The notes beneath the pieces are model-generated. The model did not search any database. It saw only the letters and a list, made by a program, of their open reading frames with translations, and was not told where the DNA came from. 64,000 nucleotides of DNA, taken from contig CM000208.1 of NCBI GenBank assembly GCA_000002445.1, forward strand, positions 3,712,001-3,776,000, given 5' to 3'. The position numbers were made by a program, and so were the translations under genes. Shown here piece by piece: positions 1 through 64,000 of the stretch; positions within the stretch are counted from its first letter, which is position 1, and each line of letters opens with the position of its first letter. The DNA is from Trypanosoma brucei. Taxonomy: Eukaryota.

Positions 1-1205
1 AATGCCGAGAGGATGAAATTAGTGCCAGGGAGGCGATTCTCGCGTCTCAAGATAGCGAAGCTGCAGTGATCAAAGACGCGTTAAGACGTATTGGTGGCGC
101 TATAGTGATAAACCAAAAGTTTGTGACGGATTTGCGAAATCGACTAAACACCGCGCAAACGGAGCAGCATCGACATCAACTACGGGGATGTTTGGAATAT
201 GAAGCTAACTCCCGCAACACTATCCTTGCAGCACAAAAGGACGGAGTCGCAACAATCAGATTTGCGTTTGAGCAGGCCCATCTTGCTTTGGAGCAGAAAC
301 AATACCAGACGACGCGATTGAATGCTGAGCTGGACTGCTCCAAGAATAATAACCATCTTCAAGGGGTGCGTGTGTGCTTGGACAGTGAGACCGACGCTCG
401 GGACCATCTTGTTGCGTATCAACAGGGTGAATGGCAGGTACTTGAGTTGTGTTTTAACACGGGTCGCAAGATGTTGATGGATAATGCGAGGTATTTATGT
501 GGGTTATTGGATACGGCCAATACTTCTCTCGCAGCCGCTGTTGTGCGTGCGCCAAAATCTGCATTGGGAGCTGTTTTTCTCTTTGAGCAACATGAGCGGT
601 TCGTTTTGGAGGAACTGAACGCACATACCACTTGTCTACAAGACGCACATCGCGAGTTATCCGTTTTGTTATCAACCAGTCAAGTACAACGTGAGTGTGA
701 CGTCACACTCACGGCACTTGAAAACTACTACTCGGAGGAGCTTGCACGCACAGAGAAGGAAAACAAGGAGCTGAAGGCGAATATACAAATATTGCGTGAG
801 AACCTCGACTTTCAAGCCAGCTTGGACCAACTCCAGGCTGAAATCGAAGGAGACGGACCAGCTGGGCTGGGTTCGGGTGGAGGATCTGAGGGCGACCCAC
901 TTTCCCTCACGCAGCACCGTGAGGGTTTGGGCATTAGCGGCCTCATCTCTAACTTTTTCACTCGGGTTGGATATGTTCGAAAGGATGGATTGCCACGCGA
1001 CTTTTCTCCCAGGATGATGATGTCGCACACAAGCAGTGAAGAGGATTTTGGTGCCATGAGTGATGCTGCTGCACGGTTTGGTTACACTCCTGTGAAAGAT
1101 GGTAGGAACAGGAGGAACAGCATGCAATCCATAGTAGGAAGCGCTCTTTTCCCCCCAAATCATGACAGCACGCCACTGCGCGATGATGATGCGAGCATCC
1201 AGTAG
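1..1205 (+). CDS. hypothetical coiled-coil protein, 5' end truncated by window (frame 3; ORF open from position 3 to stop at 1203-1205)
   Basis: ORF-track ORF 66..1205 begins at a GTG, but the same frame is open back to nt 3 with no stop, so the gene most likely starts upstream. Coding-like composition; Q/E/L-rich heptad-like segments. No family recognised. Confidence 0.55.
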   Translation, partial: CREDEISAREAILASQDSEAAVIKDALRRIGGAIVINQKFVTDLRNRLNTAQTEQHRHQLRGCLEYEANSRNTILAAQKDGVATIRFAFEQAHLALEQKQYQTTRLNAELDCSKNNNHLQGVRVCLDSETDARDHLVAYQQGEWQVLELCFNTGRKMLMDNARYLCGLLDTANTSLAAAVVRAPKSALGAVFLFEQHERFVLEELNAHTTCLQDAHRELSVLLSTSQVQRECDVTLTALENYYSEELARTEKENKELKANIQILRENLDFQASLDQLQAEIEGDGPAGLGSGGGSEGDPLSLTQHREGLGISGLISNFFTRVGYVRKDGLPRDFSPRMMMSHTSSEEDFGAMSDAAARFGYTPVKDGRNRRNSMQSIVGSALFPPNHDSTPLRDDDASIQ

Positions 1206-2306
1206 TCTCGGGGGAAATGCTTGATAAGAGTTTTATTAATCTCCTGGATGTAATGACAGGACGATGGATTAAGAAACAAGTTAGTGGGGAGTAAGTGACA
1301 AAAATTGTCGGGAGTCGTATCATTGTACTACGTTAATATCGCAGCATGAATTGTAATAAGAAGTAAAACTCTCTAACGTTTTTTGTTTGTTGTACAATAT
1401 TTCAAATGTTTTAATGTATTTTTCTTACCGAGGAGGAACAAAGTAACAACAGACAGACCTCCACATATCCATTGGACTCAGTCAATGTCATACACGCTAG
1501 TGAAAAGGGTGAAGTAGAGGTGAAATTATGCGGGTGTAGCCTAAAGGGCGCAACAATGTCCTGTTCTGGCGCCGGTTCACCGTGTTTTTGCTTCCCTCGT
1601 TACTGTCTCGTTTGTTTGGTTGTTTACTGTATTCTGTAATTTTCGTCTCCCTTTTACACTTTTGTACTCATCGGTTTCTTTCTTTTTCGTGGGGGGGAGA
1701 GGGAAGGAGGAAGGGGTCGGTTTCTCGCACTAGTTTTACTGTCACACTGTAGAATGATCGACTGTATATATCTATATATTTGTATTTATTTTTATATACC
1801 TACTTTTGACAGAGCTTTTTCATGTAACTGATTGTGAGTGGTGCGGGGTGGTTGCTGGTGTGGTGTAGCACTGTTGGCGAAGGAAGAGAAAAAGAAGTTT
1901 AAGAAGTACGTGGCGTGACCAAATGCGTTCAGTTTGGTTTTCAATCATCCTATTTAGTTATGGTTGTTGGTTAGTAAGCCGGTTGATACCGCTCATGACA
2001 CACCCTTTAGCACCGTGTATCCTGTACAAATTCACTCTAGTTGTCGCCCACATCTTTATCTTGTTTCCCTTTTCTAATGCAATAAGGGGATGTGCACAGC
2101 TGAGGTCCGTGATTGGTGTTTCGTTTTTGTGCGTGGGTGCAGGCGCGGGCGTCAAGCAATGAACTTTCTTTTGATTAAATTAACATGCAAAACGAAGCGA
2201 GGAAAAGTTTGTCTGCTCTCTGTCATCTCTTCTTGTCCTAAGGGTGGTTGTCTCCTTCAAGCATTGTCTGGCGCACGCTGAAATGGGTGTCGGGCGGTGC
2301 ATGAAG

Positions 2307-2388
2307 TTCTTTCTTATTCATCAATCCCTCCACTTTACTACTTTGTAAAACTCTCTCCTTCCCTTTCCTCATCTGTATCTTATTTTGG
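2307..2388 (+). promoter_or_regulatory. polypyrimidine tract plus downstream AG: candidate trans-splice acceptor region for the gMDH mRNA
   Basis: About 80 nt that are over 85% C/T (ttctttcttattcatcaatccctccactttactactttg...ccttccctttcctcatctgtatcttatttt), 160 nt upstream of ATG 2549. This is the kinetoplastid SL-addition signal architecture. Confidence 0.5.
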
Positions 2389-2548
2389 GGGCGGGGTCAC
2401 TGTGAACCTTTTACGCTACCAATAAGTTTGTTATCCATCATTATATTAAAAGTAAAATACTAAATATCAATAAAGCCACCCAAAGCCACAAAGGATCTTC
2501 TTTAAGACACACAAAGACAGGCACCAGAACAAAACTACCAACATAACA

Positions 2549-3520
2549 ATGGTCAGCGTTGCCGTAATTGGAGCCGCCGGTGGTATTGGCCAGTCTCTAT
2601 CGCTACTTCTTCTTCGCCAACTGCCGTACGGGAGCACGCTCTCGCTGTACGACGTGGCGGGTGCCCCCGGAGTGGCCGCCGATCTCTCACATGTTGACCG
2701 CGCCGGCGTCACCGTCAAATATGCTGCTGGAAAGCTCCCCCCAGTGAAGCGTGATCCCGCCCTCGCCGAACTTGCGCGCGGTGTTGATGTTTTTGTCATT
2801 GTCGCCGGTGTGCCCCGTAAGCCCGGTATGTCTCGTGACGACCTCTTCAACGTGAATGCCGGCATCATTATGGATCTTGTTCTCACATGTGGTTCCTCAT
2901 CGCCGCAGGCATGTTTCTGCGTCGTGACGAACCCCGTAAACAGCACCGTGCCGATTGCCGCTGAGGCCTTAAAGAAGCTTGGCATCTACAACAAGAACAA
3001 ACTCCTGGGCGTAACTCTGCTGGATGGGCTCCGTGCTACCCGTTTCATCAACAACGCTCGCCACCCTCTTGCCGTCGCCTCCGTCCCCGTTGTTGGTGGC
3101 CATAGCGACGTAACGATTGTCCCACTGTTTTCTCAACTTCCTGGTCCACTCCCTGAGGAGGGGGAACTGACACAGATCCGCAAGCGTGTGCAGGTGGCGG
3201 GTACGGAGGTGGTGAAGGCAAAGGCAGGCCGCGGAAGTGCCACCTTGTCGATGGCTGAGGCAGGTGCCCGCTTCGCGATGTTTGTTGTGAACGCCATCAC
3301 AGGTCAGTCTTCCCCGATGGTTTATGCGTATGTGGATACAGATGGCACTCAGAATTGCTCGTTCCTCGCAATACCGGTGGTTCTTGGCAAGAATGGCATT
3401 GAAAAGCGCCTACCGATAGGTCCCATGAATGCTGTGGAGAAGGAAATGCTTAAGCAATCCATCTCCGTTGTGAAGGCGAACATTGAGAAGGGAATGAATT
3501 TCGCGCGCTCAAAGTTGTAA
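2549..3520 (+). CDS. gMDH: glycosomal malate dehydrogenase (NAD-dependent MDH, PTS1 -SKL)
   Basis: ATG at 2549. N-terminal Rossmann motif VAVIGAAGGIGQSLSLLL, the MDH catalytic region (VTLLDGLRATRF, NPVNSTVPIA), and a C-terminal tripeptide SKL, the canonical peroxisomal/glycosomal PTS1. Upstream polyY tract 2307-2388. Confidence 0.9.
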   Translation: MVSVAVIGAAGGIGQSLSLLLLRQLPYGSTLSLYDVAGAPGVAADLSHVDRAGVTVKYAAGKLPPVKRDPALAELARGVDVFVIVAGVPRKPGMSRDDLFNVNAGIIMDLVLTCGSSSPQACFCVVTNPVNSTVPIAAEALKKLGIYNKNKLLGVTLLDGLRATRFINNARHPLAVASVPVVGGHSDVTIVPLFSQLPGPLPEEGELTQIRKRVQVAGTEVVKAKAGRGSATLSMAEAGARFAMFVVNAITGQSSPMVYAYVDTDGTQNCSFLAIPVVLGKNGIEKRLPIGPMNAVEKEMLKQSISVVKANIEKGMNFARSKL

Positions 3521-5126
3521 GCCCTCTTCAAAGGCAACTCTCCCCTATCCTCAATGTTTCTCTACCACCTTCTTTTTACCCTTTTCCAACTGGTTTGATC
3601 CGTAACCGGTCGTAAGGAAGAGGTTTGAACGTACATATATGCGCACAGCCGGAGCAAACAAAAGGATGAGAAGAAGTTTGGAAGGTGTGATGGTAGAGAC
3701 TGAAAAGGAGCAGGAAAACGAAGACAAAACAATAAGAAAGTTGAGCAAGGAAATCTGTTTTAGGTCGCGATATTTATCGACTGGAGAGGTACTCTGTTTT
3801 AAACGTGGACTTCAGTTATCTTAATTGATGTTTACTATCACTAACCAATTTTATGCAATGATGAGGAGAAGTTCAAAGAAAATAAAATAGGTGAATGAGA
3901 GATAAAGGTGGAAGGGGGCATACATGCGGAAGGTCGAGGAAGAAGAAAAAGGAAAATATGAGAACTATATGATCTGAAACGGAAGGCTTCTTCACCACAC
4001 ATATAATTTACCGTGTATACCCTTATCGGTTTCCCTTTCGGTCTCATAGCACGCTGAAGGAGAGTGTGAAGGAAAAAGAACTGGGATTGATAGTGAGGTT
4101 CCACTATAAAGGGAAAGGGCGAAATAATAACAATTATTATCATTATTCAAGAGGGGAAAGGGAAGAAAAATGAAAGAAACATTTTGGTAACTCTTTCCTA
4201 TCACATTTCTTGTTTTGTCGTTTCACTCCACCGTCATCCCACTCCCCACTGGTATCGGGATCGATCCCACATGAACCGAATGAGTCACTGAATATAGTTG
4301 TTTACGTGTATGTGCAAAAGTGCATTTGGGATTCCAACCGGCAAAAATGTAATCGACCGTAGACAACTATATTCGCAAGCGCACAAAAATAAATCTATTT
4401 ATCTATATATATATGTGCTGCAAGTATATGTGACAGGACACGTGTCGAATACTAACGTGGATCGTCTTATCGTCATGAATGATGCTATTGTCTTTTTTTT
4501 ATTTCAGTTTTCAGATTTTTATTTTTGAGTTTTGTTACTATAACTACCATCATTGGTGCTGCTGTTTTCTTTTTTTCCTCTTTTTTTTTTTTCGTATTTG
4601 CCCAAATTTCCCCTTCTATGTCGATTGAAGTGCTGCTTTGTGGTCGGGGTAGCAGTAGCAGCGGGTTCGGCAACCGCAATTTTGTGATTGCGGCTGACAT
4701 GGACGGGGGAAACAAAAGAAGAGGGGCAAAACAAGAGAAAAAAGATTATGCGTGCGAGCGAACGGTTCACATTTTCCAATTTTTTTATTTATTTTCTGTT
4801 ACTTTTAAATCTCCGTTTTTGTGTGCCTCTGTTTGCGCTAAGTTGCGCCCCCTCCCTCAACACATGCATCCACGGGTGCAGACGGTTACACTCACTTGAA
4901 GCCCGTGTGGTCATCATCTCTACCTTTTTCCTGCTTTCATTCTTTTATTGTTTTTCGTGTGAGACCTCACACAATATCCCTCGACACCGGTTTTCGCTCC
5001 GGCCTCTGGTGTTGTTCACATAGAGGCAAAACGGTGGGAAAGCCTAAAAGACGTGTGCTCGGAAAGGAAGGGAATAGCTGAACGGTTTAACGGAAAGAGT
5101 GAGCCATTGCTGCATGTTGAGAGTCA

Positions 5127-6299
5127 ATGCCATCTCCAATTGTGCTCACTCGCTCGGCACCGGCGCGGGCTCTCACCATCAAAATGTTTGATCGGCAGCT
5201 GAAAGGTCTACAGCGGTGTCTGGTAGATGCCCCATCGTGCGATTTGCACAAGTTATGTGCGGATCAAATGCTCGACCGGCGCGGTTTCGTCAAGCGTGAT
5301 ACGCCTGTGGTTCTTGAAGTTGGGGCCCACACGGGTTGGTTCTTCCGACACATGTTAGAGAAGCAGCAACTCTTTGGTCTTAAACAGTACATTCAGACGG
5401 ATGTTTGCGAGGAGAGACTCAACCGCAACTACGAAGAGATTAAGCACTTGATACCCCCAGACGTGGAGTTTGTGCAAATTTGCTGTGATGAGGAGGAGCC
5501 GAGTCCGTTTGGCATTCCAGAGCGGACGGTAGATATGGTGGTATCATGCCTCTCCATGCATTGGGTTAACGACCTCGAGACGGCAATGGTGAATATTAGG
5601 AAAGTCCTCAAGAAAGACGGCTTTTTGATGCATTCCATGTTCGGTGGCAATACGCTGTATGAACTGCGTGGTTGCTTTTCCATGGCTCAAACAGAAATCC
5701 TTGGCGGCGTGTCGTCGCACATCTCGCCGATGATTGATGGAGCGGGGCTCTCCACTCTGGTGCTGCAAGCAGGATTTAATCTCCCCAGCATTGATGTAGA
5801 CCGCCACCTGCTTCTCTACAAAACACCATTCCATTTGATGGAGCACCTGTCGAGTATGGGCGAAAGTGCGTGCCATTATATGCGGCGGCCACTCAGCCGC
5901 GATGTCCTGCTCGCAGCCTGTGCCGTGTACGATGTTATGTACAAGAAAAATGAACTAATCCCGGCAACCTTTGAGGTCTTTCACACGATTGCATGGAGTC
6001 CAAGTCCGACACAGGCGAAGCCACTGGAGCGGGGAAGCGGCCAAGTGCCGTTAGCCACGTGGAATTCAAAGAATAAGAAGCGCTTACAGGATGTGCTGGA
6101 TGAGTTCGCCCAGAACCCCGATGATGAAAAGTTGCAGGCGAAAGCGGAAGAGTTGTTTCAGCAGCTGCGCGAGGAGAGCGCGGCCATGCTTGAAAAGAAG
6201 GGTTTGGATGTCCGAGGTCTCGATGGTAACCGTGATGAGGAGGCGCGGGAGCTGGAAAAGCAGAAACCGGATCCTCCCTTCCAGAAAAAGGAGAGTTAG
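5127..6299 (+). CDS. NDUFAF5-like SAM-dependent methyltransferase/arginine hydroxylase (complex I assembly factor 5 homolog)
   Basis: Strong matches to NDUFAF5 signature blocks: VSCLSMHWVNDLETAM, MFGGNTLYELRGCFSMAQTE, HLMEHLSSMGESACH, ERGSGQVPLATW. ATG at 5127; a second in-frame Met (MFDRQLKG, 19 codons downstream) could be the true start. Confidence 0.8.
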   Translation: MPSPIVLTRSAPARALTIKMFDRQLKGLQRCLVDAPSCDLHKLCADQMLDRRGFVKRDTPVVLEVGAHTGWFFRHMLEKQQLFGLKQYIQTDVCEERLNRNYEEIKHLIPPDVEFVQICCDEEEPSPFGIPERTVDMVVSCLSMHWVNDLETAMVNIRKVLKKDGFLMHSMFGGNTLYELRGCFSMAQTEILGGVSSHISPMIDGAGLSTLVLQAGFNLPSIDVDRHLLLYKTPFHLMEHLSSMGESACHYMRRPLSRDVLLAACAVYDVMYKKNELIPATFEVFHTIAWSPSPTQAKPLERGSGQVPLATWNSKNKKRLQDVLDEFAQNPDDEKLQAKAEELFQQLREESAAMLEKKGLDVRGLDGNRDEEARELEKQKPDPPFQKKES

Positions 6300-6398
6300 C
6301 GATTTTTTTTTTTGCGGGGGAAAGAAGGGATGGAGTACTCGGTTCTTGTCATAGCATGGCGCGATGGTAATTGATGTGAAGCGAGTTGTTTGTCGCTT

Positions 6399-6430
6399 CC
6401 CCCCCCCCTCCCTTCACACACACACACACA
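6399..6430 (+). repeat. C10 homopolymer followed by (CA)8 microsatellite
   Basis: cccccccccctcccttcacacacacacacaca, read directly from the sequence. Confidence 0.9.
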
Positions 6431-6848
6431 CCGCTCCCTCGCCCTCAATTAAAGGAAACGGGGAGGGGGGGCTTCCCTGCAGGGGAAACTTATCGAGTGT
6501 GTAGAACAAATCAACAGTTTGTGGCACACGAGGTTTGCCGTTATGTCGGGCACTAGCGTCGCAAAAGTAGTGAACAATGCAGTTGTTTCTTCACGTTCAC
6601 ATTTTCCTGGCTGCGTTGCAGGTTCGTTTGTACTCATCCTGTTTACTGGATGTACTCTTCAATCCCCTTCTTTGCACGACTGTATGTAATATATACATAC
6701 ATATATTTTAAAGAAAAGGACAAGTTAAGCCCTCTTGTGGAGGGAAAGGCAAGATAATCATTTGAATAAGGGGAAATTGGATATTGGTGCCATCTCGCAA
6801 TCGGCGCTGACCTATCAGGAAACTCCTTTGCTGTAGTGCTGGCTACCT

Positions 6849-8513
6849 ATGAAGAAGAATAACTCCAAGGGTAACTCCAGTGCAAACAAAGCTTCGGCCG
6901 GTGACGTCTCTCAGGTGCAGTTCTGGAACTACTTGAAGAAAGGTGATGATGAAGGCCTGGAGAAAACCTTATTGCAGCGCGTCGAAAACTCAGAGACGGG
7001 TGAAGTGACGGTAGTGGTTAACTCGGCAGTGGCAAATCAGCTTGTCAATAGCCCCAATGCGAAGAAAATCCTTCCATTATCGTACGCCATAAGCCAAGGA
7101 ATGAGTGAGCGGGGGCTGCACGCGCTTCTACTGGCAGGCGCCAAAATCGATGCTATGGATGGAACGTCCGAGCGCGCTACCGCGTTGCACGCTGCGTGCT
7201 GGGGCGAGAACGACAGCGCGGTAATGTTGCTATTACGTTGCGGGGCCAATCCCCTCGCGGTTGATTCCCAAGGTCGCACACCCCTTCACGTACTTGCTTC
7301 ATTGAACGCCATATCGCTCTTCTCACTTGTTCTGGAGACGGTAACCAAATTTGGCGTGGACCAAAATACTTGTAGGGGAGATGATACCGAACAGCGGTTG
7401 GAGGGTCATCTTTCACTGGAAGGTCATTCGCCGGTAATAGTCCCTGCTGAAAGACTTCTTGACAGCCGAGACAAAGCGGGACTTACTGTTTTGCATACCG
7501 CCGTTTCCGACATTAGCAGCGGCTCGGATGGTGTGATCAGCAAACTACTGTCGTATTTGGAGGAAATGGCAAAAACAAGCGCGGACAAGGTGTCACGGTT
7601 GGTGAATATGACAACTGACTCTGAAAGCACGGCACTCCATCTGATTCTGTCCTGGCCGAACTGCGATGAAGGTGTGATGATGCATACCGTAGAGCGGCTC
7701 CTCAAACTGGGGGCGTCTGCTAGTGCTGTTGATAAATATGGTCAGACGGCAGTCACAGTGGCAGTGACGACACACGTTGGGATTACGGTGGCAAACGTCG
7801 TACGATCGCTTTTGAGAAGTGTTGAGGAAGGTGAAGACAACGAGGCCCGTCTTAAGAATGTGTTCATGCAGTGTGATAATGAAAAAGGTTACGCGCTCAT
7901 TCATCACGCCGTTGCTGCAAATAACATAGAAGTTGTGAAAGTTCTTGTGAACTTCCTTGGGGAGTTCGATGGAGCTTCTGGTTCGCAATACATTCGCCAC
8001 TGGCTTGGTGGGCTGCTTACTGACAACAACGAAACGGTAGTGCAGCTAATTGTGGAATACGGTTGCGATGAAATAGCCGATCTCCTTATTGGATTCCAAG
8101 CTATAAACAAGATCGATTACGAAAAATACAAGGAAGAACATGAAAAAATCAGGGAAGACGAGTCAGTTGGTAATTTGGAGGATGGCGATATCGACAGTAA
8201 CGAGGAAGGGGGACATGAAATTGGAGACGAGGTGGGGCTGCGCGGAAGACAGTTTGCTGGCCGTAGCACCGCAGCTGGTGCTTCTTCCGGAGGCTCGCGT
8301 ATCCAGCTGGCACGGAGGGCGCGGGCACGGGCGCAGGCGCAGTCGGCAGCTCAGCGGAAGAAAGATTCACCGAGGCAAGACAGTGAGGTGGCGGATCGCC
8401 AGCGGAATGCCGCACCTCTTTGGGTCATGTTATGTGCGGTCCTAATTTTCATTGCGTCGGCTGCGCTTGTTGGGTTCACGTTTAGGAATACCATTGTAAG
8501 TTTGTTCGGTTAA
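6849..8513 (+). CDS. ankyrin-repeat protein with C-terminal transmembrane anchor (tail-anchored)
   Basis: Multiple ANK-like repeats (G..TPLH..A / LL..GA..). Acidic and Arg/Ala-rich region (RRARARAQAQSAAQRKK). Single hydrophobic segment LWVMLCAVLIFIASAALVGFTF about 20 aa from the C-terminus. Confidence 0.75.
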   Translation: MKKNNSKGNSSANKASAGDVSQVQFWNYLKKGDDEGLEKTLLQRVENSETGEVTVVVNSAVANQLVNSPNAKKILPLSYAISQGMSERGLHALLLAGAKIDAMDGTSERATALHAACWGENDSAVMLLLRCGANPLAVDSQGRTPLHVLASLNAISLFSLVLETVTKFGVDQNTCRGDDTEQRLEGHLSLEGHSPVIVPAERLLDSRDKAGLTVLHTAVSDISSGSDGVISKLLSYLEEMAKTSADKVSRLVNMTTDSESTALHLILSWPNCDEGVMMHTVERLLKLGASASAVDKYGQTAVTVAVTTHVGITVANVVRSLLRSVEEGEDNEARLKNVFMQCDNEKGYALIHHAVAANNIEVVKVLVNFLGEFDGASGSQYIRHWLGGLLTDNNETVVQLIVEYGCDEIADLLIGFQAINKIDYEKYKEEHEKIREDESVGNLEDGDIDSNEEGGHEIGDEVGLRGRQFAGRSTAAGASSGGSRIQLARRARARAQAQSAAQRKKDSPRQDSEVADRQRNAAPLWVMLCAVLIFIASAALVGFTFRNTIVSLFG

Positions 8514-9040
8514 AGTGACAGCAGGCTAAAAAACTAATAACAAATATTATGATGGGATGCCTCCTATTTTTGGTGGTATTGAAAACGTCTACGTCATGGT
8601 TTGTTGATGCCTAAATGTTTTGCCCATGCTCACTCTTGTAGGGTTCGCCGTTGCCGGAGATGGCGCAAGAGATGATTAAAAAATGTTCCCTGTGATACCT
8701 CTGAATGATGGTGGGCTGCTCGCCGCATTCCTCTTGACTGTTGCCTTCCAAGGGAATCATTCTCTCGCGGAAACTATAAGAGTACCAGAATAAAGGAAAT
8801 GACAGCGTTGGTCATTCGCCTTCGTTTCGTCATGACTCATTTTGTGTGACTAAGAAGCTGGGGAACAAACGTAAGACCCGCATCCTCCAACCTTCAACCA
8901 TTTGTTTTGTAGGGGAACAGTTAAGGTGGGTGGACTTCGGAATGTCAGGTGGTTCTCCCCCTTTTTCCCCACGCGACAGCCGTGCCTTTTCTTCTGTATT
9001 GGAGCCTTTTGTAGCTAATCCGCGCGTGTGCAGATTTTAG

Positions 9041-9117
9041 GTCCTTCTTTTACATGATGTCTATGTGCATTTCCTTTATTTTCTCCCTTTCCTCTTTTTT
9101 TTTTCACCCTCACGCAG
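9041..9117 (+). promoter_or_regulatory. polypyrimidine tract with AG (9116-9117): candidate spliced-leader acceptor for gene at 9138
   Basis: Sequence cttcttttacatgatgtctatgtgcatttcctttattttctccctttcctcttttttttttcaccctcacgcAG, 21 nt before the ATG. Confidence 0.5.
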
Positions 9118-9137
9118 CTACACGTACCTTTTGAAAG

Positions 9138-9995
9138 ATGAAGAATGCACTGGAGCAGCTTGATCGACATCCGCTTGTCAACTTCCAGATGGATGTCTCC
9201 CCTCTTTATAGTGCGTTGAAGAACATTATGCAAGAACAGATACAGCAGGCGCAGCTCCAGGAGAAAATCAGTCAGCGGCTAACCAATTTAGAGGCTGAGG
9301 TGCGCTCTGTTGGCGTGCGACAAAAGGAGTTTGAGGATTCATTAGATGCTTTAACACCAGATGCAAAGCTGCAGACACAACAAACCCTTAAGGAGCTTAG
9401 TACAAACATCAAGAACCTCACATCCGACATGAAGAAAGTGCGGTATGATGTGGGAGAGGCAATGAGGACGGCTGTGGATGCGAAACGTGGCATACATGAT
9501 TTAGAAAGTGAACTGCTATCTATACGGCAGCAGCAACGGGATTTCTCTGACCTTCATCAGGAGGTGATGCGGGAGCACTTGAAGTTTACAGCTGCCGTTA
9601 AAGATATTCGATGGAAGATAGAAGAACAGGAAAAACTAATCCAAGAATTTTCGCAGGTTAAACCCCAGAACACAAGTGAGGTGGATGAGTCGAAACTGCA
9701 TGGCATGCTAAGTGCCCTGTGTGAGCGCACGGATCAAAACTTCCGAAGTGTTGAGGAGAGTTCTTTTGCCGTCGATGCCGAGCTTACGCGACTTCGTGCA
9801 GATATGAAATTTGTTCAAAATGAGGTGCGCATGTTAAGAAGCGAACTTCATCGCGGAGGTAACCATTTGCGCAGGGATGTGGGTTGTAGGCGACAGTCAC
9901 CGCACGGTGGTTCGCAGGGCGCTGACAAAAGCGCGTTGAGGAATGAAGAGCATCTAAACGGCTACGAAAGTGCCAGTACACAGGGGGCATTGTAA
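9138..9995 (+). CDS. hypothetical coiled-coil protein
   Basis: ATG 9138, preceded by polyY tract 9041-9115 and AG 9116-9117. 285 aa, Q/E/L/K-rich with heptad periodicity. No recognisable catalytic domain. Confidence 0.6.
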   Translation: MKNALEQLDRHPLVNFQMDVSPLYSALKNIMQEQIQQAQLQEKISQRLTNLEAEVRSVGVRQKEFEDSLDALTPDAKLQTQQTLKELSTNIKNLTSDMKKVRYDVGEAMRTAVDAKRGIHDLESELLSIRQQQRDFSDLHQEVMREHLKFTAAVKDIRWKIEEQEKLIQEFSQVKPQNTSEVDESKLHGMLSALCERTDQNFRSVEESSFAVDAELTRLRADMKFVQNEVRMLRSELHRGGNHLRRDVGCRRQSPHGGSQGADKSALRNEEHLNGYESASTQGAL

Positions 9996-10611
9996 TCCCG
10001 TTGATGTGAATGGAGGTTGCAGGAGGCAAAGGCATCTTTTGTCCTTTTGTTTTTTTCCCAACGCTCCCCCTTCCCGTCCCGAATGCGTGAAGTGAGTTGC
10101 AACTCTCCTCGCCGCCAACTCATCCTTGCGGTCATATATGTTGAGCCAAGGTTCACTGAATAGAATGCTATACCCCCCCCCCCTTCCCCCCAAAAAAGAA
10201 TAAAAATAATAAATAAAGTAAGGTGTACAGCACGTAGGCTGTGGAATCATGTGAATTTTATCTTGCAGCCGCCGTGAGATTGCCCTTGTTTTTTTTCGTT
10301 TTTCTTTTCGTTAATTTTTTTTTGCTTTACTCAATTATTTGGTCAACATTAGTTTTGCTAAGCGTTGCTTTTTTTCTTTTTAGGAGCGAGGTATTGGCCA
10401 TGTATTGCACTTTTTTTTTTTGATGTGGGAAAAGAGGAGGAGGGTGAAAGCACTGTGTGTAATGTTTCGGAGAATCTTATCCCCGCAATAATCTGAGTTT
10501 TTTTTTTGCTTCCTGTGTGTTTGCGTGTGTGAAGGTTACTATTCAAATGAGGAAATAGATTGTGCCATACTCACTTTGGTTTCCCCGTCAGGGAGGTGGC
10601 GCACAAGATGC

Positions 10612-10629
10612 GGGGCGGGGGTGGGTGGG
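10612..10629 (+). repeat. G-quadruplex-forming motif GGGGCGGGGGTGGGTGGG
   Basis: Four G-runs of at least 3 separated by 1-nt loops, in an intergenic region. Confidence 0.7.
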
Positions 10630-11108
10630 TGTATTCTTACCTTCCTCGTCATCCGTAAATACGCGTTACAGTAGCATAGAGGGAAAGAAAGTGTGTGTGG
10701 GGGGGGGAGGGGAAGAAATAGAAGACGGAGGAAAAGTGTAAAAGTTGGGAAAGGAATGTTGGATTTACATGTGTCCTTTTTTTTTGTTTCTCTGCTGTTC
10801 CTCTCACCAAGGGTCTTAACTGCTTGGAAACCTTCTTATTTTCTTCGTTATATGCTCAGGCGCAGGTCATGTGGGTCCTTCTGCTTCCCTTTTCTTTAGG
10901 ATCATCACGCCCTCGCTTCAAACCCTTCAGTAATGGACACTTCCTTTCAGTATGACTGTTCCCATCTCTTCTTGTTGTTTTCGTGTCGTTATTTTCCTTT
11001 CCTCTCAAATACCTACGCTTTGGTACTTTGCAACACCTGTGTCTCCGTTACAACGTTCGCTTTTCAACATACGAAACCACTGTGTAAAGTAGTGTGGTTG
11101 ACCAGGGG

Positions 11109-12557
11109 ATGTACGTGGGTCCTTGGGAGGAGTACCGCCTCATGAAGGCCATGGAGGAGTTGTGTTGGCTTAGAAATCATGTCCAGGCGGACTCGATGGT
11201 ACTTCCTTTACCATGTGATCCGGTTTCCACTCCTGGAAGTAGTCATCACCTCCGTCCCAGTTTAGAAACGGCTGGAGGATCCAGTCCGGCGCGAAGGCGG
11301 TTAGCCGATTCTGCCAATGGCAACTTGCCAGGTTGTGGCAACAGCAGCGACAAGGTGAGGTCACCATCACGTGGAAGTGAGAACCGCGTCGGAGGTGGCC
11401 TTCCCGTTGCTTATGGTGGGAACTCGGTTCTCATGAAAACTGGAACGAATCAGCTGAACGCAGTACCCGGTCATTCGATCTTCAAGACACTGGGAGAGTT
11501 CCGTACCTCTTCATCTCCAATGTGCGAGAGGCTTGTTATTGAAGACCCAGGTACTGCCAGAGGACATGCCCAACCGAAATGTTGTGTGGATTCCGGTAGG
11601 CAACCTCTTGACGCACGGCAATCTGTAGGGGATAATTGTGTCCCCAGCACCACTTTTGAGCAGACTGTACATGTGGAATTGGGTACAGGAGTTATACTAA
11701 GGAAGTTGAGGAAAAAGAAAACAGTGTCGCCCTCACCACTCACAAGTAGCGAGTTCAGTTTATTGGATTCGGTGGAGGGCATCACGACCCAAAAAAGGTT
11801 AAACATGCTGAGAGAATTAGGGCTCGCCCCGCCTCTAGACACAAGGAGTAAGTACGTGCTGGCAAAGCAAAAGTTACCCCCAAGCAGTAGCTCAAACAAG
11901 GAAAAGGAGAAGGCTAAAATCGAAGAAATTCAGGAACAGATTGAACGGCGCCTCCGCCTGCAGATGTTGTACAGCGCTGGCAGAGACAGTGCGTCGCCTT
12001 TTCCCTACGGCAGCGCGGAGGCGGCTTTAGAGAATTCTACAGGGAGTGCGAGTGTTGAGTGCCGTGAATTGGGCGCAGCACAAACCACCCCGCACGTACC
12101 GTGGGACCTTCCAAATGTTGTGTCAATTAGTTCATTAGCGCAGGGCACCACAAGCACACCTCAATTCGTGGCAAGCACTGAAAATAGGTTACACCAGGCC
12201 GCTGGTGTCAATGCTGAACCGCAGCGACTGCCTCTCTTGACACACCCGGGTGTTGCGAATATGCCAGCGAGCTCACTTCCATTGAGAGAGGGTAGTGAAA
12301 GGGTTGTTAGCACGGGCTTCACAGCCGAAATGTGCCCACAAACGAAAAATATTGAGGTCAGAAGGCAATCAAGTGTGCGTACCCCACCACTATTGGGTGC
12401 TGGAATGCATAATCCGAGCGTTTCAGGGGGGATGCAGCCACAGTCGTTGGACACCCCCGCCGTGACCAGACAGGTGGAAGCAGAACAGTTTGATGATGAT
12501 ATGGTTGGTGACCTGATCAATTGGGCGGAACAGTTGGACCCTGATAGCATTGTTTGA
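11109..12557 (+). CDS. hypothetical Ser/Pro-rich protein
   Basis: ORF track starts at GTG 11094; first in-frame ATG is 11109 (MYVGPWEEYRLMKAMEEL). Long ORF with coding-like codon usage; low-complexity S/P/G-rich middle and acidic C-terminus. No family recognised. Confidence 0.55.
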   Translation: MYVGPWEEYRLMKAMEELCWLRNHVQADSMVLPLPCDPVSTPGSSHHLRPSLETAGGSSPARRRLADSANGNLPGCGNSSDKVRSPSRGSENRVGGGLPVAYGGNSVLMKTGTNQLNAVPGHSIFKTLGEFRTSSSPMCERLVIEDPGTARGHAQPKCCVDSGRQPLDARQSVGDNCVPSTTFEQTVHVELGTGVILRKLRKKKTVSPSPLTSSEFSLLDSVEGITTQKRLNMLRELGLAPPLDTRSKYVLAKQKLPPSSSSNKEKEKAKIEEIQEQIERRLRLQMLYSAGRDSASPFPYGSAEAALENSTGSASVECRELGAAQTTPHVPWDLPNVVSISSLAQGTTSTPQFVASTENRLHQAAGVNAEPQRLPLLTHPGVANMPASSLPLREGSERVVSTGFTAEMCPQTKNIEVRRQSSVRTPPLLGAGMHNPSVSGGMQPQSLDTPAVTRQVEAEQFDDDMVGDLINWAEQLDPDSIV

Positions 12558-13786
12558 GTCCACAGTGGCGACAAAACTATTGCTCTGCTCGTAATGATTT
12601 TTTTTTGCTGTTGTTGATGATGGAAACATGCTGCAAACAAGGGGATAAACGCCGACGGGCATGTGTTCATTCTTATTGGAGGAGAGGAGAATGGGGAAAG
12701 GCGGAGACAGAAATGATCTGTTAAAAATATTGTATCATACTATTATTATTATTAAAACGTGCACAACGGCCCGCCCGCCCTACGAGGACACAATGTTCAC
12801 ATTGAATGGGACGATGTATAGCACATTAGACGTGCGGTATTTGCGGTGTGTTGCTTTACTTGTGTGACACAAAAATGTTTTTCCGTACTTAGTTTGTTGT
12901 TTTGTTTGATTATTTGTTTGTTTTTCCTTCTTTGCGATATAGCTTTTTCATCTGTGCCAGTATTGATGCAGCTTTCTCTTCATTTCCTTCCTTTGCGCGT
13001 GGGTTTGAAAGTTTCATCTTCGCTCACTTTAACGCAGGAGTGGGTGTATTTCTTTCCTCCCTTACATGAGTGAGATGGCACCAATACGGTACCGTCAGCA
13101 CACAAATATCACCTAACATATGTTTAAACGCCATATACATGAAGTGGGGGGTGGTACCAGAATGGTGAAATGGTTGAAAGGGAGGAAGGGGCACGAAATG
13201 CTGAGAAATATTTGGGAGGGGAAGAGGGAGGGAAATGGAATTAAACAATGTGATATTCTGGGTCTGCGCACTGTACAATGAGATGCTAGCAATGGTAGCT
13301 TTTTTTATATATTATTTCCTTCCCCCCTTTACGTGTTCTTCACAACGATGCTTGTGTGTACGTGTGCTGCTGCATAAGCACTTACCGTCCTTCGGTCACC
13401 TCTTTCTTTCTTTCGTGTGGGTGTGGGTGTGTATTGCTGCTCTTTTTATCCCTGTAGAGCGTGCCTTTTTAATTTCTCCTTTGATTTCTCATTTAGTGGT
13501 AGCGTGGTTTCTCCCGTGTGTACCCACGCGAAGGGGGGAGAAACGGAAGGGGAAGGAGGAAGGAGCAAAACCGCAGCAAATTAGTGGTTAGGGGTTATCC
13601 AGTAGGGAAGGGTGGGGGTTGGGGAAAACGAGAAGAACGCCAATAAAACGAAGAAACGGGAAAGTAAAAGCAGTCGTTACCGAAGCGTTTCGGAATCTGG
13701 AAAAGGGGGTATAAATTGGTCTTTGAGGGCTGCAGTTAGCTGTTGTTATATATATATACATATATGTATATTGGTTGCGTCTCGTA

Positions 13787-15136
13787 ATGAGTTCATGGGA
13801 ATCGTGTGAGGATGGTAACCTCGTTCGCACTGGTGAAATCGTTCTGTTCGTGCAAAATGAGACCCGTTACCACGAAGGTGATGGCAATTTGAACTATGAC
13901 GAAGGCAAATTAACGCTTTCTACGGATAATATTTTTTTTCAGCCTAAGGGAGCAGGTCCAATTTTTCTAAGGATTCCCCTTGGTAACATTGACAGTCCAA
14001 GCGGTGGCCCAACCGTCGTGGCTCAGTCAGATGGGCGCAGTCCGAAGTTACACATCCCTCTCACAGAAAGCGGGCAAAAAGCGGTATTTTCTTTTAAAGT
14101 AGGCAACATCAAAGAGTTTTGTGAGACTCTTCGTGATGTGCTGCAGCAAAAATTGTTACTGCTCCGACACAGTGAAATGTTGACGGAACCACTGCCATCT
14201 ATTACAGGCGTTGTCCAGGGGTCGAGTAAAGCAACACGTGATGACAGTAGCGCAGCGCCAGCAAACGAGACCCTTTTAGCCTTTACGGACAAGGCTGGGA
14301 TCGCGGGTCTCATGCGGGCATCAGCGGAAAAGACGGCACAAGGGGAAACGTTACGTGACATTGATGATGTCATGCGTAATGCCTCCTCCCTTGTGGCATC
14401 CATTCGAAATCTGCAGCAAAAGCAGCAAAATATCGCTGGCACGACGAAGGCTGAAGATAACATGACAATTGAGAGCATCGAAGCAACGCTTGGCCTGGGT
14501 GCTACAGTGCGGGCATCGGGAGCCGGCTGGGGGCTTGTGAGTGCGCATGCGGGGTTTCACAAGGAACTTGCCTGGGAAATACATTCATGGATAACACACG
14601 AGAAAAACCATCATGTGTTCGGGTCGATGCCACTGATCCCGCTCATCGAGCTCTTCTCCTTGTATAACAAGGCTCGTGGCGAGTGCGATTTGGTATCAAC
14701 AAATGATGTGCTGCACGCATGTCGCGCGCTCGACCAACAGGAATATGCGCAATACACACTAAAGCGTCTCTCATCGGGTCGTTACGCTCTGCAACGCAAG
14801 GACCCCTCTATTGTACTGAAGAAGTTAGAACACATTCTTGGGCCTCGCTTATGCAACGAGAAGGAATCAGGAAAATTCACCACGTCAGCAGATTCTTCTC
14901 CTATTCACAACGGAAGGGATGGCGGGGTGACACAGCCGGTGACCCAAACGGCAGTATTTCCAGAATCTTCTTCTATGCTGAAAGGCGTCAACGAAGTGAC
15001 GTTTGCGTCTGTTTTGCATGTTACATGTTCGGTATCCATGGATCTTCTGGAGGAATTGGAATTGCAAGGTTACCTTTGCAGATCAGGTGGTGAGTTTGGT
15101 TGCTTTACGTTCCATTGGAATATATTTGTCTTTTAA
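13787..15136 (+). CDS. VPS36: ESCRT-II subunit Vps36/EAP45-like
   Basis: ORF track starts at TTG 13775; first ATG is 13787. N-terminal GLUE-like region. C-terminal winged-helix EAP30-type block PLIPLIELFSLYNKARGECDLVSTNDVLHACRAL...YTLKRLSSGRYALQ, typical of Vps22/Vps36. Confidence 0.7.
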   Translation: MSSWESCEDGNLVRTGEIVLFVQNETRYHEGDGNLNYDEGKLTLSTDNIFFQPKGAGPIFLRIPLGNIDSPSGGPTVVAQSDGRSPKLHIPLTESGQKAVFSFKVGNIKEFCETLRDVLQQKLLLLRHSEMLTEPLPSITGVVQGSSKATRDDSSAAPANETLLAFTDKAGIAGLMRASAEKTAQGETLRDIDDVMRNASSLVASIRNLQQKQQNIAGTTKAEDNMTIESIEATLGLGATVRASGAGWGLVSAHAGFHKELAWEIHSWITHEKNHHVFGSMPLIPLIELFSLYNKARGECDLVSTNDVLHACRALDQQEYAQYTLKRLSSGRYALQRKDPSIVLKKLEHILGPRLCNEKESGKFTTSADSSPIHNGRDGGVTQPVTQTAVFPESSSMLKGVNEVTFASVLHVTCSVSMDLLEELELQGYLCRSGGEFGCFTFHWNIFVF

Positions 15137-15620
15137 TTCAGAAGGATCTGTAGCGGGGATATGTGACTGGAGCACCTTCGCTGTGCATTGTGGGCTCTGC
15201 TTCTAATATTCTCCCCGTGAGTGGGTCGAGTTGCTTGAACTTATTTTCAGCCTATTAGTCGGCGAACAATTGATCCCCGCCTTGGCTTGATAGTTGCTGC
15301 TGATTTTAAGTTGCTTTGAATTCTTGTGGAGTGGGCGGGGTACCAATTGCATCGTCATCCCCATTTACGACTTGCAAAGCAACTTTCCAATGATTTGTGT
15401 GAATCTACTCACGAGAATAAGAGAAAACAACTACTGTTGTCACCTCCATGTCACTGAATCTTCCTTCACTTACACGCAAAGTGCAATTTCTACCTTCTTA
15501 ATGCACATGTTCACTACATCTGTCTTGTATGGCAGCCACCGTCGGGGTAGAAAGAGGTAAGTAAGGGGGAAAAGAGGAATATTGATATTGTTTTCAAGCT
15601 TTTTCACCTGAAAGCGTCGC

Positions 15621-17066
15621 ATGCGGGTCGATGTAGAAGCCGTCTTTGAAAAAATACGCCCCGCGCTGGAGGTTGCAGAGGTAGGCGCGTGGAGTAAGAC
15701 CGATATCACGACGTTCATGTCACTGGTAAGCGGGTTCTGTGACATTCAACGCCAGCAACTGCGCGCTCGTCGTGGCAAGCGGCGCGATGGACATGACTGT
15801 GAACAAAATGTCGATAAAGAAGGCGGTTGCGAAGATGGCTGTGGCGTTAGGGGAGAGGATGGAGACAAGGAGGATGAAGCCTCCCTTGAGGCTGACAGTG
15901 TTGTGGTGTTGGAGATTCGCCGCTCCCTCACCAAATTGCGTCACTACCTTCAGAAGCGGATTCCGTACGGCAGCATTTCCGAACCGGTTGTACCCCCGGC
16001 GCCGACGTCTCCTCAGGAGGGGGAAAACAGCTGTGGAGGTAGAGGGGCTTATAAAGCGCTGCAAAGTAGCAAACCCGTGGAGCCGCCCGTTTGCGCAGTA
16101 GACGCTTTTCTGTATCTCGAGGAGGACATTGATGCACTTGCAGATCAGGGCCATATATCACGGGAATATTGTCGCTCATGTGGGTCGGTGGACATCGGCC
16201 TCTGCCAATTTATTACCCACTCTTTCTCGCTTGAGCAGCTGATATTTCTTTCCTGTTTTCTACTACCTTCCTTTGGTGATACCTCCTATTGCCTAACATC
16301 CGACAACGTCTGGCGACCTCGCCACAAAAACTGTCACACTGTGGCTGCCGCCTTTTCCTGTGAGCACGTTGTTGAAGTGGGTTCACGACTGGGGATCGTA
16401 CCTATGTCTTGTTACTTTGCCTCAGAGCAGCAACGCTTGCTCAACACCCGAAGGGTGACGGCGATTGAACTTGATAAAGAGTTGGTAGCGCTTCAGCAAG
16501 AGGTTTTCCAGAAATTCGCCAGGGGGCCCACTGCGGCTCACCTCAACCTTGTTCACAGTGATTGTTTTGAGGGTGAAGGATTGGAGGCCCTCCGATCCGC
16601 AGATATTATTATTTTGCATAATATATTTGAGTATTTTACGGCGAGCGCAGAGGAACATCTTCGTTCGTGGAAGCGCCTTCGCGCTGCTGTGGTCCGTAGT
16701 GGTCAGTTGCTGGTGTGTTGCCCACCTTTACAAGAAACTTTAGCTGCCTTCTCCGAGGACTGTGTGCGAAAAGTCTTCATAAATGAACAAGATAAAGTTG
16801 ATTTCGTCCATGTCCATCAAAGTAACTCAAATGCGGGTAGGATTTCTCGCAAGCGATGTCGACAGCCGCCGCAGGAGCATTCGTTCACGTTGGATCAGTG
16901 GTGGCGCTCGTGGGTCAAAGAAATTGATGTGGAACACATTCGTCGGTCGTTCCTCACCGCACAGAGGTTTTGTGAGGAAGACCACCCATGTGATTCTTCC
17001 TATGGAGACGCTGATGACGAGCTGGTGAAGGAACTGAAGGATATGAGAGTATACATGGTCCAATGA
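15621..17066 (+). CDS. hypothetical protein with Rossmann-fold methyltransferase-like C-terminal half
   Basis: ATG 15621. C-terminal region VTAIELDKELV...LNLVHSDCF...ADIIILHNIFEYF...LLVCCP resembles class I SAM-MTase beta-strand motifs. Assignment is tentative. Confidence 0.5.
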   Translation: MRVDVEAVFEKIRPALEVAEVGAWSKTDITTFMSLVSGFCDIQRQQLRARRGKRRDGHDCEQNVDKEGGCEDGCGVRGEDGDKEDEASLEADSVVVLEIRRSLTKLRHYLQKRIPYGSISEPVVPPAPTSPQEGENSCGGRGAYKALQSSKPVEPPVCAVDAFLYLEEDIDALADQGHISREYCRSCGSVDIGLCQFITHSFSLEQLIFLSCFLLPSFGDTSYCLTSDNVWRPRHKNCHTVAAAFSCEHVVEVGSRLGIVPMSCYFASEQQRLLNTRRVTAIELDKELVALQQEVFQKFARGPTAAHLNLVHSDCFEGEGLEALRSADIIILHNIFEYFTASAEEHLRSWKRLRAAVVRSGQLLVCCPPLQETLAAFSEDCVRKVFINEQDKVDFVHVHQSNSNAGRISRKRCRQPPQEHSFTLDQWWRSWVKEIDVEHIRRSFLTAQRFCEEDHPCDSSYGDADDELVKELKDMRVYMVQ

Positions 17067-17472
17067 GTCCAGGTTAATTGGTCCCGCTAGGATGTTGCCG
17101 CACGGATCGACCCGGAGGTCCGAGGTATTTTATTGTTTGCTTCCCCCTATGCGTCTGGTGAGTTTATTTGTGACAAATATTGTACTCCCGCTCTCCCTCA
17201 TCTCCCCCTTTATCTATACGGTAAGCGTTAATCAATCGACTAATCGGCCTAGTTGCGGTCCCACCATTTCTCAGGTAGTCTATGAGAAAGTGTTCTTGTA
17301 TGCGTGTATATGGGTGAGTACGTCTGCTTCGTTCCGCCAGCTGAAAGAAAATCACTGCTTCTTAAATCCATCGATGTGTTTTTTTTTTTGTTTGCTCGGA
17401 TACAACGCGAAATAAATAACCACATCCTCGGATGAAATAGCAAAGGACCTGGAGAAGATAGGCCCGTCAGCA

Positions 17473-18888
17473 ATGGCAATCTGGGCATGTATTGCACGCT
17501 CCGGGTTGGTCGTTTCGAAGATTATAGCATGTTCCGGACTTAGCTACTTCATATCTCACTTTTTCTCTTGGACTGAGAAGAGCGTAGGGGGGTTTGCGGA
17601 TGTCTCGCTCATGATTTTCCTTCCCTCCCTCACCTTTGTGAGCATTACCAAATTTGAAAATGCAGAACGTGCTTACATGTTTCTTTGGGCAGCGATATTT
17701 GCCTGTGTGCCTCGAATATTGGCCCTGGCATCTGCTACACTACTCAGGTGTGCTTACCCAACCAGGTGGCACGGCCTAGTTATGCTGAGCTGCGTCCTGC
17801 AGAACAGTTTCACATTTGGTCTCGGAACACTTTTTATGCTCAAGGGGATTCCATGGTTCACTAATGAAGTAGGAGAGGAGGCGATTGCATTTTTTCTTTG
17901 TTACAGCACCGTCAACTTTCTGGTTTGCTGGCTTACCGCAGAGTTGATTGTGAGGCCTTACGCGAAGGCACCTGTAGCTGTTCTGTCTGCGTGCGCTCAG
18001 GAAAAAGCAGAGGGTTGTGAGAGAGAAATGTCGTGTCGAGAGGAGGAGAACAGATGCGGGATTGTGAAGGATACCGCCACCTCCGATAATCGGCTTCGGA
18101 CAACGCGGGAAACGGGTGCAACGCCTCCACTCTACGCGCCTAAAGGGGAACCAACCCGTGTGTCTGCCAATGAAGCAGGAGAGCAGTGCGCCCCGACCAG
18201 CGGCGGAGGGTCGGATGATGTGATTCACAACAGTGCGTCCTCTTCATGTTTTTCCGTCAAAACGCTCAAACTGGTGCTGGGCGTTATTAGAAAACCGTTG
18301 ATTGTCACCACTGTTATTGCCATTATTGTCAGCATGACACCAATTCGAAGGGTTCTACACGTCCCAGTTCTGGGAACGACGTTGGTTGGGGGCATGAAGT
18401 TGGTGGCTTACGGAACCCTGCCGCTTCATTTTCTTCTGCTGGGCTACGAAGCTGGACGCACGTGGAAGGTACATGCGACTACGGCTTCTGAGAGGGCAGA
18501 CGCAGCGCAGGGAGATTCTAGAGATGGCCATGGTGAAGTCTCTGGTTGGGAGACTTCGGCGGGGCGGCGAGATAGCGATGATACACAGATAAAGACTTTT
18601 GTGCTAGCTTTCGCTTTGGCCTTCAATGCACACGTCGTAGTACCTCTGTTGTGCTTCCTCATTATATTAGCATTCAAAACGTACGATCTCATACCAACAT
18701 CTAAGAGTTTCCTTCTCGCCATTTTTGTTGGTTCGTGTGCCCCTTCTGCCATTGATCCCTTCCTTATTTGCTCCAACAACGCCTTGCTGCCGCTTGCTTA
18801 CTCAAAGATTATGCATGTAATGGTTCTCAGCGGTGGTTTAACTACATTTGCGTGGCTTTCGGTTTATTTGTGCGTCTTGGAGGAATAA
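17473..18888 (+). CDS. membrane transporter, auxin-efflux-carrier (Mem_trans) family-like
   Basis: ATG 17473. About 5 N-terminal TM helices (including IFLPSLTFVSI, a motif typical of the family), a central roughly 100-aa hydrophilic loop, then about 5 C-terminal TM helices. Confidence 0.6.
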   Translation: MAIWACIARSGLVVSKIIACSGLSYFISHFFSWTEKSVGGFADVSLMIFLPSLTFVSITKFENAERAYMFLWAAIFACVPRILALASATLLRCAYPTRWHGLVMLSCVLQNSFTFGLGTLFMLKGIPWFTNEVGEEAIAFFLCYSTVNFLVCWLTAELIVRPYAKAPVAVLSACAQEKAEGCEREMSCREEENRCGIVKDTATSDNRLRTTRETGATPPLYAPKGEPTRVSANEAGEQCAPTSGGGSDDVIHNSASSSCFSVKTLKLVLGVIRKPLIVTTVIAIIVSMTPIRRVLHVPVLGTTLVGGMKLVAYGTLPLHFLLLGYEAGRTWKVHATTASERADAAQGDSRDGHGEVSGWETSAGRRDSDDTQIKTFVLAFALAFNAHVVVPLLCFLIILAFKTYDLIPTSKSFLLAIFVGSCAPSAIDPFLICSNNALLPLAYSKIMHVMVLSGGLTTFAWLSVYLCVLEE

Positions 18889-19524
18889 AAAGGAGAGGTC
18901 AAGTGAAGAAGCGTTTTTGTCTCATACATGCATACACGAGCACCGCAGGCACAGCCGCCATTGGTGATACGGGGGGGGGGCCGTTGTTATGCATTGCCAC
19001 AGAGCAAATTTTTGGTTTTACTCCCCCTTTAAAAAAAAAAAAACTGTTGTTGAACACGAGGGGAATGTGTTATCCAATTTAGCGTTACGACAGTCATCGC
19101 GATCCATATGTGAGCATTTTTAAGCGTGTTCGCGTCCGCCACTATCCGAGGTCGACATACGCACGGCGTTTGTGATCACGTCTTTGCACTTTTTGCGGCT
19201 TAACTACTGTTGTTGTTTGTTTGTTTGTTTTTCGCGCGATGGCCCACACCACCCCGATACACCTATGAGACTCTTCCGTCTCCCTTGTGTTGTTTTATTG
19301 CTTTCTTGCACAATGCACCTTCAGTCGGCTGGCACATCAGTGACAGCAAGTGTACAGGGCTGGGCACCACACCGCACTGATCTTGTTTGAAGTGCAGCTT
19401 AAGTTACCTGGAGGGCCAGTGGAAATTGGTTATTTCTCTCATACATCCCCACCCCCTTGTTTGAACGGGTTCGTAGGCGCGGGTGGGACGAAGCCGCTCC
19501 ACATCACATTAGGAGCCGTTCAGT

Positions 19525-20613
19525 ATGTCAGCACGTCGACTGGCTCTCATTACGGGGATCACTGGGCAAGACGGCTCGTACCTTGCGGAGCTTCTCCTTA
19601 AGAAAGGCTATGACGTGCACGGCATTGTGCGACGTTCCTCCTCATTGAATACCGGCCGTATCGACCACCTTGTGGGTAACGCGCATTTGCATCTGCATTA
19701 CGGAGATATGACGGACGGTGCGGGGTTACATCAGATCGTTTCTAGGGTTAGACCTCATGAAGTGTACAATCTTGCAGCACAGTCGCATGTAAAGATCTCT
19801 TTTGAGACTCCAGTTTACACTGGAGAGACGGATGCACTGGGTACGGCAAAGATCCTCGAGGCTATACGTTCCACCGGCTTAGAGAAAACATGCAGATTTT
19901 ATCAGGCTAGTAGTAGTGAATTGTATGGGAATGTCCAAGAGGCCCCGCAGACGGAGAGGACCCCATTTTATCCACGGAGCCCGTACGCTGTGGCCAAACT
20001 GTATTCACATTGGATTACTGTAAACTATCGTGAGTCGTATGATATGTTTGCCTCTAACGGAATACTGTTCAACCATGAGTCCCCACGTCGAGGCGAAGCG
20101 TTTGTCACAAAGAAAATCGTTCGGGCTGCGGTGCGCATAACGAGGGGTATGCAAAAGGAGTTGTTTTTGGGTAATGTAAATGCGGTGCGGGACTGGGGTC
20201 ATGCAAAAGACTACGTACATGGCATGTGGCTCATCCTACAGGCAGATAAGCCAGATGATTGGGTGTTAGCTACTGGCAAGCAGCACAGTGTGAAAGAGTT
20301 CTGCAACCTCGCATTTCAGCGGTTAGGTGTCAACCTGGCGTGGGCGGGTAGCGGGCTAGATGAGATAGCATATGATAGAGGCTGCGCGCTGAGGACCCCC
20401 ATCGTTCGCATTGACTCGAGGCTCTTTCGTCCTGCTGAGGTGGAAACGCTTGTCGGCAACCCTGAGAAGGCTGCACGTGAACTGGGTTGGAAAATTACCT
20501 ACAGTTTTGAGCAGCTTGTGGAAGATATGGTGGAAGCGGAGTTGCGCGAAATGGACGGCAACAAAGGGTGTGAACGCTTGGCAGGGAAGTGCATTACCGC
20601 CGAAACCAGCTGA
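19525..20613 (+). CDS. GMD: GDP-mannose 4,6-dehydratase
   Basis: ATG 19525. [34 protein letters not shown]...[17 protein letters not shown], and the catalytic SDR Y..K region PYAVAKLY are near-identical in pattern to GMD enzymes. Confidence 0.9.
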
Positions 20614-21586
20614 GTGTTGAGCAGCGGGGCAATATTACCTCCGTTTTGTACTCTCCGTTGTGTTTTGCCCCCCTCAACTCCTTGTTTCACCATCGGCATA
20701 CTTCTGGCACAATATCACGTGATACCATTGTTGTTGTTTTCCAAACGTTCTTACGAACCGTATGATAGGCATCCGTCACCGGTTAACGAGACCCAATGCG
20801 CCACAAACGACGGGAATGCATGGTAGACTTGAGAACTCTCTGGCCACTGTAGAAGTAGCACCAAACGAACAATAAAAAGGGACTATCGGCACACGCCTTG
20901 CCCACGCTTACTTGTGTTACTAAAGCGTGTGATTAGGAGGGCCCCTGCGTCACCTTTTGACCATCATTTCAACATTTCTGTTGTTGACTTTAGCTTGATT
21001 CGCTAACACGTCAGTTCTCTCAAATGGTCGGACACAAGCCAACACGCGCAAGCGCCCGTTTGTATTACCACGCTGATATTACTATAGCTACAAACTATGC
21101 TCCGCTCCTCAATGTTTTTGGTTCATCGTTCATTCATTTACTCAAGCCTTCATTCTTCTGTTTTTTTAACGTACGCACGTCAGTATGTTCAGGAGGAGCA
21201 ATGGGAACAGAAATTTGGATGCGCTTGGCATTCGTAGCCGGGTGGTGTGCTTGGGGAGTTCGGCAGCTTGCGAGGTGGGAAAAAGATATAAAGTAGTGGT
21301 TTTGTTTTTTTTTTTAAATGGAGGGATGATACACGGGTAAACACGCAATTTCTGTGGTAAGCTGAGTTACGCACTCGCACTTCCGTCACTTCTGGTGCGT
21401 TACTGACACATTTGCATCGCCTTTGCGAATAGTATGTAATGCCTGCACACTCCCTGTTCATTGCCACAACCTTTCCCATCATACTTATTTGCATGTGTTC
21501 GTGGAAATGAATGGATTGCTACGTAAAAATATAATGCGCTATCACTAGAATGCGTAGGAGTGGCGTGCGTGCGAGTCTTTGACAGT

Positions 21587-22300
21587 ATGCATGGAGTTGA
21601 GGTATCAGCGGAGAATCAACTGCGTCAAGTAAAGAGCGACATTGCTCTGCTCAACCATTACCTTAGCGAGGCTGAAAAGGGTCATGAAATGCCATGTGAA
21701 GAACTGAATGAGCGTATAGAAAGGACACAGAGGATCCTCCGTAGTCTTTCAGATGGTCGAGTAGATTACCAACTTGATTCCGTTAGTGGTGGTGTTGGCG
21801 CCCCCTCTTTATTGCAGGGCACAGTACCTCACACACGGGTAGTGGGGAAGCAAGGAGTGAGTAACCTGCAACGCCGCACGGCCCAACAACTTCTCTCTGA
21901 GCTGAGTCTTATTGAGTCTTCACTACAACGCTTGAACCATAAGGCAGAAAAGCATAACATGTATTTGTCCGAAGTAGATCAGCTCATGGGCTCCCTACGA
22001 AACAATGGAACTCATGATGACGTCTCGGCACTTCAGCACGCTGAGCGAGAGCGCGCATCTCTCCAGTACGCTCGAGCCAGAGTCCAGGCGATGATCAATG
22101 AGAGTAATTCTGTGATGAAAGCTCTTCAGGATCAGGGAAGGAGTTTGGAGTCAACCAACAGCAGAGTTGCGGATATTTTGGAGTCCCTTGGTGTCTCTAA
22201 CTCAACTACTCTACAAATCCTGCGGCGCAATAAAGTTGATGCATGGCTTGTATATGGCGGTATTGCACTCACGTTGCTGTTTATCTATCTGATATGGTAG
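21587..22300 (+). CDS. Qb-SNARE, GOS28/GOSR1-like (Golgi SNAP receptor)
   Basis: ORF track starts at GTG 21560; first ATG is 21587. C-terminus ...ILESLGVSNSTTLQILRRNKVDAWLVYGGIALTLLFIYLIW aligns with the GOSR1 tail [40 protein letters not shown]. SNARE heptads followed by a C-terminal TM anchor. Confidence 0.75.
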   Translation: MHGVEVSAENQLRQVKSDIALLNHYLSEAEKGHEMPCEELNERIERTQRILRSLSDGRVDYQLDSVSGGVGAPSLLQGTVPHTRVVGKQGVSNLQRRTAQQLLSELSLIESSLQRLNHKAEKHNMYLSEVDQLMGSLRNNGTHDDVSALQHAERERASLQYARARVQAMINESNSVMKALQDQGRSLESTNSRVADILESLGVSNSTTLQILRRNKVDAWLVYGGIALTLLFIYLIW

Positions 22301-23050
22301 GAGAAGTGAAGTTTAGGGGGCAGATGTCTATTCTTCCCTCCCCCTTCATCGAAGTGGGTGGCAGGGTTGAGTTCTGTTTATCCTCTCAGTGGAATTATTA
22401 ATATTTAGATGTGCGGCGATCCGACCGTATGGCTGCTCCGTTTGCGCTTGGGAAAGTTGGATGACAATGGGAGTGACATAACGTGGACGATATTTTTGCT
22501 GGCTCCTTACATATTCTCACGGTGAGCAACGGACGGGTGGTGGTGGCTGGAGGTGACATCTGTAACACGCCTCCACTCAGATAATGAGAATAACAAAACT
22601 AACTGTGCTTCTTTCTAGCGGTGACGCTCTGTACTGTTCTTTGCTCGGTTTGTTTGATATCCATTGGTTTGTATTTGCTGGTTAATTTTTCCGACAGCGT
22701 CTTACACACTTGGTTTGTGATTTGTCCTCTCAAAACTTCTCTCCTCTGCGGGGCCCCTCCACACAGCCTTTTGAGTGGGTTCATCGAGCATCCGGGATAG
22801 CGTACACCGTAGAATGTTTTTGAGTGAATTCATCTATCGAACAGGGTAACGAATACACCGCTTCGTAGACACAAGGATATATATACACGTATTTGCACAC
22901 TTCTACTTGATTGAGGAAACCGCAGGCTATTATTTTCAACTCTCCCTCTCTACTACCTTTCATCAACAGTTTTGCGACCCCGCAGTTGATAAGGAGGTAG
23001 AGGTTCGCGGACAGACAGTAGGGGATTCATACGACCTGTGTTTGTTGTAG

Positions 23051-23809
23051 ATGAACTTGGGTCAAGTGCCCCGCCCAAGGGATGAGCCCGAGCCCTTTAA
23101 CGATTTTGAGCCCCGTCGCAAGTGCTCCATATGCTGCGGTCTTCGGTGCGCTGCTGTAACTGGAGGTGCACTCTTTCTGATCGTGCTCCCATGTAATCTT
23201 ATCATGATTCGTGGACGTATATTTGATGGGCGCGGCTTCATTGGTTTTGCGGACCGGCACCTTCTCGTGCCGTTGCCATTTGCGGCTATTACTTTTACAC
23301 ATCAAATCATTCAATCGGAAGCGTTATGGAGCAAAAACAGAAAAACTCTGTGGCAGGTAAACACGCAATCTGCGGGGCTTAACATTTTGTTGTGGAGTAT
23401 ACTCACAGTTGCTTGGACAGCTGTGTCCCGGCGTCATGGTCCACGCTGGAGCCGCAGCTATCGCCTGCTGTTGTGGGATTACCGCCGAACTCGTCGGTGC
23501 TGTGCGAACAGATATTTACCCACTGCGTTTGGTCGTATAAGTGCAGACTTAGATTGGTACAACGTTTTGTGGACGGTGAGTGTCTATCATGTGTTGTGGG
23601 GGATGTTTGCCGTCATGGTGGAGCGGGGATTCGGGGCGCATTATGCAATGTTTTATCGCGATTGGCCTTATAGTCGCTGGTGCTCCCCACGCTGGCGGGA
23701 GTGGAGAGAATTGGAGGCAATGAAGTACATTAATACGGAGCAGGTTGTAGCGCCCAGTCGTTGGGGATCTTTCATTACCAATGATCGCTGGCGTTCAAGC
23801 AGCGTTTAA
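23051..23809 (+). CDS. hypothetical membrane protein (Trp/Arg-rich)
   Basis: ATG 23051. 252 aa with 3-4 hydrophobic helices (ALFLIVLPCNLIMI, LNILLWSILTVAWTAV, VLWTVSVYHVLWGMFAV). No family recognised. Confidence 0.55.
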   Translation: MNLGQVPRPRDEPEPFNDFEPRRKCSICCGLRCAAVTGGALFLIVLPCNLIMIRGRIFDGRGFIGFADRHLLVPLPFAAITFTHQIIQSEALWSKNRKTLWQVNTQSAGLNILLWSILTVAWTAVSRRHGPRWSRSYRLLLWDYRRTRRCCANRYLPTAFGRISADLDWYNVLWTVSVYHVLWGMFAVMVERGFGAHYAMFYRDWPYSRWCSPRWREWRELEAMKYINTEQVVAPSRWGSFITNDRWRSSSV

Positions 23810-24304
23810 CTTCATCTGGTTCTTGTGGTGAGGGAAAGAAGTGTGGGCGCGATATGAAAGTAAACACATTTATATTTGCATAGGGAAGGTCGCATGGTAT
23901 GGTGCGGATCCTCCTTTTGCTACTCGCACCCCCAACAAACTCCTAAATTTGGTTAAGGGTGCTCCCAAAACTTTCGTTATAAGCAAGGAGTTCTAACAAC
24001 ATATTTAAGCTAATGGGTGTGGGGCTTTCTTGTACTCGTTAAATGGGATTGAACTATTTGCAAACCTTTCCGGGCTTTTGTAGATTATTATTTTTAATAA
24101 ACTCTTCACCATTCCACCTATTCATGCGTATGCCTCCACTCCCACTAAGTCACTCTGCACACATATCAAGTGTGAACAAGAGTACAAAACGGGAGCAATA
24201 AAAGAGAAATAACAACGCTTTTTATTGTTAATAACACAGTTAAGGTAAGTCAGTTGTAAGCTAAGAAGTAGAACAGACACACAACACTACCCTTTACTGG
24301 GATA

Positions 24305-26335
24305 ATGAGTGATGTGAGTAAGTTCGTGAGGCAACTGGAGCGGCTGGTTGAAACCGGGGCGGAACCGTCGAAGATTCTCCCCGCCATTGACAAGATACTC
24401 TTTGTGGGATCAAAAAATACATTTGCGCTACGTTGCAAGGTGGTATGTCTGCTTCATCAAGACAAGCACGCGGCCGCGCTGGCTACACTTGAACAGTTGG
24501 CTGCGACCGATCCATCATTAGGCAACAAGTCGCAAGAGTACGCATTCCACAAAGCCTATTGCCACTATAGGTTATTTGATGACAGGCAGGCACAAATGGT
24601 TCTCAGCCGCGCCCCGCACACGGCAAATCACGTGCCTTCACAACATTTGCTTGCTCAAGCACACTACCGCCTAGAAGAATTCGAAGAAGCCGCTAACATA
24701 TACGAGGAACTTCTTAAAAATGAAAGATTCCGTGACGAGCAGGAAAAGGCGGAATTGCTCACAAACTATACTGCCGCCTGCACAGCGATGGACGTTCAGC
24801 GGACACAGGCAATTGTCCGCTCCGCTGATGTTAAAAATGCGGATATGTTGTATAACGTAGCTACAGCGCAGCTTGAGGTGCAGGACTATGCTGCTGCCAC
24901 ACAGACGCTAAAGCAAGCGGAGATGGTGTGCGCTCGAGCACACCCGGAAAGCCAACTGCGGTCCTTCGAAGATGTGTGCTCGAAGGTTGATGACGAGCTC
25001 CGCGCATTATTAGATGCGAAGGGATCACCAGAGCGCGCGTTCTTCGACGACGTGGCCAACATATGGGTGCAGATGGCATTTGTGCACCATGCTATCCACC
25101 ATGAGGAGAAGGCAGCGGCGCTGCTAACCTTTGTCCTGAAGTATCGTCCCCCATCGGAGGTGACTCTAGCCGTCGCCTCCATTAACTGGGCGGCTATTCA
25201 GCGTCACAAAGATTTCTTCGACACCTACCGAAAACTGAAGTCAGCTCAAAACCCAGCAGTGAATAATCGCCTAACATCACGTCAGCGGCTGCTGGTCCAC
25301 TACAACATTGCGATGCTGCTACTGAACACAGGAAACTTTACAAGATTCAAGCGGCAGGTGGAGTTGGTTGCTAGTGATTACCCTGATGCAGACCTCACAC
25401 ATGCACTAAAACTCGCTCTGGCAGTCGGTGAGACAAAGAAGAAGAAACAGTCCGGGGACAAAACAGTGAGCGAGTACTTGGACAACTACAAAAAGAGCGT
25501 AGCAGCGCAACAGCAGCAGCAACAGCGAAAGCCCGCGGTGGGACGAATGCTTCCTCTCATTGCAGCGCAGATATTCCTTGATAACAGCGACTTGGAACGT
25601 GCCATCGAGTCACTTTCCTCCGCCGCCGATGATATACAGCGGAGGCCGTGCACCCTTATGACGCTGTTCACGTGGAAGGTGCAATTGGGTGACATTTCTG
25701 GTGGAAAGCAACTTCTGAAAGAGTATGCTGGGGCTGCAATGAAGAATGTAGATGTCGTCAAGACCATCACATTATGGGCTGTACGGTTCCTATCCGCTAG
25801 GGGGCTGTATGCCGATGGTGTCGATGTCATTCAGGACGCACAAAGGGTTGCTGCAGCACTCCAGCAGGACAGGGAAGTGCTCGCCCTCATGGCACTCTGT
25901 CTTTCGTATTATGACATGCAGGCCGCTCGGTCTTGCATCGCGGGTATACCTGATGCTGACAATAAAACAGGCGCACCGTCAGGCAAGATAACTTCCTCAT
26001 TCATTAAAGAGCTCGAAGCTCAACAACCTTCGCGGCAGCGGATTGAATCCTTTGGGTATCGGCGAGTGGTTGAGGATGACGAGGAGGGCGATGGTGGACC
26101 GAAGGCGAAACGAGCGGGTCGCAGGGCGCGTCCAATGCGTAGGCCACCAAAGAATGCGGAGAGCCGAATTGACCCGGAACGATGGATTCCAATGTCACAC
26201 CGCTCGTACATAAAGGACTTGCCAGAGCGCAGGAAGCGGGAGCTGAAGCGCCTACGCGCCATCGAGCAGGAACAAAAGCGGCGGCTTGCGGAAAAGAGGA
26301 AAGTGGCTACGGCCACAGCAGACCCGTCGTCGTAG
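24305..26335 (+). CDS. SRP72: signal recognition particle 72 kDa subunit
   Basis: ATG 24305. TPR-like N-terminal two-thirds. C-terminal Lys/Arg-rich SRP72 RNA-binding signature PKNAESRIDPERWIPMSHRSY, which matches the conserved PDPERWLP...R motif. Confidence 0.8.
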   Translation: MSDVSKFVRQLERLVETGAEPSKILPAIDKILFVGSKNTFALRCKVVCLLHQDKHAAALATLEQLAATDPSLGNKSQEYAFHKAYCHYRLFDDRQAQMVLSRAPHTANHVPSQHLLAQAHYRLEEFEEAANIYEELLKNERFRDEQEKAELLTNYTAACTAMDVQRTQAIVRSADVKNADMLYNVATAQLEVQDYAAATQTLKQAEMVCARAHPESQLRSFEDVCSKVDDELRALLDAKGSPERAFFDDVANIWVQMAFVHHAIHHEEKAAALLTFVLKYRPPSEVTLAVASINWAAIQRHKDFFDTYRKLKSAQNPAVNNRLTSRQRLLVHYNIAMLLLNTGNFTRFKRQVELVASDYPDADLTHALKLALAVGETKKKKQSGDKTVSEYLDNYKKSVAAQQQQQQRKPAVGRMLPLIAAQIFLDNSDLERAIESLSSAADDIQRRPCTLMTLFTWKVQLGDISGGKQLLKEYAGAAMKNVDVVKTITLWAVRFLSARGLYADGVDVIQDAQRVAAALQQDREVLALMALCLSYYDMQAARSCIAGIPDADNKTGAPSGKITSSFIKELEAQQPSRQRIESFGYRRVVEDDEEGDGGPKAKRAGRRARPMRRPPKNAESRIDPERWIPMSHRSYIKDLPERRKRELKRLRAIEQEQKRRLAEKRKVATATADPSS

Positions 26336-27026
26336 CGAACCCTCACCCTCCCTCCACGGGGAAACAGCAGTGGGGAAACTCAGGTAAAAAGCGTAAACCC
26401 CGGAATTGTCACACAGTGTGGTGAAGGCATTGCTGTTACGGGAGTGTTGGAGTCTTTGAGTCGTCGCATTAAAACATTCCATGACGTGGCTTTGTGTGTC
26501 TGCATTCAAATGGAAATGAACTAAAATAAAACAAGTGTGGTAAGAGGAAGAAGCGGTGTGTTTATGAAGTGGGGAATGAAGGAGCAGAGCGGAAGTGCGG
26601 AGGAATGAATGGAGCAACTTGCGTCTTCTTATAATCTTTTGTACTACCGTCACTTGCCAAACCTCGAATAACCATCTACAAGCGGAAGAAGAAAAACGAA
26701 GCGGTTTAAGGGGCTCACACGGTAGTTTTTGACTTTATTCCGCATGGTGGTAGTTTCGCTTTCCCTATTTCACTACTGTCATTATTTTGTATTACCGCTT
26801 GCAATTTGTCTAGTCGAGTGAACTGGTAGTATTTTCTTGAATTTTCTCTGATTTTTTTTTTACTGTGGAAAAGAATTGGAAAGGTGAGACGAAAGGTAAA
26901 ATTATAAAAAGGGGGAAAGTACACTCACCATACATACAAGGTGGCAAGGAAAAGATTTTATTTCTAATAACTAAATAATTAAGCGTTTGGCCCTCGCTAA
27001 AATATTAAAAATATATATTATATCCG

Positions 27027-28835
27027 ATGGCCAAACCGAAGTACCTAAAAAAGAAGCAAGAAGCCGCTGCAGCGGCGGCGGCAGCTGAGCAGCAAAAAAA
27101 GGAACAAGATGGGGATCCGTCAGTGGCGAAAGGCGCAGGTGCTCCGGATGAGGAACCAAAGAGCTCCGGTGCGATGGTGGCGTTCGCGAATCCCGTGTTC
27201 CGTGACGGTGTGAGCGATATTCTTGTGGAAAAAATCGATATTAGCTACCAGGGAGTTCATATTCTGGAGAATGCCACCTTGAACCTGGTTGCGGGACACC
27301 GTTATGGTCTTGTGGGTCCTAATGGATGCGGTAAGTCAACTTTGTTGAAGGTTCTTGGCTGTCACGAAATACCGTTTCCCAAACATGTTGATAGGTATTT
27401 TGTGTCGCATGAGGTCGAAGCATCCGATATGTCAGCTATTGACGCAGTAGTGTCCGTGGACAAGGAAAAGGAGCTGCTGGAGAAAGAAATAGAGGAGTTG
27501 GCGCTTGCAGATCAGGAGGATCCTGTAGTGACGCAGCGTATGGATGACATTTACAAGCGCCTGGATGAGTTGGATGCCGACACTGCGCTAGCGCGCGCAG
27601 GGAAAATATTGTTTGGTCTTGGCTTTACGCCAGAGATGCAGTTACGGCCGACGAAGTCATTTTCTGGTGGGTGGCGTATGCGCATTTCCCTAGCTCAGGC
27701 GCTGTTCATTAATCCAACAGTTCTTCTTCTTGACGAACCAACGAACCATCTCGACATTGAGGCCGTGGTGTGGTTGGAGAACTATCTCTCCAAGTTCAAG
27801 AAAATTCTTTTCATGGTATCCCACTCGCAGGATTTCATGAATAGCGTCTGCACCAAGGTGGCTCATATGGCCCGGGGGAAGCTCGATTACTACGACGGAA
27901 ACTACGACCAGTACTGCATAACGCGTGCAGAAAAGGAGAGTAACCAGATGCGCCGCTTTCAGTGGGAACAGAACCAGATTAAGAGCATGAAAGAGTATAT
28001 TGCCCGTTTCGGTCATGGTAGTGCAAAGCTTGCACGGCAGGCCCAGTCAAAGGAAAAGACGCTTGCCCGTATGACACGTGGTGGCCTCACTGAAAATGTG
28101 GCCAAAGACAGGCAAGTAAACTTTTGGTTCCCCTGCGCGGGACCGCTTCCCCCGCCGATGCTTCAGTTCCGAGAGGTGTCTTTTGCCTACCCAGGGCGTG
28201 ACCCTCTTTTCCAGGACCTTGAACTTGGAGTAGACATGGAATCACGTATCTGTCTTGTTGGACCGAATGGTGCAGGGAAGACAACCCTGACAAAGCTAAT
28301 GTGCCGTGAGCTGGAACCCACAACTGGTTATGTTGCTAAGAATGCTCACTGCATCATTGCTCGTTTCCATCAGCACTTCGTGGATCAAATCGATTTGTCC
28401 CTTTCGCCGCTAGAATGGATGGGACAAGAGTACCCAACGGTGACCGACCCCAATATACTGCGCAGCGCGCTCGGACGATTTGGTGTATCCGGCAAGCTTC
28501 AGATGACACCCATGAACACCCTTTCGGACGGCCAGAAGTCAAGAGTGGTCTTTTCCTGGATGGCATTCAAAACGCCTCACTTGATGATTCTTGACGAGCC
28601 AACAAACCACCTTGATATTGAGTCCATTGACGCTTTGGCCGATGCGGTTAACAGTTTTGAGGGTGCTGTGGTGGTGGTTTCCCACGATCTCCGCCTCATC
28701 GCGCAGATTGCCGAAGAAATTTGGATTGTGGACCAGGGGAAATGCCGCAAGTTTGATGGTGACATCGCCGACTACAAGGAACATGTCCAGCGTGAAGTCA
28801 ACCGTATGACAGAAGACTACGCCAACCGGAAGTGA
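27027..28835 (+). CDS. ABC-F family ATPase (two nucleotide-binding domains, no TMD; translation-factor type)
   Basis: Two complete NBDs: Walker A GPNGCGKST and GPNGAGKTT; ABC signatures LSGGWRMRISLA and LSDGQKSRVVF; Walker B LLLDEPTNHLD and LMILDEPTNHLD. Lys/Ala-rich N-terminus. No membrane domain. Confidence 0.9.
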   Translation: MAKPKYLKKKQEAAAAAAAAEQQKKEQDGDPSVAKGAGAPDEEPKSSGAMVAFANPVFRDGVSDILVEKIDISYQGVHILENATLNLVAGHRYGLVGPNGCGKSTLLKVLGCHEIPFPKHVDRYFVSHEVEASDMSAIDAVVSVDKEKELLEKEIEELALADQEDPVVTQRMDDIYKRLDELDADTALARAGKILFGLGFTPEMQLRPTKSFSGGWRMRISLAQALFINPTVLLLDEPTNHLDIEAVVWLENYLSKFKKILFMVSHSQDFMNSVCTKVAHMARGKLDYYDGNYDQYCITRAEKESNQMRRFQWEQNQIKSMKEYIARFGHGSAKLARQAQSKEKTLARMTRGGLTENVAKDRQVNFWFPCAGPLPPPMLQFREVSFAYPGRDPLFQDLELGVDMESRICLVGPNGAGKTTLTKLMCRELEPTTGYVAKNAHCIIARFHQHFVDQIDLSLSPLEWMGQEYPTVTDPNILRSALGRFGVSGKLQMTPMNTLSDGQKSRVVFSWMAFKTPHLMILDEPTNHLDIESIDALADAVNSFEGAVVVVSHDLRLIAQIAEEIWIVDQGKCRKFDGDIADYKEHVQREVNRMTEDYANRK

Positions 28836-30581
28836 GTTCTTCTTGTGGACCGCTGCCGTAACATTAAGATGGAAAGGGGGAGGGAAGAGGAAGTGGAATG
28901 AACTGAAGGTGAGACAGAGTAACACGCGAAGATGGGCCTCCCGGGGCTTGAGTTGCAGAAACAGAAACGGCTAATACGAAAGGCACGAGTACGAAGGTGG
29001 TCTAATTTCTGGGATCTGAAGCCGTCACGTACGTAGGTTCTCCACTCGGTTTCGCCGATGGGAAAGGCAACACGGTCAGACAAATCTGCTTCACTACTTA
29101 CTCCGCTTCATTCGTGCAGGTTGTGCCTCTTTTTATTGTGCAACATTATCGAAACCCTTGGTTCGTTGTAACAGCTGGCACAGGGGATGGAAAAGGGCGG
29201 TGTCACAAACTGGGCTTTACCGCACTTGCACTCGTGTAAGGACCACTGAAGGTGCAACGACGTTTCGTCTTTGATGTGTGTAAAGGAGGAGGAATGTGAG
29301 GGAACAGAAAACGGAGAAAAAAACAAAGCAGTTCTTAGTCAAGGTAATACAGGTGGGGAAGTGCCTGAGCCTTGCTTACACTCTGGTTTTCACTGTAATG
29401 CAGTAATGCGCTGCAACAGCTTTTTAGTAATCTTTTCAAACCGTGGAAGTGGTCTCATCCCCTCCCGCCTTGTTTCTCCGCACATTCCCCTCTAACTGGT
29501 TACTGCCCTTAAAGTGGTAAGTTTTTTTTTTAATAGGAGGCAAGCTTCGCGTTTTCGGTCCTTTTCGTGTAGCTTACTTAGCTCACACTCTCGTTTTTTA
29601 AAAAATATCTGATAATTTCCATGTACTTAATCATTTCTTTTTCTCTACATAATTTTTCTTCACACCAAGTGCGTACATGGTATATTAGTTTAGGATTATT
29701 CGTGCGCTTGTAAAGTTCACATTAGAGGGGGGGGCTCGAAAGGATTTTGTAATGCAGCGGAAGCGGTTGGGAAAATAAGCGGCGCTCAAGAGTTGTGAAT
29801 ATTAGTTGTAATCCGAAACAAGGTCAATGGCGTGGGGAAATTCCGTTGTGGTAACGGTGTTTATCTTGTTTTTGTTCAGTCTTCATTACTCCCCGCCAGC
29901 GTGCGGAAATCGAGTACAACTTATACCCTTCAACATTGCATGTCCCACCTGGGTCGCCAGGTTGTGGAACAGATGGAAACAGCTATGTTTTCTTATTTTT
30001 TTTTCGATTGTAATTAATGTGCCGCGCTCGACACTTGCCGGCGGTGTGGACTCAGTTCCACCGGATCCCGCTTGCACGCTCTCATGCATGTGCCACCGTG
30101 TTGTGTCTTTTTTTTTTGCGTGTGTATGTGTGTGTGTGACGAGCGGCGGATATGAATGAAATTTGTGAAAGAAGGTTAAACGGCTTATTCTCGCCTATTC
30201 ACCCATTTATGGGGAACTATGTTCGATTGAGGCGTGTATGCTCATTTTTGTATTCCACAAGTGTAGAAGTGTATAAAGTCACATACATGCGCACGCACTC
30301 GTATGTGAAGGCAACAATTTCTTCCCATCTCTTCATCTTTTCTCTATTCGAACAGGGGACTCGCACCCCACATTGTGGCACAACAAAACGGTAAAAAAGA
30401 AGAAAAAGAAAAACGGGATTGCTGTTGCGCTCATTCACACGTTTCGTGGAACATAATTCGGTAAGCGTCTCCTCAAGTTGTATCCGCTGCAGATTGCTAA
30501 TTGACGTGTTAGGGGAAAGTTTCGACACCTCCCGCCAACGACAGAGGACGCGAAGACACAACGACATACCGAGTACTACCG

Positions 30582-33089
30582 ATGCAGTCTGTGAGGTTCA
30601 GCGAAGTGGTGGAGAGGGCGCTTGCGGAATCTTTCCCCTCCGCCGACACTTTTGATAGGCCCGACTTCGATCCTGTTAATTATATCAATAAGGCCTTCCC
30701 TGATGCGGCGAGTTTGTCGGAGCTTCCGGCATTTGTCGAGAGCAGCGAAGCTCGATTGAGGGAAACAGAGTGTTCATTGGTGAGGTCGGTGGAGGCACAG
30801 GCAGCGAACGCAGTGACTGCCGATAAGGATCTTCGCAACGCAAAGGCCGCTGTTGCCGCACTCTATGAACGCGTTTCAGACATCAAGTTGAAAGCAGCGA
30901 AGAGCGAGGACACCGTACATGAATTGTGTCATCAAATTCGTCAACTTGATACAGCCAAAACGAACCTAACAGCGGGCATCAACTTGCTGCGCTCGCTGCA
31001 GCTTTGGATGCTGCAACTGCAGACCCTCTCCACGGCCTTTGAGCGTGGTAAGTTCATTCAGTGCCGAGATGCGTTGGCAGAGGTGCAGAAACACTCAGTC
31101 ACGTTTAGTTCTTTGAAGAATATACCAAAAGTTAAGCAACTCTTCGATAAACAGGCAGTGCTATGTGAGAAACTCGACTACTGTATTCGCTATAAGGTTT
31201 TTGGAAGCCTTAACGTCGAGTCGCTCGACGAGAAACAGTTGTCGGAGGCGAGCGCAGTTATTGACCTCCTGGGCAACAACAGCATTCGGGCTATCCGTGA
31301 AAGTTTCATTTCCACCATGTTGGAGTCGTACACACAGCGGTTTCAACCGGGAACAGAAAGTGCTCAATTGGAACGCACCGAGCGACGGTATGTTTACATT
31401 CGTACGCTTCTTGAGCAGAATGAATCTCTTTTCCGTAATGCGTTTCCGCTTCGCTGGTGTGTGCCACAAGAGTTGTGCTTAACCTTCTGCCTCCGCACTA
31501 AGGCAGACCTGGATCAGCTTCTGAGCGAAGCAAGTGGAAACGTCGATGTGGTGGTGCTCACCTATGTACTGCAGAAAACTATTGATGTGGAGCGTGACCT
31601 AACCCATATGATGGCTTGGAAAGGGGACTTCCCCGGGAAAGAGGCATTGCCTCAGTACAGATATAATGGCATCATTCTGTCATCCTTCAAGGATCACATG
31701 AAGCTCTTTGTAGACAACGAAGACAGGCTCATGGGTGAAGCGTTATCTCAGCCCATTCTTATTGAGCCAGAAAACAGCGTGAAGGGTGGTGGGGGTGACA
31801 ATGAGGGCAGCACCGCAAAGAATGAGCCTGTGTACGGATGGGGCGAGGAGTCCGGCAGTTCTGTAGGTCTGACGATCCCCCTCTCGGCAGACCTTTTCCT
31901 ATTCATAAGGGAGAGTCTGAAGCGTGCGTTGCGTATCTCTCAGCAGGATGTGTTACTGGATATGGCCGCGGTTTGGCGGAAGTACCTCCTGCACTTTGCA
32001 GAATCTGTCGGGTCACTCATCCCCAACCCTGCCTGTACTCGACAGGATGTAAGACACGCGTGTATTATTGCGAATACAATGGAGTTGTGTCAATCTACCA
32101 GCAAAGGTCTTGGTGACGAAGTTTGTACCCGAGGCGAGGTTCCGGCTCGGGTGATGGGCTTCGAACAAGTGTCGGAGACATTCTCCGCTTTGTACAGCAA
32201 AGCCATAGTTTCCATTGTTAAGGGAATAGAAGCCAATATGACTCCCCTCATCATACAATATGGAAATGAGCGCCTCTCTAATAACATCGAAGATCACCTG
32301 GATGTTCACGATGAGTCTCCTCATATACGGTCCATGACTGCCAGCCTACACGACATGATGGAAGTTTGCGCGGTACTGCTCCCACAAACAAACCTCCGGT
32401 TTCTCCTCGACAAATTAGCCGCTACTGTGGTACCTTTGTATACCGAAATATTTTACCGATCAAAGTGCCTGTTGAGTGGCACCGCTGTAGGCCTCATGCG
32501 GGTTGACTCGTCAGCGCTGGAGCGTACGTTCGTTCAGCTCCCCAACTATAATGATCCCGAGCGCTTCGAGCCGTCAAAGGTTTCCGGGTATTTGAAACTT
32601 GTCCGGCGGGAGTTTGACCGCTTCAATCGCACGCTGAATGTATTACAGGTGGACCCCACCATGGACGCATTCGTTGATGTGTACTATGAAGCTATGTTAC
32701 CTGAGGACAGATCCATTCAAAACTTCGTGCGCCTTGTGGAAATGAAAGGACGACGGCGGGAGGACATACCGGCATGGATTGCTGCCCTTTCCAAACGAGG
32801 GGTTGTGGAGGTAACGAGACGTGACGGTCAGCGCGAGGTGGCCCGTGCTGCCACGATTAATACAAGTGAACAACCGAATTCCGGTAAAGGGTCGAAGATT
32901 TTTGGTAATCTTACCAACGTCGTTGGCCGAAATGCGCAACGGAGCGCCTCCCCAAACCCGCCACGGACCAGCGCGGCTAAAAAGACACAACTGGAAAAGG
33001 GATTTGGTGAGCGTCTGGCGGAAGCGGCGTCTTCAATGAAGTTTCTTTCTAACTTTAAGAAGGACAGCAACGACAATAGTGCTAATTAG
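30582..33089 (+). CDS. VPS53: GARP complex subunit Vps53-like
   Basis: ATG 30582. N-terminal region FDPVNYINKAFPDAASL...KAAKSEDTVHELCHQIRQLDTAKTNLTAGINLLRSLQLWML matches the conserved Vps53 N-terminal domain (FDP.EYIN.LFP, DIK.LD.AK.NLT). 835 aa, typical Vps53 size. Confidence 0.75.
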   Translation: MQSVRFSEVVERALAESFPSADTFDRPDFDPVNYINKAFPDAASLSELPAFVESSEARLRETECSLVRSVEAQAANAVTADKDLRNAKAAVAALYERVSDIKLKAAKSEDTVHELCHQIRQLDTAKTNLTAGINLLRSLQLWMLQLQTLSTAFERGKFIQCRDALAEVQKHSVTFSSLKNIPKVKQLFDKQAVLCEKLDYCIRYKVFGSLNVESLDEKQLSEASAVIDLLGNNSIRAIRESFISTMLESYTQRFQPGTESAQLERTERRYVYIRTLLEQNESLFRNAFPLRWCVPQELCLTFCLRTKADLDQLLSEASGNVDVVVLTYVLQKTIDVERDLTHMMAWKGDFPGKEALPQYRYNGIILSSFKDHMKLFVDNEDRLMGEALSQPILIEPENSVKGGGGDNEGSTAKNEPVYGWGEESGSSVGLTIPLSADLFLFIRESLKRALRISQQDVLLDMAAVWRKYLLHFAESVGSLIPNPACTRQDVRHACIIANTMELCQSTSKGLGDEVCTRGEVPARVMGFEQVSETFSALYSKAIVSIVKGIEANMTPLIIQYGNERLSNNIEDHLDVHDESPHIRSMTASLHDMMEVCAVLLPQTNLRFLLDKLAATVVPLYTEIFYRSKCLLSGTAVGLMRVDSSALERTFVQLPNYNDPERFEPSKVSGYLKLVRREFDRFNRTLNVLQVDPTMDAFVDVYYEAMLPEDRSIQNFVRLVEMKGRRREDIPAWIAALSKRGVVEVTRRDGQREVARAATINTSEQPNSGKGSKIFGNLTNVVGRNAQRSASPNPPRTSAAKKTQLEKGFGERLAEAASSMKFLSNFKKDSNDNSAN

Positions 33090-33722
33090 CTTGTCGACGC
33101 TACTTCTCCTCTATGTGCCGTTGTTTCAGTAATCTGTGCTAAGTTTGTGCAGTAATGGGCACATGTGTATCGTGTTTTCCCCTTTGCCGTAACTGGTGAC
33201 TCTGCTACTGCTAGTATGCGCCGAGTCCGTTGATCTGTTTGCTCTCTCGCCCGGTGTCTGTAGGGCCAATTTTTTTTTTTTGAAAACACAGTGACTGTGG
33301 GGGTTAGTGCTTCAATTCGCATGAATTAGCCGGTTCATCTGTTGTCTCTTGTGCTACGTTTTCTGCTCCAGTGTGTGTCCTTGTTTGGTCTTTTTACTTT
33401 CCCTATGCTTGCTGTTATATACATCGCAATCGACAAGGAGTGCAAACCACCTACTGACCCGTTGTTTTCACTTTTTAACCGTTTCTCGCCTTTTCTGCAG
33501 CGAAGTGCCACCTGATCTTACGGTGCGCGTGCACTGTCACCCGGTCAACGTGTTCCGGTGAAACGTGAGCTCAGTTCAATCGGTCGGGGAAGTCGACGTC
33601 GTAAAAGCTCTGGAAGGAAAGAAAATTAATCAATTCGGATTCGTTCCGATACCCTCTTCTCTTGTAGTTAACTAGTGAGTAGGTTGTATCGTCATCGCAT
33701 GGCTACCCTTCGGTTTCATTGA

Positions 33723-36700
33723 ATGCTGACTGCACTGCATGTAACACTTCCACGTGGACAAGCACGCCACGACCAGAGATGCCCCAACAGGTGCATTGTG
33801 GCGAATGAAAACACAGGTGAAGTTTCCCTCATCCCAGTCGTGCACCCGTCAGAGCGGGAACCCCTTTCCAGAGGCCCTGTGGACGACACCGACGACGAGG
33901 GGGATGAGGTGCAGTTTTGTTTCGGCCACATTTCCATCAGCCCCCACCACAGTAGCATTTTCGCTAAGCAGCTGGCTCCACTCCTCCAGGAATTGTGGCG
34001 CTGTTTCCTCTGTTACCGGTGGGGGTGTGCAAACTCGGCAGCGAAGGAAAAAGATATCCGTAAGAGCCACTCAGGATGCCCCCGTAGCAGTAACCCCGCG
34101 CGAGTTTCAGAAAAAGGAAGACCGTGGTGCAGGGTTTGTTCAAACGAGCTTTACTCTTTGACACGCTCTGTGTTCGTCTACGGAAGTCAGTCGACCACGG
34201 ATCGCCGAAGTCTGTTCATTCATCTAGCAAAGGCTACCGGACAAGCCTTAGTGCAGTACGTTGATTTTGCCTCCCCTTTCTGTTGTGGTGATCGCTGTAG
34301 TGTTTCATTCTCGTTAGTTGATTTGCACCATCGATGGGGTGTGCGGGATGTACTGAATATCGACGATGTAAGGCAGGGGTATAGCGGCCCTCACCGCACG
34401 AGGCAGAGCCAAACGCAAGGAAGGTTGTGGGTACCGCCGAAGCGCGAGGGACTTAGTAACGGAGAAAACGTTTCGCAGCGCATACTTTGCGCTATTAAGC
34501 AGGCTGAGGCTCCACGGTCATTGTGCACCTTTGCGGAAAGGGAGGACCATACGTTACGAAGCACACTTGTGCTTACTTTCTTTATTTCCAGGCACTCACA
34601 TGGCGCGGTTGAATTAACCGCGGATGGAGCTACACTCTGGGGACATAAGCACTGCCATCGGGAGAGGCGCAGAGAAGGTTCTGTGGAGGAAGCACGGATC
34701 AACATCATCCTTCTCCCAGACAGTGTAGCGGCAGCTCGCGGTAGGCGTGATGCTGAAGAATCTCGTTCACTGGCACGGGTCCTCCAAGCATGTGGAAGTT
34801 GGCGTAAAAAGGTGGAGGAGGGGGAAGATCCTGCAAGCGCTGGGGCGGTACATGGCCGGGAACCAGGTCGTGTTGGGTCGGTATCCGGTGATCGGTTTGG
34901 TGGTGAGGTACAGCCCCCGCACTCAGAGGTGACCTCGGTGTCGTTGTGTGCTTCGCCGCTACTAAGTCATCTTTTCTATACCACTGCACATTACATTTGT
35001 CACGTGGGAAGGGGTCTCTATTCTTCGGACCTCCACAACCCGGAGGCGAAGAGGGTGGGGGCGGGCAATTGTGCTGGGTGCATCGGCGGTGCCGAACGGC
35101 ACTCACCAGGGGTATCTCCCCATTGTAGTAGTTGTAACCCGTCATTATTTGGGTCATGTGGCTCCAGCATTGCCGTTGACTGCGTTGACGCAAGTCTTGG
35201 GAAAAGCATTGTTGTGTGCTGTGTCAATTCGGGACTGGATCACCGCCCCCAAGTGCGTCAAGCTCTTTTCTTCGTTCATCGTGTGACAGCCGGTGGAAAG
35301 TCTCAGGGCGCCACTCCCTGCGAAAGAAACAGCTTTGAGAATTCTGGATCAATCAGTGAAGTCAGACAATATTTCCAGAAAAAAAAGGTGGAACGGGAAA
35401 ACGTTTTTTCTTGTGAACACGGCATGCGGCAAAGTCCGGAAAGACGGTCCGCTCCGATCCCTCAGCCTAATGATACCACGAAACCTGTGTGCACAGAGTT
35501 AGGAGAGCGTCCTACCGATTTCGCCGCGTCCCCCGGTGATGCGGGCGCTCCCAGTGATAGGATCTGCAGCAAGAGCAAACATTGCTGTGAGAATCACGTG
35601 GAGCTGGGTTCCCCCAGTAGTGAGCCTCCGCAGACAACCCACACCGCAACGGGAATGCATCGTCTCCACAAGCGCACAGTCTTTGGAGGGTATGATGGGT
35701 ATCAAACATATAACTTTCCCCATGTAAACCATGACCAAAGTGATAAGGACTGTTCTTCACATGGATTCTTATTCGATGTAGACAAGAACATGAGTGCACA
35801 CTCGAGAGTTGTGGAAGAAGCTGCATCAAAGGGAAACCAGCTCTCAGGTCTGAGCCGAGGGTGTACTCGGTTCTGCACGCCGGGCGACGCACACAGTCCC
35901 CTTACACCACACGCGAGACATATGCCCGGTGAATCCTCGACGTATAATTGCAGTGCAGCTCGCGCCGCGTTGCTTGGGGAAGGACATACGGAAGAGGAGG
36001 AAGAAAAAAAACGTCCCTGCGGTAACGTTGCTCAACTGCCGCGCTCGCAAGTGAGTGCCAGCGAGGGGCTGAACATCTCCGGTGGGCTGGTGGGGTGGGC
36101 GAAGGGATCTCACGAACACTGCAAGGGACCCGCGAGTGCAATGAAAAGGACCGACGAGTTGGCACACGCATATTGGGACCTCATTGAAGCGGAGGTGGAA
36201 ACCCATGATTCGATAGATCATTACGTTAGACACCATGTGGTCGCACCACCACGCACCTCTTCTTCACCTGAACCGCAACGGGAAGTGCCCTTATGGAAGG
36301 AAGGACGCGTGGAAGAAGACAGGAAGTCGCTCGGTATGCCAGAGACGCTGCTGCTGCGAAAAAAAAATGTTGATAAGTCGACGACAACAGCCGCCACATC
36401 GACAGAACAGCGTGTTGAGAAAATGATCAATAAACTGGAGGTGCAACTTCTCCTTTTAGGGTACCGGCTCTTCCTTTCTGGATTATCAGAAGATGCAGAT
36501 CCCGTATATGTTGCGGAAAGCCGTGATCTGACACGTGACGAGGGAAGTGCCCACGCCAGCAACCACACGGGCGTCCACCTTCCAAAACACATTTTTGACA
36601 CGCTAGCATCCAACCTAGCGCAGCAACCGGGAACCCTTGGCAAATCTGAGAGCTATCGTGTGGCTGGAAAGACCACATTTGAACAAAGCCTTTGTTGGAA

Positions 36701-37244
36701 GTGTCTTGCACATCGACACACTCGAAAAGACGATGCGTATAGAAGGTTTCTGGATGTGCTTCAGGCATTGTGCGGGCGTATCACCCGTGAAGGGTGGCTT
36801 GACCGTACATCTCCATTCGCGGAGGAAGAGCAGGAGGAGCGGATGGGTACTGGAGAACTATCAAGGAACTTGCCCTTCTCTGTTTCGTCTATGGAGCAGC
36901 GTGAATCATCGTTATTACTGCAGGCTAGCAAGCTTACAACGGCGCTGCATCAACGGCGGACCCACAAGCAGCAAGTGATACATGATGATGCATGTATGCA
37001 AATAGCAGAGTTGCAGGAGGAACTGAGGAGAGAACGAGAGCAGCGCCGAAAGCTGCAGGAAGAGCTCGCAGAACTTCGTTTTCGGACAAGCAAATATAAG
37101 GCCAAGCTCTCTTTCATTGACAGTACATTGAAGCCAATGGTCACCAATGGAATCAAGGAACTGGAGGCAATGATCAGTGAGCGAAAGAGGATGCGGAGGT
37201 CTTCACGGGAGGGAGGGCGGAGTGGTGACGGGATAGAACCGTAA
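33723..37244 (+). CDS. large hypothetical protein (1173 aa), low complexity, C-terminal coiled coil
   Basis: ATG 33723. A continuous 3.5-kb ORF is far beyond chance at this GC content. Cys/His-rich patches (HKHCHRERRRE, CCGDRC, CSKSKHCCENH). C-terminal coiled coil IAELQEELRREREQRRKLQEELAELRFR. No recognised domain; true start could be a downstream Met. Confidence 0.6.
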   Translation: MLTALHVTLPRGQARHDQRCPNRCIVANENTGEVSLIPVVHPSEREPLSRGPVDDTDDEGDEVQFCFGHISISPHHSSIFAKQLAPLLQELWRCFLCYRWGCANSAAKEKDIRKSHSGCPRSSNPARVSEKGRPWCRVCSNELYSLTRSVFVYGSQSTTDRRSLFIHLAKATGQALVQYVDFASPFCCGDRCSVSFSLVDLHHRWGVRDVLNIDDVRQGYSGPHRTRQSQTQGRLWVPPKREGLSNGENVSQRILCAIKQAEAPRSLCTFAEREDHTLRSTLVLTFFISRHSHGAVELTADGATLWGHKHCHRERRREGSVEEARINIILLPDSVAAARGRRDAEESRSLARVLQACGSWRKKVEEGEDPASAGAVHGREPGRVGSVSGDRFGGEVQPPHSEVTSVSLCASPLLSHLFYTTAHYICHVGRGLYSSDLHNPEAKRVGAGNCAGCIGGAERHSPGVSPHCSSCNPSLFGSCGSSIAVDCVDASLGKSIVVCCVNSGLDHRPQVRQALFFVHRVTAGGKSQGATPCERNSFENSGSISEVRQYFQKKKVERENVFSCEHGMRQSPERRSAPIPQPNDTTKPVCTELGERPTDFAASPGDAGAPSDRICSKSKHCCENHVELGSPSSEPPQTTHTATGMHRLHKRTVFGGYDGYQTYNFPHVNHDQSDKDCSSHGFLFDVDKNMSAHSRVVEEAASKGNQLSGLSRGCTRFCTPGDAHSPLTPHARHMPGESSTYNCSAARAALLGEGHTEEEEEKKRPCGNVAQLPRSQVSASEGLNISGGLVGWAKGSHEHCKGPASAMKRTDELAHAYWDLIEAEVETHDSIDHYVRHHVVAPPRTSSSPEPQREVPLWKEGRVEEDRKSLGMPETLLLRKKNVDKSTTTAATSTEQRVEKMINKLEVQLLLLGYRLFLSGLSEDADPVYVAESRDLTRDEGSAHASNHTGVHLPKHIFDTLASNLAQQPGTLGKSESYRVAGKTTFEQSLCWKCLAHRHTRKDDAYRRFLDVLQALCGRITREGWLDRTSPFAEEEQEERMGTGELSRNLPFSVSSMEQRESSLLLQASKLTTALHQRRTHKQQVIHDDACMQIAELQEELRREREQRRKLQEELAELRFRTSKYKAKLSFIDSTLKPMVTNGIKELEAMISERKRMRRSSREGGRSGDGIEP

Positions 37245-38076
37245 AGCATCCACCTTTTTCCCTTGTAGTTTGTTTGTATATATTTTGTCGTGCGTGAGCC
37301 ACACTCTATCATGTATTTCGGGAATTTCCCCAACCTTCACCTTTGATGTTGTACTGTAGTTGGCTGATCAGGAATACCTTTGCTTACCCTTACTTGGATG
37401 AATAATGACCTGTTTTCTTTTCTGTCGTTGAAATGACGCCATGTTTTCATTCCCCCTTCCTACACTCCCGATATCAGTTTGTGGGGGTGGGAGTGTTGTT
37501 TATTTGTACTTGTTTGTTTGCTGGTTTCACAGCTCTTCTAAACCAGTATCACCCTTTAAAGGCGGCGCGTGAGCATCCCTCTGGTTTTGTACGTTGGCAA
37601 TGCAAAGGTGATTGGAAAAGAATGTCAGTACACCGTGGGCTCCGTTCCTTCTTCCGTACGCATGCAAAAGGTAAGTATGTGCATGTGCGTGTGGCTGTGT
37701 GCGCATGTGGGTTCTTCATTGACGCCTCTTCTCGGCCAAACCGTGGGGATACTTATCAGCGGCTACATACCATCAAATTACATCTTCTTCTAATGTACCC
37801 TCACGTTCAGCCCCAGCCGCTTTTTTTTTCTGATTTTCCAAGCTGTCTACAGCACGCCCATTGATACGCGGGTGTAGACACCAGGGTTAAAACGTTAGCG
37901 CGCGTGCGTACACGCAACTATATTTTTGGTGTGCACCTTCGCATTCATATATACGTATAAATATATATAAGTACGTGGCACGCCGCACCTCAGATTTAAC
38001 GATCTACGTCAGCAGGATACGTTTGAAACATCACATACCACCTGCGGAGGGACGGTAACTCGCAAGTGTGTGTGAG

Positions 38077-39768
38077 ATGAATGGAAGGTATGCTCGGCAG
38101 TCGGGGTGTTTTCGTGGTAAACGTCCACGTGAAATCACAACGCAGAAGCTTTTCAACCGTGCCATCGAGCATTTTCAGTCGATTTATAATGACTCTGTGG
38201 AACGCCACGAACGCGAGACCTTCGCTTCCCGTGCAGTATTTGAAAAGCAATGTGGTGTGGACCGCGAGCACTTTAACAGGGCGCATGGAAGTTTGGCGAA
38301 ACATGGCAAGGGGAAAGACTTCGCACTCGTTTTAGAGCAGTTTGAAAACGAGGAAGCGAAATTGCAGAGGGAGCACGAAGAAGAACTTCAGCGGGTGTAT
38401 CCCCTTGCCTTTTTGGAGCTTGACACAGCCGCTGTCCTTTCCCTGACACTGATTCCTAGGCTAAAGAGCAAACTCGACTTACTGGAGAGGCAGCTCACTC
38501 AGCGGCGCAAATTCACCAATCAACATCAAGGCGATGCCGCGGCGAGAGGAAGTCACTCTCGAGATGTTGACCCTCCTGTGGACGCAAAGGAGTCGGACGA
38601 CAAAAACGGTGCGGATGGCGTCCCGTCTGAACTGAATGATGCGAAGACTGGAATCGAAGAGGATGATGTCGGAACCTTGTGTGTTGGAAGAGGCGCGTAC
38701 ATTACGGGTGATGAGCCCAGTGAAGTGGAAGAGTCAGATTCTAGCGCGTTGGTTCAGGTTTTAGATACTAGCGTTGAAGATGGGAAGGTAGGCACTGGTA
38801 CTGGAGGGGGGTTTCGTAATCATGTGCACCGATTGGTCTCAAGAGGATTGGGTAACATTTTGTCCATCCCAACAGACGTCATGCGAGCTGGCGCTGCCGA
38901 TTTTGCCCGTATTGGCTTACTCCTCAACACTGAGAGCCGCAGGCAACGGCGCGATGAAAGGAGGAAATTTCTTCGCAGCCACATGGAAGTTTGTGGTCCC
39001 GAGGGGAAGACCATCGGGAAATGGGAGCTGAAGCGCCTCCTCCAGGAAGGAAAAGAAGATAAATTGAAGCAGGAAGAAATTTTTGCAGCGCTGGAGGCGG
39101 CGAAAACTATGCCGGAATTTACCGGAAGTGATATGAATGCCAATATAGTTGAAAGCATGGAGAACGATGGGGCTCCACGTAAAACTGCTGGTGCTTCAAC
39201 TGCATCACGCGAAACAGGGGACACAACCGCGTCGGAAACGGTTGTAAAGCGCCATACCAAAATCGTCCTTCGGGGAAACGGTTCACGACGGGACGATGGT
39301 GTTCCATTTACCAGAAAGGACTTTGAATGGACTAGTCTGGGCCTTGACGACGAGAGTATAGGTGAGGGCTCTCGTATGGAGAAGTTGGCGGAGTCGTACA
39401 TGTGGCCGAAGCGAACTGAGGACCGTATTCCTCACATTTTGTGTGGTGAGGTCATACCCACGTATTTTCGTGTGAGGCAGTATCAATTAGACACTTCTTC
39501 ACCCACCACCGCGACCGTGCAAATGAGTGCCACCGGAGAGGATGGCTGTCCCTCTACTCTGTTGGATGATCTCGCAGAGGCGACCCAACTTGATCCAGTG
39601 CGAGAAGGGATGTCTAATGGAGAGAAAGGAGTAGTTACAAAAAAGTCCCCGTTAGTGTTTCGAATTCCGTTTCGCGCGAAAAGTGTTTGGCTGAAGGTAG
39701 ACACCTTGGGAGACTTTATTGCCAGCCAGGTGAAGTTCTTCGGGGCCGTAACTTCTCGTGAAATATAG
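38077..39768 (+). CDS. hypothetical protein (acidic, coiled-coil segments)
   Basis: ORF track starts at GTG 38068; first ATG is 38077 (MNGRYARQ). 564 aa, E/K/R-rich. No family recognised. Confidence 0.6.
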   Translation: MNGRYARQSGCFRGKRPREITTQKLFNRAIEHFQSIYNDSVERHERETFASRAVFEKQCGVDREHFNRAHGSLAKHGKGKDFALVLEQFENEEAKLQREHEEELQRVYPLAFLELDTAAVLSLTLIPRLKSKLDLLERQLTQRRKFTNQHQGDAAARGSHSRDVDPPVDAKESDDKNGADGVPSELNDAKTGIEEDDVGTLCVGRGAYITGDEPSEVEESDSSALVQVLDTSVEDGKVGTGTGGGFRNHVHRLVSRGLGNILSIPTDVMRAGAADFARIGLLLNTESRRQRRDERRKFLRSHMEVCGPEGKTIGKWELKRLLQEGKEDKLKQEEIFAALEAAKTMPEFTGSDMNANIVESMENDGAPRKTAGASTASRETGDTTASETVVKRHTKIVLRGNGSRRDDGVPFTRKDFEWTSLGLDDESIGEGSRMEKLAESYMWPKRTEDRIPHILCGEVIPTYFRVRQYQLDTSSPTTATVQMSATGEDGCPSTLLDDLAEATQLDPVREGMSNGEKGVVTKKSPLVFRIPFRAKSVWLKVDTLGDFIASQVKFFGAVTSREI

Positions 39769-40379
39769 ATTTTTGATCCCCATAGGTATTTGTTATACTT
39801 TCTACTCCCTCCTCCCTTTCCAGTGCATTCCTTGCTTGTTCCTGGACTCATTTCGTCTTTGAGCCTTTGTCTCATATCGTGTAATACATTTTGAAGTAAC
39901 TTCCACCGCGTGAAAGAGGTGAGGAGGATATGGGGCGCAGCAAACAGGAGGGGAAAGGGGGGAATGACAGCAGTAAAAGTGTCTTGATATACAAATTTGC
40001 ATAGATGCCCCTCCCATTGTGTGGAGCGGTGCGGCATACACGCACAAGTAGTCACGGATCATCCTGATTACTGGAGTTCTTGCACCACAGGCACTTAATG
40101 TGATCTCTCCCCTCTACTTCCTCCCTGCGCAACTCCCACTGTAAGCATCTTCTAGGAAAGAACAAAAAGTAGATAGGGGCACTTTTCTGACTTTCTTTGG
40201 AAATCTTGTTTTAGCTGTGGTAGTTCCCCTGTGGTCCTTGTGTCGTCTGTCTACTACCGGTAATATTTTTACGATTTTAGGTCTATTTTTGGCTCTCCAT
40301 TGCGGGTTGTGGGGGCTTAAAGCGAGGTCAACAAACCTTTAGATAAGTAGACAAGGGAGCGATAATTACCACAATAGAC

Positions 40380-40772
40380 ATGGCGGGCACCACCGCTATA
40401 GTAAAGGACTCGGCAATGTCTCGAGAATTGCAGCAAGACTGCATTGACTGTGCCGCGCATGCACTACACGTCATGGGGCTGAATGAGCAGACCGCGATGG
40501 CACAGTTCATCACGCGCGAACTCAATAGCAAATACGGATCACGTTTCCACTGTGTTGTAGGACGCTCCTTCGGTTCATATGTTGGTCATGACAGCCAGTA
40601 CTTCATCTACTTCCTGATCGGTGATTGTGCGTTTCTGATCTGGCGCACCGTAGATACCTTCGAAGAGCGTGTGTTTTATGCAGCGGTGGACGACATAGCC
40701 GTCGGAAACAAATATTATAGTTGCGAAAAAAACACCTGTGTTGATGAGAAGCTGGGACAAACGTCAATGTAA
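40380..40772 (+). CDS. dynein light chain LC8 family with about 40-aa C-terminal extension
   Basis: ATG 40380. MAGTTAIVKDSAMSRELQQDCIDCAAHAL...ELNSKYGSRFHCVVGRSFGSYVGHDSQYFIYFLIGDCAFLIW aligns along the whole length with DYNLL1 ([20 protein letters not shown]...[34 protein letters not shown]). An extra tail follows the conserved end. Confidence 0.8.
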   Translation: MAGTTAIVKDSAMSRELQQDCIDCAAHALHVMGLNEQTAMAQFITRELNSKYGSRFHCVVGRSFGSYVGHDSQYFIYFLIGDCAFLIWRTVDTFEERVFYAAVDDIAVGNKYYSCEKNTCVDEKLGQTSM

Positions 40773-41067
40773 AAAACTTCCAAGTACAGCAACCACCAGC
40801 GTAACACCCCTACAAATGAAATCGGTCGGCTGTGCAATGTCATTTGTTTGTTCTCTTGCCCTTGCATTCACGGAGCTACTTATATGATGCACTAGATCCC
40901 TGCTTGGCACTTGCTATTCAACTCCTCCCCTAAAAAAGACACCTGGTCGTGAACGTGTCAACATAATCCCCATCATCACAATGAATTCACTTGTTTGACA
41001 TATTCAAGTCCAAAGGAAGTGGGTGAAATAGACGGAGGGTTTGAATTCTTCTATCAATCAAACGACT

Positions 41068-41658
41068 ATGTATGGTGTTGAGTGTTTTCGGCCACTTGGC
41101 CTCGCCGCCTTTATGTTGGCAGTCCTTTCGGTCGTGCGGGTCGCAACATCAGAAGATGACCCAAACAAACTGACGCCGCAGGAGCGCATAGATAGATACC
41201 GCAAACGAGTTGCGCGGTCGTTCCTCCTTAAGATGGCTGAAGAACCCGGTGCCATGACGCTCCCCTCAGGCGTCGTTGTTCACGTGCTCAACCGCGGCGG
41301 TGGTGGACGGTCGGCTGCTGTTGATGATGAATGCACCGTTCACTACACAGGAACACTGAAGGATGGAACTGTGTTTGACAGCTCACGAGATCGCGGACAG
41401 CCCTTCAAACTTAAGCTGGGCCAAGTGATTGTTGGTTGGCAGGAGGTCCTCCAACTGATGCGACCCGGCGACCGCTGGAAAGTTTTCATCCCACCTGAAC
41501 ACGGCTACGGTGCGAGAGGTGCAGGCCCAAAGATCCCACCCCACTCCGCACTGGTGTTTGACATGGAGTTGATTTCCATTGAAGGCGGCGGCAACGGTCG
41601 CACTGAAAAGGAGGTGGAGGAAGTTCTCAAGGGTTACGCGGGGAAGGGAGACTTGTAA
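41068..41658 (+). CDS. FKBP-type peptidyl-prolyl cis-trans isomerase with N-terminal signal peptide (secretory/ER or MIP-like)
   Basis: ORF track starts at TTG 41041; first ATG is 41068. Hydrophobic signal-like N-terminus LGLAAFMLAVLSVVRVA, then a canonical FKBP domain VHYTGTLKDGTVFDSSRDRGQPFKLKLGQVIVGWQEVLQLMRPGDRWKVFIPPEHGYGARGAGPKIPPHSALVFDMELISIE. Confidence 0.85.
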   Translation: MYGVECFRPLGLAAFMLAVLSVVRVATSEDDPNKLTPQERIDRYRKRVARSFLLKMAEEPGAMTLPSGVVVHVLNRGGGGRSAAVDDECTVHYTGTLKDGTVFDSSRDRGQPFKLKLGQVIVGWQEVLQLMRPGDRWKVFIPPEHGYGARGAGPKIPPHSALVFDMELISIEGGGNGRTEKEVEEVLKGYAGKGDL

Positions 41659-42232
41659 TTGGTTGATTATTGAGAGGAAGGGGGAAGGTAAAAGAATTTG
41701 CCGTGTATGATACTGTGCGAGGGTGCATAAACGCGCTTGCTGGTAGTGTTCACCGGGGGATCAGAGTTGTTAGGGAGTTAATGTGTGTTAATAGTGTTTG
41801 TTCCCGTTGGAAGAATTTTCACATATGTATGGGGGAAAGGGAGCAAAATCAAGGCGGCACCGCCCGGGAGGCATCATCTCTACTGCTGTTTTTTGCATAT
41901 CTATTGTGTTTGCCACCCTCCTACTCCTGTAAAGTAGGGGGTTGTATTCTACCGATGTTAAAGCAGAGACAACGACAGAAAATGGCAAGGGCAATAACAA
42001 CCAAAACAACCGTGATCATCCAAGTTGCAGGTACCAATAATGGAGACGATACCAAGTGCCTATCTTATCTCTTGTCACCAAATGAAAAAGTTTCTAAGGA
42101 GAGAAAAAAGCGCGTCATACTCTTTACGAATCATTCCATCACTTTTTTGTTTGTGCGCTTACTTTCAGCATCCTTCCCCTCTCACTGCTTTTTTTTTTTT
42201 TGGACGGGTTGTTTGTAAGGGTGTAGGTTGCA

Positions 42233-43234
42233 ATGAACAATGGCGATAATTCCTCCGTAGGAAGCATCAGCGCTCCACCGCGGCAGAGACACAAGTTTGG
42301 CACCCGCACAGCTGAAGGTATCGCAGCACCCGTAGCGGCGGGGGGGATAATAACACGTGGAGGGAATTTTCAGAAGCCAACTCCCTCAAGTGACGACTCC
42401 GCGGCCTCAACAGAAGATTTATCTCTGCTCTTGTGGTGTAGCGTCGGGGTTTTCTTGTTGCTGTACGTGATCAGTGGGCGGTTTCACAACCTCTATATAA
42501 CTCCGGAGGATAATGATAAGGCGGAACAAAATTTCCTCCAATATTTGTCTGAGCGTTGGTCTCGCGAAGGTGATGCAATCATCACAAAGGCGTCAAATGA
42601 TGCCAGTTTTACGCAGCACGGTGATGGACGTATTTATTTCCGCGTAATGAATCAAACCTTTCCTATTAAGGAGTCCACGCCGCCACGCGTTGTGTCAAAA
42701 GTATCTCTTCCGGAAGTAAGCAGTGACAACCGGTGGCGCGGTGATTTGAAAAATGCCACAAGTGAGGCAGCCATGGAGTGGCGTAACCTGACTCAGACGA
42801 TGCAATGCGCTGGAATCGATGGGCCACTCATTTTTCACCTTGTCGCGTTTCTTTCGAGTGGCGTGCGCTTTGTGAGTACATATGTTCCACCAGGGAAGCC
42901 TGAGATACGGTCAGTGGGAGCCCACATTCCATGTCTGAATGCCATTCTGCCATTGATGTGCAAAGGTGACAAATGGGAAATTATCTGCCCTCCTGAGATG
43001 GCATTCGGATCCCACGGATTTCAGGAGGTGCCCCCATCTGCGACAACAATCTGGCAGGTTTTCATGTTGGATGTGACTAAAAGCGGGCCACGCACGCGGG
43101 CACACGTGCAAAAGCTCCTCGCGGCAGCGACACGACGTCATTCCGGCGAGGCGCCGATTACTCGAAGGGAATTGTACGAAAGGGCAATGCGAGCCCGTGG
43201 GAAACTGTTGGGTAACGGTGAAGGCACACTGTAA
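42233..43234 (+). CDS. divergent FKBP-like protein with N-terminal TM segment (degenerate PPIase domain)
   Basis: ATG 42233. TM helix LLLWCSVGVFLLLYVI. C-terminal block LPLMCKGDKWEIICPPEMAFGSHGFQEVPPSATTIWQVFMLDV parallels the upstream FKBP's LQLMRPGDRWKVFIPPEHGYGARGAGPKIPPHSALVFDMELISI. The N-terminal half of the FKBP fold (VHYTG..DG..FDSS) is not recognisable. Confidence 0.6.
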   Translation: MNNGDNSSVGSISAPPRQRHKFGTRTAEGIAAPVAAGGIITRGGNFQKPTPSSDDSAASTEDLSLLLWCSVGVFLLLYVISGRFHNLYITPEDNDKAEQNFLQYLSERWSREGDAIITKASNDASFTQHGDGRIYFRVMNQTFPIKESTPPRVVSKVSLPEVSSDNRWRGDLKNATSEAAMEWRNLTQTMQCAGIDGPLIFHLVAFLSSGVRFVSTYVPPGKPEIRSVGAHIPCLNAILPLMCKGDKWEIICPPEMAFGSHGFQEVPPSATTIWQVFMLDVTKSGPRTRAHVQKLLAAATRRHSGEAPITRRELYERAMRARGKLLGNGEGTL

Positions 43235-43571
43235 GGGATGACATTATGATGTGTGCAAATACGCATCGCGGGGAGGGGCGCCACCTTGTGGTGGCGTGTA
43301 GTGAAGAGAAAAGAAATACAAATGGGAGGAGAGAAACGAAATAGTCCATGCAATATATAAGAAAAGAATATTTACGGGGGTGGATACCTTGTTGTGAAGC
43401 CCCATGTGCATTGATGCCCGCGTGTCTGTTGTACAGCACCGCTATTGGCTCGGCTGTAGTGGTCACCATTGTTTGGCTCTGTTTTTACTTCCCATCAACA
43501 CCCCTGTGGCAACTACAGAAAGGGGAGGGAGTAGGGCGTTTTAGTGAATTCATAGTTCTCTTTTTTAATAC

Positions 43572-43572
<1 letters not shown>

Positions 43573-43614
<42 letters not shown>
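43573..43614 (+). repeat. compound microsatellite (AT)11(GT)10
   Basis: atatatatatatatatatatatgtgtgtgtgtgtgtgtgtgt. Confidence 0.9.
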
Positions 43615-43615
<1 letters not shown>

Positions 43616-43660
43616 AGTTGTTGGTTTTCTTCCCGCTTCCACAATGACACGAGTATATTT

Positions 43661-43680
43661 TGGTGGTGGTGGTGGTGGTG
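43661..43680 (+). repeat. (TGG)6 trinucleotide repeat, G-rich
   Basis: tggtggtggtggtggtggtg. Confidence 0.85.
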
Positions 43681-43970
43681 TTTTTAACCCCCTGTGGGGG
43701 AGCTCTGAAAAGAAGTTAAAGAACCTCTTTCCGACGAGTGAAAGGAAAAAGGAAACGAGGGTCAACAGTACTCCTTTGATCTGGGAGTGAAGGGAAATTC
43801 ACCGACCTTGAGCTGTTTTTTGTTTTACTATTTTGTTTATTTGTTTCCATTCAGTTGTTTTCGTTATCATTATTGCTGTCACATCGTTGTTCATAACCAA
43901 TGTTTCAATGTCTTACTTCCTCATCCGATCCCAAAGTTGGTTTAGGAATGCTCCGAACAAAAAAAAAACA

Positions 43971-43972
<2 letters not shown>

Positions 43973-44012
<40 letters not shown>
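43973..44012 (+). repeat. (TG)20 microsatellite
   Basis: 40 nt of perfect TG dinucleotide repeat. Confidence 0.9.
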
Positions 44013-44017
<5 letters not shown>

Positions 44018-44210
44018 GACAAGACCATAGTTACCACCTTTTTTTTTTTGCGCCTTCACTGCGCGTAATATCCATTGTGTGTTGGTTTATTAGTTGATTC
44101 ACTAATGCAGATCATTATTTGGTGTTAGTGTCCTTTCTATCGAATATTTTACTCACTTTCCATTCCGTTGAATGGTGGTGATATTTCAGAACGACAGAGC
44201 AAAAATGTCT

Positions 44211-44280
44211 GTGTTTCCTCGCTTATTTGTGCCATTCCGCAACACGCTACTCTCCTCTCTTCTCTCTTCTCTCTTTCCTT
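44211..44280 (+). promoter_or_regulatory. polypyrimidine tract: candidate trans-splicing/polyadenylation signal in the FKBP-like to FYVE intergenic region
   Basis: gtgtttcctcgcttatttgtgccattccgcaacacgctactctcctctcttctctcttctctctttcctt; CT-rich with (CTCTT)-like units. Confidence 0.4.
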
Positions 44281-44724
44281 ATGTGAATATGTAAAAACAT
44301 AAATTTTACCCGTAGTTGGCACTCCGTACCCCGTAAATATAGCATTTGACTGTGGTTAGGAAATCCAAATAACGTATAGCACATATACTTATATTGTTGT
44401 TCATATATTTATTTATTTATCTGTTTATTCACATCCCCGCCGCGAGTAATAGTTTTTCTGTGCCTGTGTTTTATAGAGGAAGGAAAAAACAAGTCAATCC
44501 ATCGACGAACGACAGCAAAAACTAAAACATTTAAAAGAAAAAAGAGCAAAGTGGAGGGGGAAAGTAGCAACAAAAGGAACAGTGTTAAAGAGAGGTATAT
44601 ATTTATTCACTATTTCACCTATACGTTGAAGGAAGAAGAAAGAGAGAAAATCGAACCAAAAACGAGGTGAACGAAAGGGTAGCCGACTCTCTACGAAAAA
44701 ATAAAAATAAAAAATAAAATAAAT

Positions 44725-44751
44725 CAACAGCAACAACAACAACAACAACAA
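44725..44751 (+). repeat. (CAA)9 trinucleotide repeat (one CAG variant)
   Basis: caacagcaacaacaacaacaacaacaa. Confidence 0.85.
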
Positions 44752-44864
44752 TAAACACACCAGTAGACAAAAGAAAAAAAAAAGATAAAACTAGATAGGC
44801 ACTGGAAAGGGGTGAGGTCATCAGGAGTGGGCAGTTCGCAGCCTTCCCGGACCTCCTCCGAGAA

Positions 44865-46979
44865 ATGGACCCCTCGAGAGCGTTGCAGGAGGGTTCTGAG
44901 GTCTCTGCACTGAACTCAACGGATAATTTTCAGTTTCCCGCGCAGGCCCTTACGGAATGTACGGAATGCAACGGGGATGTGGCGGCTTCAAGCTTTGCAA
45001 GGCTCTCGACGGATGGTGAAGGCGGTAGAGCAAGTGAAAAGGAAGGTGACTCACCGGATCAGATGGATAATGACAACAGTGAAGGGGGCGAATTTGATAT
45101 TTTTGAAGGCGTGGCCCCCGGCGTCTCGAAATGCTCCACTCCACAAACCGAGGGCACGTACGCGGACCGACAACCCCCTCAGCTCTCCAACGCATTGGAG
45201 CGGGAAACTTCGCAGGAAATAAACCGCATTGAAAATAAAGTAGATGCTGTACGCATTGACAGTAGCACAGTTAACACCTCAGACGACTTTATAAGTACCG
45301 TATTCGACGACGTTGACAGGTCCCCATCCCCATTCATTGTGTTGGACCATGTGGAGGACGGAGGCTGTCTTACGTATCAGGGGACCGTGGACTCGGCCAT
45401 GCTTCCGCTAAAAGAGGAGCGGGCGCGAATACTGCAGCGACTCGGGATGTTGCGTGCCACTGAGCAAAGCCGGAGGCAGCAGCTTTGTAGAAAGTATGAG
45501 GGAGAGGTAAACATGCGAATGGTGTCGCTAGCGGTAACCGCAGCTGAACAGATAGATGCGCCGTATGGAAATAGTACGTATCTGACCTCCTCAAGTGTAG
45601 TTTCCACTAACCTTGATACCCAACACAATGAAGCGGAAGAACGAGAACAAGAACAAGACCAAGACCAAGTTCTCCCCCAGGACAGTAGAAGGGGAGAAAC
45701 TACTGTAACTCGGGGAGTAATGGCGGGCTGTTCGACAACAGTATCAAAGGAAGTAACAGGTAGCGTCCGGGAGGGAGCCTCCCTCGTGTGCGATCAAGTT
45801 GATAATGTAGAGAGTGACGAGGATGAACCTCATTTCACCGAAAGACTAACAATGTTGGACTGCATGACACAGGAGTGCTACAAGGGACTAGTCCAAGAGG
45901 GTGAGTTTTTTTCTGGTGAAGCAGAAAGTATGGTTAGCGAAAACAGTGCGGATACCGACTCCAGTGGAGACGGGGTACACAGCCGCGCTGATAACATGAC
46001 GGTGTGTGACAGTGTCGATTGTAATAAGCTACACACGGCGCCGTCAGAAGGTTTTTACATACCAGTACCCATGGACAGAACAGGACAAGTGGAATACGTC
46101 TTCAATGGAGATGACGCGCAGAGACGGTTGAAGTTTCGTAGAGAGGAATATGAGTTGCAGAGGGCTTTGGGTCGAGTAGAGGGGAAGATAGACGCCCTAA
46201 CAGCGTGTCGCCTCAGCAAAGGCATTCACTACTGGCAGAGCGACGATTCAACTGACAGCTGCCCGCGCTGTGGCAAAGTTTTCTCATTCACTGTGCGGCG
46301 GCATCACTGCCGGCGTTGTGGGGTGTTGCTGTGTAACGACTGCTGTTCACAGGTTGGGCGAGATATGTATGTGCAGGTGCGCACTAGTGCAGTCACAAGT
46401 TCGGACGTGGGGCCTTCCCATGGTTCGTCTTCATCCCAGCGCACTACGGGAAATGCCACGGACGACGCATGGCTATTCGGTACATGTGAGCCTACTGGTT
46501 CTGGGGACACACGGGAAAAAAGACCTGGAAGCACTCCCAACTCACTTCAACCTAACCAAACCATTAGTGACACCTGGCAATACCAGGGGAGTAGCAGTAA
46601 CAACAACAGTCTGCCCAATTGTATATGCCTGCCAAACAACGGACGACGGGATTATCGTGGGCGGGGTGGCCTGAAGGTGCGGTATGTCCCGTGGGTCCGC
46701 ATTTGCAATGCCTGTTATCTTGTCTGCCTTCGCGCCCGACTTGGAGGGAATTATAAACCCATTCTTGAGGACAATCGCCGCCGCTTCCATGTCCTTAAAG
46801 AGGAGGAACAGTCCCTTTTGTGTATCAATAGTACATGGGAAATGCGATGGGCACAACTAAATGTACTGAAACATGTCGTCATTGAGCGAACAGTGCATAT
46901 GGCCCACGACCAGGTGCAGCAAGCGGTTGGGGTATTGTCCGATTGGCTTCAAGAGTGGCGGTTATGCCTCAAACCGTAA
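44865..46979 (+). CDS. FYVE zinc-finger protein
   Basis: ATG 44865. FYVE signature WQSDDSTDSCPRCGKVFSFTVRRHHCRRCGVLLCNDCCS at about nt 46233-46352 (WxxD, R(R/K)HHCR, RCG motifs). Acidic N-terminal half; second Cys-rich region CNACYLVC near the C-terminus. Confidence 0.8.
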   Translation: MDPSRALQEGSEVSALNSTDNFQFPAQALTECTECNGDVAASSFARLSTDGEGGRASEKEGDSPDQMDNDNSEGGEFDIFEGVAPGVSKCSTPQTEGTYADRQPPQLSNALERETSQEINRIENKVDAVRIDSSTVNTSDDFISTVFDDVDRSPSPFIVLDHVEDGGCLTYQGTVDSAMLPLKEERARILQRLGMLRATEQSRRQQLCRKYEGEVNMRMVSLAVTAAEQIDAPYGNSTYLTSSSVVSTNLDTQHNEAEEREQEQDQDQVLPQDSRRGETTVTRGVMAGCSTTVSKEVTGSVREGASLVCDQVDNVESDEDEPHFTERLTMLDCMTQECYKGLVQEGEFFSGEAESMVSENSADTDSSGDGVHSRADNMTVCDSVDCNKLHTAPSEGFYIPVPMDRTGQVEYVFNGDDAQRRLKFRREEYELQRALGRVEGKIDALTACRLSKGIHYWQSDDSTDSCPRCGKVFSFTVRRHHCRRCGVLLCNDCCSQVGRDMYVQVRTSAVTSSDVGPSHGSSSSQRTTGNATDDAWLFGTCEPTGSGDTREKRPGSTPNSLQPNQTISDTWQYQGSSSNNNSLPNCICLPNNGRRDYRGRGGLKVRYVPWVRICNACYLVCLRARLGGNYKPILEDNRRRFHVLKEEEQSLLCINSTWEMRWAQLNVLKHVVIERTVHMAHDQVQQAVGVLSDWLQEWRLCLKP

Positions 46980-47743
46980 CAAAAAAAAAAGAAAAAAAGA
47001 AGAAAAAGAGGGTCATTCCTTCGTGTCGTTTCTTTGGTTGTTTTATTCATTGATGGTTTCCCGCCCTCATTTCCTTCCCCCCCTTCCCCTTCTACTTTCT
47101 TTTTTACCCTTTTTTTCTTGTTTTTTTTAGTTTTATCGTTCCGGTCTCCTTTCTTTTTTTCTGTTGTTGTTTGACAGATGTTCCAATTATTATTATTATT
47201 ATTCTCGATTGCTATTATGTTTCTCCCATCCGAGTTTTCCTCCTCTATGTATTATCAAGTGAATAAAGGGAAGATGAAAAAAATAAGTGTGTATGCCTAC
47301 GTTTGTACCTCACTACTCGCACAAATTATATATAAACATGTTTGAGTATATTCGAATAAATAAAATAAATGTACACCTTCACGCTCCTTATGGACATCTG
47401 TCTTTAGCTTTTCATTCCACCGTTTTCACCTCGCTTGCTCAGTTCTATTCTGTTTTGTGTTGTGTTGTGTTGTTGTTGTTTTTTTTTTTCCTTTACGTAT
47501 TTTCATTGTTTTATTTGTTTTGTTTTCATCTTTTGTTCCTTTATCACCACTATTTTTGTCATTTTTCTGGCCCACACCTCACAGCCTAGAAGAAGGGGTA
47601 TGTGAAGTAAAAATGTAGCGGTTCCTTTTTGTGTTTTACTTCTGCTTTTTTTTTTGTTTCATGGGTGCGTTAGAGGAGAACGTAGTGTGCGAAAAGAAAA
47701 AAAAGAAAAAAGTGTGTGCATAAGAAGGAAAAGAGAAAAGGAA

Positions 47744-47744
<1 letters not shown>

Positions 47745-47778
<34 letters not shown>
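47745..47778 (+). repeat. (AT)17 microsatellite
   Basis: 34 nt perfect AT repeat in the gene desert. Confidence 0.9.
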
Positions 47779-47780
<2 letters not shown>

Positions 47781-48401
47781 AGTTTGAGTGGTTTGTTGAT
47801 TGGGGGGGGGTTGGGAAGGAAGGTGGGATGGAAGAAAAGAGAAGTTGAGAAGCTGAAAAGATGGTAAAACACCAAAATGGCGCTTCGGAGGCCCTCACTG
47901 TCGAGTGGTTGTTTTTTTTTTGTCTTTTGTTTGGGGGGGCGGGAGGGTTTTCCTCTCCCCTTTTCTTGTCTCTCTTGCATAAACGTGGAGACACGGATTT
48001 TTTTTTTAAAAAAAGAGAGAAAACGGAAAAGAAATGTGGGTGCACTCAATATAGAAAAGGAAGTGAGAGTACATATGAAGCCAACTTTTGTACGTATGCT
48101 TACGGAGACATAAGGAATGTATATAATTTCATTACCTTGCGTCGTCTTTGTTGCCATACGCTATCTTTACGTGTGTGTTTGTGTGTGTGTGGGGGGGGGG
48201 GAAATGTGAGGAGTTTTTCTTTATTTTCTTTCTATTTCTTTTTATTTTTCTTTCTTTGCTTCATAGGGTTTTTTTTTCTTGCGGTTCGAGCACAATCTGT
48301 GGTTTTACCTCTGTTGTTGCTCCCATCCCTTTGTACCCCCTTCTTGCATTTCTTCTGTTTTTTTTTGTGTGTGTGTTTGAGTGTGAATGTGTTTGTTAGT
48401 G

Positions 48402-48403
<2 letters not shown>

Positions 48404-48439
<36 letters not shown>

Positions 48440-48456
48440 TTATTATTATTATTATT
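48404..48456 (+). repeat. compound microsatellite (TA)16(ATT)7
   Basis: tatatatatatatatatatatatatatatata attattattattattattatt. Confidence 0.9.
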
Positions 48457-49258
48457 TTCTTCTCCCCTCCCCCCTTTTCCACTTTTGTCTATCCCTAATC
48501 TTTATTATTACTATTATTGTTGTTGTTGTTACTGTTATTGTTAATGTTACAGGTGTGGCTTTTCCCCACTGCTCTTTTGTTTTGTCTTCAGTTGGGGCAG
48601 ATGGTCGATTTTCAGTCATTAGTTTTGCTTCTATCGTTTCTTCTTCAATGATCAAGAAGATCTTTTTTTCTTAACAAAAAGAAAAGGAAAAAAAGAAAAG
48701 AAAACAAGAAACTACAGATCTTGTCCACTCGAATTGTGTGACAAGGGCCAATCTGTATTTTTTTTTTTTCATGTGAGTGACTCACTCGTTTGACCGTTTT
48801 CTTGTGTTGTTCAATTTTGTCGTTTTGTTCAGGGGTTATCAAATTATCTCCATCGTGCATTCACTTGAATCACACGGATAGCTTCTGAAACAATATAAAG
48901 CCGAAACGAAATTTTCTCTTCCCTCCATTTTGCTTTTTCCTCGCAGCCAATCACGCAATTTATTTACTTTTTTGCACTGCGCTTTCTTTCTTTCTTTTTT
49001 TCTTACTTTTTGCTCCCTCCCTTTTTTCTTCTCCTCTTGTAGTGGTCGCGCTTCATTGTTGTTGTTTTTTTTTTTGTGTGTGTGTGTGTTTTTTCTCATT
49101 TTCGCTTTCAGTAAGTTCATTTTCCTCCCCCCCCTTCCCTCCTTCAGTAACACACCACTACACACTCACCCATTCATGATTACCATTCTTAATTATTGTG
49201 GTTGCCATCATTGCTGTTGTTGGTGAGTTTTATTCCTTTTCATGTGCGTGGAGGAGCC

Positions 49259-49280
49259 GTGTGTGTGTGTGTGTGTGTGT
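49259..49280 (+). repeat. (GT)11 microsatellite
   Basis: gtgtgtgtgtgtgtgtgtgtgt. Confidence 0.9.
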
Positions 49281-49887
49281 AGCAGTTTCAAATGAGTCAC
49301 AAAATAAAATACTTTTTTTTAAAAAAAAGTAAAGGTACCAAATGAAAGTGCCGTTTATGAGGGGGAGGGGAAACAAGAAGGAAGAAGAGGTGTGTGTGTG
49401 TGGGGGGGGAGAAAGTTTGTTATTATTTAATTCTACCATTTCTTTTTGGTGCTTTTCCTTATGTTCCCTGTTTTGTTTTATCACTGACCCATCTTGCGTT
49501 TCATCAACAACACACTTTACGTGTACGAACAAACCCCCACCATACACCCCAAAAAACAAAAGGGGAACCAATCCAGATGTATACATGTTGAAGGAAGAAC
49601 ACCATACACTCATACACATATATAAAATATATAAATGAATATAAGTATATTATTTTTTTTTAATTTTTCTTTGAAATATGTTTTGTCTACCCAAGTACTC
49701 GTTACAAAAATGTAGACTCCCTTTCACTGTTCTCCTCAACATTTTTTTTCGACAGTTGTTATCAATATTCGGCTTCATTTGTATCTTCTCTTTCTGTGCA
49801 CTTGTACATACGCATCTCCGTTTACATCTTACTTTCCTTCTCCTTTCCTTCGCTTCAGGAAAAAGGCTGTGGAACAAGTGAAGTAAA

Positions 49888-49905
49888 GAGGAGGAGGAGG
49901 AGGAG
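49888..49905 (+). repeat. (GAG)6 trinucleotide repeat
   Basis: gaggaggaggaggaggag, upstream of LST8. Confidence 0.85.
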
Positions 49906-49924
49906 AAAACCTTCAACGGAATAC

Positions 49925-49978
49925 GAACTTTATTCTGTTTTGTTTTTCATTTATTCCGTTTCCTTTTTTTTTTCTTTA
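49925..49978 (+). promoter_or_regulatory. polypyrimidine tract about 60 nt upstream of the LST8 ATG: candidate SL acceptor region
   Basis: ctttattctgttttgtttttcatttattccgtttccttttttttttcttt, followed by AG dinucleotides (aaaAGtaacAG) before ATG 50037. Confidence 0.45.
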
Positions 49979-50036
49979 AACGAAAAGTAACAGGAGGGAG
50001 GGAAGGAGGGGAAACGCATCGTGAGTACCAAACCAA

Positions 50037-52151
50037 ATGAGCTCTACATTTATTATATCCGCTTCTTATGACAAAGAAATACGCTTTTGGGACGGATCAA
50101 CGGGCCGAACAGTCCGCAGTTTTCCCTTTCAGGGATCACAGGTCAATGCGATGTTGACGATTCCAAACACCACACACCTCGCCGTTGGAGGATTTGGTGC
50201 CGTTCGCGTGTATGATATTGGAGTTGAAGCTGGATCAGCTGGGGGCAATAGTGGAACACAACCACCCCCGGTTTTCTCCGTTTATGAAAATCAATACGCA
50301 ATGAACGTAACGAGCCTGGGGACGTTCCCACTCTACCCGCAGCGTGACGAGGAAATGCACTTAAACTCTGCGGAAGCTTCCATGAGTAGCTTGTTTTGCA
50401 CTTCTGCAGACCTTGCTGCAACCGCCACATTAGACCCCACACCGACCACGGGCTCTGCTGGAGTGTTGACTGTTCTTTTCGCCACTTCGGAGGACGGGCA
50501 CATTCGGTTTTTTAACGCAAACTCACCCACAACACTAAACCTTCTGCTCGATATTAGCGCGGGTGCGGCCATCACGTGCAGTGCCGTCTCCCCGGATCGT
50601 CACACCTTGTTCACCGGTTCCCAGATCGGTCGCGTCTCGGTGTGGCACATACCAAGTATCATTGCGGCAGCTGCGCAACACGGAGACAGCACTAGCAGAG
50701 GTGGTCTCTTTGCTAGTAAGCCAATGCAAGAGATTGCCTTCAATGGGGATTACACAGCCATTAGAAGTATAGCCGTGGAACCGCTGGCGCGTTGGGCTGT
50801 GGCAGCAACAAGTGCTGGGAAGCTTCATTTTATGTGTTTTGGAAGGTGCGCGCAGAACCTTACCGGCACACATGCCTCCGAGGCACACGCAGCTGGAAGG
50901 TTGGCGAATGAAGAGGTGCCTGGAGAAGAGGAAGAAACAAGCCCGCAAGTGCAGCGACCGGTAGCGGAGGGGACGGTCGCCGACAGCGCTCCCGCAATCG
51001 CCACGAATGACTCTAGTTCACGTTCCATTAATTCCGCAAACACCCTGCGCCCTAGTTGCGGGCCCTTGTCTGTGCTTAAAACACATGGAAACGAAGGAAG
51101 TGGGGGTGACGTGGCTGCTAACGCTAGTGAGTCACCCCTTGCTAACGATGGTGTGACATTTTCTGATGCAGTCGACGCCTCAGACACGGGAAATTCAACC
51201 CCGGGAATGGACGTGACCAAGAAGTTCAGCGCACCGGGCCTCTTGACCTCATCATCGGTCAATTCCTCATCCATTCAGCAACAATTTTTTTTGAAGGTTT
51301 TTCACTCGTTTCAGGCGCACCACAAATATATCCTTAAGGTGGCCATCTCACCCAATATAGATATCTTGGTGACATGTTGTGGGGACTACACCGTTGGGAG
51401 ATTCGTAATCCCTCCAATACTTCAGTGCTGTGACGTGACGACCAAGCACGCTTCTGGGTGTGAAAGTGACTCCCACAGCGCAGGAGTATCCTCGCTGACA
51501 AGTGCGGTGAGATTGTCTGGCCTCACCGAGAAAAACACGGCGGCAGGTTCTGATCCCACAAACCAGGTGGCTGCAGCGGGGGATAACAATGGGGCCGGAG
51601 CTGGTGGTGCAACCGCAGCAAGTTCGTCCTCACTTCTTCAACCTAAGGCAGATGAGGGTGCCGTCCTCACTCCTACAGCGGCACCGTCAACGTCGTTTAC
51701 ACATGATGGATCAACTGGAAGCGTAGAAGATGGTGTAAAGCCGGTGGCTGCGGTAGCTAATGACCCTACCGTGAATGAATCTCAACCCTTGGCAACGATG
51801 GAAACGGTGAAAAAAATGACAAGTCCTGCTGACGCCCCAACAGAGAGGCATGATGCGTTCCACTTGGCCACGTCAAACTTTCCACAGCTGGTTGCAGAGG
51901 GAAGTACACAAGTTAACATTGGCGATGGGGTTGAGTTCAAGGAACTAAAACCCCTGACAGGACACACGCGGTGGGTCTGGGACTGTGCCTTCAGTGATTG
52001 CGGGAGGTTTCTCTTCACAGCTAGCAGCGACCAAACGTTACGTATGTGGACCTCTCTCCTCAGTGACAGACCACATTCCACCAGCTTCGTTGGTCATATG
52101 AAACCAGTGGTGTGCTGCATGCTCTATGTGGAAAGGAAGAAAAACCAATAG
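50037..52151 (+). CDS. LST8: LST8-like WD40 protein (TOR complex subunit homolog) with large inter-blade insertions
   Basis: ATG 50037. N-terminus ISASYDKEIRFWDGSTGRTVRSF..GSQVNAMLTIPNTTHLAVGGFGAVRVYDI parallels LST8 (SAGYDHTIRFWEALTG..DSQVNRLEI..LAAAGHQNVRLYDI). HHKYILKVAISPNIDILVTCCGDYT matches the WD6 blade. C-terminus LTGHTRWVWDCAFSDCGRFLFTASSDQTLRMW matches LST8 (HQRWVWDCAFS..YLVTASSD..RLW). Total 704 aa against about 320 aa typical. Confidence 0.75.
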   Translation: MSSTFIISASYDKEIRFWDGSTGRTVRSFPFQGSQVNAMLTIPNTTHLAVGGFGAVRVYDIGVEAGSAGGNSGTQPPPVFSVYENQYAMNVTSLGTFPLYPQRDEEMHLNSAEASMSSLFCTSADLAATATLDPTPTTGSAGVLTVLFATSEDGHIRFFNANSPTTLNLLLDISAGAAITCSAVSPDRHTLFTGSQIGRVSVWHIPSIIAAAAQHGDSTSRGGLFASKPMQEIAFNGDYTAIRSIAVEPLARWAVAATSAGKLHFMCFGRCAQNLTGTHASEAHAAGRLANEEVPGEEEETSPQVQRPVAEGTVADSAPAIATNDSSSRSINSANTLRPSCGPLSVLKTHGNEGSGGDVAANASESPLANDGVTFSDAVDASDTGNSTPGMDVTKKFSAPGLLTSSSVNSSSIQQQFFLKVFHSFQAHHKYILKVAISPNIDILVTCCGDYTVGRFVIPPILQCCDVTTKHASGCESDSHSAGVSSLTSAVRLSGLTEKNTAAGSDPTNQVAAAGDNNGAGAGGATAASSSSLLQPKADEGAVLTPTAAPSTSFTHDGSTGSVEDGVKPVAAVANDPTVNESQPLATMETVKKMTSPADAPTERHDAFHLATSNFPQLVAEGSTQVNIGDGVEFKELKPLTGHTRWVWDCAFSDCGRFLFTASSDQTLRMWTSLLSDRPHSTSFVGHMKPVVCCMLYVERKKNQ

Positions 52152-53054
52152 GCAGGGGGTTGTGTCCTCCACTGTGTCTTATAACACTTGGGGCAATGTG
52201 GATCGACTGTGGTTTGTAGCGGTGTTGAGCTTTAACTAAGTCGTGGACGCGCCGCGTGCTGGCGGAAGCAGCGGGGGTACAGGCAAATGTTGTGGGTGGT
52301 TGTGGGGAGAGGCGGGGAGGAGAGGTGATGCAACACATTAGGAGGGAAAGAAAGAGGGAAAGAGACAATGGCAAGTGAATGTATGCGAAGGGATTAGCGA
52401 GTTTTGGTAAATAAGCTCGATTTGCACTGGGGGACTTCGATGTTTCACGCTTATGCCCGCTGACTAGTGGTAGAGTGCTCGACTGAAAGCTATCCTAGCT
52501 GTTTTTGTTTTTTTATTTACCCGTATCGCTGTAAGGTGTTGCCGACATTGCTAAAAGCAATGCATGGGGTGGTCAGTATAACGGCTGTCAACACCCTTGT
52601 AGCCTCCGCCTCCCCTCTTTTACCATTCCTTGCTTACTATATTTGACCTGTTGTCAAGACGCTACAGCCTATATCGTCGCGCAGTGGTCTCTGTTTCGTT
52701 GTTTTTTTTTTTGGTTGAGTCGATTCGTTTCCCATCCGGGGGACGCTGAGTAAAACTTTTTTTTTGCTTATTTGCGTAGGCGACCGTGAAATGGATGTAT
52801 CTCCGGCCCTGTTTGCAACAAATGAGCATGTGGAACCGTGCACGCATGAGTACACTTGTACGTATTTGCGGTTTCACTTCTTATGAATCTTTTGCACTTC
52901 CCTACTTGCTTGCTTAATTTTTCTACCGCATTTGTTTGCTGGCATTCTTCCGGCCCGGTCGCAACCAACGGTGGGCCATAATAATTTTCGCCCAAGCAAT
53001 AACAGCCGGGTGAGATCCGCAGATATATACACGCACACAAAACGACCTTAGTAG

Positions 53055-54821
53055 ATGTTTGTTACCTCGCAACTAACACATATGCGGAGGCTCTCGGTAT
53101 CGTTCCTACCGTTTCACCTGATCGTCACTACTCAGCGTCGCCAATTTGGTGGAAACTCGAAGGATGGGCACAAGGGGGAGGACAAACCGATAGAACGCGT
53201 AGGAGGAGTGCCACCCACAGGTCCCCATCCGTTTAACATCACTAGTGGAGCAGAAGGACAAATCTCCAACCAGCAGCGCAAGGCCCACGATGCCATAACT
53301 CAACTTTTCCGCGACGACGCGCAGCGAAAGGCACTATATCAGAAGCCTGGTAGGACCATTGGGGCCCAAACTACAACTGCCGCCATCTCGACGCCGCCGA
53401 ATGAAGATGAATTTGAGGGTCTGCAGCCCATTTCAGGTGATGCGGAGCCGTCGTCCATCACTGCAGTGGAGGCTGTGGAGCAAGAGTTGTTAGACGATGC
53501 TTTTTTGTATTTTCCACCCGCACAGCAGTCCGCGAGTGGCAGTGTCGCTACCACTGCTACTAACGAACTGTACGTACCGGGACAGCAAATCATTCCTCCC
53601 GGATTAACGCGCTACCGAGTGGATGTGCAATACCAGGGAAATGATTTTGATGGATGGTGGAAGAGCACGACACGCCAGCTTTTCAGACGTGAGGTCGGTT
53701 TAGATGGCTCAATCACGCGGGTGCCGGTGGCGGAGCCAGGAACCATCGGAAACGCTGCTGGGGTCTCTCGAGGGGAGACGATGGGTAGCAGATATCATGC
53801 GCGAACAGTGTTGGAGGAAGCACTTGCCGTGGCGCTCGATGTGAATACGGTCCGTGTTGTGGCCGGTGTCATACCTGAGGTTGGGGTGTCTGTGCGACGT
53901 CTCTGCTGTCACGTCGATGTACCCAGTCACATTGAGCTGCAGCCACGAACAGTGATTCAGCGGGCCACTATGTGGATGGAAAAACGCCAACAACCCCTAG
54001 CCATTTTGAGTTATCGTCGATGCAAGAACCAAGACTTTCACGCACGCCACAGTGGCTTGAGGCGTGTCTATGTTTACCGCATTCTGAATCGTGTCGCACC
54101 GCCCTTATTCGACGCTGGGCTCCAGTGGCATGTAGATCGCCACCTCGATGTGGACCGGATGAAGCGATTTGCTAAAACCCTTGAGGGCACAAAGGACTTC
54201 GGTTACTTTGCTGACCCCAAGATGGCAAATGCGCTGCGGCGGGCAGCCATGAGCCCTGGTGGTTTTTCTACAGGGGCAGTAACGGAAGAAAACTTCCAAC
54301 CAAAAGCTACAGGGGAATCGCACCGAGTGACGCGCGGCAAAGCGCCGAAGGTGACGATGGAAAAAGGCCCCAGTAACCTTGATCGAGCCGCAGCGCTTCC
54401 AACTTTTAACGAGTACGGCCAGCGAGTTGTGCAGCCAGGTGCTCATGGAAAAGAATATTACCGTGTTGCAACCAATCTACCGACGGTACGGACAGTCGAC
54501 AGGCTTGATGTGGTGCGGCAGGATGATGAGGTGCTTATTTGGTTTGTAGGCCGCTCTTTCCTCCGTCATCAAATTCGAAATATGGTAAGTGTGCTGAAGG
54601 CAGCTGGACACGGTCTGTGGAATGATCTGGAACTCCAGCAGGCCCTGCAAAGCGGCTTTGAGCCGTCACGGCATCGGTTCAAGCGGGAGCGCTTCCCAAC
54701 AGCACCGGCGTATGGCTTGACATTGTGGGATGTGGAGTACCCGGATCAGCACCGAGACGATTACGTGCAATTTGTCGATTCTGGACCATATGAACAAGTG
54801 AACATCGCCCGTGACATATAA
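53055..54821 (+). CDS. TruA/Pus1-family pseudouridine synthase homolog with N-terminal extension (possible mitochondrial targeting)
   Basis: ATG 53055. Family-typical C-terminal motif VGRSFLRHQIRNMVSVL (compare FLYHMVR.MVG.L), plus RTVLEEALAVAL and YRILNRV...LEGTKDF blocks. N-terminus MFVTSQLTHMRRLSVSFLPF is basic/amphipathic. Confidence 0.7.
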   Translation: MFVTSQLTHMRRLSVSFLPFHLIVTTQRRQFGGNSKDGHKGEDKPIERVGGVPPTGPHPFNITSGAEGQISNQQRKAHDAITQLFRDDAQRKALYQKPGRTIGAQTTTAAISTPPNEDEFEGLQPISGDAEPSSITAVEAVEQELLDDAFLYFPPAQQSASGSVATTATNELYVPGQQIIPPGLTRYRVDVQYQGNDFDGWWKSTTRQLFRREVGLDGSITRVPVAEPGTIGNAAGVSRGETMGSRYHARTVLEEALAVALDVNTVRVVAGVIPEVGVSVRRLCCHVDVPSHIELQPRTVIQRATMWMEKRQQPLAILSYRRCKNQDFHARHSGLRRVYVYRILNRVAPPLFDAGLQWHVDRHLDVDRMKRFAKTLEGTKDFGYFADPKMANALRRAAMSPGGFSTGAVTEENFQPKATGESHRVTRGKAPKVTMEKGPSNLDRAAALPTFNEYGQRVVQPGAHGKEYYRVATNLPTVRTVDRLDVVRQDDEVLIWFVGRSFLRHQIRNMVSVLKAAGHGLWNDLELQQALQSGFEPSRHRFKRERFPTAPAYGLTLWDVEYPDQHRDDYVQFVDSGPYEQVNIARDI

Positions 54822-55768
54822 TGAGCGTAGCCGCGGATGGCAAAAACCTATGGTAAGTAACAAATTGCATGGGAGGAAGGGCCAAAAGTACATCGCGTGC
54901 CTTTCGCTGTGACATTGCTCGTGGAATGAGAAGTGAGAGGACTCTCTCAGCTAACGAGGCTCATCAATACCGCGCGGTATGTGGGACTATGAATGTTTCA
55001 TTCTACGTCGCTTTTTATCGATCCACTAATATGGACGCTGTTTCAATTCCTGCCGGTGGTCCGCATACTTTCTCTTAAGTTAACGCTGTGAGTGAGGCGA
55101 TCGCTTTTCTCCCATACACACATAAGGTTTCTGCCTTATTCGGCTTTGACTGAGCTGGATGGAGTCTGATCTCAAATACGATTAATTGCTCTTTTTTTTT
55201 TATTCTCTGACTTTTTTGGGGGTTGATTAGTGCATAAAAGCGCGGAGGAAAGGAGAGAATTAGTTGACAAGGCAGGGTACTAGTAACTAGGGAAAAAGTC
55301 AAGAAATAACAAAGAAGGGGAAAGAATTATTTTAATCTGTATTTCACATTTAGGGGACGTGGCTGCACCTGCGTACGTTCTCGTGACTCGATCACCTGCA
55401 GGGATTCACTCCCTTTTATTTTATCCTGTCCTTTGAAATTTGCTGGTACCCGTTGCCCTTGGCACGGTATAGAAACGATAAGGGTATTGGTTTAAGGTAG
55501 GCCACGTGAGGAATAACAAAGACGTTCAAAAGAACATTTTGAGGGATCAGAGACTATTGCGTTTCCCTCACGAACATATAAAATAAGTGTACCGAGCAAC
55601 GGAGGTGCCATCAAGTTTACGCCCCCCCCCCCTTCCGCTTGCACTTTTAGGTGTCCGGGACGGTAAAAACAGAAAGGGAGGACGAGAGCGGTGTTAGCAC
55701 ACTCCTCCACTCTTTTTTTTTCTCTGTTGCGCTGTCGCTGGTTTCCACCGCCCATCACTTCTCCTGGG

Positions 55769-58108
55769 ATGATTCGTTACACTCAATACCTTATCACGAG
55801 GCATACACCGGCCTTGTTGAAGAAAGCTGTGGCTCCAAATGTTAACGTTTCTGCCACGTTGCAAAAATCATTTCGCACGTACCGAATCGCCGCCGTGTTG
55901 CGTAAACCTCTTCCTCCTAAGGTCAACCTCATCATGATTGACAACACCGTTAAAGGGAAGAGTGTGGATCTGCTATCTATCGTAAAATTAGTGACTGGGT
56001 ATGGAAAGAAGGTTATGGACAAACATAACGACATGGGACGTTTACACCCCCTCATTTTGATTGTGAAAACAACTCTGGATAGGGACAATGCCAGCGTTGA
56101 CCAATTTGTGCTGAATATGGTCCTGACGAAGCGTAAGTACCTTAAGGACATGATTACGATTGTTCTCGACGCCAAAACCACAGCAGCTGCTGCACATGCA
56201 CTTCGTACTGACAGGGGAATCACGTTAGTACTGAAAAAAAACGACCCGGCAACAACTGAGAAGGATCAGGTTAATGAGGCTGATGAGAAAGCGGAGAGAG
56301 GCACCACTATAGAGCAGGCGGAAAAGAAGAAACGGGGTAAAACGAAGAAAAGGAAAGGTGTGCTTCTTCAAGCGCCAGCTGCGGTGCCGAGTGTGACAGA
56401 AAGCAGTTCGCTTATTAGCCGACGAAAGAAGTTAACAAAAGGCAAGCTCAAAAAGCGCGCTCATTCGCCAGGGAAAGTATCCAAGGTTGAAGCTGAATCG
56501 AGGAAGAAAAACGAAACCATGATAGTACAAACAAAAGCAGACCGGCGGGCTCTGATATGGGGGAAGGGAAGCGCGACCGATTCGCCAGAGACCGCTGCAG
56601 GTGTAGGCAACGCAGAAGGGAAAAAGAATCCTCCTGCTCCGAAGATGGCTTCTGCACTTGCACACATTGATGCGCAAGAGGCTTTGGGCAAACCATTCTG
56701 TCCTACGGTTGGTGGTGTTTTTCAACCGTCGCAGCAAGTTGAACGGGAGCTTTTCTCCGGTTATGTGAATGTTGTGTGTCTGGCTGATATGCTGAACCTC
56801 CCTGTCTACAAGGGTGGCGAAATGTTCACACTTTACTACCGTTTGACGGGCGCAGGAGCCTACCGCACTCCTCTGATAACAATCAGTAAAATATTGGAGG
56901 AAGCCTGTCAAAAGCATGGTGGAGGACCGTCTCCACACTCAAGCGCGGTTCCTACGAGTCAGGTGCCCCTGTTGCTACTTCTTGGTGCACCGTTCCTTTT
57001 TGGAGAAGATGCTCGTCTCCTCTGTGAGGAATACCAGAAATCTTTACGTAGTCAGATTCCCGCCATATCAGAAATTACGATAATCGTGGCACCAGCTTGC
57101 TACACAGAGAAGAATATTCTCTTTGCCCTTAATACCGCGCAAGAGGGGCGCAAAAGCAGTTGCGAGGCTTCAAGGAACGAACCACACCAAAAGCAGCATA
57201 GACATGACGAGCCCCCTAGTGCCTTGGCCAACCTGTCGTCTGGTGAGGGGACGAATTCGTCCTTATCTGAGAATGTTTTACGAGACATCGTATCAACAGC
57301 CGTGGAAGAGGTCACACAACGCCATGAAAAGTCTACACGGGATCTCTCAGGAGCGGTGAAGCAGCTTATAGAGTGCTTGCCACGAGACCGTCTTGTAAAT
57401 TTAATAGATAATCTTGAGGAGGAGAGACTTGCGCTTCTTGAAACTACCAAGGGGCTAGGTGAAATTCGGCAGCGGGTGCGCGGCACGCAGGAAACTTTGG
57501 ACACGATGCACAAAGAAGTTGTTGGCATGGCGAGCAAGGCAAATGCTCCAAACGTCTCAGGTAACATCGGTTCAGCAGCTGACGTCATCGAACTCTGCAA
57601 GGCTGTTGAAACACTGAAGGGCCGAATAGCAGACTGTGCTAATCCCGTGCCAATAAAGCAACAGCTAAGCTTTGAGATACGTGAAACATTAGGAGACTTG
57701 AAGAGGAATCTTCAGGACACATTCAACCAATCGCTCCAAGTGGGTTTCAAGAATATACAGGACCAGCAGCAGAGTCAGTTAACAGTCGCTCTTAGGGAAT
57801 ATGCCTCGGAGAGCGCAAGGGAGCGCGCCCTCACAGAGCAGACTCTTCGTGACCTCCCAAAAAACCTTCAGAGTGCAATGGAGAAGGCGCTCTCCACGCT
57901 GACGGATCGTAATGATAGAAAAACTGCGGAAGTGTTCGTTGAACAGCAGAAGTTAGTAGACACCAAAGTCTCCGCCATGTGCGATGCACTAGGCAGAACA
58001 GTTGAAAAGGGTCACGACCGCTTGCGAGATACTCTCACAGACTTGCTGCAGAGAAATCCCAACGCCAGCAGTGGGACCTCCCCTACAACCGACACACAGC
58101 ATAACTGA
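55769..58108 (+). CDS. hypothetical protein (basic Lys-rich middle, C-terminal coiled coil)
   Basis: ORF track starts at GTG 55691; first in-frame ATG is 55769 (MIRYTQYLITRHTP). 780 aa. KKKRGKTKKRKG basic cluster; C-terminal Q/L/E heptads. No family recognised. Confidence 0.55.
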   Translation: MIRYTQYLITRHTPALLKKAVAPNVNVSATLQKSFRTYRIAAVLRKPLPPKVNLIMIDNTVKGKSVDLLSIVKLVTGYGKKVMDKHNDMGRLHPLILIVKTTLDRDNASVDQFVLNMVLTKRKYLKDMITIVLDAKTTAAAAHALRTDRGITLVLKKNDPATTEKDQVNEADEKAERGTTIEQAEKKKRGKTKKRKGVLLQAPAAVPSVTESSSLISRRKKLTKGKLKKRAHSPGKVSKVEAESRKKNETMIVQTKADRRALIWGKGSATDSPETAAGVGNAEGKKNPPAPKMASALAHIDAQEALGKPFCPTVGGVFQPSQQVERELFSGYVNVVCLADMLNLPVYKGGEMFTLYYRLTGAGAYRTPLITISKILEEACQKHGGGPSPHSSAVPTSQVPLLLLLGAPFLFGEDARLLCEEYQKSLRSQIPAISEITIIVAPACYTEKNILFALNTAQEGRKSSCEASRNEPHQKQHRHDEPPSALANLSSGEGTNSSLSENVLRDIVSTAVEEVTQRHEKSTRDLSGAVKQLIECLPRDRLVNLIDNLEEERLALLETTKGLGEIRQRVRGTQETLDTMHKEVVGMASKANAPNVSGNIGSAADVIELCKAVETLKGRIADCANPVPIKQQLSFEIRETLGDLKRNLQDTFNQSLQVGFKNIQDQQQSQLTVALREYASESARERALTEQTLRDLPKNLQSAMEKALSTLTDRNDRKTAEVFVEQQKLVDTKVSAMCDALGRTVEKGHDRLRDTLTDLLQRNPNASSGTSPTTDTQHN

Positions 58109-59508
58109 ATAGACATACAGCATAGAGTTTAAACGGAAACAAATAATAACATATAATAAAAGTGCGAGTACATAGCGAGGGCATGCTCGAAGGAATACAT
58201 GGACTCAGCTGGACACGTTTTCATATATGGAAGCTGTTCATGGCAGTTAGGTGCATGAATCTTACTTCCCTGCATCTGCTATGTATCCATGTGCGTGTGG
58301 GTACGCGTCTTGAAGGCTTGAGTGTTTATGGCGCTCCATAGGTCGGGCTGAACTTTTGTGGACCGAGCAACTCCCTTGCACAACATGTGTTCATCAAGAG
58401 AAAGCCGTCATCCTGTGTGTGTCCCGTGCACTCCCATGGAGTACGCAATTGCTTCGGAGAAATGAATGAACGTCCTCGAGATGGGGCCAATACGACCTGT
58501 TTTTCGTTTACCACGGGTTTCACGTTGGTCTCGTCTGTGCAGCTCGCTCGTTGGTTTGGGGGATTGAGTGGTTCGCGCATCCCGCTCTTGTTCTATTTTG
58601 AGTTTTCCTCCTTTTTTTTTCTGTTCTGCCCTGCTTTCTTCACCTAAGGGAGGAAAAGGGGAGAAGGGACGACGATAGACTTTACTCATAATTGGAGAAA
58701 CTTCTCCGTTTATTTCCTATCTGATTTTTCCAACGTGACATATTTCTTATTTTTGTAAAGTTCATTCCTTTCCCTGTGGGGTGGGGAGGGCAAAGGATAG
58801 AGAGGTTCAAATGAATGGAATCATATGGACTGGTTGGAAGTTAGAGCTACTAAAGTTTCTGGACGGGTTTGTAGTTATTTGCGCTCTGTTTCGTCGGCCG
58901 TCTTCTTTTACAAGTCTCTGATGTTCCGTCCGCGCCAGCATAGCTCGTAATTAGGCGCTGATTGCTCGTGGTGACCTAATTTCCCCTTGTCTTGTCCCTC
59001 ACATATACACAAATGTCAAGAAATGTTTCCTCTTATGCGCCGTGAGGTTCACTTCAGTACGTCTCCCTTGTGACTTACTTGTTCTTATTTTCGTATTAGT
59101 ATAGGGTGGTTTCTCTTTCCTTATCCCTCTGACCCTTTCCCGCTATTCACTACGTGGCGGGGGAATCAAAGCGTATTGTTAGCGGAGGGAACGTTTCTGT
59201 GGGGTTATAATCCCGGAGCCCAAGCTGGCCCTGGAAGTGCAACGCGTGGAGGTGGATAAAGATGGGGAGGAAACGTTAGGGGAAAAATTGGTCAAAGTAG
59301 TGCACACGTTGCCTGCTAAAATGTCTGGCAGCGTGTTGAGGACTCATTCTCCCTTCTATATCTACTCTATCCTCTCATTTCACCCCTTTCCAACGTCCCT
59401 TCGCTAGTATTTCTGTCACCATCCTCACGTAAGGAGAGGAAAGAGCTTTTCCACCATTAGCCCCCACTAGTGAAGACGGCCACTCAAACTCTGAGTTTAT
59501 CGGTGACA

Positions 59509-61563
59509 ATGTTCTCACAGCTACGAGTTCACCTCGTCGTCCACAAGGGCAGCGGTGGAGGCAAAGGCGGCAAAATGATGAGGCGTGTAGAAAAGGCGTT
59601 ACGAAGAAATTTCAGTGCCATCACCATTCGGGAGCTAACAGGCAGTGAGGCTCTGGCGGAACATATGGATCCTACCGGGCATGCAGTTGGAAGCGGAACA
59701 GAAGTGATGCAAGACACAAACCCAACTGCAGGCAGGGATCGCACAACCGATGGAGTCGTAGCAAATGAAGGCGTTGAAGGTGAGTTGATTCCTTGTTTGG
59801 CCCTGTGTGTGGATATCATCACCACAGAGGGTGCATTACGTGTAAGGGAGGTCGTAGAGGAACTCGCGTGTCGGGTGGTGAGCGGCATTCTCCGAAATGC
59901 ACTTGGGTCGGGCAATGGGACAAATATGGCGATAGATCCAGTGACAAATGAAGTGAAGAGTGTTTGGACGAAAGTTTTTAATGTGTTTGCCGTCATTGGT
60001 GGAGATGGCTCGTTAGGTGAGGCCGTTAATGGGCTCTGCTTCGGAACTCTCAAAGCCTATCGTAGTGGATTTTGTACTGCACTCGACACTGCAGCTTGCA
60101 GTCGTCCAGATTCCATGCACTACTACCGTGGGATGCTTGAGGACCGGGCAATACTGCGTCACTTTCTACCACCCGTAATGTATGTACCCGCAGGAACAGG
60201 CTCGGACTTCGCTAGAACCAGGTTGTGCTGTCTCAATGCCGAAGAGTTCGTAACCGTTCTAAGAGACATGCACGAATACCTTGCATTTACCAGTGATGGG
60301 GAAGGGTCGCAGCGTACTATAAAATACAGCACTTGTTTGCCCATTGGTAGCCCCTCGAGCGCCTCAACAAGCGGATCCATTGATTGCTCTGTGGGCCCAG
60401 ATTGCGCTAGCGGCGGCAGCACCGAAGCCTGCGGTAAGGGTCCCAAATCGCTGTCGCGTAGATTTGCGGTGTACGACGTGGACGTCTCTCGAATCACATT
60501 CCCTCGGAGTGGGCGCACGCGCTTTTTTATCAATGAGTGCTCGTGTGGTATGTCATGTGACGTGATCTCACGTTGCGAAAAATACAAACAGTCATGTACA
60601 GCTTCATTCGTTGCGGGCCCGGTACTGTTTGCAGCAGCATCTGTGGCTTCTGTTATGCGGATGAAGCCCAGATCCTTCCGGGTTTTCCCCCTTCCTGATT
60701 TCCCCACGCCGCCGCCCTCTATGGGTCACCAGCACAAAGTGCCTGTCGTTGGTGTGCTGCATCCGCGTCATCTCTCCATGGGGGTAGCGGTCTCCGGGAT
60801 GTGCGAGGAAATGTCGTGGTTACAACGCTGTGAAGAAGTTGGTGCTTTATCCCCCAGTACGGAACCGTTACGTGTAGACGCCAACTATTACATTTACAAA
60901 TATGATAGGGAAGGGGGATACCCGTCGACGCCTGATTTATCCGGCGGCGCTGTTGGAGCGCAGTCAACCGACATAGGTAGTGAAAAAGAAACCGTTATCA
61001 ATCCATTCTACACTGATTGGAGGTGCGAAAGTGCGTCTAACACGAAGGAACTTCTTTCCATCTTAGATAGAAACGGTGTGTATGATCGGTGGACATGTTT
61101 CTCCTCTTCCACACTCGTATTTGGTAACGGGCGCTGGTTCGGTGGTGGGCTGCAAGTCGCCCCACACGCCAATCCAACGGACGGCCTGTTGAGTGTGACG
61201 AATTGGGTAGCAAGTCCCTGCCAGTTCGTCATGGGTGCACCGTCTTTGTACAATGGCAACCATAAACGTTGGCGCAGCACGACAATTTGGAACACAAGTA
61301 GGTGCATCATGGATGTTGATACTATCTCCACACAAGAGCCGAAATTTCCCGATTCCTCTCCGCCGAACCCCGTGGGTACTGATGTTAAGTGTAATGGGGA
61401 GCAGGTTGAGGGCACGGAAGAGATACTAAACGGCGGTGGGGGGGCGCCAGACAAAATAATGATGTGGTGTGAAGCCGATGGTGAGTTGTGCGAACCCATC
61501 CCTGCCATCGTGGAGGTGACCACCACTGTTTCGATGATATTACCACTACGGACAGTGTTTTAA
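59509..61563 (+). CDS. lipid kinase, DAGK-catalytic-domain family (sphingosine/ceramide/diacylglycerol kinase-like) with insertions
   Basis: ORF track starts at GTG 59470; first ATG is 59509. DAGKc motifs: LVVHKGSGGGKGGK (NPxSGxG-like), VFAVIGGDGSLGEAVNGL (GGDG), VPAGTGSDFAR (GTGND-like), and a C-terminal FGNGRWFGGGLQVAPHANPTDGLLSV (DG.L). Confidence 0.7.
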   Translation: MFSQLRVHLVVHKGSGGGKGGKMMRRVEKALRRNFSAITIRELTGSEALAEHMDPTGHAVGSGTEVMQDTNPTAGRDRTTDGVVANEGVEGELIPCLALCVDIITTEGALRVREVVEELACRVVSGILRNALGSGNGTNMAIDPVTNEVKSVWTKVFNVFAVIGGDGSLGEAVNGLCFGTLKAYRSGFCTALDTAACSRPDSMHYYRGMLEDRAILRHFLPPVMYVPAGTGSDFARTRLCCLNAEEFVTVLRDMHEYLAFTSDGEGSQRTIKYSTCLPIGSPSSASTSGSIDCSVGPDCASGGSTEACGKGPKSLSRRFAVYDVDVSRITFPRSGRTRFFINECSCGMSCDVISRCEKYKQSCTASFVAGPVLFAAASVASVMRMKPRSFRVFPLPDFPTPPPSMGHQHKVPVVGVLHPRHLSMGVAVSGMCEEMSWLQRCEEVGALSPSTEPLRVDANYYIYKYDREGGYPSTPDLSGGAVGAQSTDIGSEKETVINPFYTDWRCESASNTKELLSILDRNGVYDRWTCFSSSTLVFGNGRWFGGGLQVAPHANPTDGLLSVTNWVASPCQFVMGAPSLYNGNHKRWRSTTIWNTSRCIMDVDTISTQEPKFPDSSPPNPVGTDVKCNGEQVEGTEEILNGGGGAPDKIMMWCEADGELCEPIPAIVEVTTTVSMILPLRTVF

Positions 61564-62461
61564 ACAGTAAGAGACGTGGGCGGGGACGGCCCACGTTGAA
61601 ATCTTGGAAGAGGGTGAACTTGCTTTCCGCATCTCTTTAGTTATTTCATTGTCTAGCAGTGTTTTCTCTGCTCAATGTTTTTGTCTTTTTTTTTATTTTG
61701 GAGGGTAAGATGGGGGGAAAGGGATGCAAAAAAAAACAACAAAAAAAAGTGGATCACACAGGAGGGAGCATGCTGAGCGAGCGGTGCCCCATGGGAATTA
61801 CAGATAGCTAGGATGCCTTTTTCTTGTGCATGTGTTTTAAAACCCGGAGGCCACCACTTTCCCCTCTGTATATCCATCAAATCGTTGGTTTGCTTGTCGT
61901 GTTCACCGCTGACACTTCACGGTATCTGCTTGCGTATCTTCTCTCTTAATAACTAGCATCGTGTTTTAACCTTATATTCACTCTGGGTTATAGGTGGTGT
62001 TTTTGGAGGGCTCCAATAATTAAAAACAGTCAAAGAGGAATGTAACAGCGCTTGGAAGGCGACGCAAGCTCCTCATGTTTTTCTTCTTCCCCAAACTTTT
62101 CTGTGCCACTCTTCTTTCCGCTTGTTCCTATTACTCTTTTTTTCTTATTTCGCTGTCACCTGTTTTCCTTCTCCTGTGCGTGGGCACCCAGAGAGTACGT
62201 TCCGTCGAACGGTTCATCTCGATAATCTGGTAGGACCTCCGCTCGGAACGTGAGGTCGCTGGGCACAATTTAGGCCCCTTTTTAGATTTAGTACCGAGAA
62301 AGAGAGTGGACGGTACGCAGTGTAAATTTAGATTCTCACATATTTAGGAGCTGCTACGCACGAGCCCAAATCCACTACAAGAGATTTGAGCAGGGAGAGG
62401 GAAGGAACATTGGAAAGCTGAAGTCGCTACATATAAGGGAGCAAGGAATAAGGTGGCGGTA

Positions 62462-64000
62462 ATGCTTTTCCTGGAACCTGAAGTTGATTATTTCAGGATG
62501 CAGCTGCATCATCTGGCGATTCCTACCAGCATATGCATACCCAGCGTCCCAAAAACCTCCCGCAATCCCGAAACAAGAGCAAATGGTGATCAAGAATGTG
62601 AAACTGGGGGCGAAAACGCCAAGGTGGACGGCACAGTCCCGTTTATCACACAGGAAGAACAAAACAAAGTTATACAACGTGCTCTCCGAGTGGCGCTCTA
62701 CCAGCGTTTTCCGTACGAAAGCTATGACACGCTAGAGAATGTGTATATTTTAGCTGTCACACATTTGGCTTTGCCGCTAATTGGTGACACGGGTTTGAGT
62801 TACGAGGACCTGGCAACTCTTGAAATTTGCGAGCATTCCCTTCCACCAGAGTTGAGGCATCGGACGTTCCCTTCACATCTTAACGCATTGATCGCACAAA
62901 GGAATCCCCCCGACAGTGGAAGTGTTATACAAGACAGAATGTTAGATCATAGCGCGACACAGGGCTCCTCGGAAGAGGGCACAGGGAAACAGCGCTTTAA
63001 CGACAGCTATTTTATTCTTATTCCTGATCTCACAGACGAGCAGGCGATGGTTTATTGTAAAGGAAGGCAGTATGCGGGCTCAATGCTGGGCAGTGGCAAG
63101 GCATCCGTTGGACCTGCGTCCGACGCTGCCCGTTTTTCCCGCAGCACCCTATGGGATGATGCACGGCATTCTCGTGCGAACGCCTTGGAAGGGCCCAGTG
63201 AAGATCTACTTTCCTTTCATGTGGTGGAGGGAGATATGATTCACTACGTGGAGACATCTCAGGGAGGTTTGAGCGAGCCAGCGCCACGTTCCTTGAGATT
63301 TGCCGCTTTCAAGGTGGCACTGAGTCAGTTTTCGTTTGAAGAACAGCAGTACTATACAAAGAAACGAGAGGAGGTACGCTCTCATGGTAGCACAACGACG
63401 CTCTGGGGATCGACACTACACTCCTCAGAGGCAAACGAAGTCCACATCAACAAAACAGTGCGGACCATTTTAGCTTCGGAAGTACCGGGGAGATGGCGTG
63501 CTGAAGAAGAGGAGGCAATGAAGAAGTTTTTTACCAAGTGTAACTCTGTTCTCAGGGCTTACTCAACCCCTTCCAGCCAGATGGATGATGCATCAAAGGG
63601 AGACGGCGGGGTGCTAGCCCCGAAACAGCCGGGGGCATCTGTCTCAGATGAACATAAAACAAGAAATGTGGCGGAATCTTTGGGGCAGACCGAAAGACTC
63701 TCTCATCTGTATGGGGTCCGCAGATTAGTTTATTCTTTCGCCGCGTGTGACTGTTACCATCTTGTTGCAGAGGATAACAACCCGCTTTACTACGCCAAGT
63801 CCAGCCGTGCTACATACAAGCCTCATACGGTAAATGTTACGCTGATCTCCGACCTAACTGTTTCGCCTCGGTTAACGCCCGCCTTCTCGGCATCGCCCCA
63901 ACGGTGCTTAGGAGCTCGAATCGGCACAACAAAGACTGTGGAAGGGCTCGTAGTATCGAACCAGCCTTCCCGTGCACAATCACCGGACATCAAACCATGC
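62462..64000 (+). CDS. hypothetical protein, 3' end truncated by window
   Basis: By manual translation one frame is open from the stop at 62387-62389 to the window end; first ATG is 62462 (MLFLEPEVDYFRMQLHH...). It is not in the ORF track because it has no stop. Coding-like composition. No family recognised. Confidence 0.5.
   Translation, partial: MLFLEPEVDYFRMQLHHLAIPTSICIPSVPKTSRNPETRANGDQECETGGENAKVDGTVPFITQEEQNKVIQRALRVALYQRFPYESYDTLENVYILAVTHLALPLIGDTGLSYEDLATLEICEHSLPPELRHRTFPSHLNALIAQRNPPDSGSVIQDRMLDHSATQGSSEEGTGKQRFNDSYFILIPDLTDEQAMVYCKGRQYAGSMLGSGKASVGPASDAARFSRSTLWDDARHSRANALEGPSEDLLSFHVVEGDMIHYVETSQGGLSEPAPRSLRFAAFKVALSQFSFEEQQYYTKKREEVRSHGSTTTLWGSTLHSSEANEVHINKTVRTILASEVPGRWRAEEEEAMKKFFTKCNSVLRAYSTPSSQMDDASKGDGGVLAPKQPGASVSDEHKTRNVAESLGQTERLSHLYGVRRLVYSFAACDCYHLVAEDNNPLYYAKSSRATYKPHTVNVTLISDLTVSPRLTPAFSASPQRCLGARIGTTKTVEGLVVSNQPSRAQSPDIKPC

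What the first reader, a model, noticed from the sequence alone, without database searches (positions are those of the whole stretch)
50037..52151. LST8 (TOR-complex WD40 subunit) homolog carrying two large low-complexity insertions
The N-terminal blades and the terminal blade (LTGHTRWVWDCAFS...TASSDQTLRMW) align convincingly with LST8. The protein is 704 aa against about 300-330 aa for canonical LST8. The extra sequence sits in two blocks, at about nt 50850-51300 and 51420-51950. Both are Ser/Thr/Ala/Gly-rich and predicted disordered, and both fall between recognisable WD blades (before and after the HHKYILKVAISPNIDILVTCCGDYT blade). Insertions in loops of a TORC scaffold subunit could be lineage-specific regulatory or phosphorylation platforms.
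Basis: partly seen in the sequence, partly recalled or inferred. Interest (0 to 1): 0.55.

Follow-up and report, generated by a model that had tools for sequence, protein, structure and literature searches.

The report
Trypanosome LST8 with disordered loop inserts
This gene is the already-known Trypanosoma brucei LST8 (Tb927.10.15640), the WD40 partner of TOR kinases. It is twice the usual length because long floppy loops, with no tested function, sprout from the side of the propeller that appears to face away from TOR.

Summary
ORF 50037-52151 (+) encodes a 704-aa protein identical to XP_828034.1/Q387V0 = Tb927.10.15640, which the literature already treats as TbLST8.

LST8 affinity is specific:
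- A kinetoplastid profile hits PDB LST8 chains at E 1e-40 to 1e-34; other natural WD proteins score 1e-14 or worse.
- The three best Foldseek matches to the AlphaFold model are mLST8 chains.
- The four human mLST8 residues implicated in mTOR binding (Q44, N46, W272, W274) are identical here (Q35, N37, W646, W648).

The extra length is not WD repeats. The model has 7 confident blades, with pLDDT below 50 at aa 66-71, 104-141, 277-406 and 466-630. There are five loop expansions, not two, all in A-B or C-D loops. By WD40 topology these lie on the face opposite the TOR-contact residues.

The inserts are acidic, S/T/A/G-rich and almost free of aromatics, but not repetitive. All sampled kinetoplastids have them; sister diplonemids (322-337 aa) do not. 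The blade-6 loop is also expanded independently in Eurotiales fungi, a chytrid, an oomycete and colponemids.

A regulatory or phosphorylation role remains untested. Identity is already known; the insert anatomy is real but modest in interest.

The parts
50037..52151 (+). Complete TbLST8 coding sequence (704 aa plus stop); Tb927.10.15640 / XP_828034.1 / Q387V0
   Evidence: ORF. Exact-sequence match to XP_828034.1, EAN78922.1 and Q387V0. Q387V0 is listed as Tb927.10.15640 (73.5 kDa, 6 peptides) in PMC6907760 supplement file 5.
50037..50216 (+). aa 1-60: strands B-D of blade 1 and strands A-C of blade 2. Contains Q35 and N37 (nt 50139-50147), which equal human mLST8 Q44 and N46.
   Evidence: pLDDT 87-93 and strands 3-10, 14-19, 25-30, 36-41, 47-53, 55-60. 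Aligns to LST8 residues 2-69 at E 5e-15. Residue mapping. Role of the human residues from PMC10903481.
50217..50270 (+). Small expansion 1, aa 61-78: C-D loop of blade 2 (18 aa here, 7-8 in canonical and diplonemid LST8, up to 33 in L. major)
   Evidence: pLDDT below 50 at aa 66-71. Loop-length table.
50334..50465 (+). Expansion 2, aa 100-143: A-B loop of blade 3 (44 aa against 3 in canonical LST8). Contains a Trypanosoma-conserved island E-x-S-x-S-S-L-F (aa 113-120, nt 50373-50396).
   Evidence: pLDDT below 50 at aa 104-141. Loop lengths. Island.
50649..50726 (+). Expansion 3, aa 205-230: C-D loop of blade 4, with a short helix at 205-214. In L. major it is 69 aa and is predicted as a helical hairpin.
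   Evidence: DSSP and pLDDT. L. major model has helices 230-255 and 270-293. Loop lengths.
50841..51290 (+). Insert A, aa 269-418: C-D loop of blade 5, about 150 aa. The disordered core is aa 277-406, flanked by short helices at 269-275 and 406-416.
   Evidence: pLDDT 28-33 across the core. No Pfam domain. 74% small/polar/acidic residues, 2% aromatic, net charge -10. 128-207 aa in all 20 orthologs at only 11-37% identity. 2-23 aa in canonical and diplonemid LST8.
51291..51407 (+). aa 419-457: strand D of blade 5 plus strands A-C of blade 6 (the FQAHHKYILKVAISPN...CCGDYTVGRF blade)
   Evidence: pLDDT 92-94. Aligns to yeast-type LST8 residues 200-230. H428, T446 and D450 are invariant from kinetoplastids to plants and animals.
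51408..51938 (+). Insert B, aa 458-634: C-D loop of blade 6, about 177 aa. The disordered core is aa 466-630. Contains the island S-L-L-Q-P (aa 532-536, nt 51630-51644).
   Evidence: pLDDT 27-35. No Pfam domain. 73% small/polar/acidic residues, net charge -11. 96-201 aa in all orthologs at 9-36% identity. L534 and P536 are invariant in Trypanosoma. The same loop is about 95-103 aa in Eurotiales and a chytrid and 24 aa in human.
51939..52133 (+). aa 635-699: strand D of blade 6, blade 7, and the C-terminal strand that closes blade 1. Contains the R-W-V-W-D motif with W646 and W648 (nt 51972-51980), which equal human W272 and W274.
   Evidence: pLDDT 89-95. Aligns to LST8 residues 244-300 at E 2.5e-15. 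R645-D649 are invariant across alignments A2 and A4. Residue mapping.

Best explanation
The ORF is TbLST8 (Tb927.10.15640), the single LST8 ortholog of Trypanosoma brucei.

Its roughly 300-residue core folds into the canonical seven-bladed WD40 propeller. That core keeps the residues that in human mLST8 are predicted to contact the mTOR kinase domain: Q35, N37, W646 and W648. I therefore infer that it docks on the kinase C-lobe of the trypanosome TOR paralogs and serves as the shared scaffold subunit of their complexes, as published co-purifications indicate.

The other ~400 residues are five loop expansions. Two are very large: about 150 aa in the blade-5 C-D loop and about 177 aa in the blade-6 C-D loop. 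All five sit in A-B or C-D loops. By WD40 topology this is the face opposite the D-A loops that carry the TOR-contact residues, so the expansions can grow without disturbing TOR binding.

The expansions are intrinsically disordered, acidic and rich in Ser/Thr/Ala/Gly. They evolve fast in sequence but are retained in position. They arose within Kinetoplastea after the split from diplonemids and lengthened towards trypanosomatids.

My best reading is that they are mainly tolerated, solvent-exposed disordered appendages at structurally permissive loops. A few short conserved islands are the only candidates for specific function.

Shown here: identity, fold, insert positions, predicted disorder, phylogenetic distribution. 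Inferred: that the inserts face away from TOR, and that most of their length has no sequence-specific role.
For: Identity:
- The sequence is an exact match to XP_828034.1/Q387V0, which is Tb927.10.15640.
- PMC5745459 names XP_828034 as the experimentally determined TbLST8.
- PMC5617986 lists TbLST8 in the TbTOR4 complex.
- Leishmania LST8 (LmxM.19.1010) is enriched about 67-fold in the RPTOR1 pull-down and about 185-fold in the TOR1 pull-down. The Leishmania orthologs of the window protein map to chromosome 19: LPMP_190870, named LST8 by UniRef.

Specificity:
- PDB phmmer and the profile search put LST8 about 20 orders of magnitude ahead of other natural WD proteins.
- The core-only search returns named LST8s.
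- The Foldseek top three are mLST8 chains.
- Q44/N46/W272/W274 map to identical Q35/N37/W646/W648, and these are invariant in 20 orthologs.

Anatomy:
- The model has 28 strands, i.e. 7 blades, at pLDDT above 90, and the inserts are below 50. The L. major ortholog shows the same pattern.
- The inserts contain no Pfam domains and no DNA repeats.

Evolution:
- Blades are 44-92% identical across orthologs, against 9-37% for the two large inserts, while insert positions are kept.
- Diplonemid LST8s are 322-337 aa without inserts.
- Unnamed relatives of 505-570 aa have inserts of 94-109 and 82-91 aa and share microsynteny with the window.

Permissive-loop argument:
- The blade-6 C-D loop is independently expanded to about 95-103 aa in Aspergillus, Penicillium and Gaertneriomyces, 62 aa in Plasmopara and 73 aa in Colponema.
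- A second gene in the window, the DAGK-like gene, is also inflated relative to its homolog on L001.
Against: - The statement that the inserts face away from TOR rests on strand assignment plus the general WD40 convention. I had no coordinates to measure it, and no complex model.
- Insert length has been retained, and has grown, across the whole kinetoplastid radiation.
- Short conserved islands exist: SLLQP and ExSxSSLF in Trypanosoma, and PRExIYRSALVxNELS in Leishmaniinae, T. grayi, T. theileri and early-branching relatives. Conserved helices also flank insert A.
- These features hint at some selection on the inserts, so 'mostly tolerated' may understate their function.
- Phosphorylation data could not be reached.
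- The primary paper for the TOR4-LST8 interaction (Barquilla 2012) was not readable here; I rely on two secondary citations.
Confidence: 0.85

Rival explanations
1. The inserts are functional, kinetoplastid-specific disordered modules. They could be docking sites or phospho-regulated tails that recruit lineage-specific partners (for example Armtor or MVP in TORC4), or that let one LST8 serve four TOR paralogs.
For: - The inserts are retained at the same loops in every sampled kinetoplastid, and they lengthen stepwise.
- They contain 23-24% Ser+Thr, five S/T-P sites and a net charge of -10 and -11.
- They carry short conserved islands and conserved helices flanking insert A.
- The L. major blade-4 loop forms a predicted helical hairpin.
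- Trypanosomes have extra TOR paralogs and a TOR4 complex that contains LST8.
Against: - Sequence identity in the two large inserts is only 9-37%, even within Trypanosoma/Leishmania.
- The best-conserved insert motif (PRExIYRSALVxNELS) has decayed in T. brucei itself.
- One of the five S/T-P sites (T388) is polymorphic, T/A, among T. brucei strains.
- No phosphosite was found in the supplements that could be searched.
- Comparable expansion of the blade-6 loop occurs in fungi, an oomycete and colponemids, which lack these partners.
Confidence: 0.25
2. The protein is a generic WD40 protein with no specific LST8 relationship; the resemblance is ordinary WD-repeat similarity.
For: Pfam has no LST8-specific model, so the protein hits only generic WD40 and propeller families, all below their curated cut-offs except PF00400. 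Designed and repetitive WD proteins also score highly in the PDB search.
Against: - There is a gap of about 20 orders of magnitude between LST8 chains and any other natural WD protein.
- The match is colinear over blades 1-2, 6 and 7.
- The Foldseek top three are mLST8.
- TOR-contact residues and the RWVWD motif are conserved.
- Published co-purification with TOR kinases.
Confidence: 0.02
3. The long protein is a divergent paralog, and kinetoplastids also keep a canonical ~320-aa LST8 that does the conserved job.
For: The core is unusually divergent: 25% identity to human over 316 aligned positions. By contrast, the diplonemid LST8 is 43-48% identical to the named fungal and plant LST8s in its hit list.
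Against: - With a diplonemid LST8 as query, none of the 120 best hits (E 9e-83 or better, 249-459 aa) is a named kinetoplastid protein, although kinetoplastid genomes are in the database.
- The core-only search found only long forms in kinetoplastids, plus one 299-aa T. melophagium entry that covers 65% of the core at 54% identity and may be a truncated model.
- The long form is the one that co-purifies with TOR.
Confidence: 0.03
4. The extra length is an artefact (mis-assembly, unrecognised intron or frameshift) or consists of degenerate WD repeats forming extra blades.
For: None beyond the unusual length.
Against: - It is a single uninterrupted ORF.
- Blades 1-5, 6 and 7 lie on either side of the inserts in one frame, so a complete propeller requires read-through.
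- The same architecture appears in more than 20 independently assembled species.
- No strands or WD/Pfam signal occur in the inserts.
- Proteomics lists the protein under the 73.5-kDa model.
Confidence: 0.02

Closest known systems
Human mLST8 (GbetaL) and yeast Lst8, e.g. PDB 4JSN chain D, 6EMK chain B, 6ZWM chain C
   Same: Seven-bladed WD40 propeller. These are the best sequence, profile and fold matches. The mTOR-contact residues Q44/N46/W272/W274 are identical. The RWVWD, SSD and GH-K motifs are shared. Both act as a shared subunit of TOR complexes, according to the literature.
   Different: The core is only 25% identical. The protein is 704 aa against 303-326 aa. Five loops are expanded, by about 10, 41, 13, 140 and 166 aa relative to human.
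Leishmania LST8 (LmxM.19.1010; L. major XP_001682684, 814 aa)
   Same: Ortholog with the same seven blades and the same five expansion sites. Shown to co-purify with RPTOR1 and TOR1 (PMC10933368).
   Different: Its inserts are longer: insert A about 200 aa, and the blade-4 loop 69 aa with a predicted helical hairpin. It retains the PRExIYRSALVxNELS motif that T. brucei has lost.
Diplonemid LST8 (Diplonema japonicum 322 aa, Flectonema neradi 337 aa)
   Same: Closest non-kinetoplastid relatives of the T. brucei core (E about 1e-41, 32-33% identity over 97-99% of the core).
   Different: They have no large inserts: 9-23 aa at site A and 11-12 aa at site B. This dates the expansions to within Kinetoplastea.
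Eurotiales and chytrid LST8 with a long blade-6 loop (e.g. Aspergillus niger 392 aa, Gaertneriomyces 411 aa), and colponemid-type LST8 (Colponema 421 aa partial; P0044 509 aa)
   Same: These are independent expansions of the same blade-6 C-D loop: about 95-103 aa in the fungi and 71-73 aa in the colponemid type. In the colponemid type, the blade-5 C-D and blade-3 A-B loops are also expanded.
   Different: They are smaller. The fungi are expanded at one loop only. None reaches twice the canonical length.

Membership tests
LST8 / Wat1 / Pop3 (TOR-complex WD40 subunit) | A single seven-bladed WD40 beta-propeller forms the whole folded part of the protein | tested here: met
   The AlphaFold2 model has 28 strands in 7 four-stranded blades at pLDDT above 90, with the C-terminal strand closing blade 1. 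The L. major ortholog gives the same result.
LST8 / Wat1 / Pop3 (TOR-complex WD40 subunit) | Closer in sequence to LST8 than to any other WD40 family | tested here: met
   The ortholog profile against PDB scores LST8 chains at E 3e-40 to 4e-34 and other natural WD proteins at 1e-14 or worse. In the core-only database search, named non-kinetoplastid hits are all LST8.
LST8 / Wat1 / Pop3 (TOR-complex WD40 subunit) | Closest in fold to solved LST8 structures | tested here: met
   Foldseek against PDB ranks 8era_C, 4jsp_C and 6zwm_C (all mLST8) first to third, with E 1.6e-17 to 8e-15 and TM 0.79-0.83 normalised to the target.
LST8 / Wat1 / Pop3 (TOR-complex WD40 subunit) | Conservation of the residues that contact the TOR kinase domain (human Q44, N46, W272, W274) | tested here: met
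   The residues are named in PMC10903481. They map to identical Q35, N37, W646 and W648 (using a human sequence verified against 4jsn_D). All four are invariant in 20 kinetoplastid orthologs.
LST8 / Wat1 / Pop3 (TOR-complex WD40 subunit) | Physical association with TOR kinase in TOR complexes | not testable with these tools
   Literature only. XP_828034 is described as 'experimentally determined' to be LST8 (PMC5745459). TbLST8 is listed in the TbTOR4 complex (PMC5617986). Leishmania LST8 is enriched in the RPTOR1 and TOR1 pull-downs (PMC10933368 supplement). The primary T. brucei paper was not held.
LST8 / Wat1 / Pop3 (TOR-complex WD40 subunit) | It is the lineage's ortholog, not a side paralog | tested here: met
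   No named kinetoplastid protein appears among the 120 best relatives of a diplonemid LST8, and only long forms are found in kinetoplastids. Limit: unnamed metagenomic entries cannot be assigned to taxa, and no whole-genome scan of T. brucei was possible.
LST8 / Wat1 / Pop3 (TOR-complex WD40 subunit) | Typical length of about 300-330 aa with short inter-strand loops (typical of the family, not defining) | tested here: not met
   The protein is 704 aa with five expanded loops. Other bona fide LST8s also depart from this: Aspergillus is about 390 aa, and the maximum among the 120 diplonemid-query hits is 459 aa. Length therefore does not bar membership.

The most novel reading that the evidence does not exclude
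The two giant disordered loops, together with the three smaller ones, form a kinetoplastid-specific regulatory layer on the shared TOR scaffold. They would act as phospho-regulated or motif-bearing tethers that recruit lineage-specific partners, or that sort one LST8 among the TOR1, TOR2 and TOR4 complexes, and so feed into the choice between proliferation and quiescence (slender-to-stumpy differentiation).
Probability: 0.15. Interest if true: 0.55.

Novelty: already known. Interest (0 to 1): 0.25.

Why it matters
TOR signalling controls growth and the switch between proliferation and quiescence in trypanosomes and Leishmania. LST8 is the one subunit shared by their TOR complexes.

Three points are useful for anyone modelling or purifying kinetoplastid TOR complexes, and for designing loop-deletion constructs:
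- The parasite protein keeps the TOR-contact residues.
- More than half of its mass is parasite-specific disordered loop.
- That loop material lies on the face inferred to point away from TOR.

If the loops proved functional, they would be a parasite-specific handle on an otherwise conserved pathway. If not, this is a clear example of neutral loop inflation at permissive sites of a WD40 propeller, one that recurs in several eukaryotic lineages. The gene's identity itself is not new.

Tried and rejected
1. Tandem duplicate. The ORF at 44865-46979 is also exactly 704 aa, but it is unrelated (BLASTP E 0.28) and carries a FYVE finger. The equal length is a coincidence.
2. DNA-level repeats as the source of the inserts. 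Tandem Repeats Finder found nothing in the gene, and direct repeats were found only in intergenic microsatellites.
3. Hidden domains in the inserts. None were found.
4. Length distribution of LST8 from the 1.84-billion-protein representative library, using a canonical-weighted profile. This was useless: the top 150 are all giant multi-propeller WD proteins (1,011-3,631 aa) whose summed repeat scores swamp single-propeller LST8s. I used the diplonemid-query hit list instead.
5. Phosphosites.
   - Tb927.10.15640 appears only in the protein table of PMC6907760, not in its held phosphosite text, and some files were cut when stored.
   - It is absent from the PMC11408851 supplements.
   - Two other papers have no held supplements.
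   - Urbaniak 2013 is not held.
6. Primary sources Barquilla 2012 (PMC3437835) and Yang 2013 (PMC4512754) are not held. The TOR4-LST8 interaction therefore rests on secondary citations, and the face of mLST8 that binds mTOR rests on secondary citations plus WD40 topology.
7. Within-T. brucei polymorphism as a selection test. Only 8 distinct substitutions were found (3 in blades, 5 in variable regions), which is too few to be informative.
8. I first took the 509-aa proteins P0042 and P0044 for early kinetoplastid intermediates. Their loop pattern matches Colponema instead, so I reclassified them as an independent case.
9. A spliced-leader sequence written from memory had no match in L001 or L002. 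Their taxonomic origin is inferred from microsynteny only.
10. The 2026 TOR/AMPK survey preprint does not mention long kinetoplastid LST8. No paper in the searchable library describes these inserts.
Full report
**Observation.** The window has a single uninterrupted ORF at 50037..52151 on the + strand, encoding 704 aa. It sits in a run of same-strand ORFs. An AT-rich microsatellite spacer precedes it, with polypyrimidine tracts just upstream of the ATG. This is the layout expected of a trypanosomatid polycistronic unit. The start codon is shared by all 20 orthologs aligned. Another 704-aa ORF at 44865..46979 is unrelated and carries a FYVE finger.

**Identity.** The translated sequence is identical to XP_828034.1 / EAN78922.1 / Q387V0 of T. 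brucei brucei TREU927, and to a T. equiperdum entry.
- An independent preprint uses the same gene ID for T. brucei LST8.
[quoted passage not shown] 2012 (PMC5745459).
- A review places TbLST8 in the TbTOR4 complex with MVP and Armtor (PMC5617986).
- In Leishmania, 'LST8' (LmxM.19.1010) is enriched about 67-fold in the RPTOR1 pull-down and about 185-fold in the TOR1 pull-down (PMC10933368).
- The Leishmania orthologs of the window protein lie on chromosome 19. The L. panamensis one is LPMP_190870, which UniRef names LST8.

So the gene and its LST8 identity are already in the literature.

**Is the LST8 affinity specific?** I tested this independently of the literature.
1. phmmer against PDB puts LST8 chains at the top of the natural proteins (E 2.7e-22 to 1.2e-19). 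The matches are colinear at both ends: query 5-62 to LST8 about 8-71, and query 633-696 to LST8 239-300. WDR5 and others stop at about 1e-11.
2. A profile of 20 kinetoplastid orthologs (alignment A1) widens the gap. LST8 scores E 2.9e-40 to 4.1e-34. Other natural WD proteins score 1e-14 or worse. The HHKYILKV blade now aligns to LST8 residues 200-230.
3. A 365-aa insert-deleted core finds diplonemid proteins first outside kinetoplastids. After those, every named hit is 'Target of rapamycin complex subunit LST8'.
4. The AlphaFold2 model's best three Foldseek hits in PDB are mLST8 chains from mTORC1, mTORdeltaN-mLST8 and mTORC2 entries.
5. PMC10903481 reports that mutating mLST8 Q44, N46, W272 and W274, residues predicted to contact mTOR, disrupts mTORC2. 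I verified a human sequence against chain 4jsn_D. With it, these residues align to identical Q35, N37, W646 and W648. All four are invariant in the kinetoplastid alignment.
6. With a diplonemid LST8 as query, the 120 best hits are 249-459 aa. Many are named LST8, Pop3 or Wat1. None is a named kinetoplastid protein. I therefore see no canonical-length paralog.

The core is nevertheless unusually divergent: 25% identity to human over 316 aligned positions. This explains the 'limited similarity' remark in the literature.

**Anatomy of the extra length.** The model has 28 strands forming 7 four-stranded blades at pLDDT above 90. The N-terminus supplies strands B-D of blade 1 and the C-terminal strand (691-699) supplies its strand A. 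pLDDT falls below 50 at aa 66-71, 104-141, 277-406 and 466-630, which together with shorter stretches makes 342 residues. Reading the strand order gives five expansions:

| Loop | Residues |
|---|---|
| Blade-2 C-D | 61-78 |
| Blade-3 A-B | 100-143 |
| Blade-4 C-D | 205-230 |
| Blade-5 C-D (insert A) | 269-418 |
| Blade-6 C-D (insert B) | 458-634 |

- They contain no strands, no Pfam domain and no DNA repeats.
- They are 73-74% S/T/A/G/P/N/Q/D/E and 2% aromatic, with net charge -10 and -11. Their entropy is 3.8 bits, so they are compositionally biased rather than strictly low-complexity.
- The L. major ortholog gives the same picture. Its longer blade-4 loop is predicted as a helical hairpin.

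**Geometry (inferred).** In WD40 propellers the D-A and B-C loops form the 'top' face and the A-B and C-D loops form the 'bottom' face. This is established structural convention, taken from my own knowledge. The conserved TOR-contact residues sit at the very start of strand A of blades 2 and 7, which is on the top side. All five expansions are in A-B or C-D loops, on the opposite side. So the expansions should project away from the TOR kinase domain. That would explain how more than 400 residues can be added without losing TOR binding. I could not check this with coordinates or a complex model.

**Evolution.**
- Across 20 kinetoplastid orthologs (612-838 aa), the blades are 44-92% identical to T. 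brucei and the two large inserts only 9-37%. Every species nevertheless has insert A (128-207 aa) and insert B (96-201 aa) at the same sites.
- Diplonemids, the sister group, have 322-337-aa proteins with 9-23 aa at site A and 11-12 aa at site B.
- Unnamed relatives of 505-570 aa have 94-109 aa at site A and 82-91 aa at site B, but almost no blade-3 expansion.
- One of these lies on a contig that shares a downstream DAGK-like gene with the window. It is probably an early-branching kinetoplastid.
- The expansions therefore arose within Kinetoplastea and grew towards trypanosomatids.
- Sequence constraint inside the loops is limited to short islands. ExSxSSLF (113-120) and SLLQP (532-536) are conserved in Trypanosoma. 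A PRExIYRSALVxNELS motif in insert A is conserved in Leishmaniinae, T. grayi, T. theileri and early-branching relatives, but has decayed in T. brucei.

**Not unique to kinetoplastids.** The blade-6 C-D loop is a recurrent expansion site:

| Lineage | Blade-6 C-D loop length |
|---|---|
| Aspergillus, Penicillium, chytrid Gaertneriomyces | about 95-103 aa |
| Colponema | 73 aa |
| Plasmopara | 62 aa |
| Human | 24 aa |

The 509-aa proteins P0042 and P0044 share the multi-loop pattern of Colponema, so they are an independent case and not kinetoplastid intermediates. A second gene in the window, the DAGK-like gene at 59470-61563, is also inflated relative to its L001 homolog. Both observations favour permissive-loop inflation as the default explanation. 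Kinetoplastids are simply the extreme case: five loops and more than twice the canonical length.

**Function of the inserts.**
- Points in favour: the loops are S/T-rich (23-24%), carry five S/T-P sites, are retained throughout the lineage, and have a few conserved islands.
- Points against: one S/T-P site (T388) is polymorphic among T. brucei strains. The best-conserved motif is lost in T. brucei. No phosphosite data could be retrieved.

I put about 0.25 on a specific function for a substantial part of the inserts, and 0.15 on the stronger version in which they sort LST8 among TOR complexes or control differentiation.

**Verdict.** This analysis adds five things:
- a precise map of five loop expansions;
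- their predicted disorder;
- their placement opposite the conserved TOR-contact residues;
- their origin after the diplonemid-kinetoplastid split;
- the recurrence of blade-6 loop expansion in other eukaryotes.

Interest is modest (0.25).

Noticed in passing
window 44865-46979 (+): A second ORF of exactly 704 aa lies two genes upstream. It is unrelated to LST8 (BLASTP E 0.28) and carries a FYVE zinc finger at aa 456-498. The identical length is a coincidence.
   Followed up: yes
window 59470-61563 (+) and L001:3088-4470: A DAGK_cat/YegS_C (sphingosine/diacylglycerol-kinase-like) gene lies downstream of LST8, both in the window and on the Logan contig that carries a 516-aa LST8 relative, so microsynteny is conserved. 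The T. brucei copy is 697 aa against 460 aa, with extra segments inside conserved blocks. This is a second example of protein inflation in the same window.
   Followed up: partly
alignment A5, insert A (L. major aa ~432-455; T. brucei aa ~337-356, nt ~51045-51104): The motif PRE(T/S)IYRSALV(V)NELS inside insert A is conserved in Leishmaniinae, T. grayi, T. theileri and, as STYASALEAN, in early-branching relatives. It has decayed in the T. cruzi clade, T. vivax, T. congolense and T. brucei. AlphaFold gives it no confident structure in L. major.
   Followed up: partly
L. major ortholog P0021, aa 230-293 (equivalent to window aa 205-230, nt 50649-50726): In Leishmania the blade-4 C-D loop is 69 aa and is predicted as a two-helix hairpin with pLDDT up to 80-89. 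In T. brucei only one short helix (205-214) remains.
   Followed up: no
P0042 and P0044 (509 aa; L002:475-2004) and P0046 (Colponema vietnamica): These colponemid-type LST8 proteins have independently expanded several loops: blade-3 A-B and C-D, blade-5 C-D, blade-6 C-D and blade-7 C-D. Eurotiales and a chytrid have about 100 aa in the blade-6 C-D loop. LST8 loop inflation is therefore recurrent across eukaryotes.
   Followed up: partly
window 42233-43234 (+): A 333-aa protein with an FKBP-type peptidyl-prolyl isomerase domain (PF00254, E 4e-9) lies three genes upstream of LST8. This is the domain family of FKBP12, which presents rapamycin to TOR. Nothing suggests a functional link; I mention it only because of the neighbourhood.
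   Followed up: no
window 43550-44015 and 47738-48465: The intergenic spacers carry long (TA)n, (GT)n and (ATT)n microsatellites, and GC drops to 0.36 in 48001-50000. All 22 ORFs of 250 aa or more in the window are on the + strand, which is consistent with one polycistronic transcription unit.
   Followed up: partly
window 50535-50948 (-) and 50825-51274 (-): Two antisense ORFs of 137 and 149 aa overlap the LST8 coding region. They are probably chance ORFs in a GC-balanced coding stretch, and I did not test them further.
   Followed up: no
P0038 (Trypanosoma melophagium XP_067189569, 299 aa): This annotated 299-aa protein matches only 65% of the T. brucei core, at 54% identity. It may be a truncated gene model of the long LST8 rather than a short form.
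   Followed up: no
window 30582-33089 (+) and 53055-54821 (+): Other annotated neighbours are a Vps53 N-terminal domain protein (E 1e-60) and a tRNA pseudouridine synthase-like protein. The large ORFs at 33723-37244, 38068-39768 and 55691-58108 have no Pfam match.
   Followed up: no
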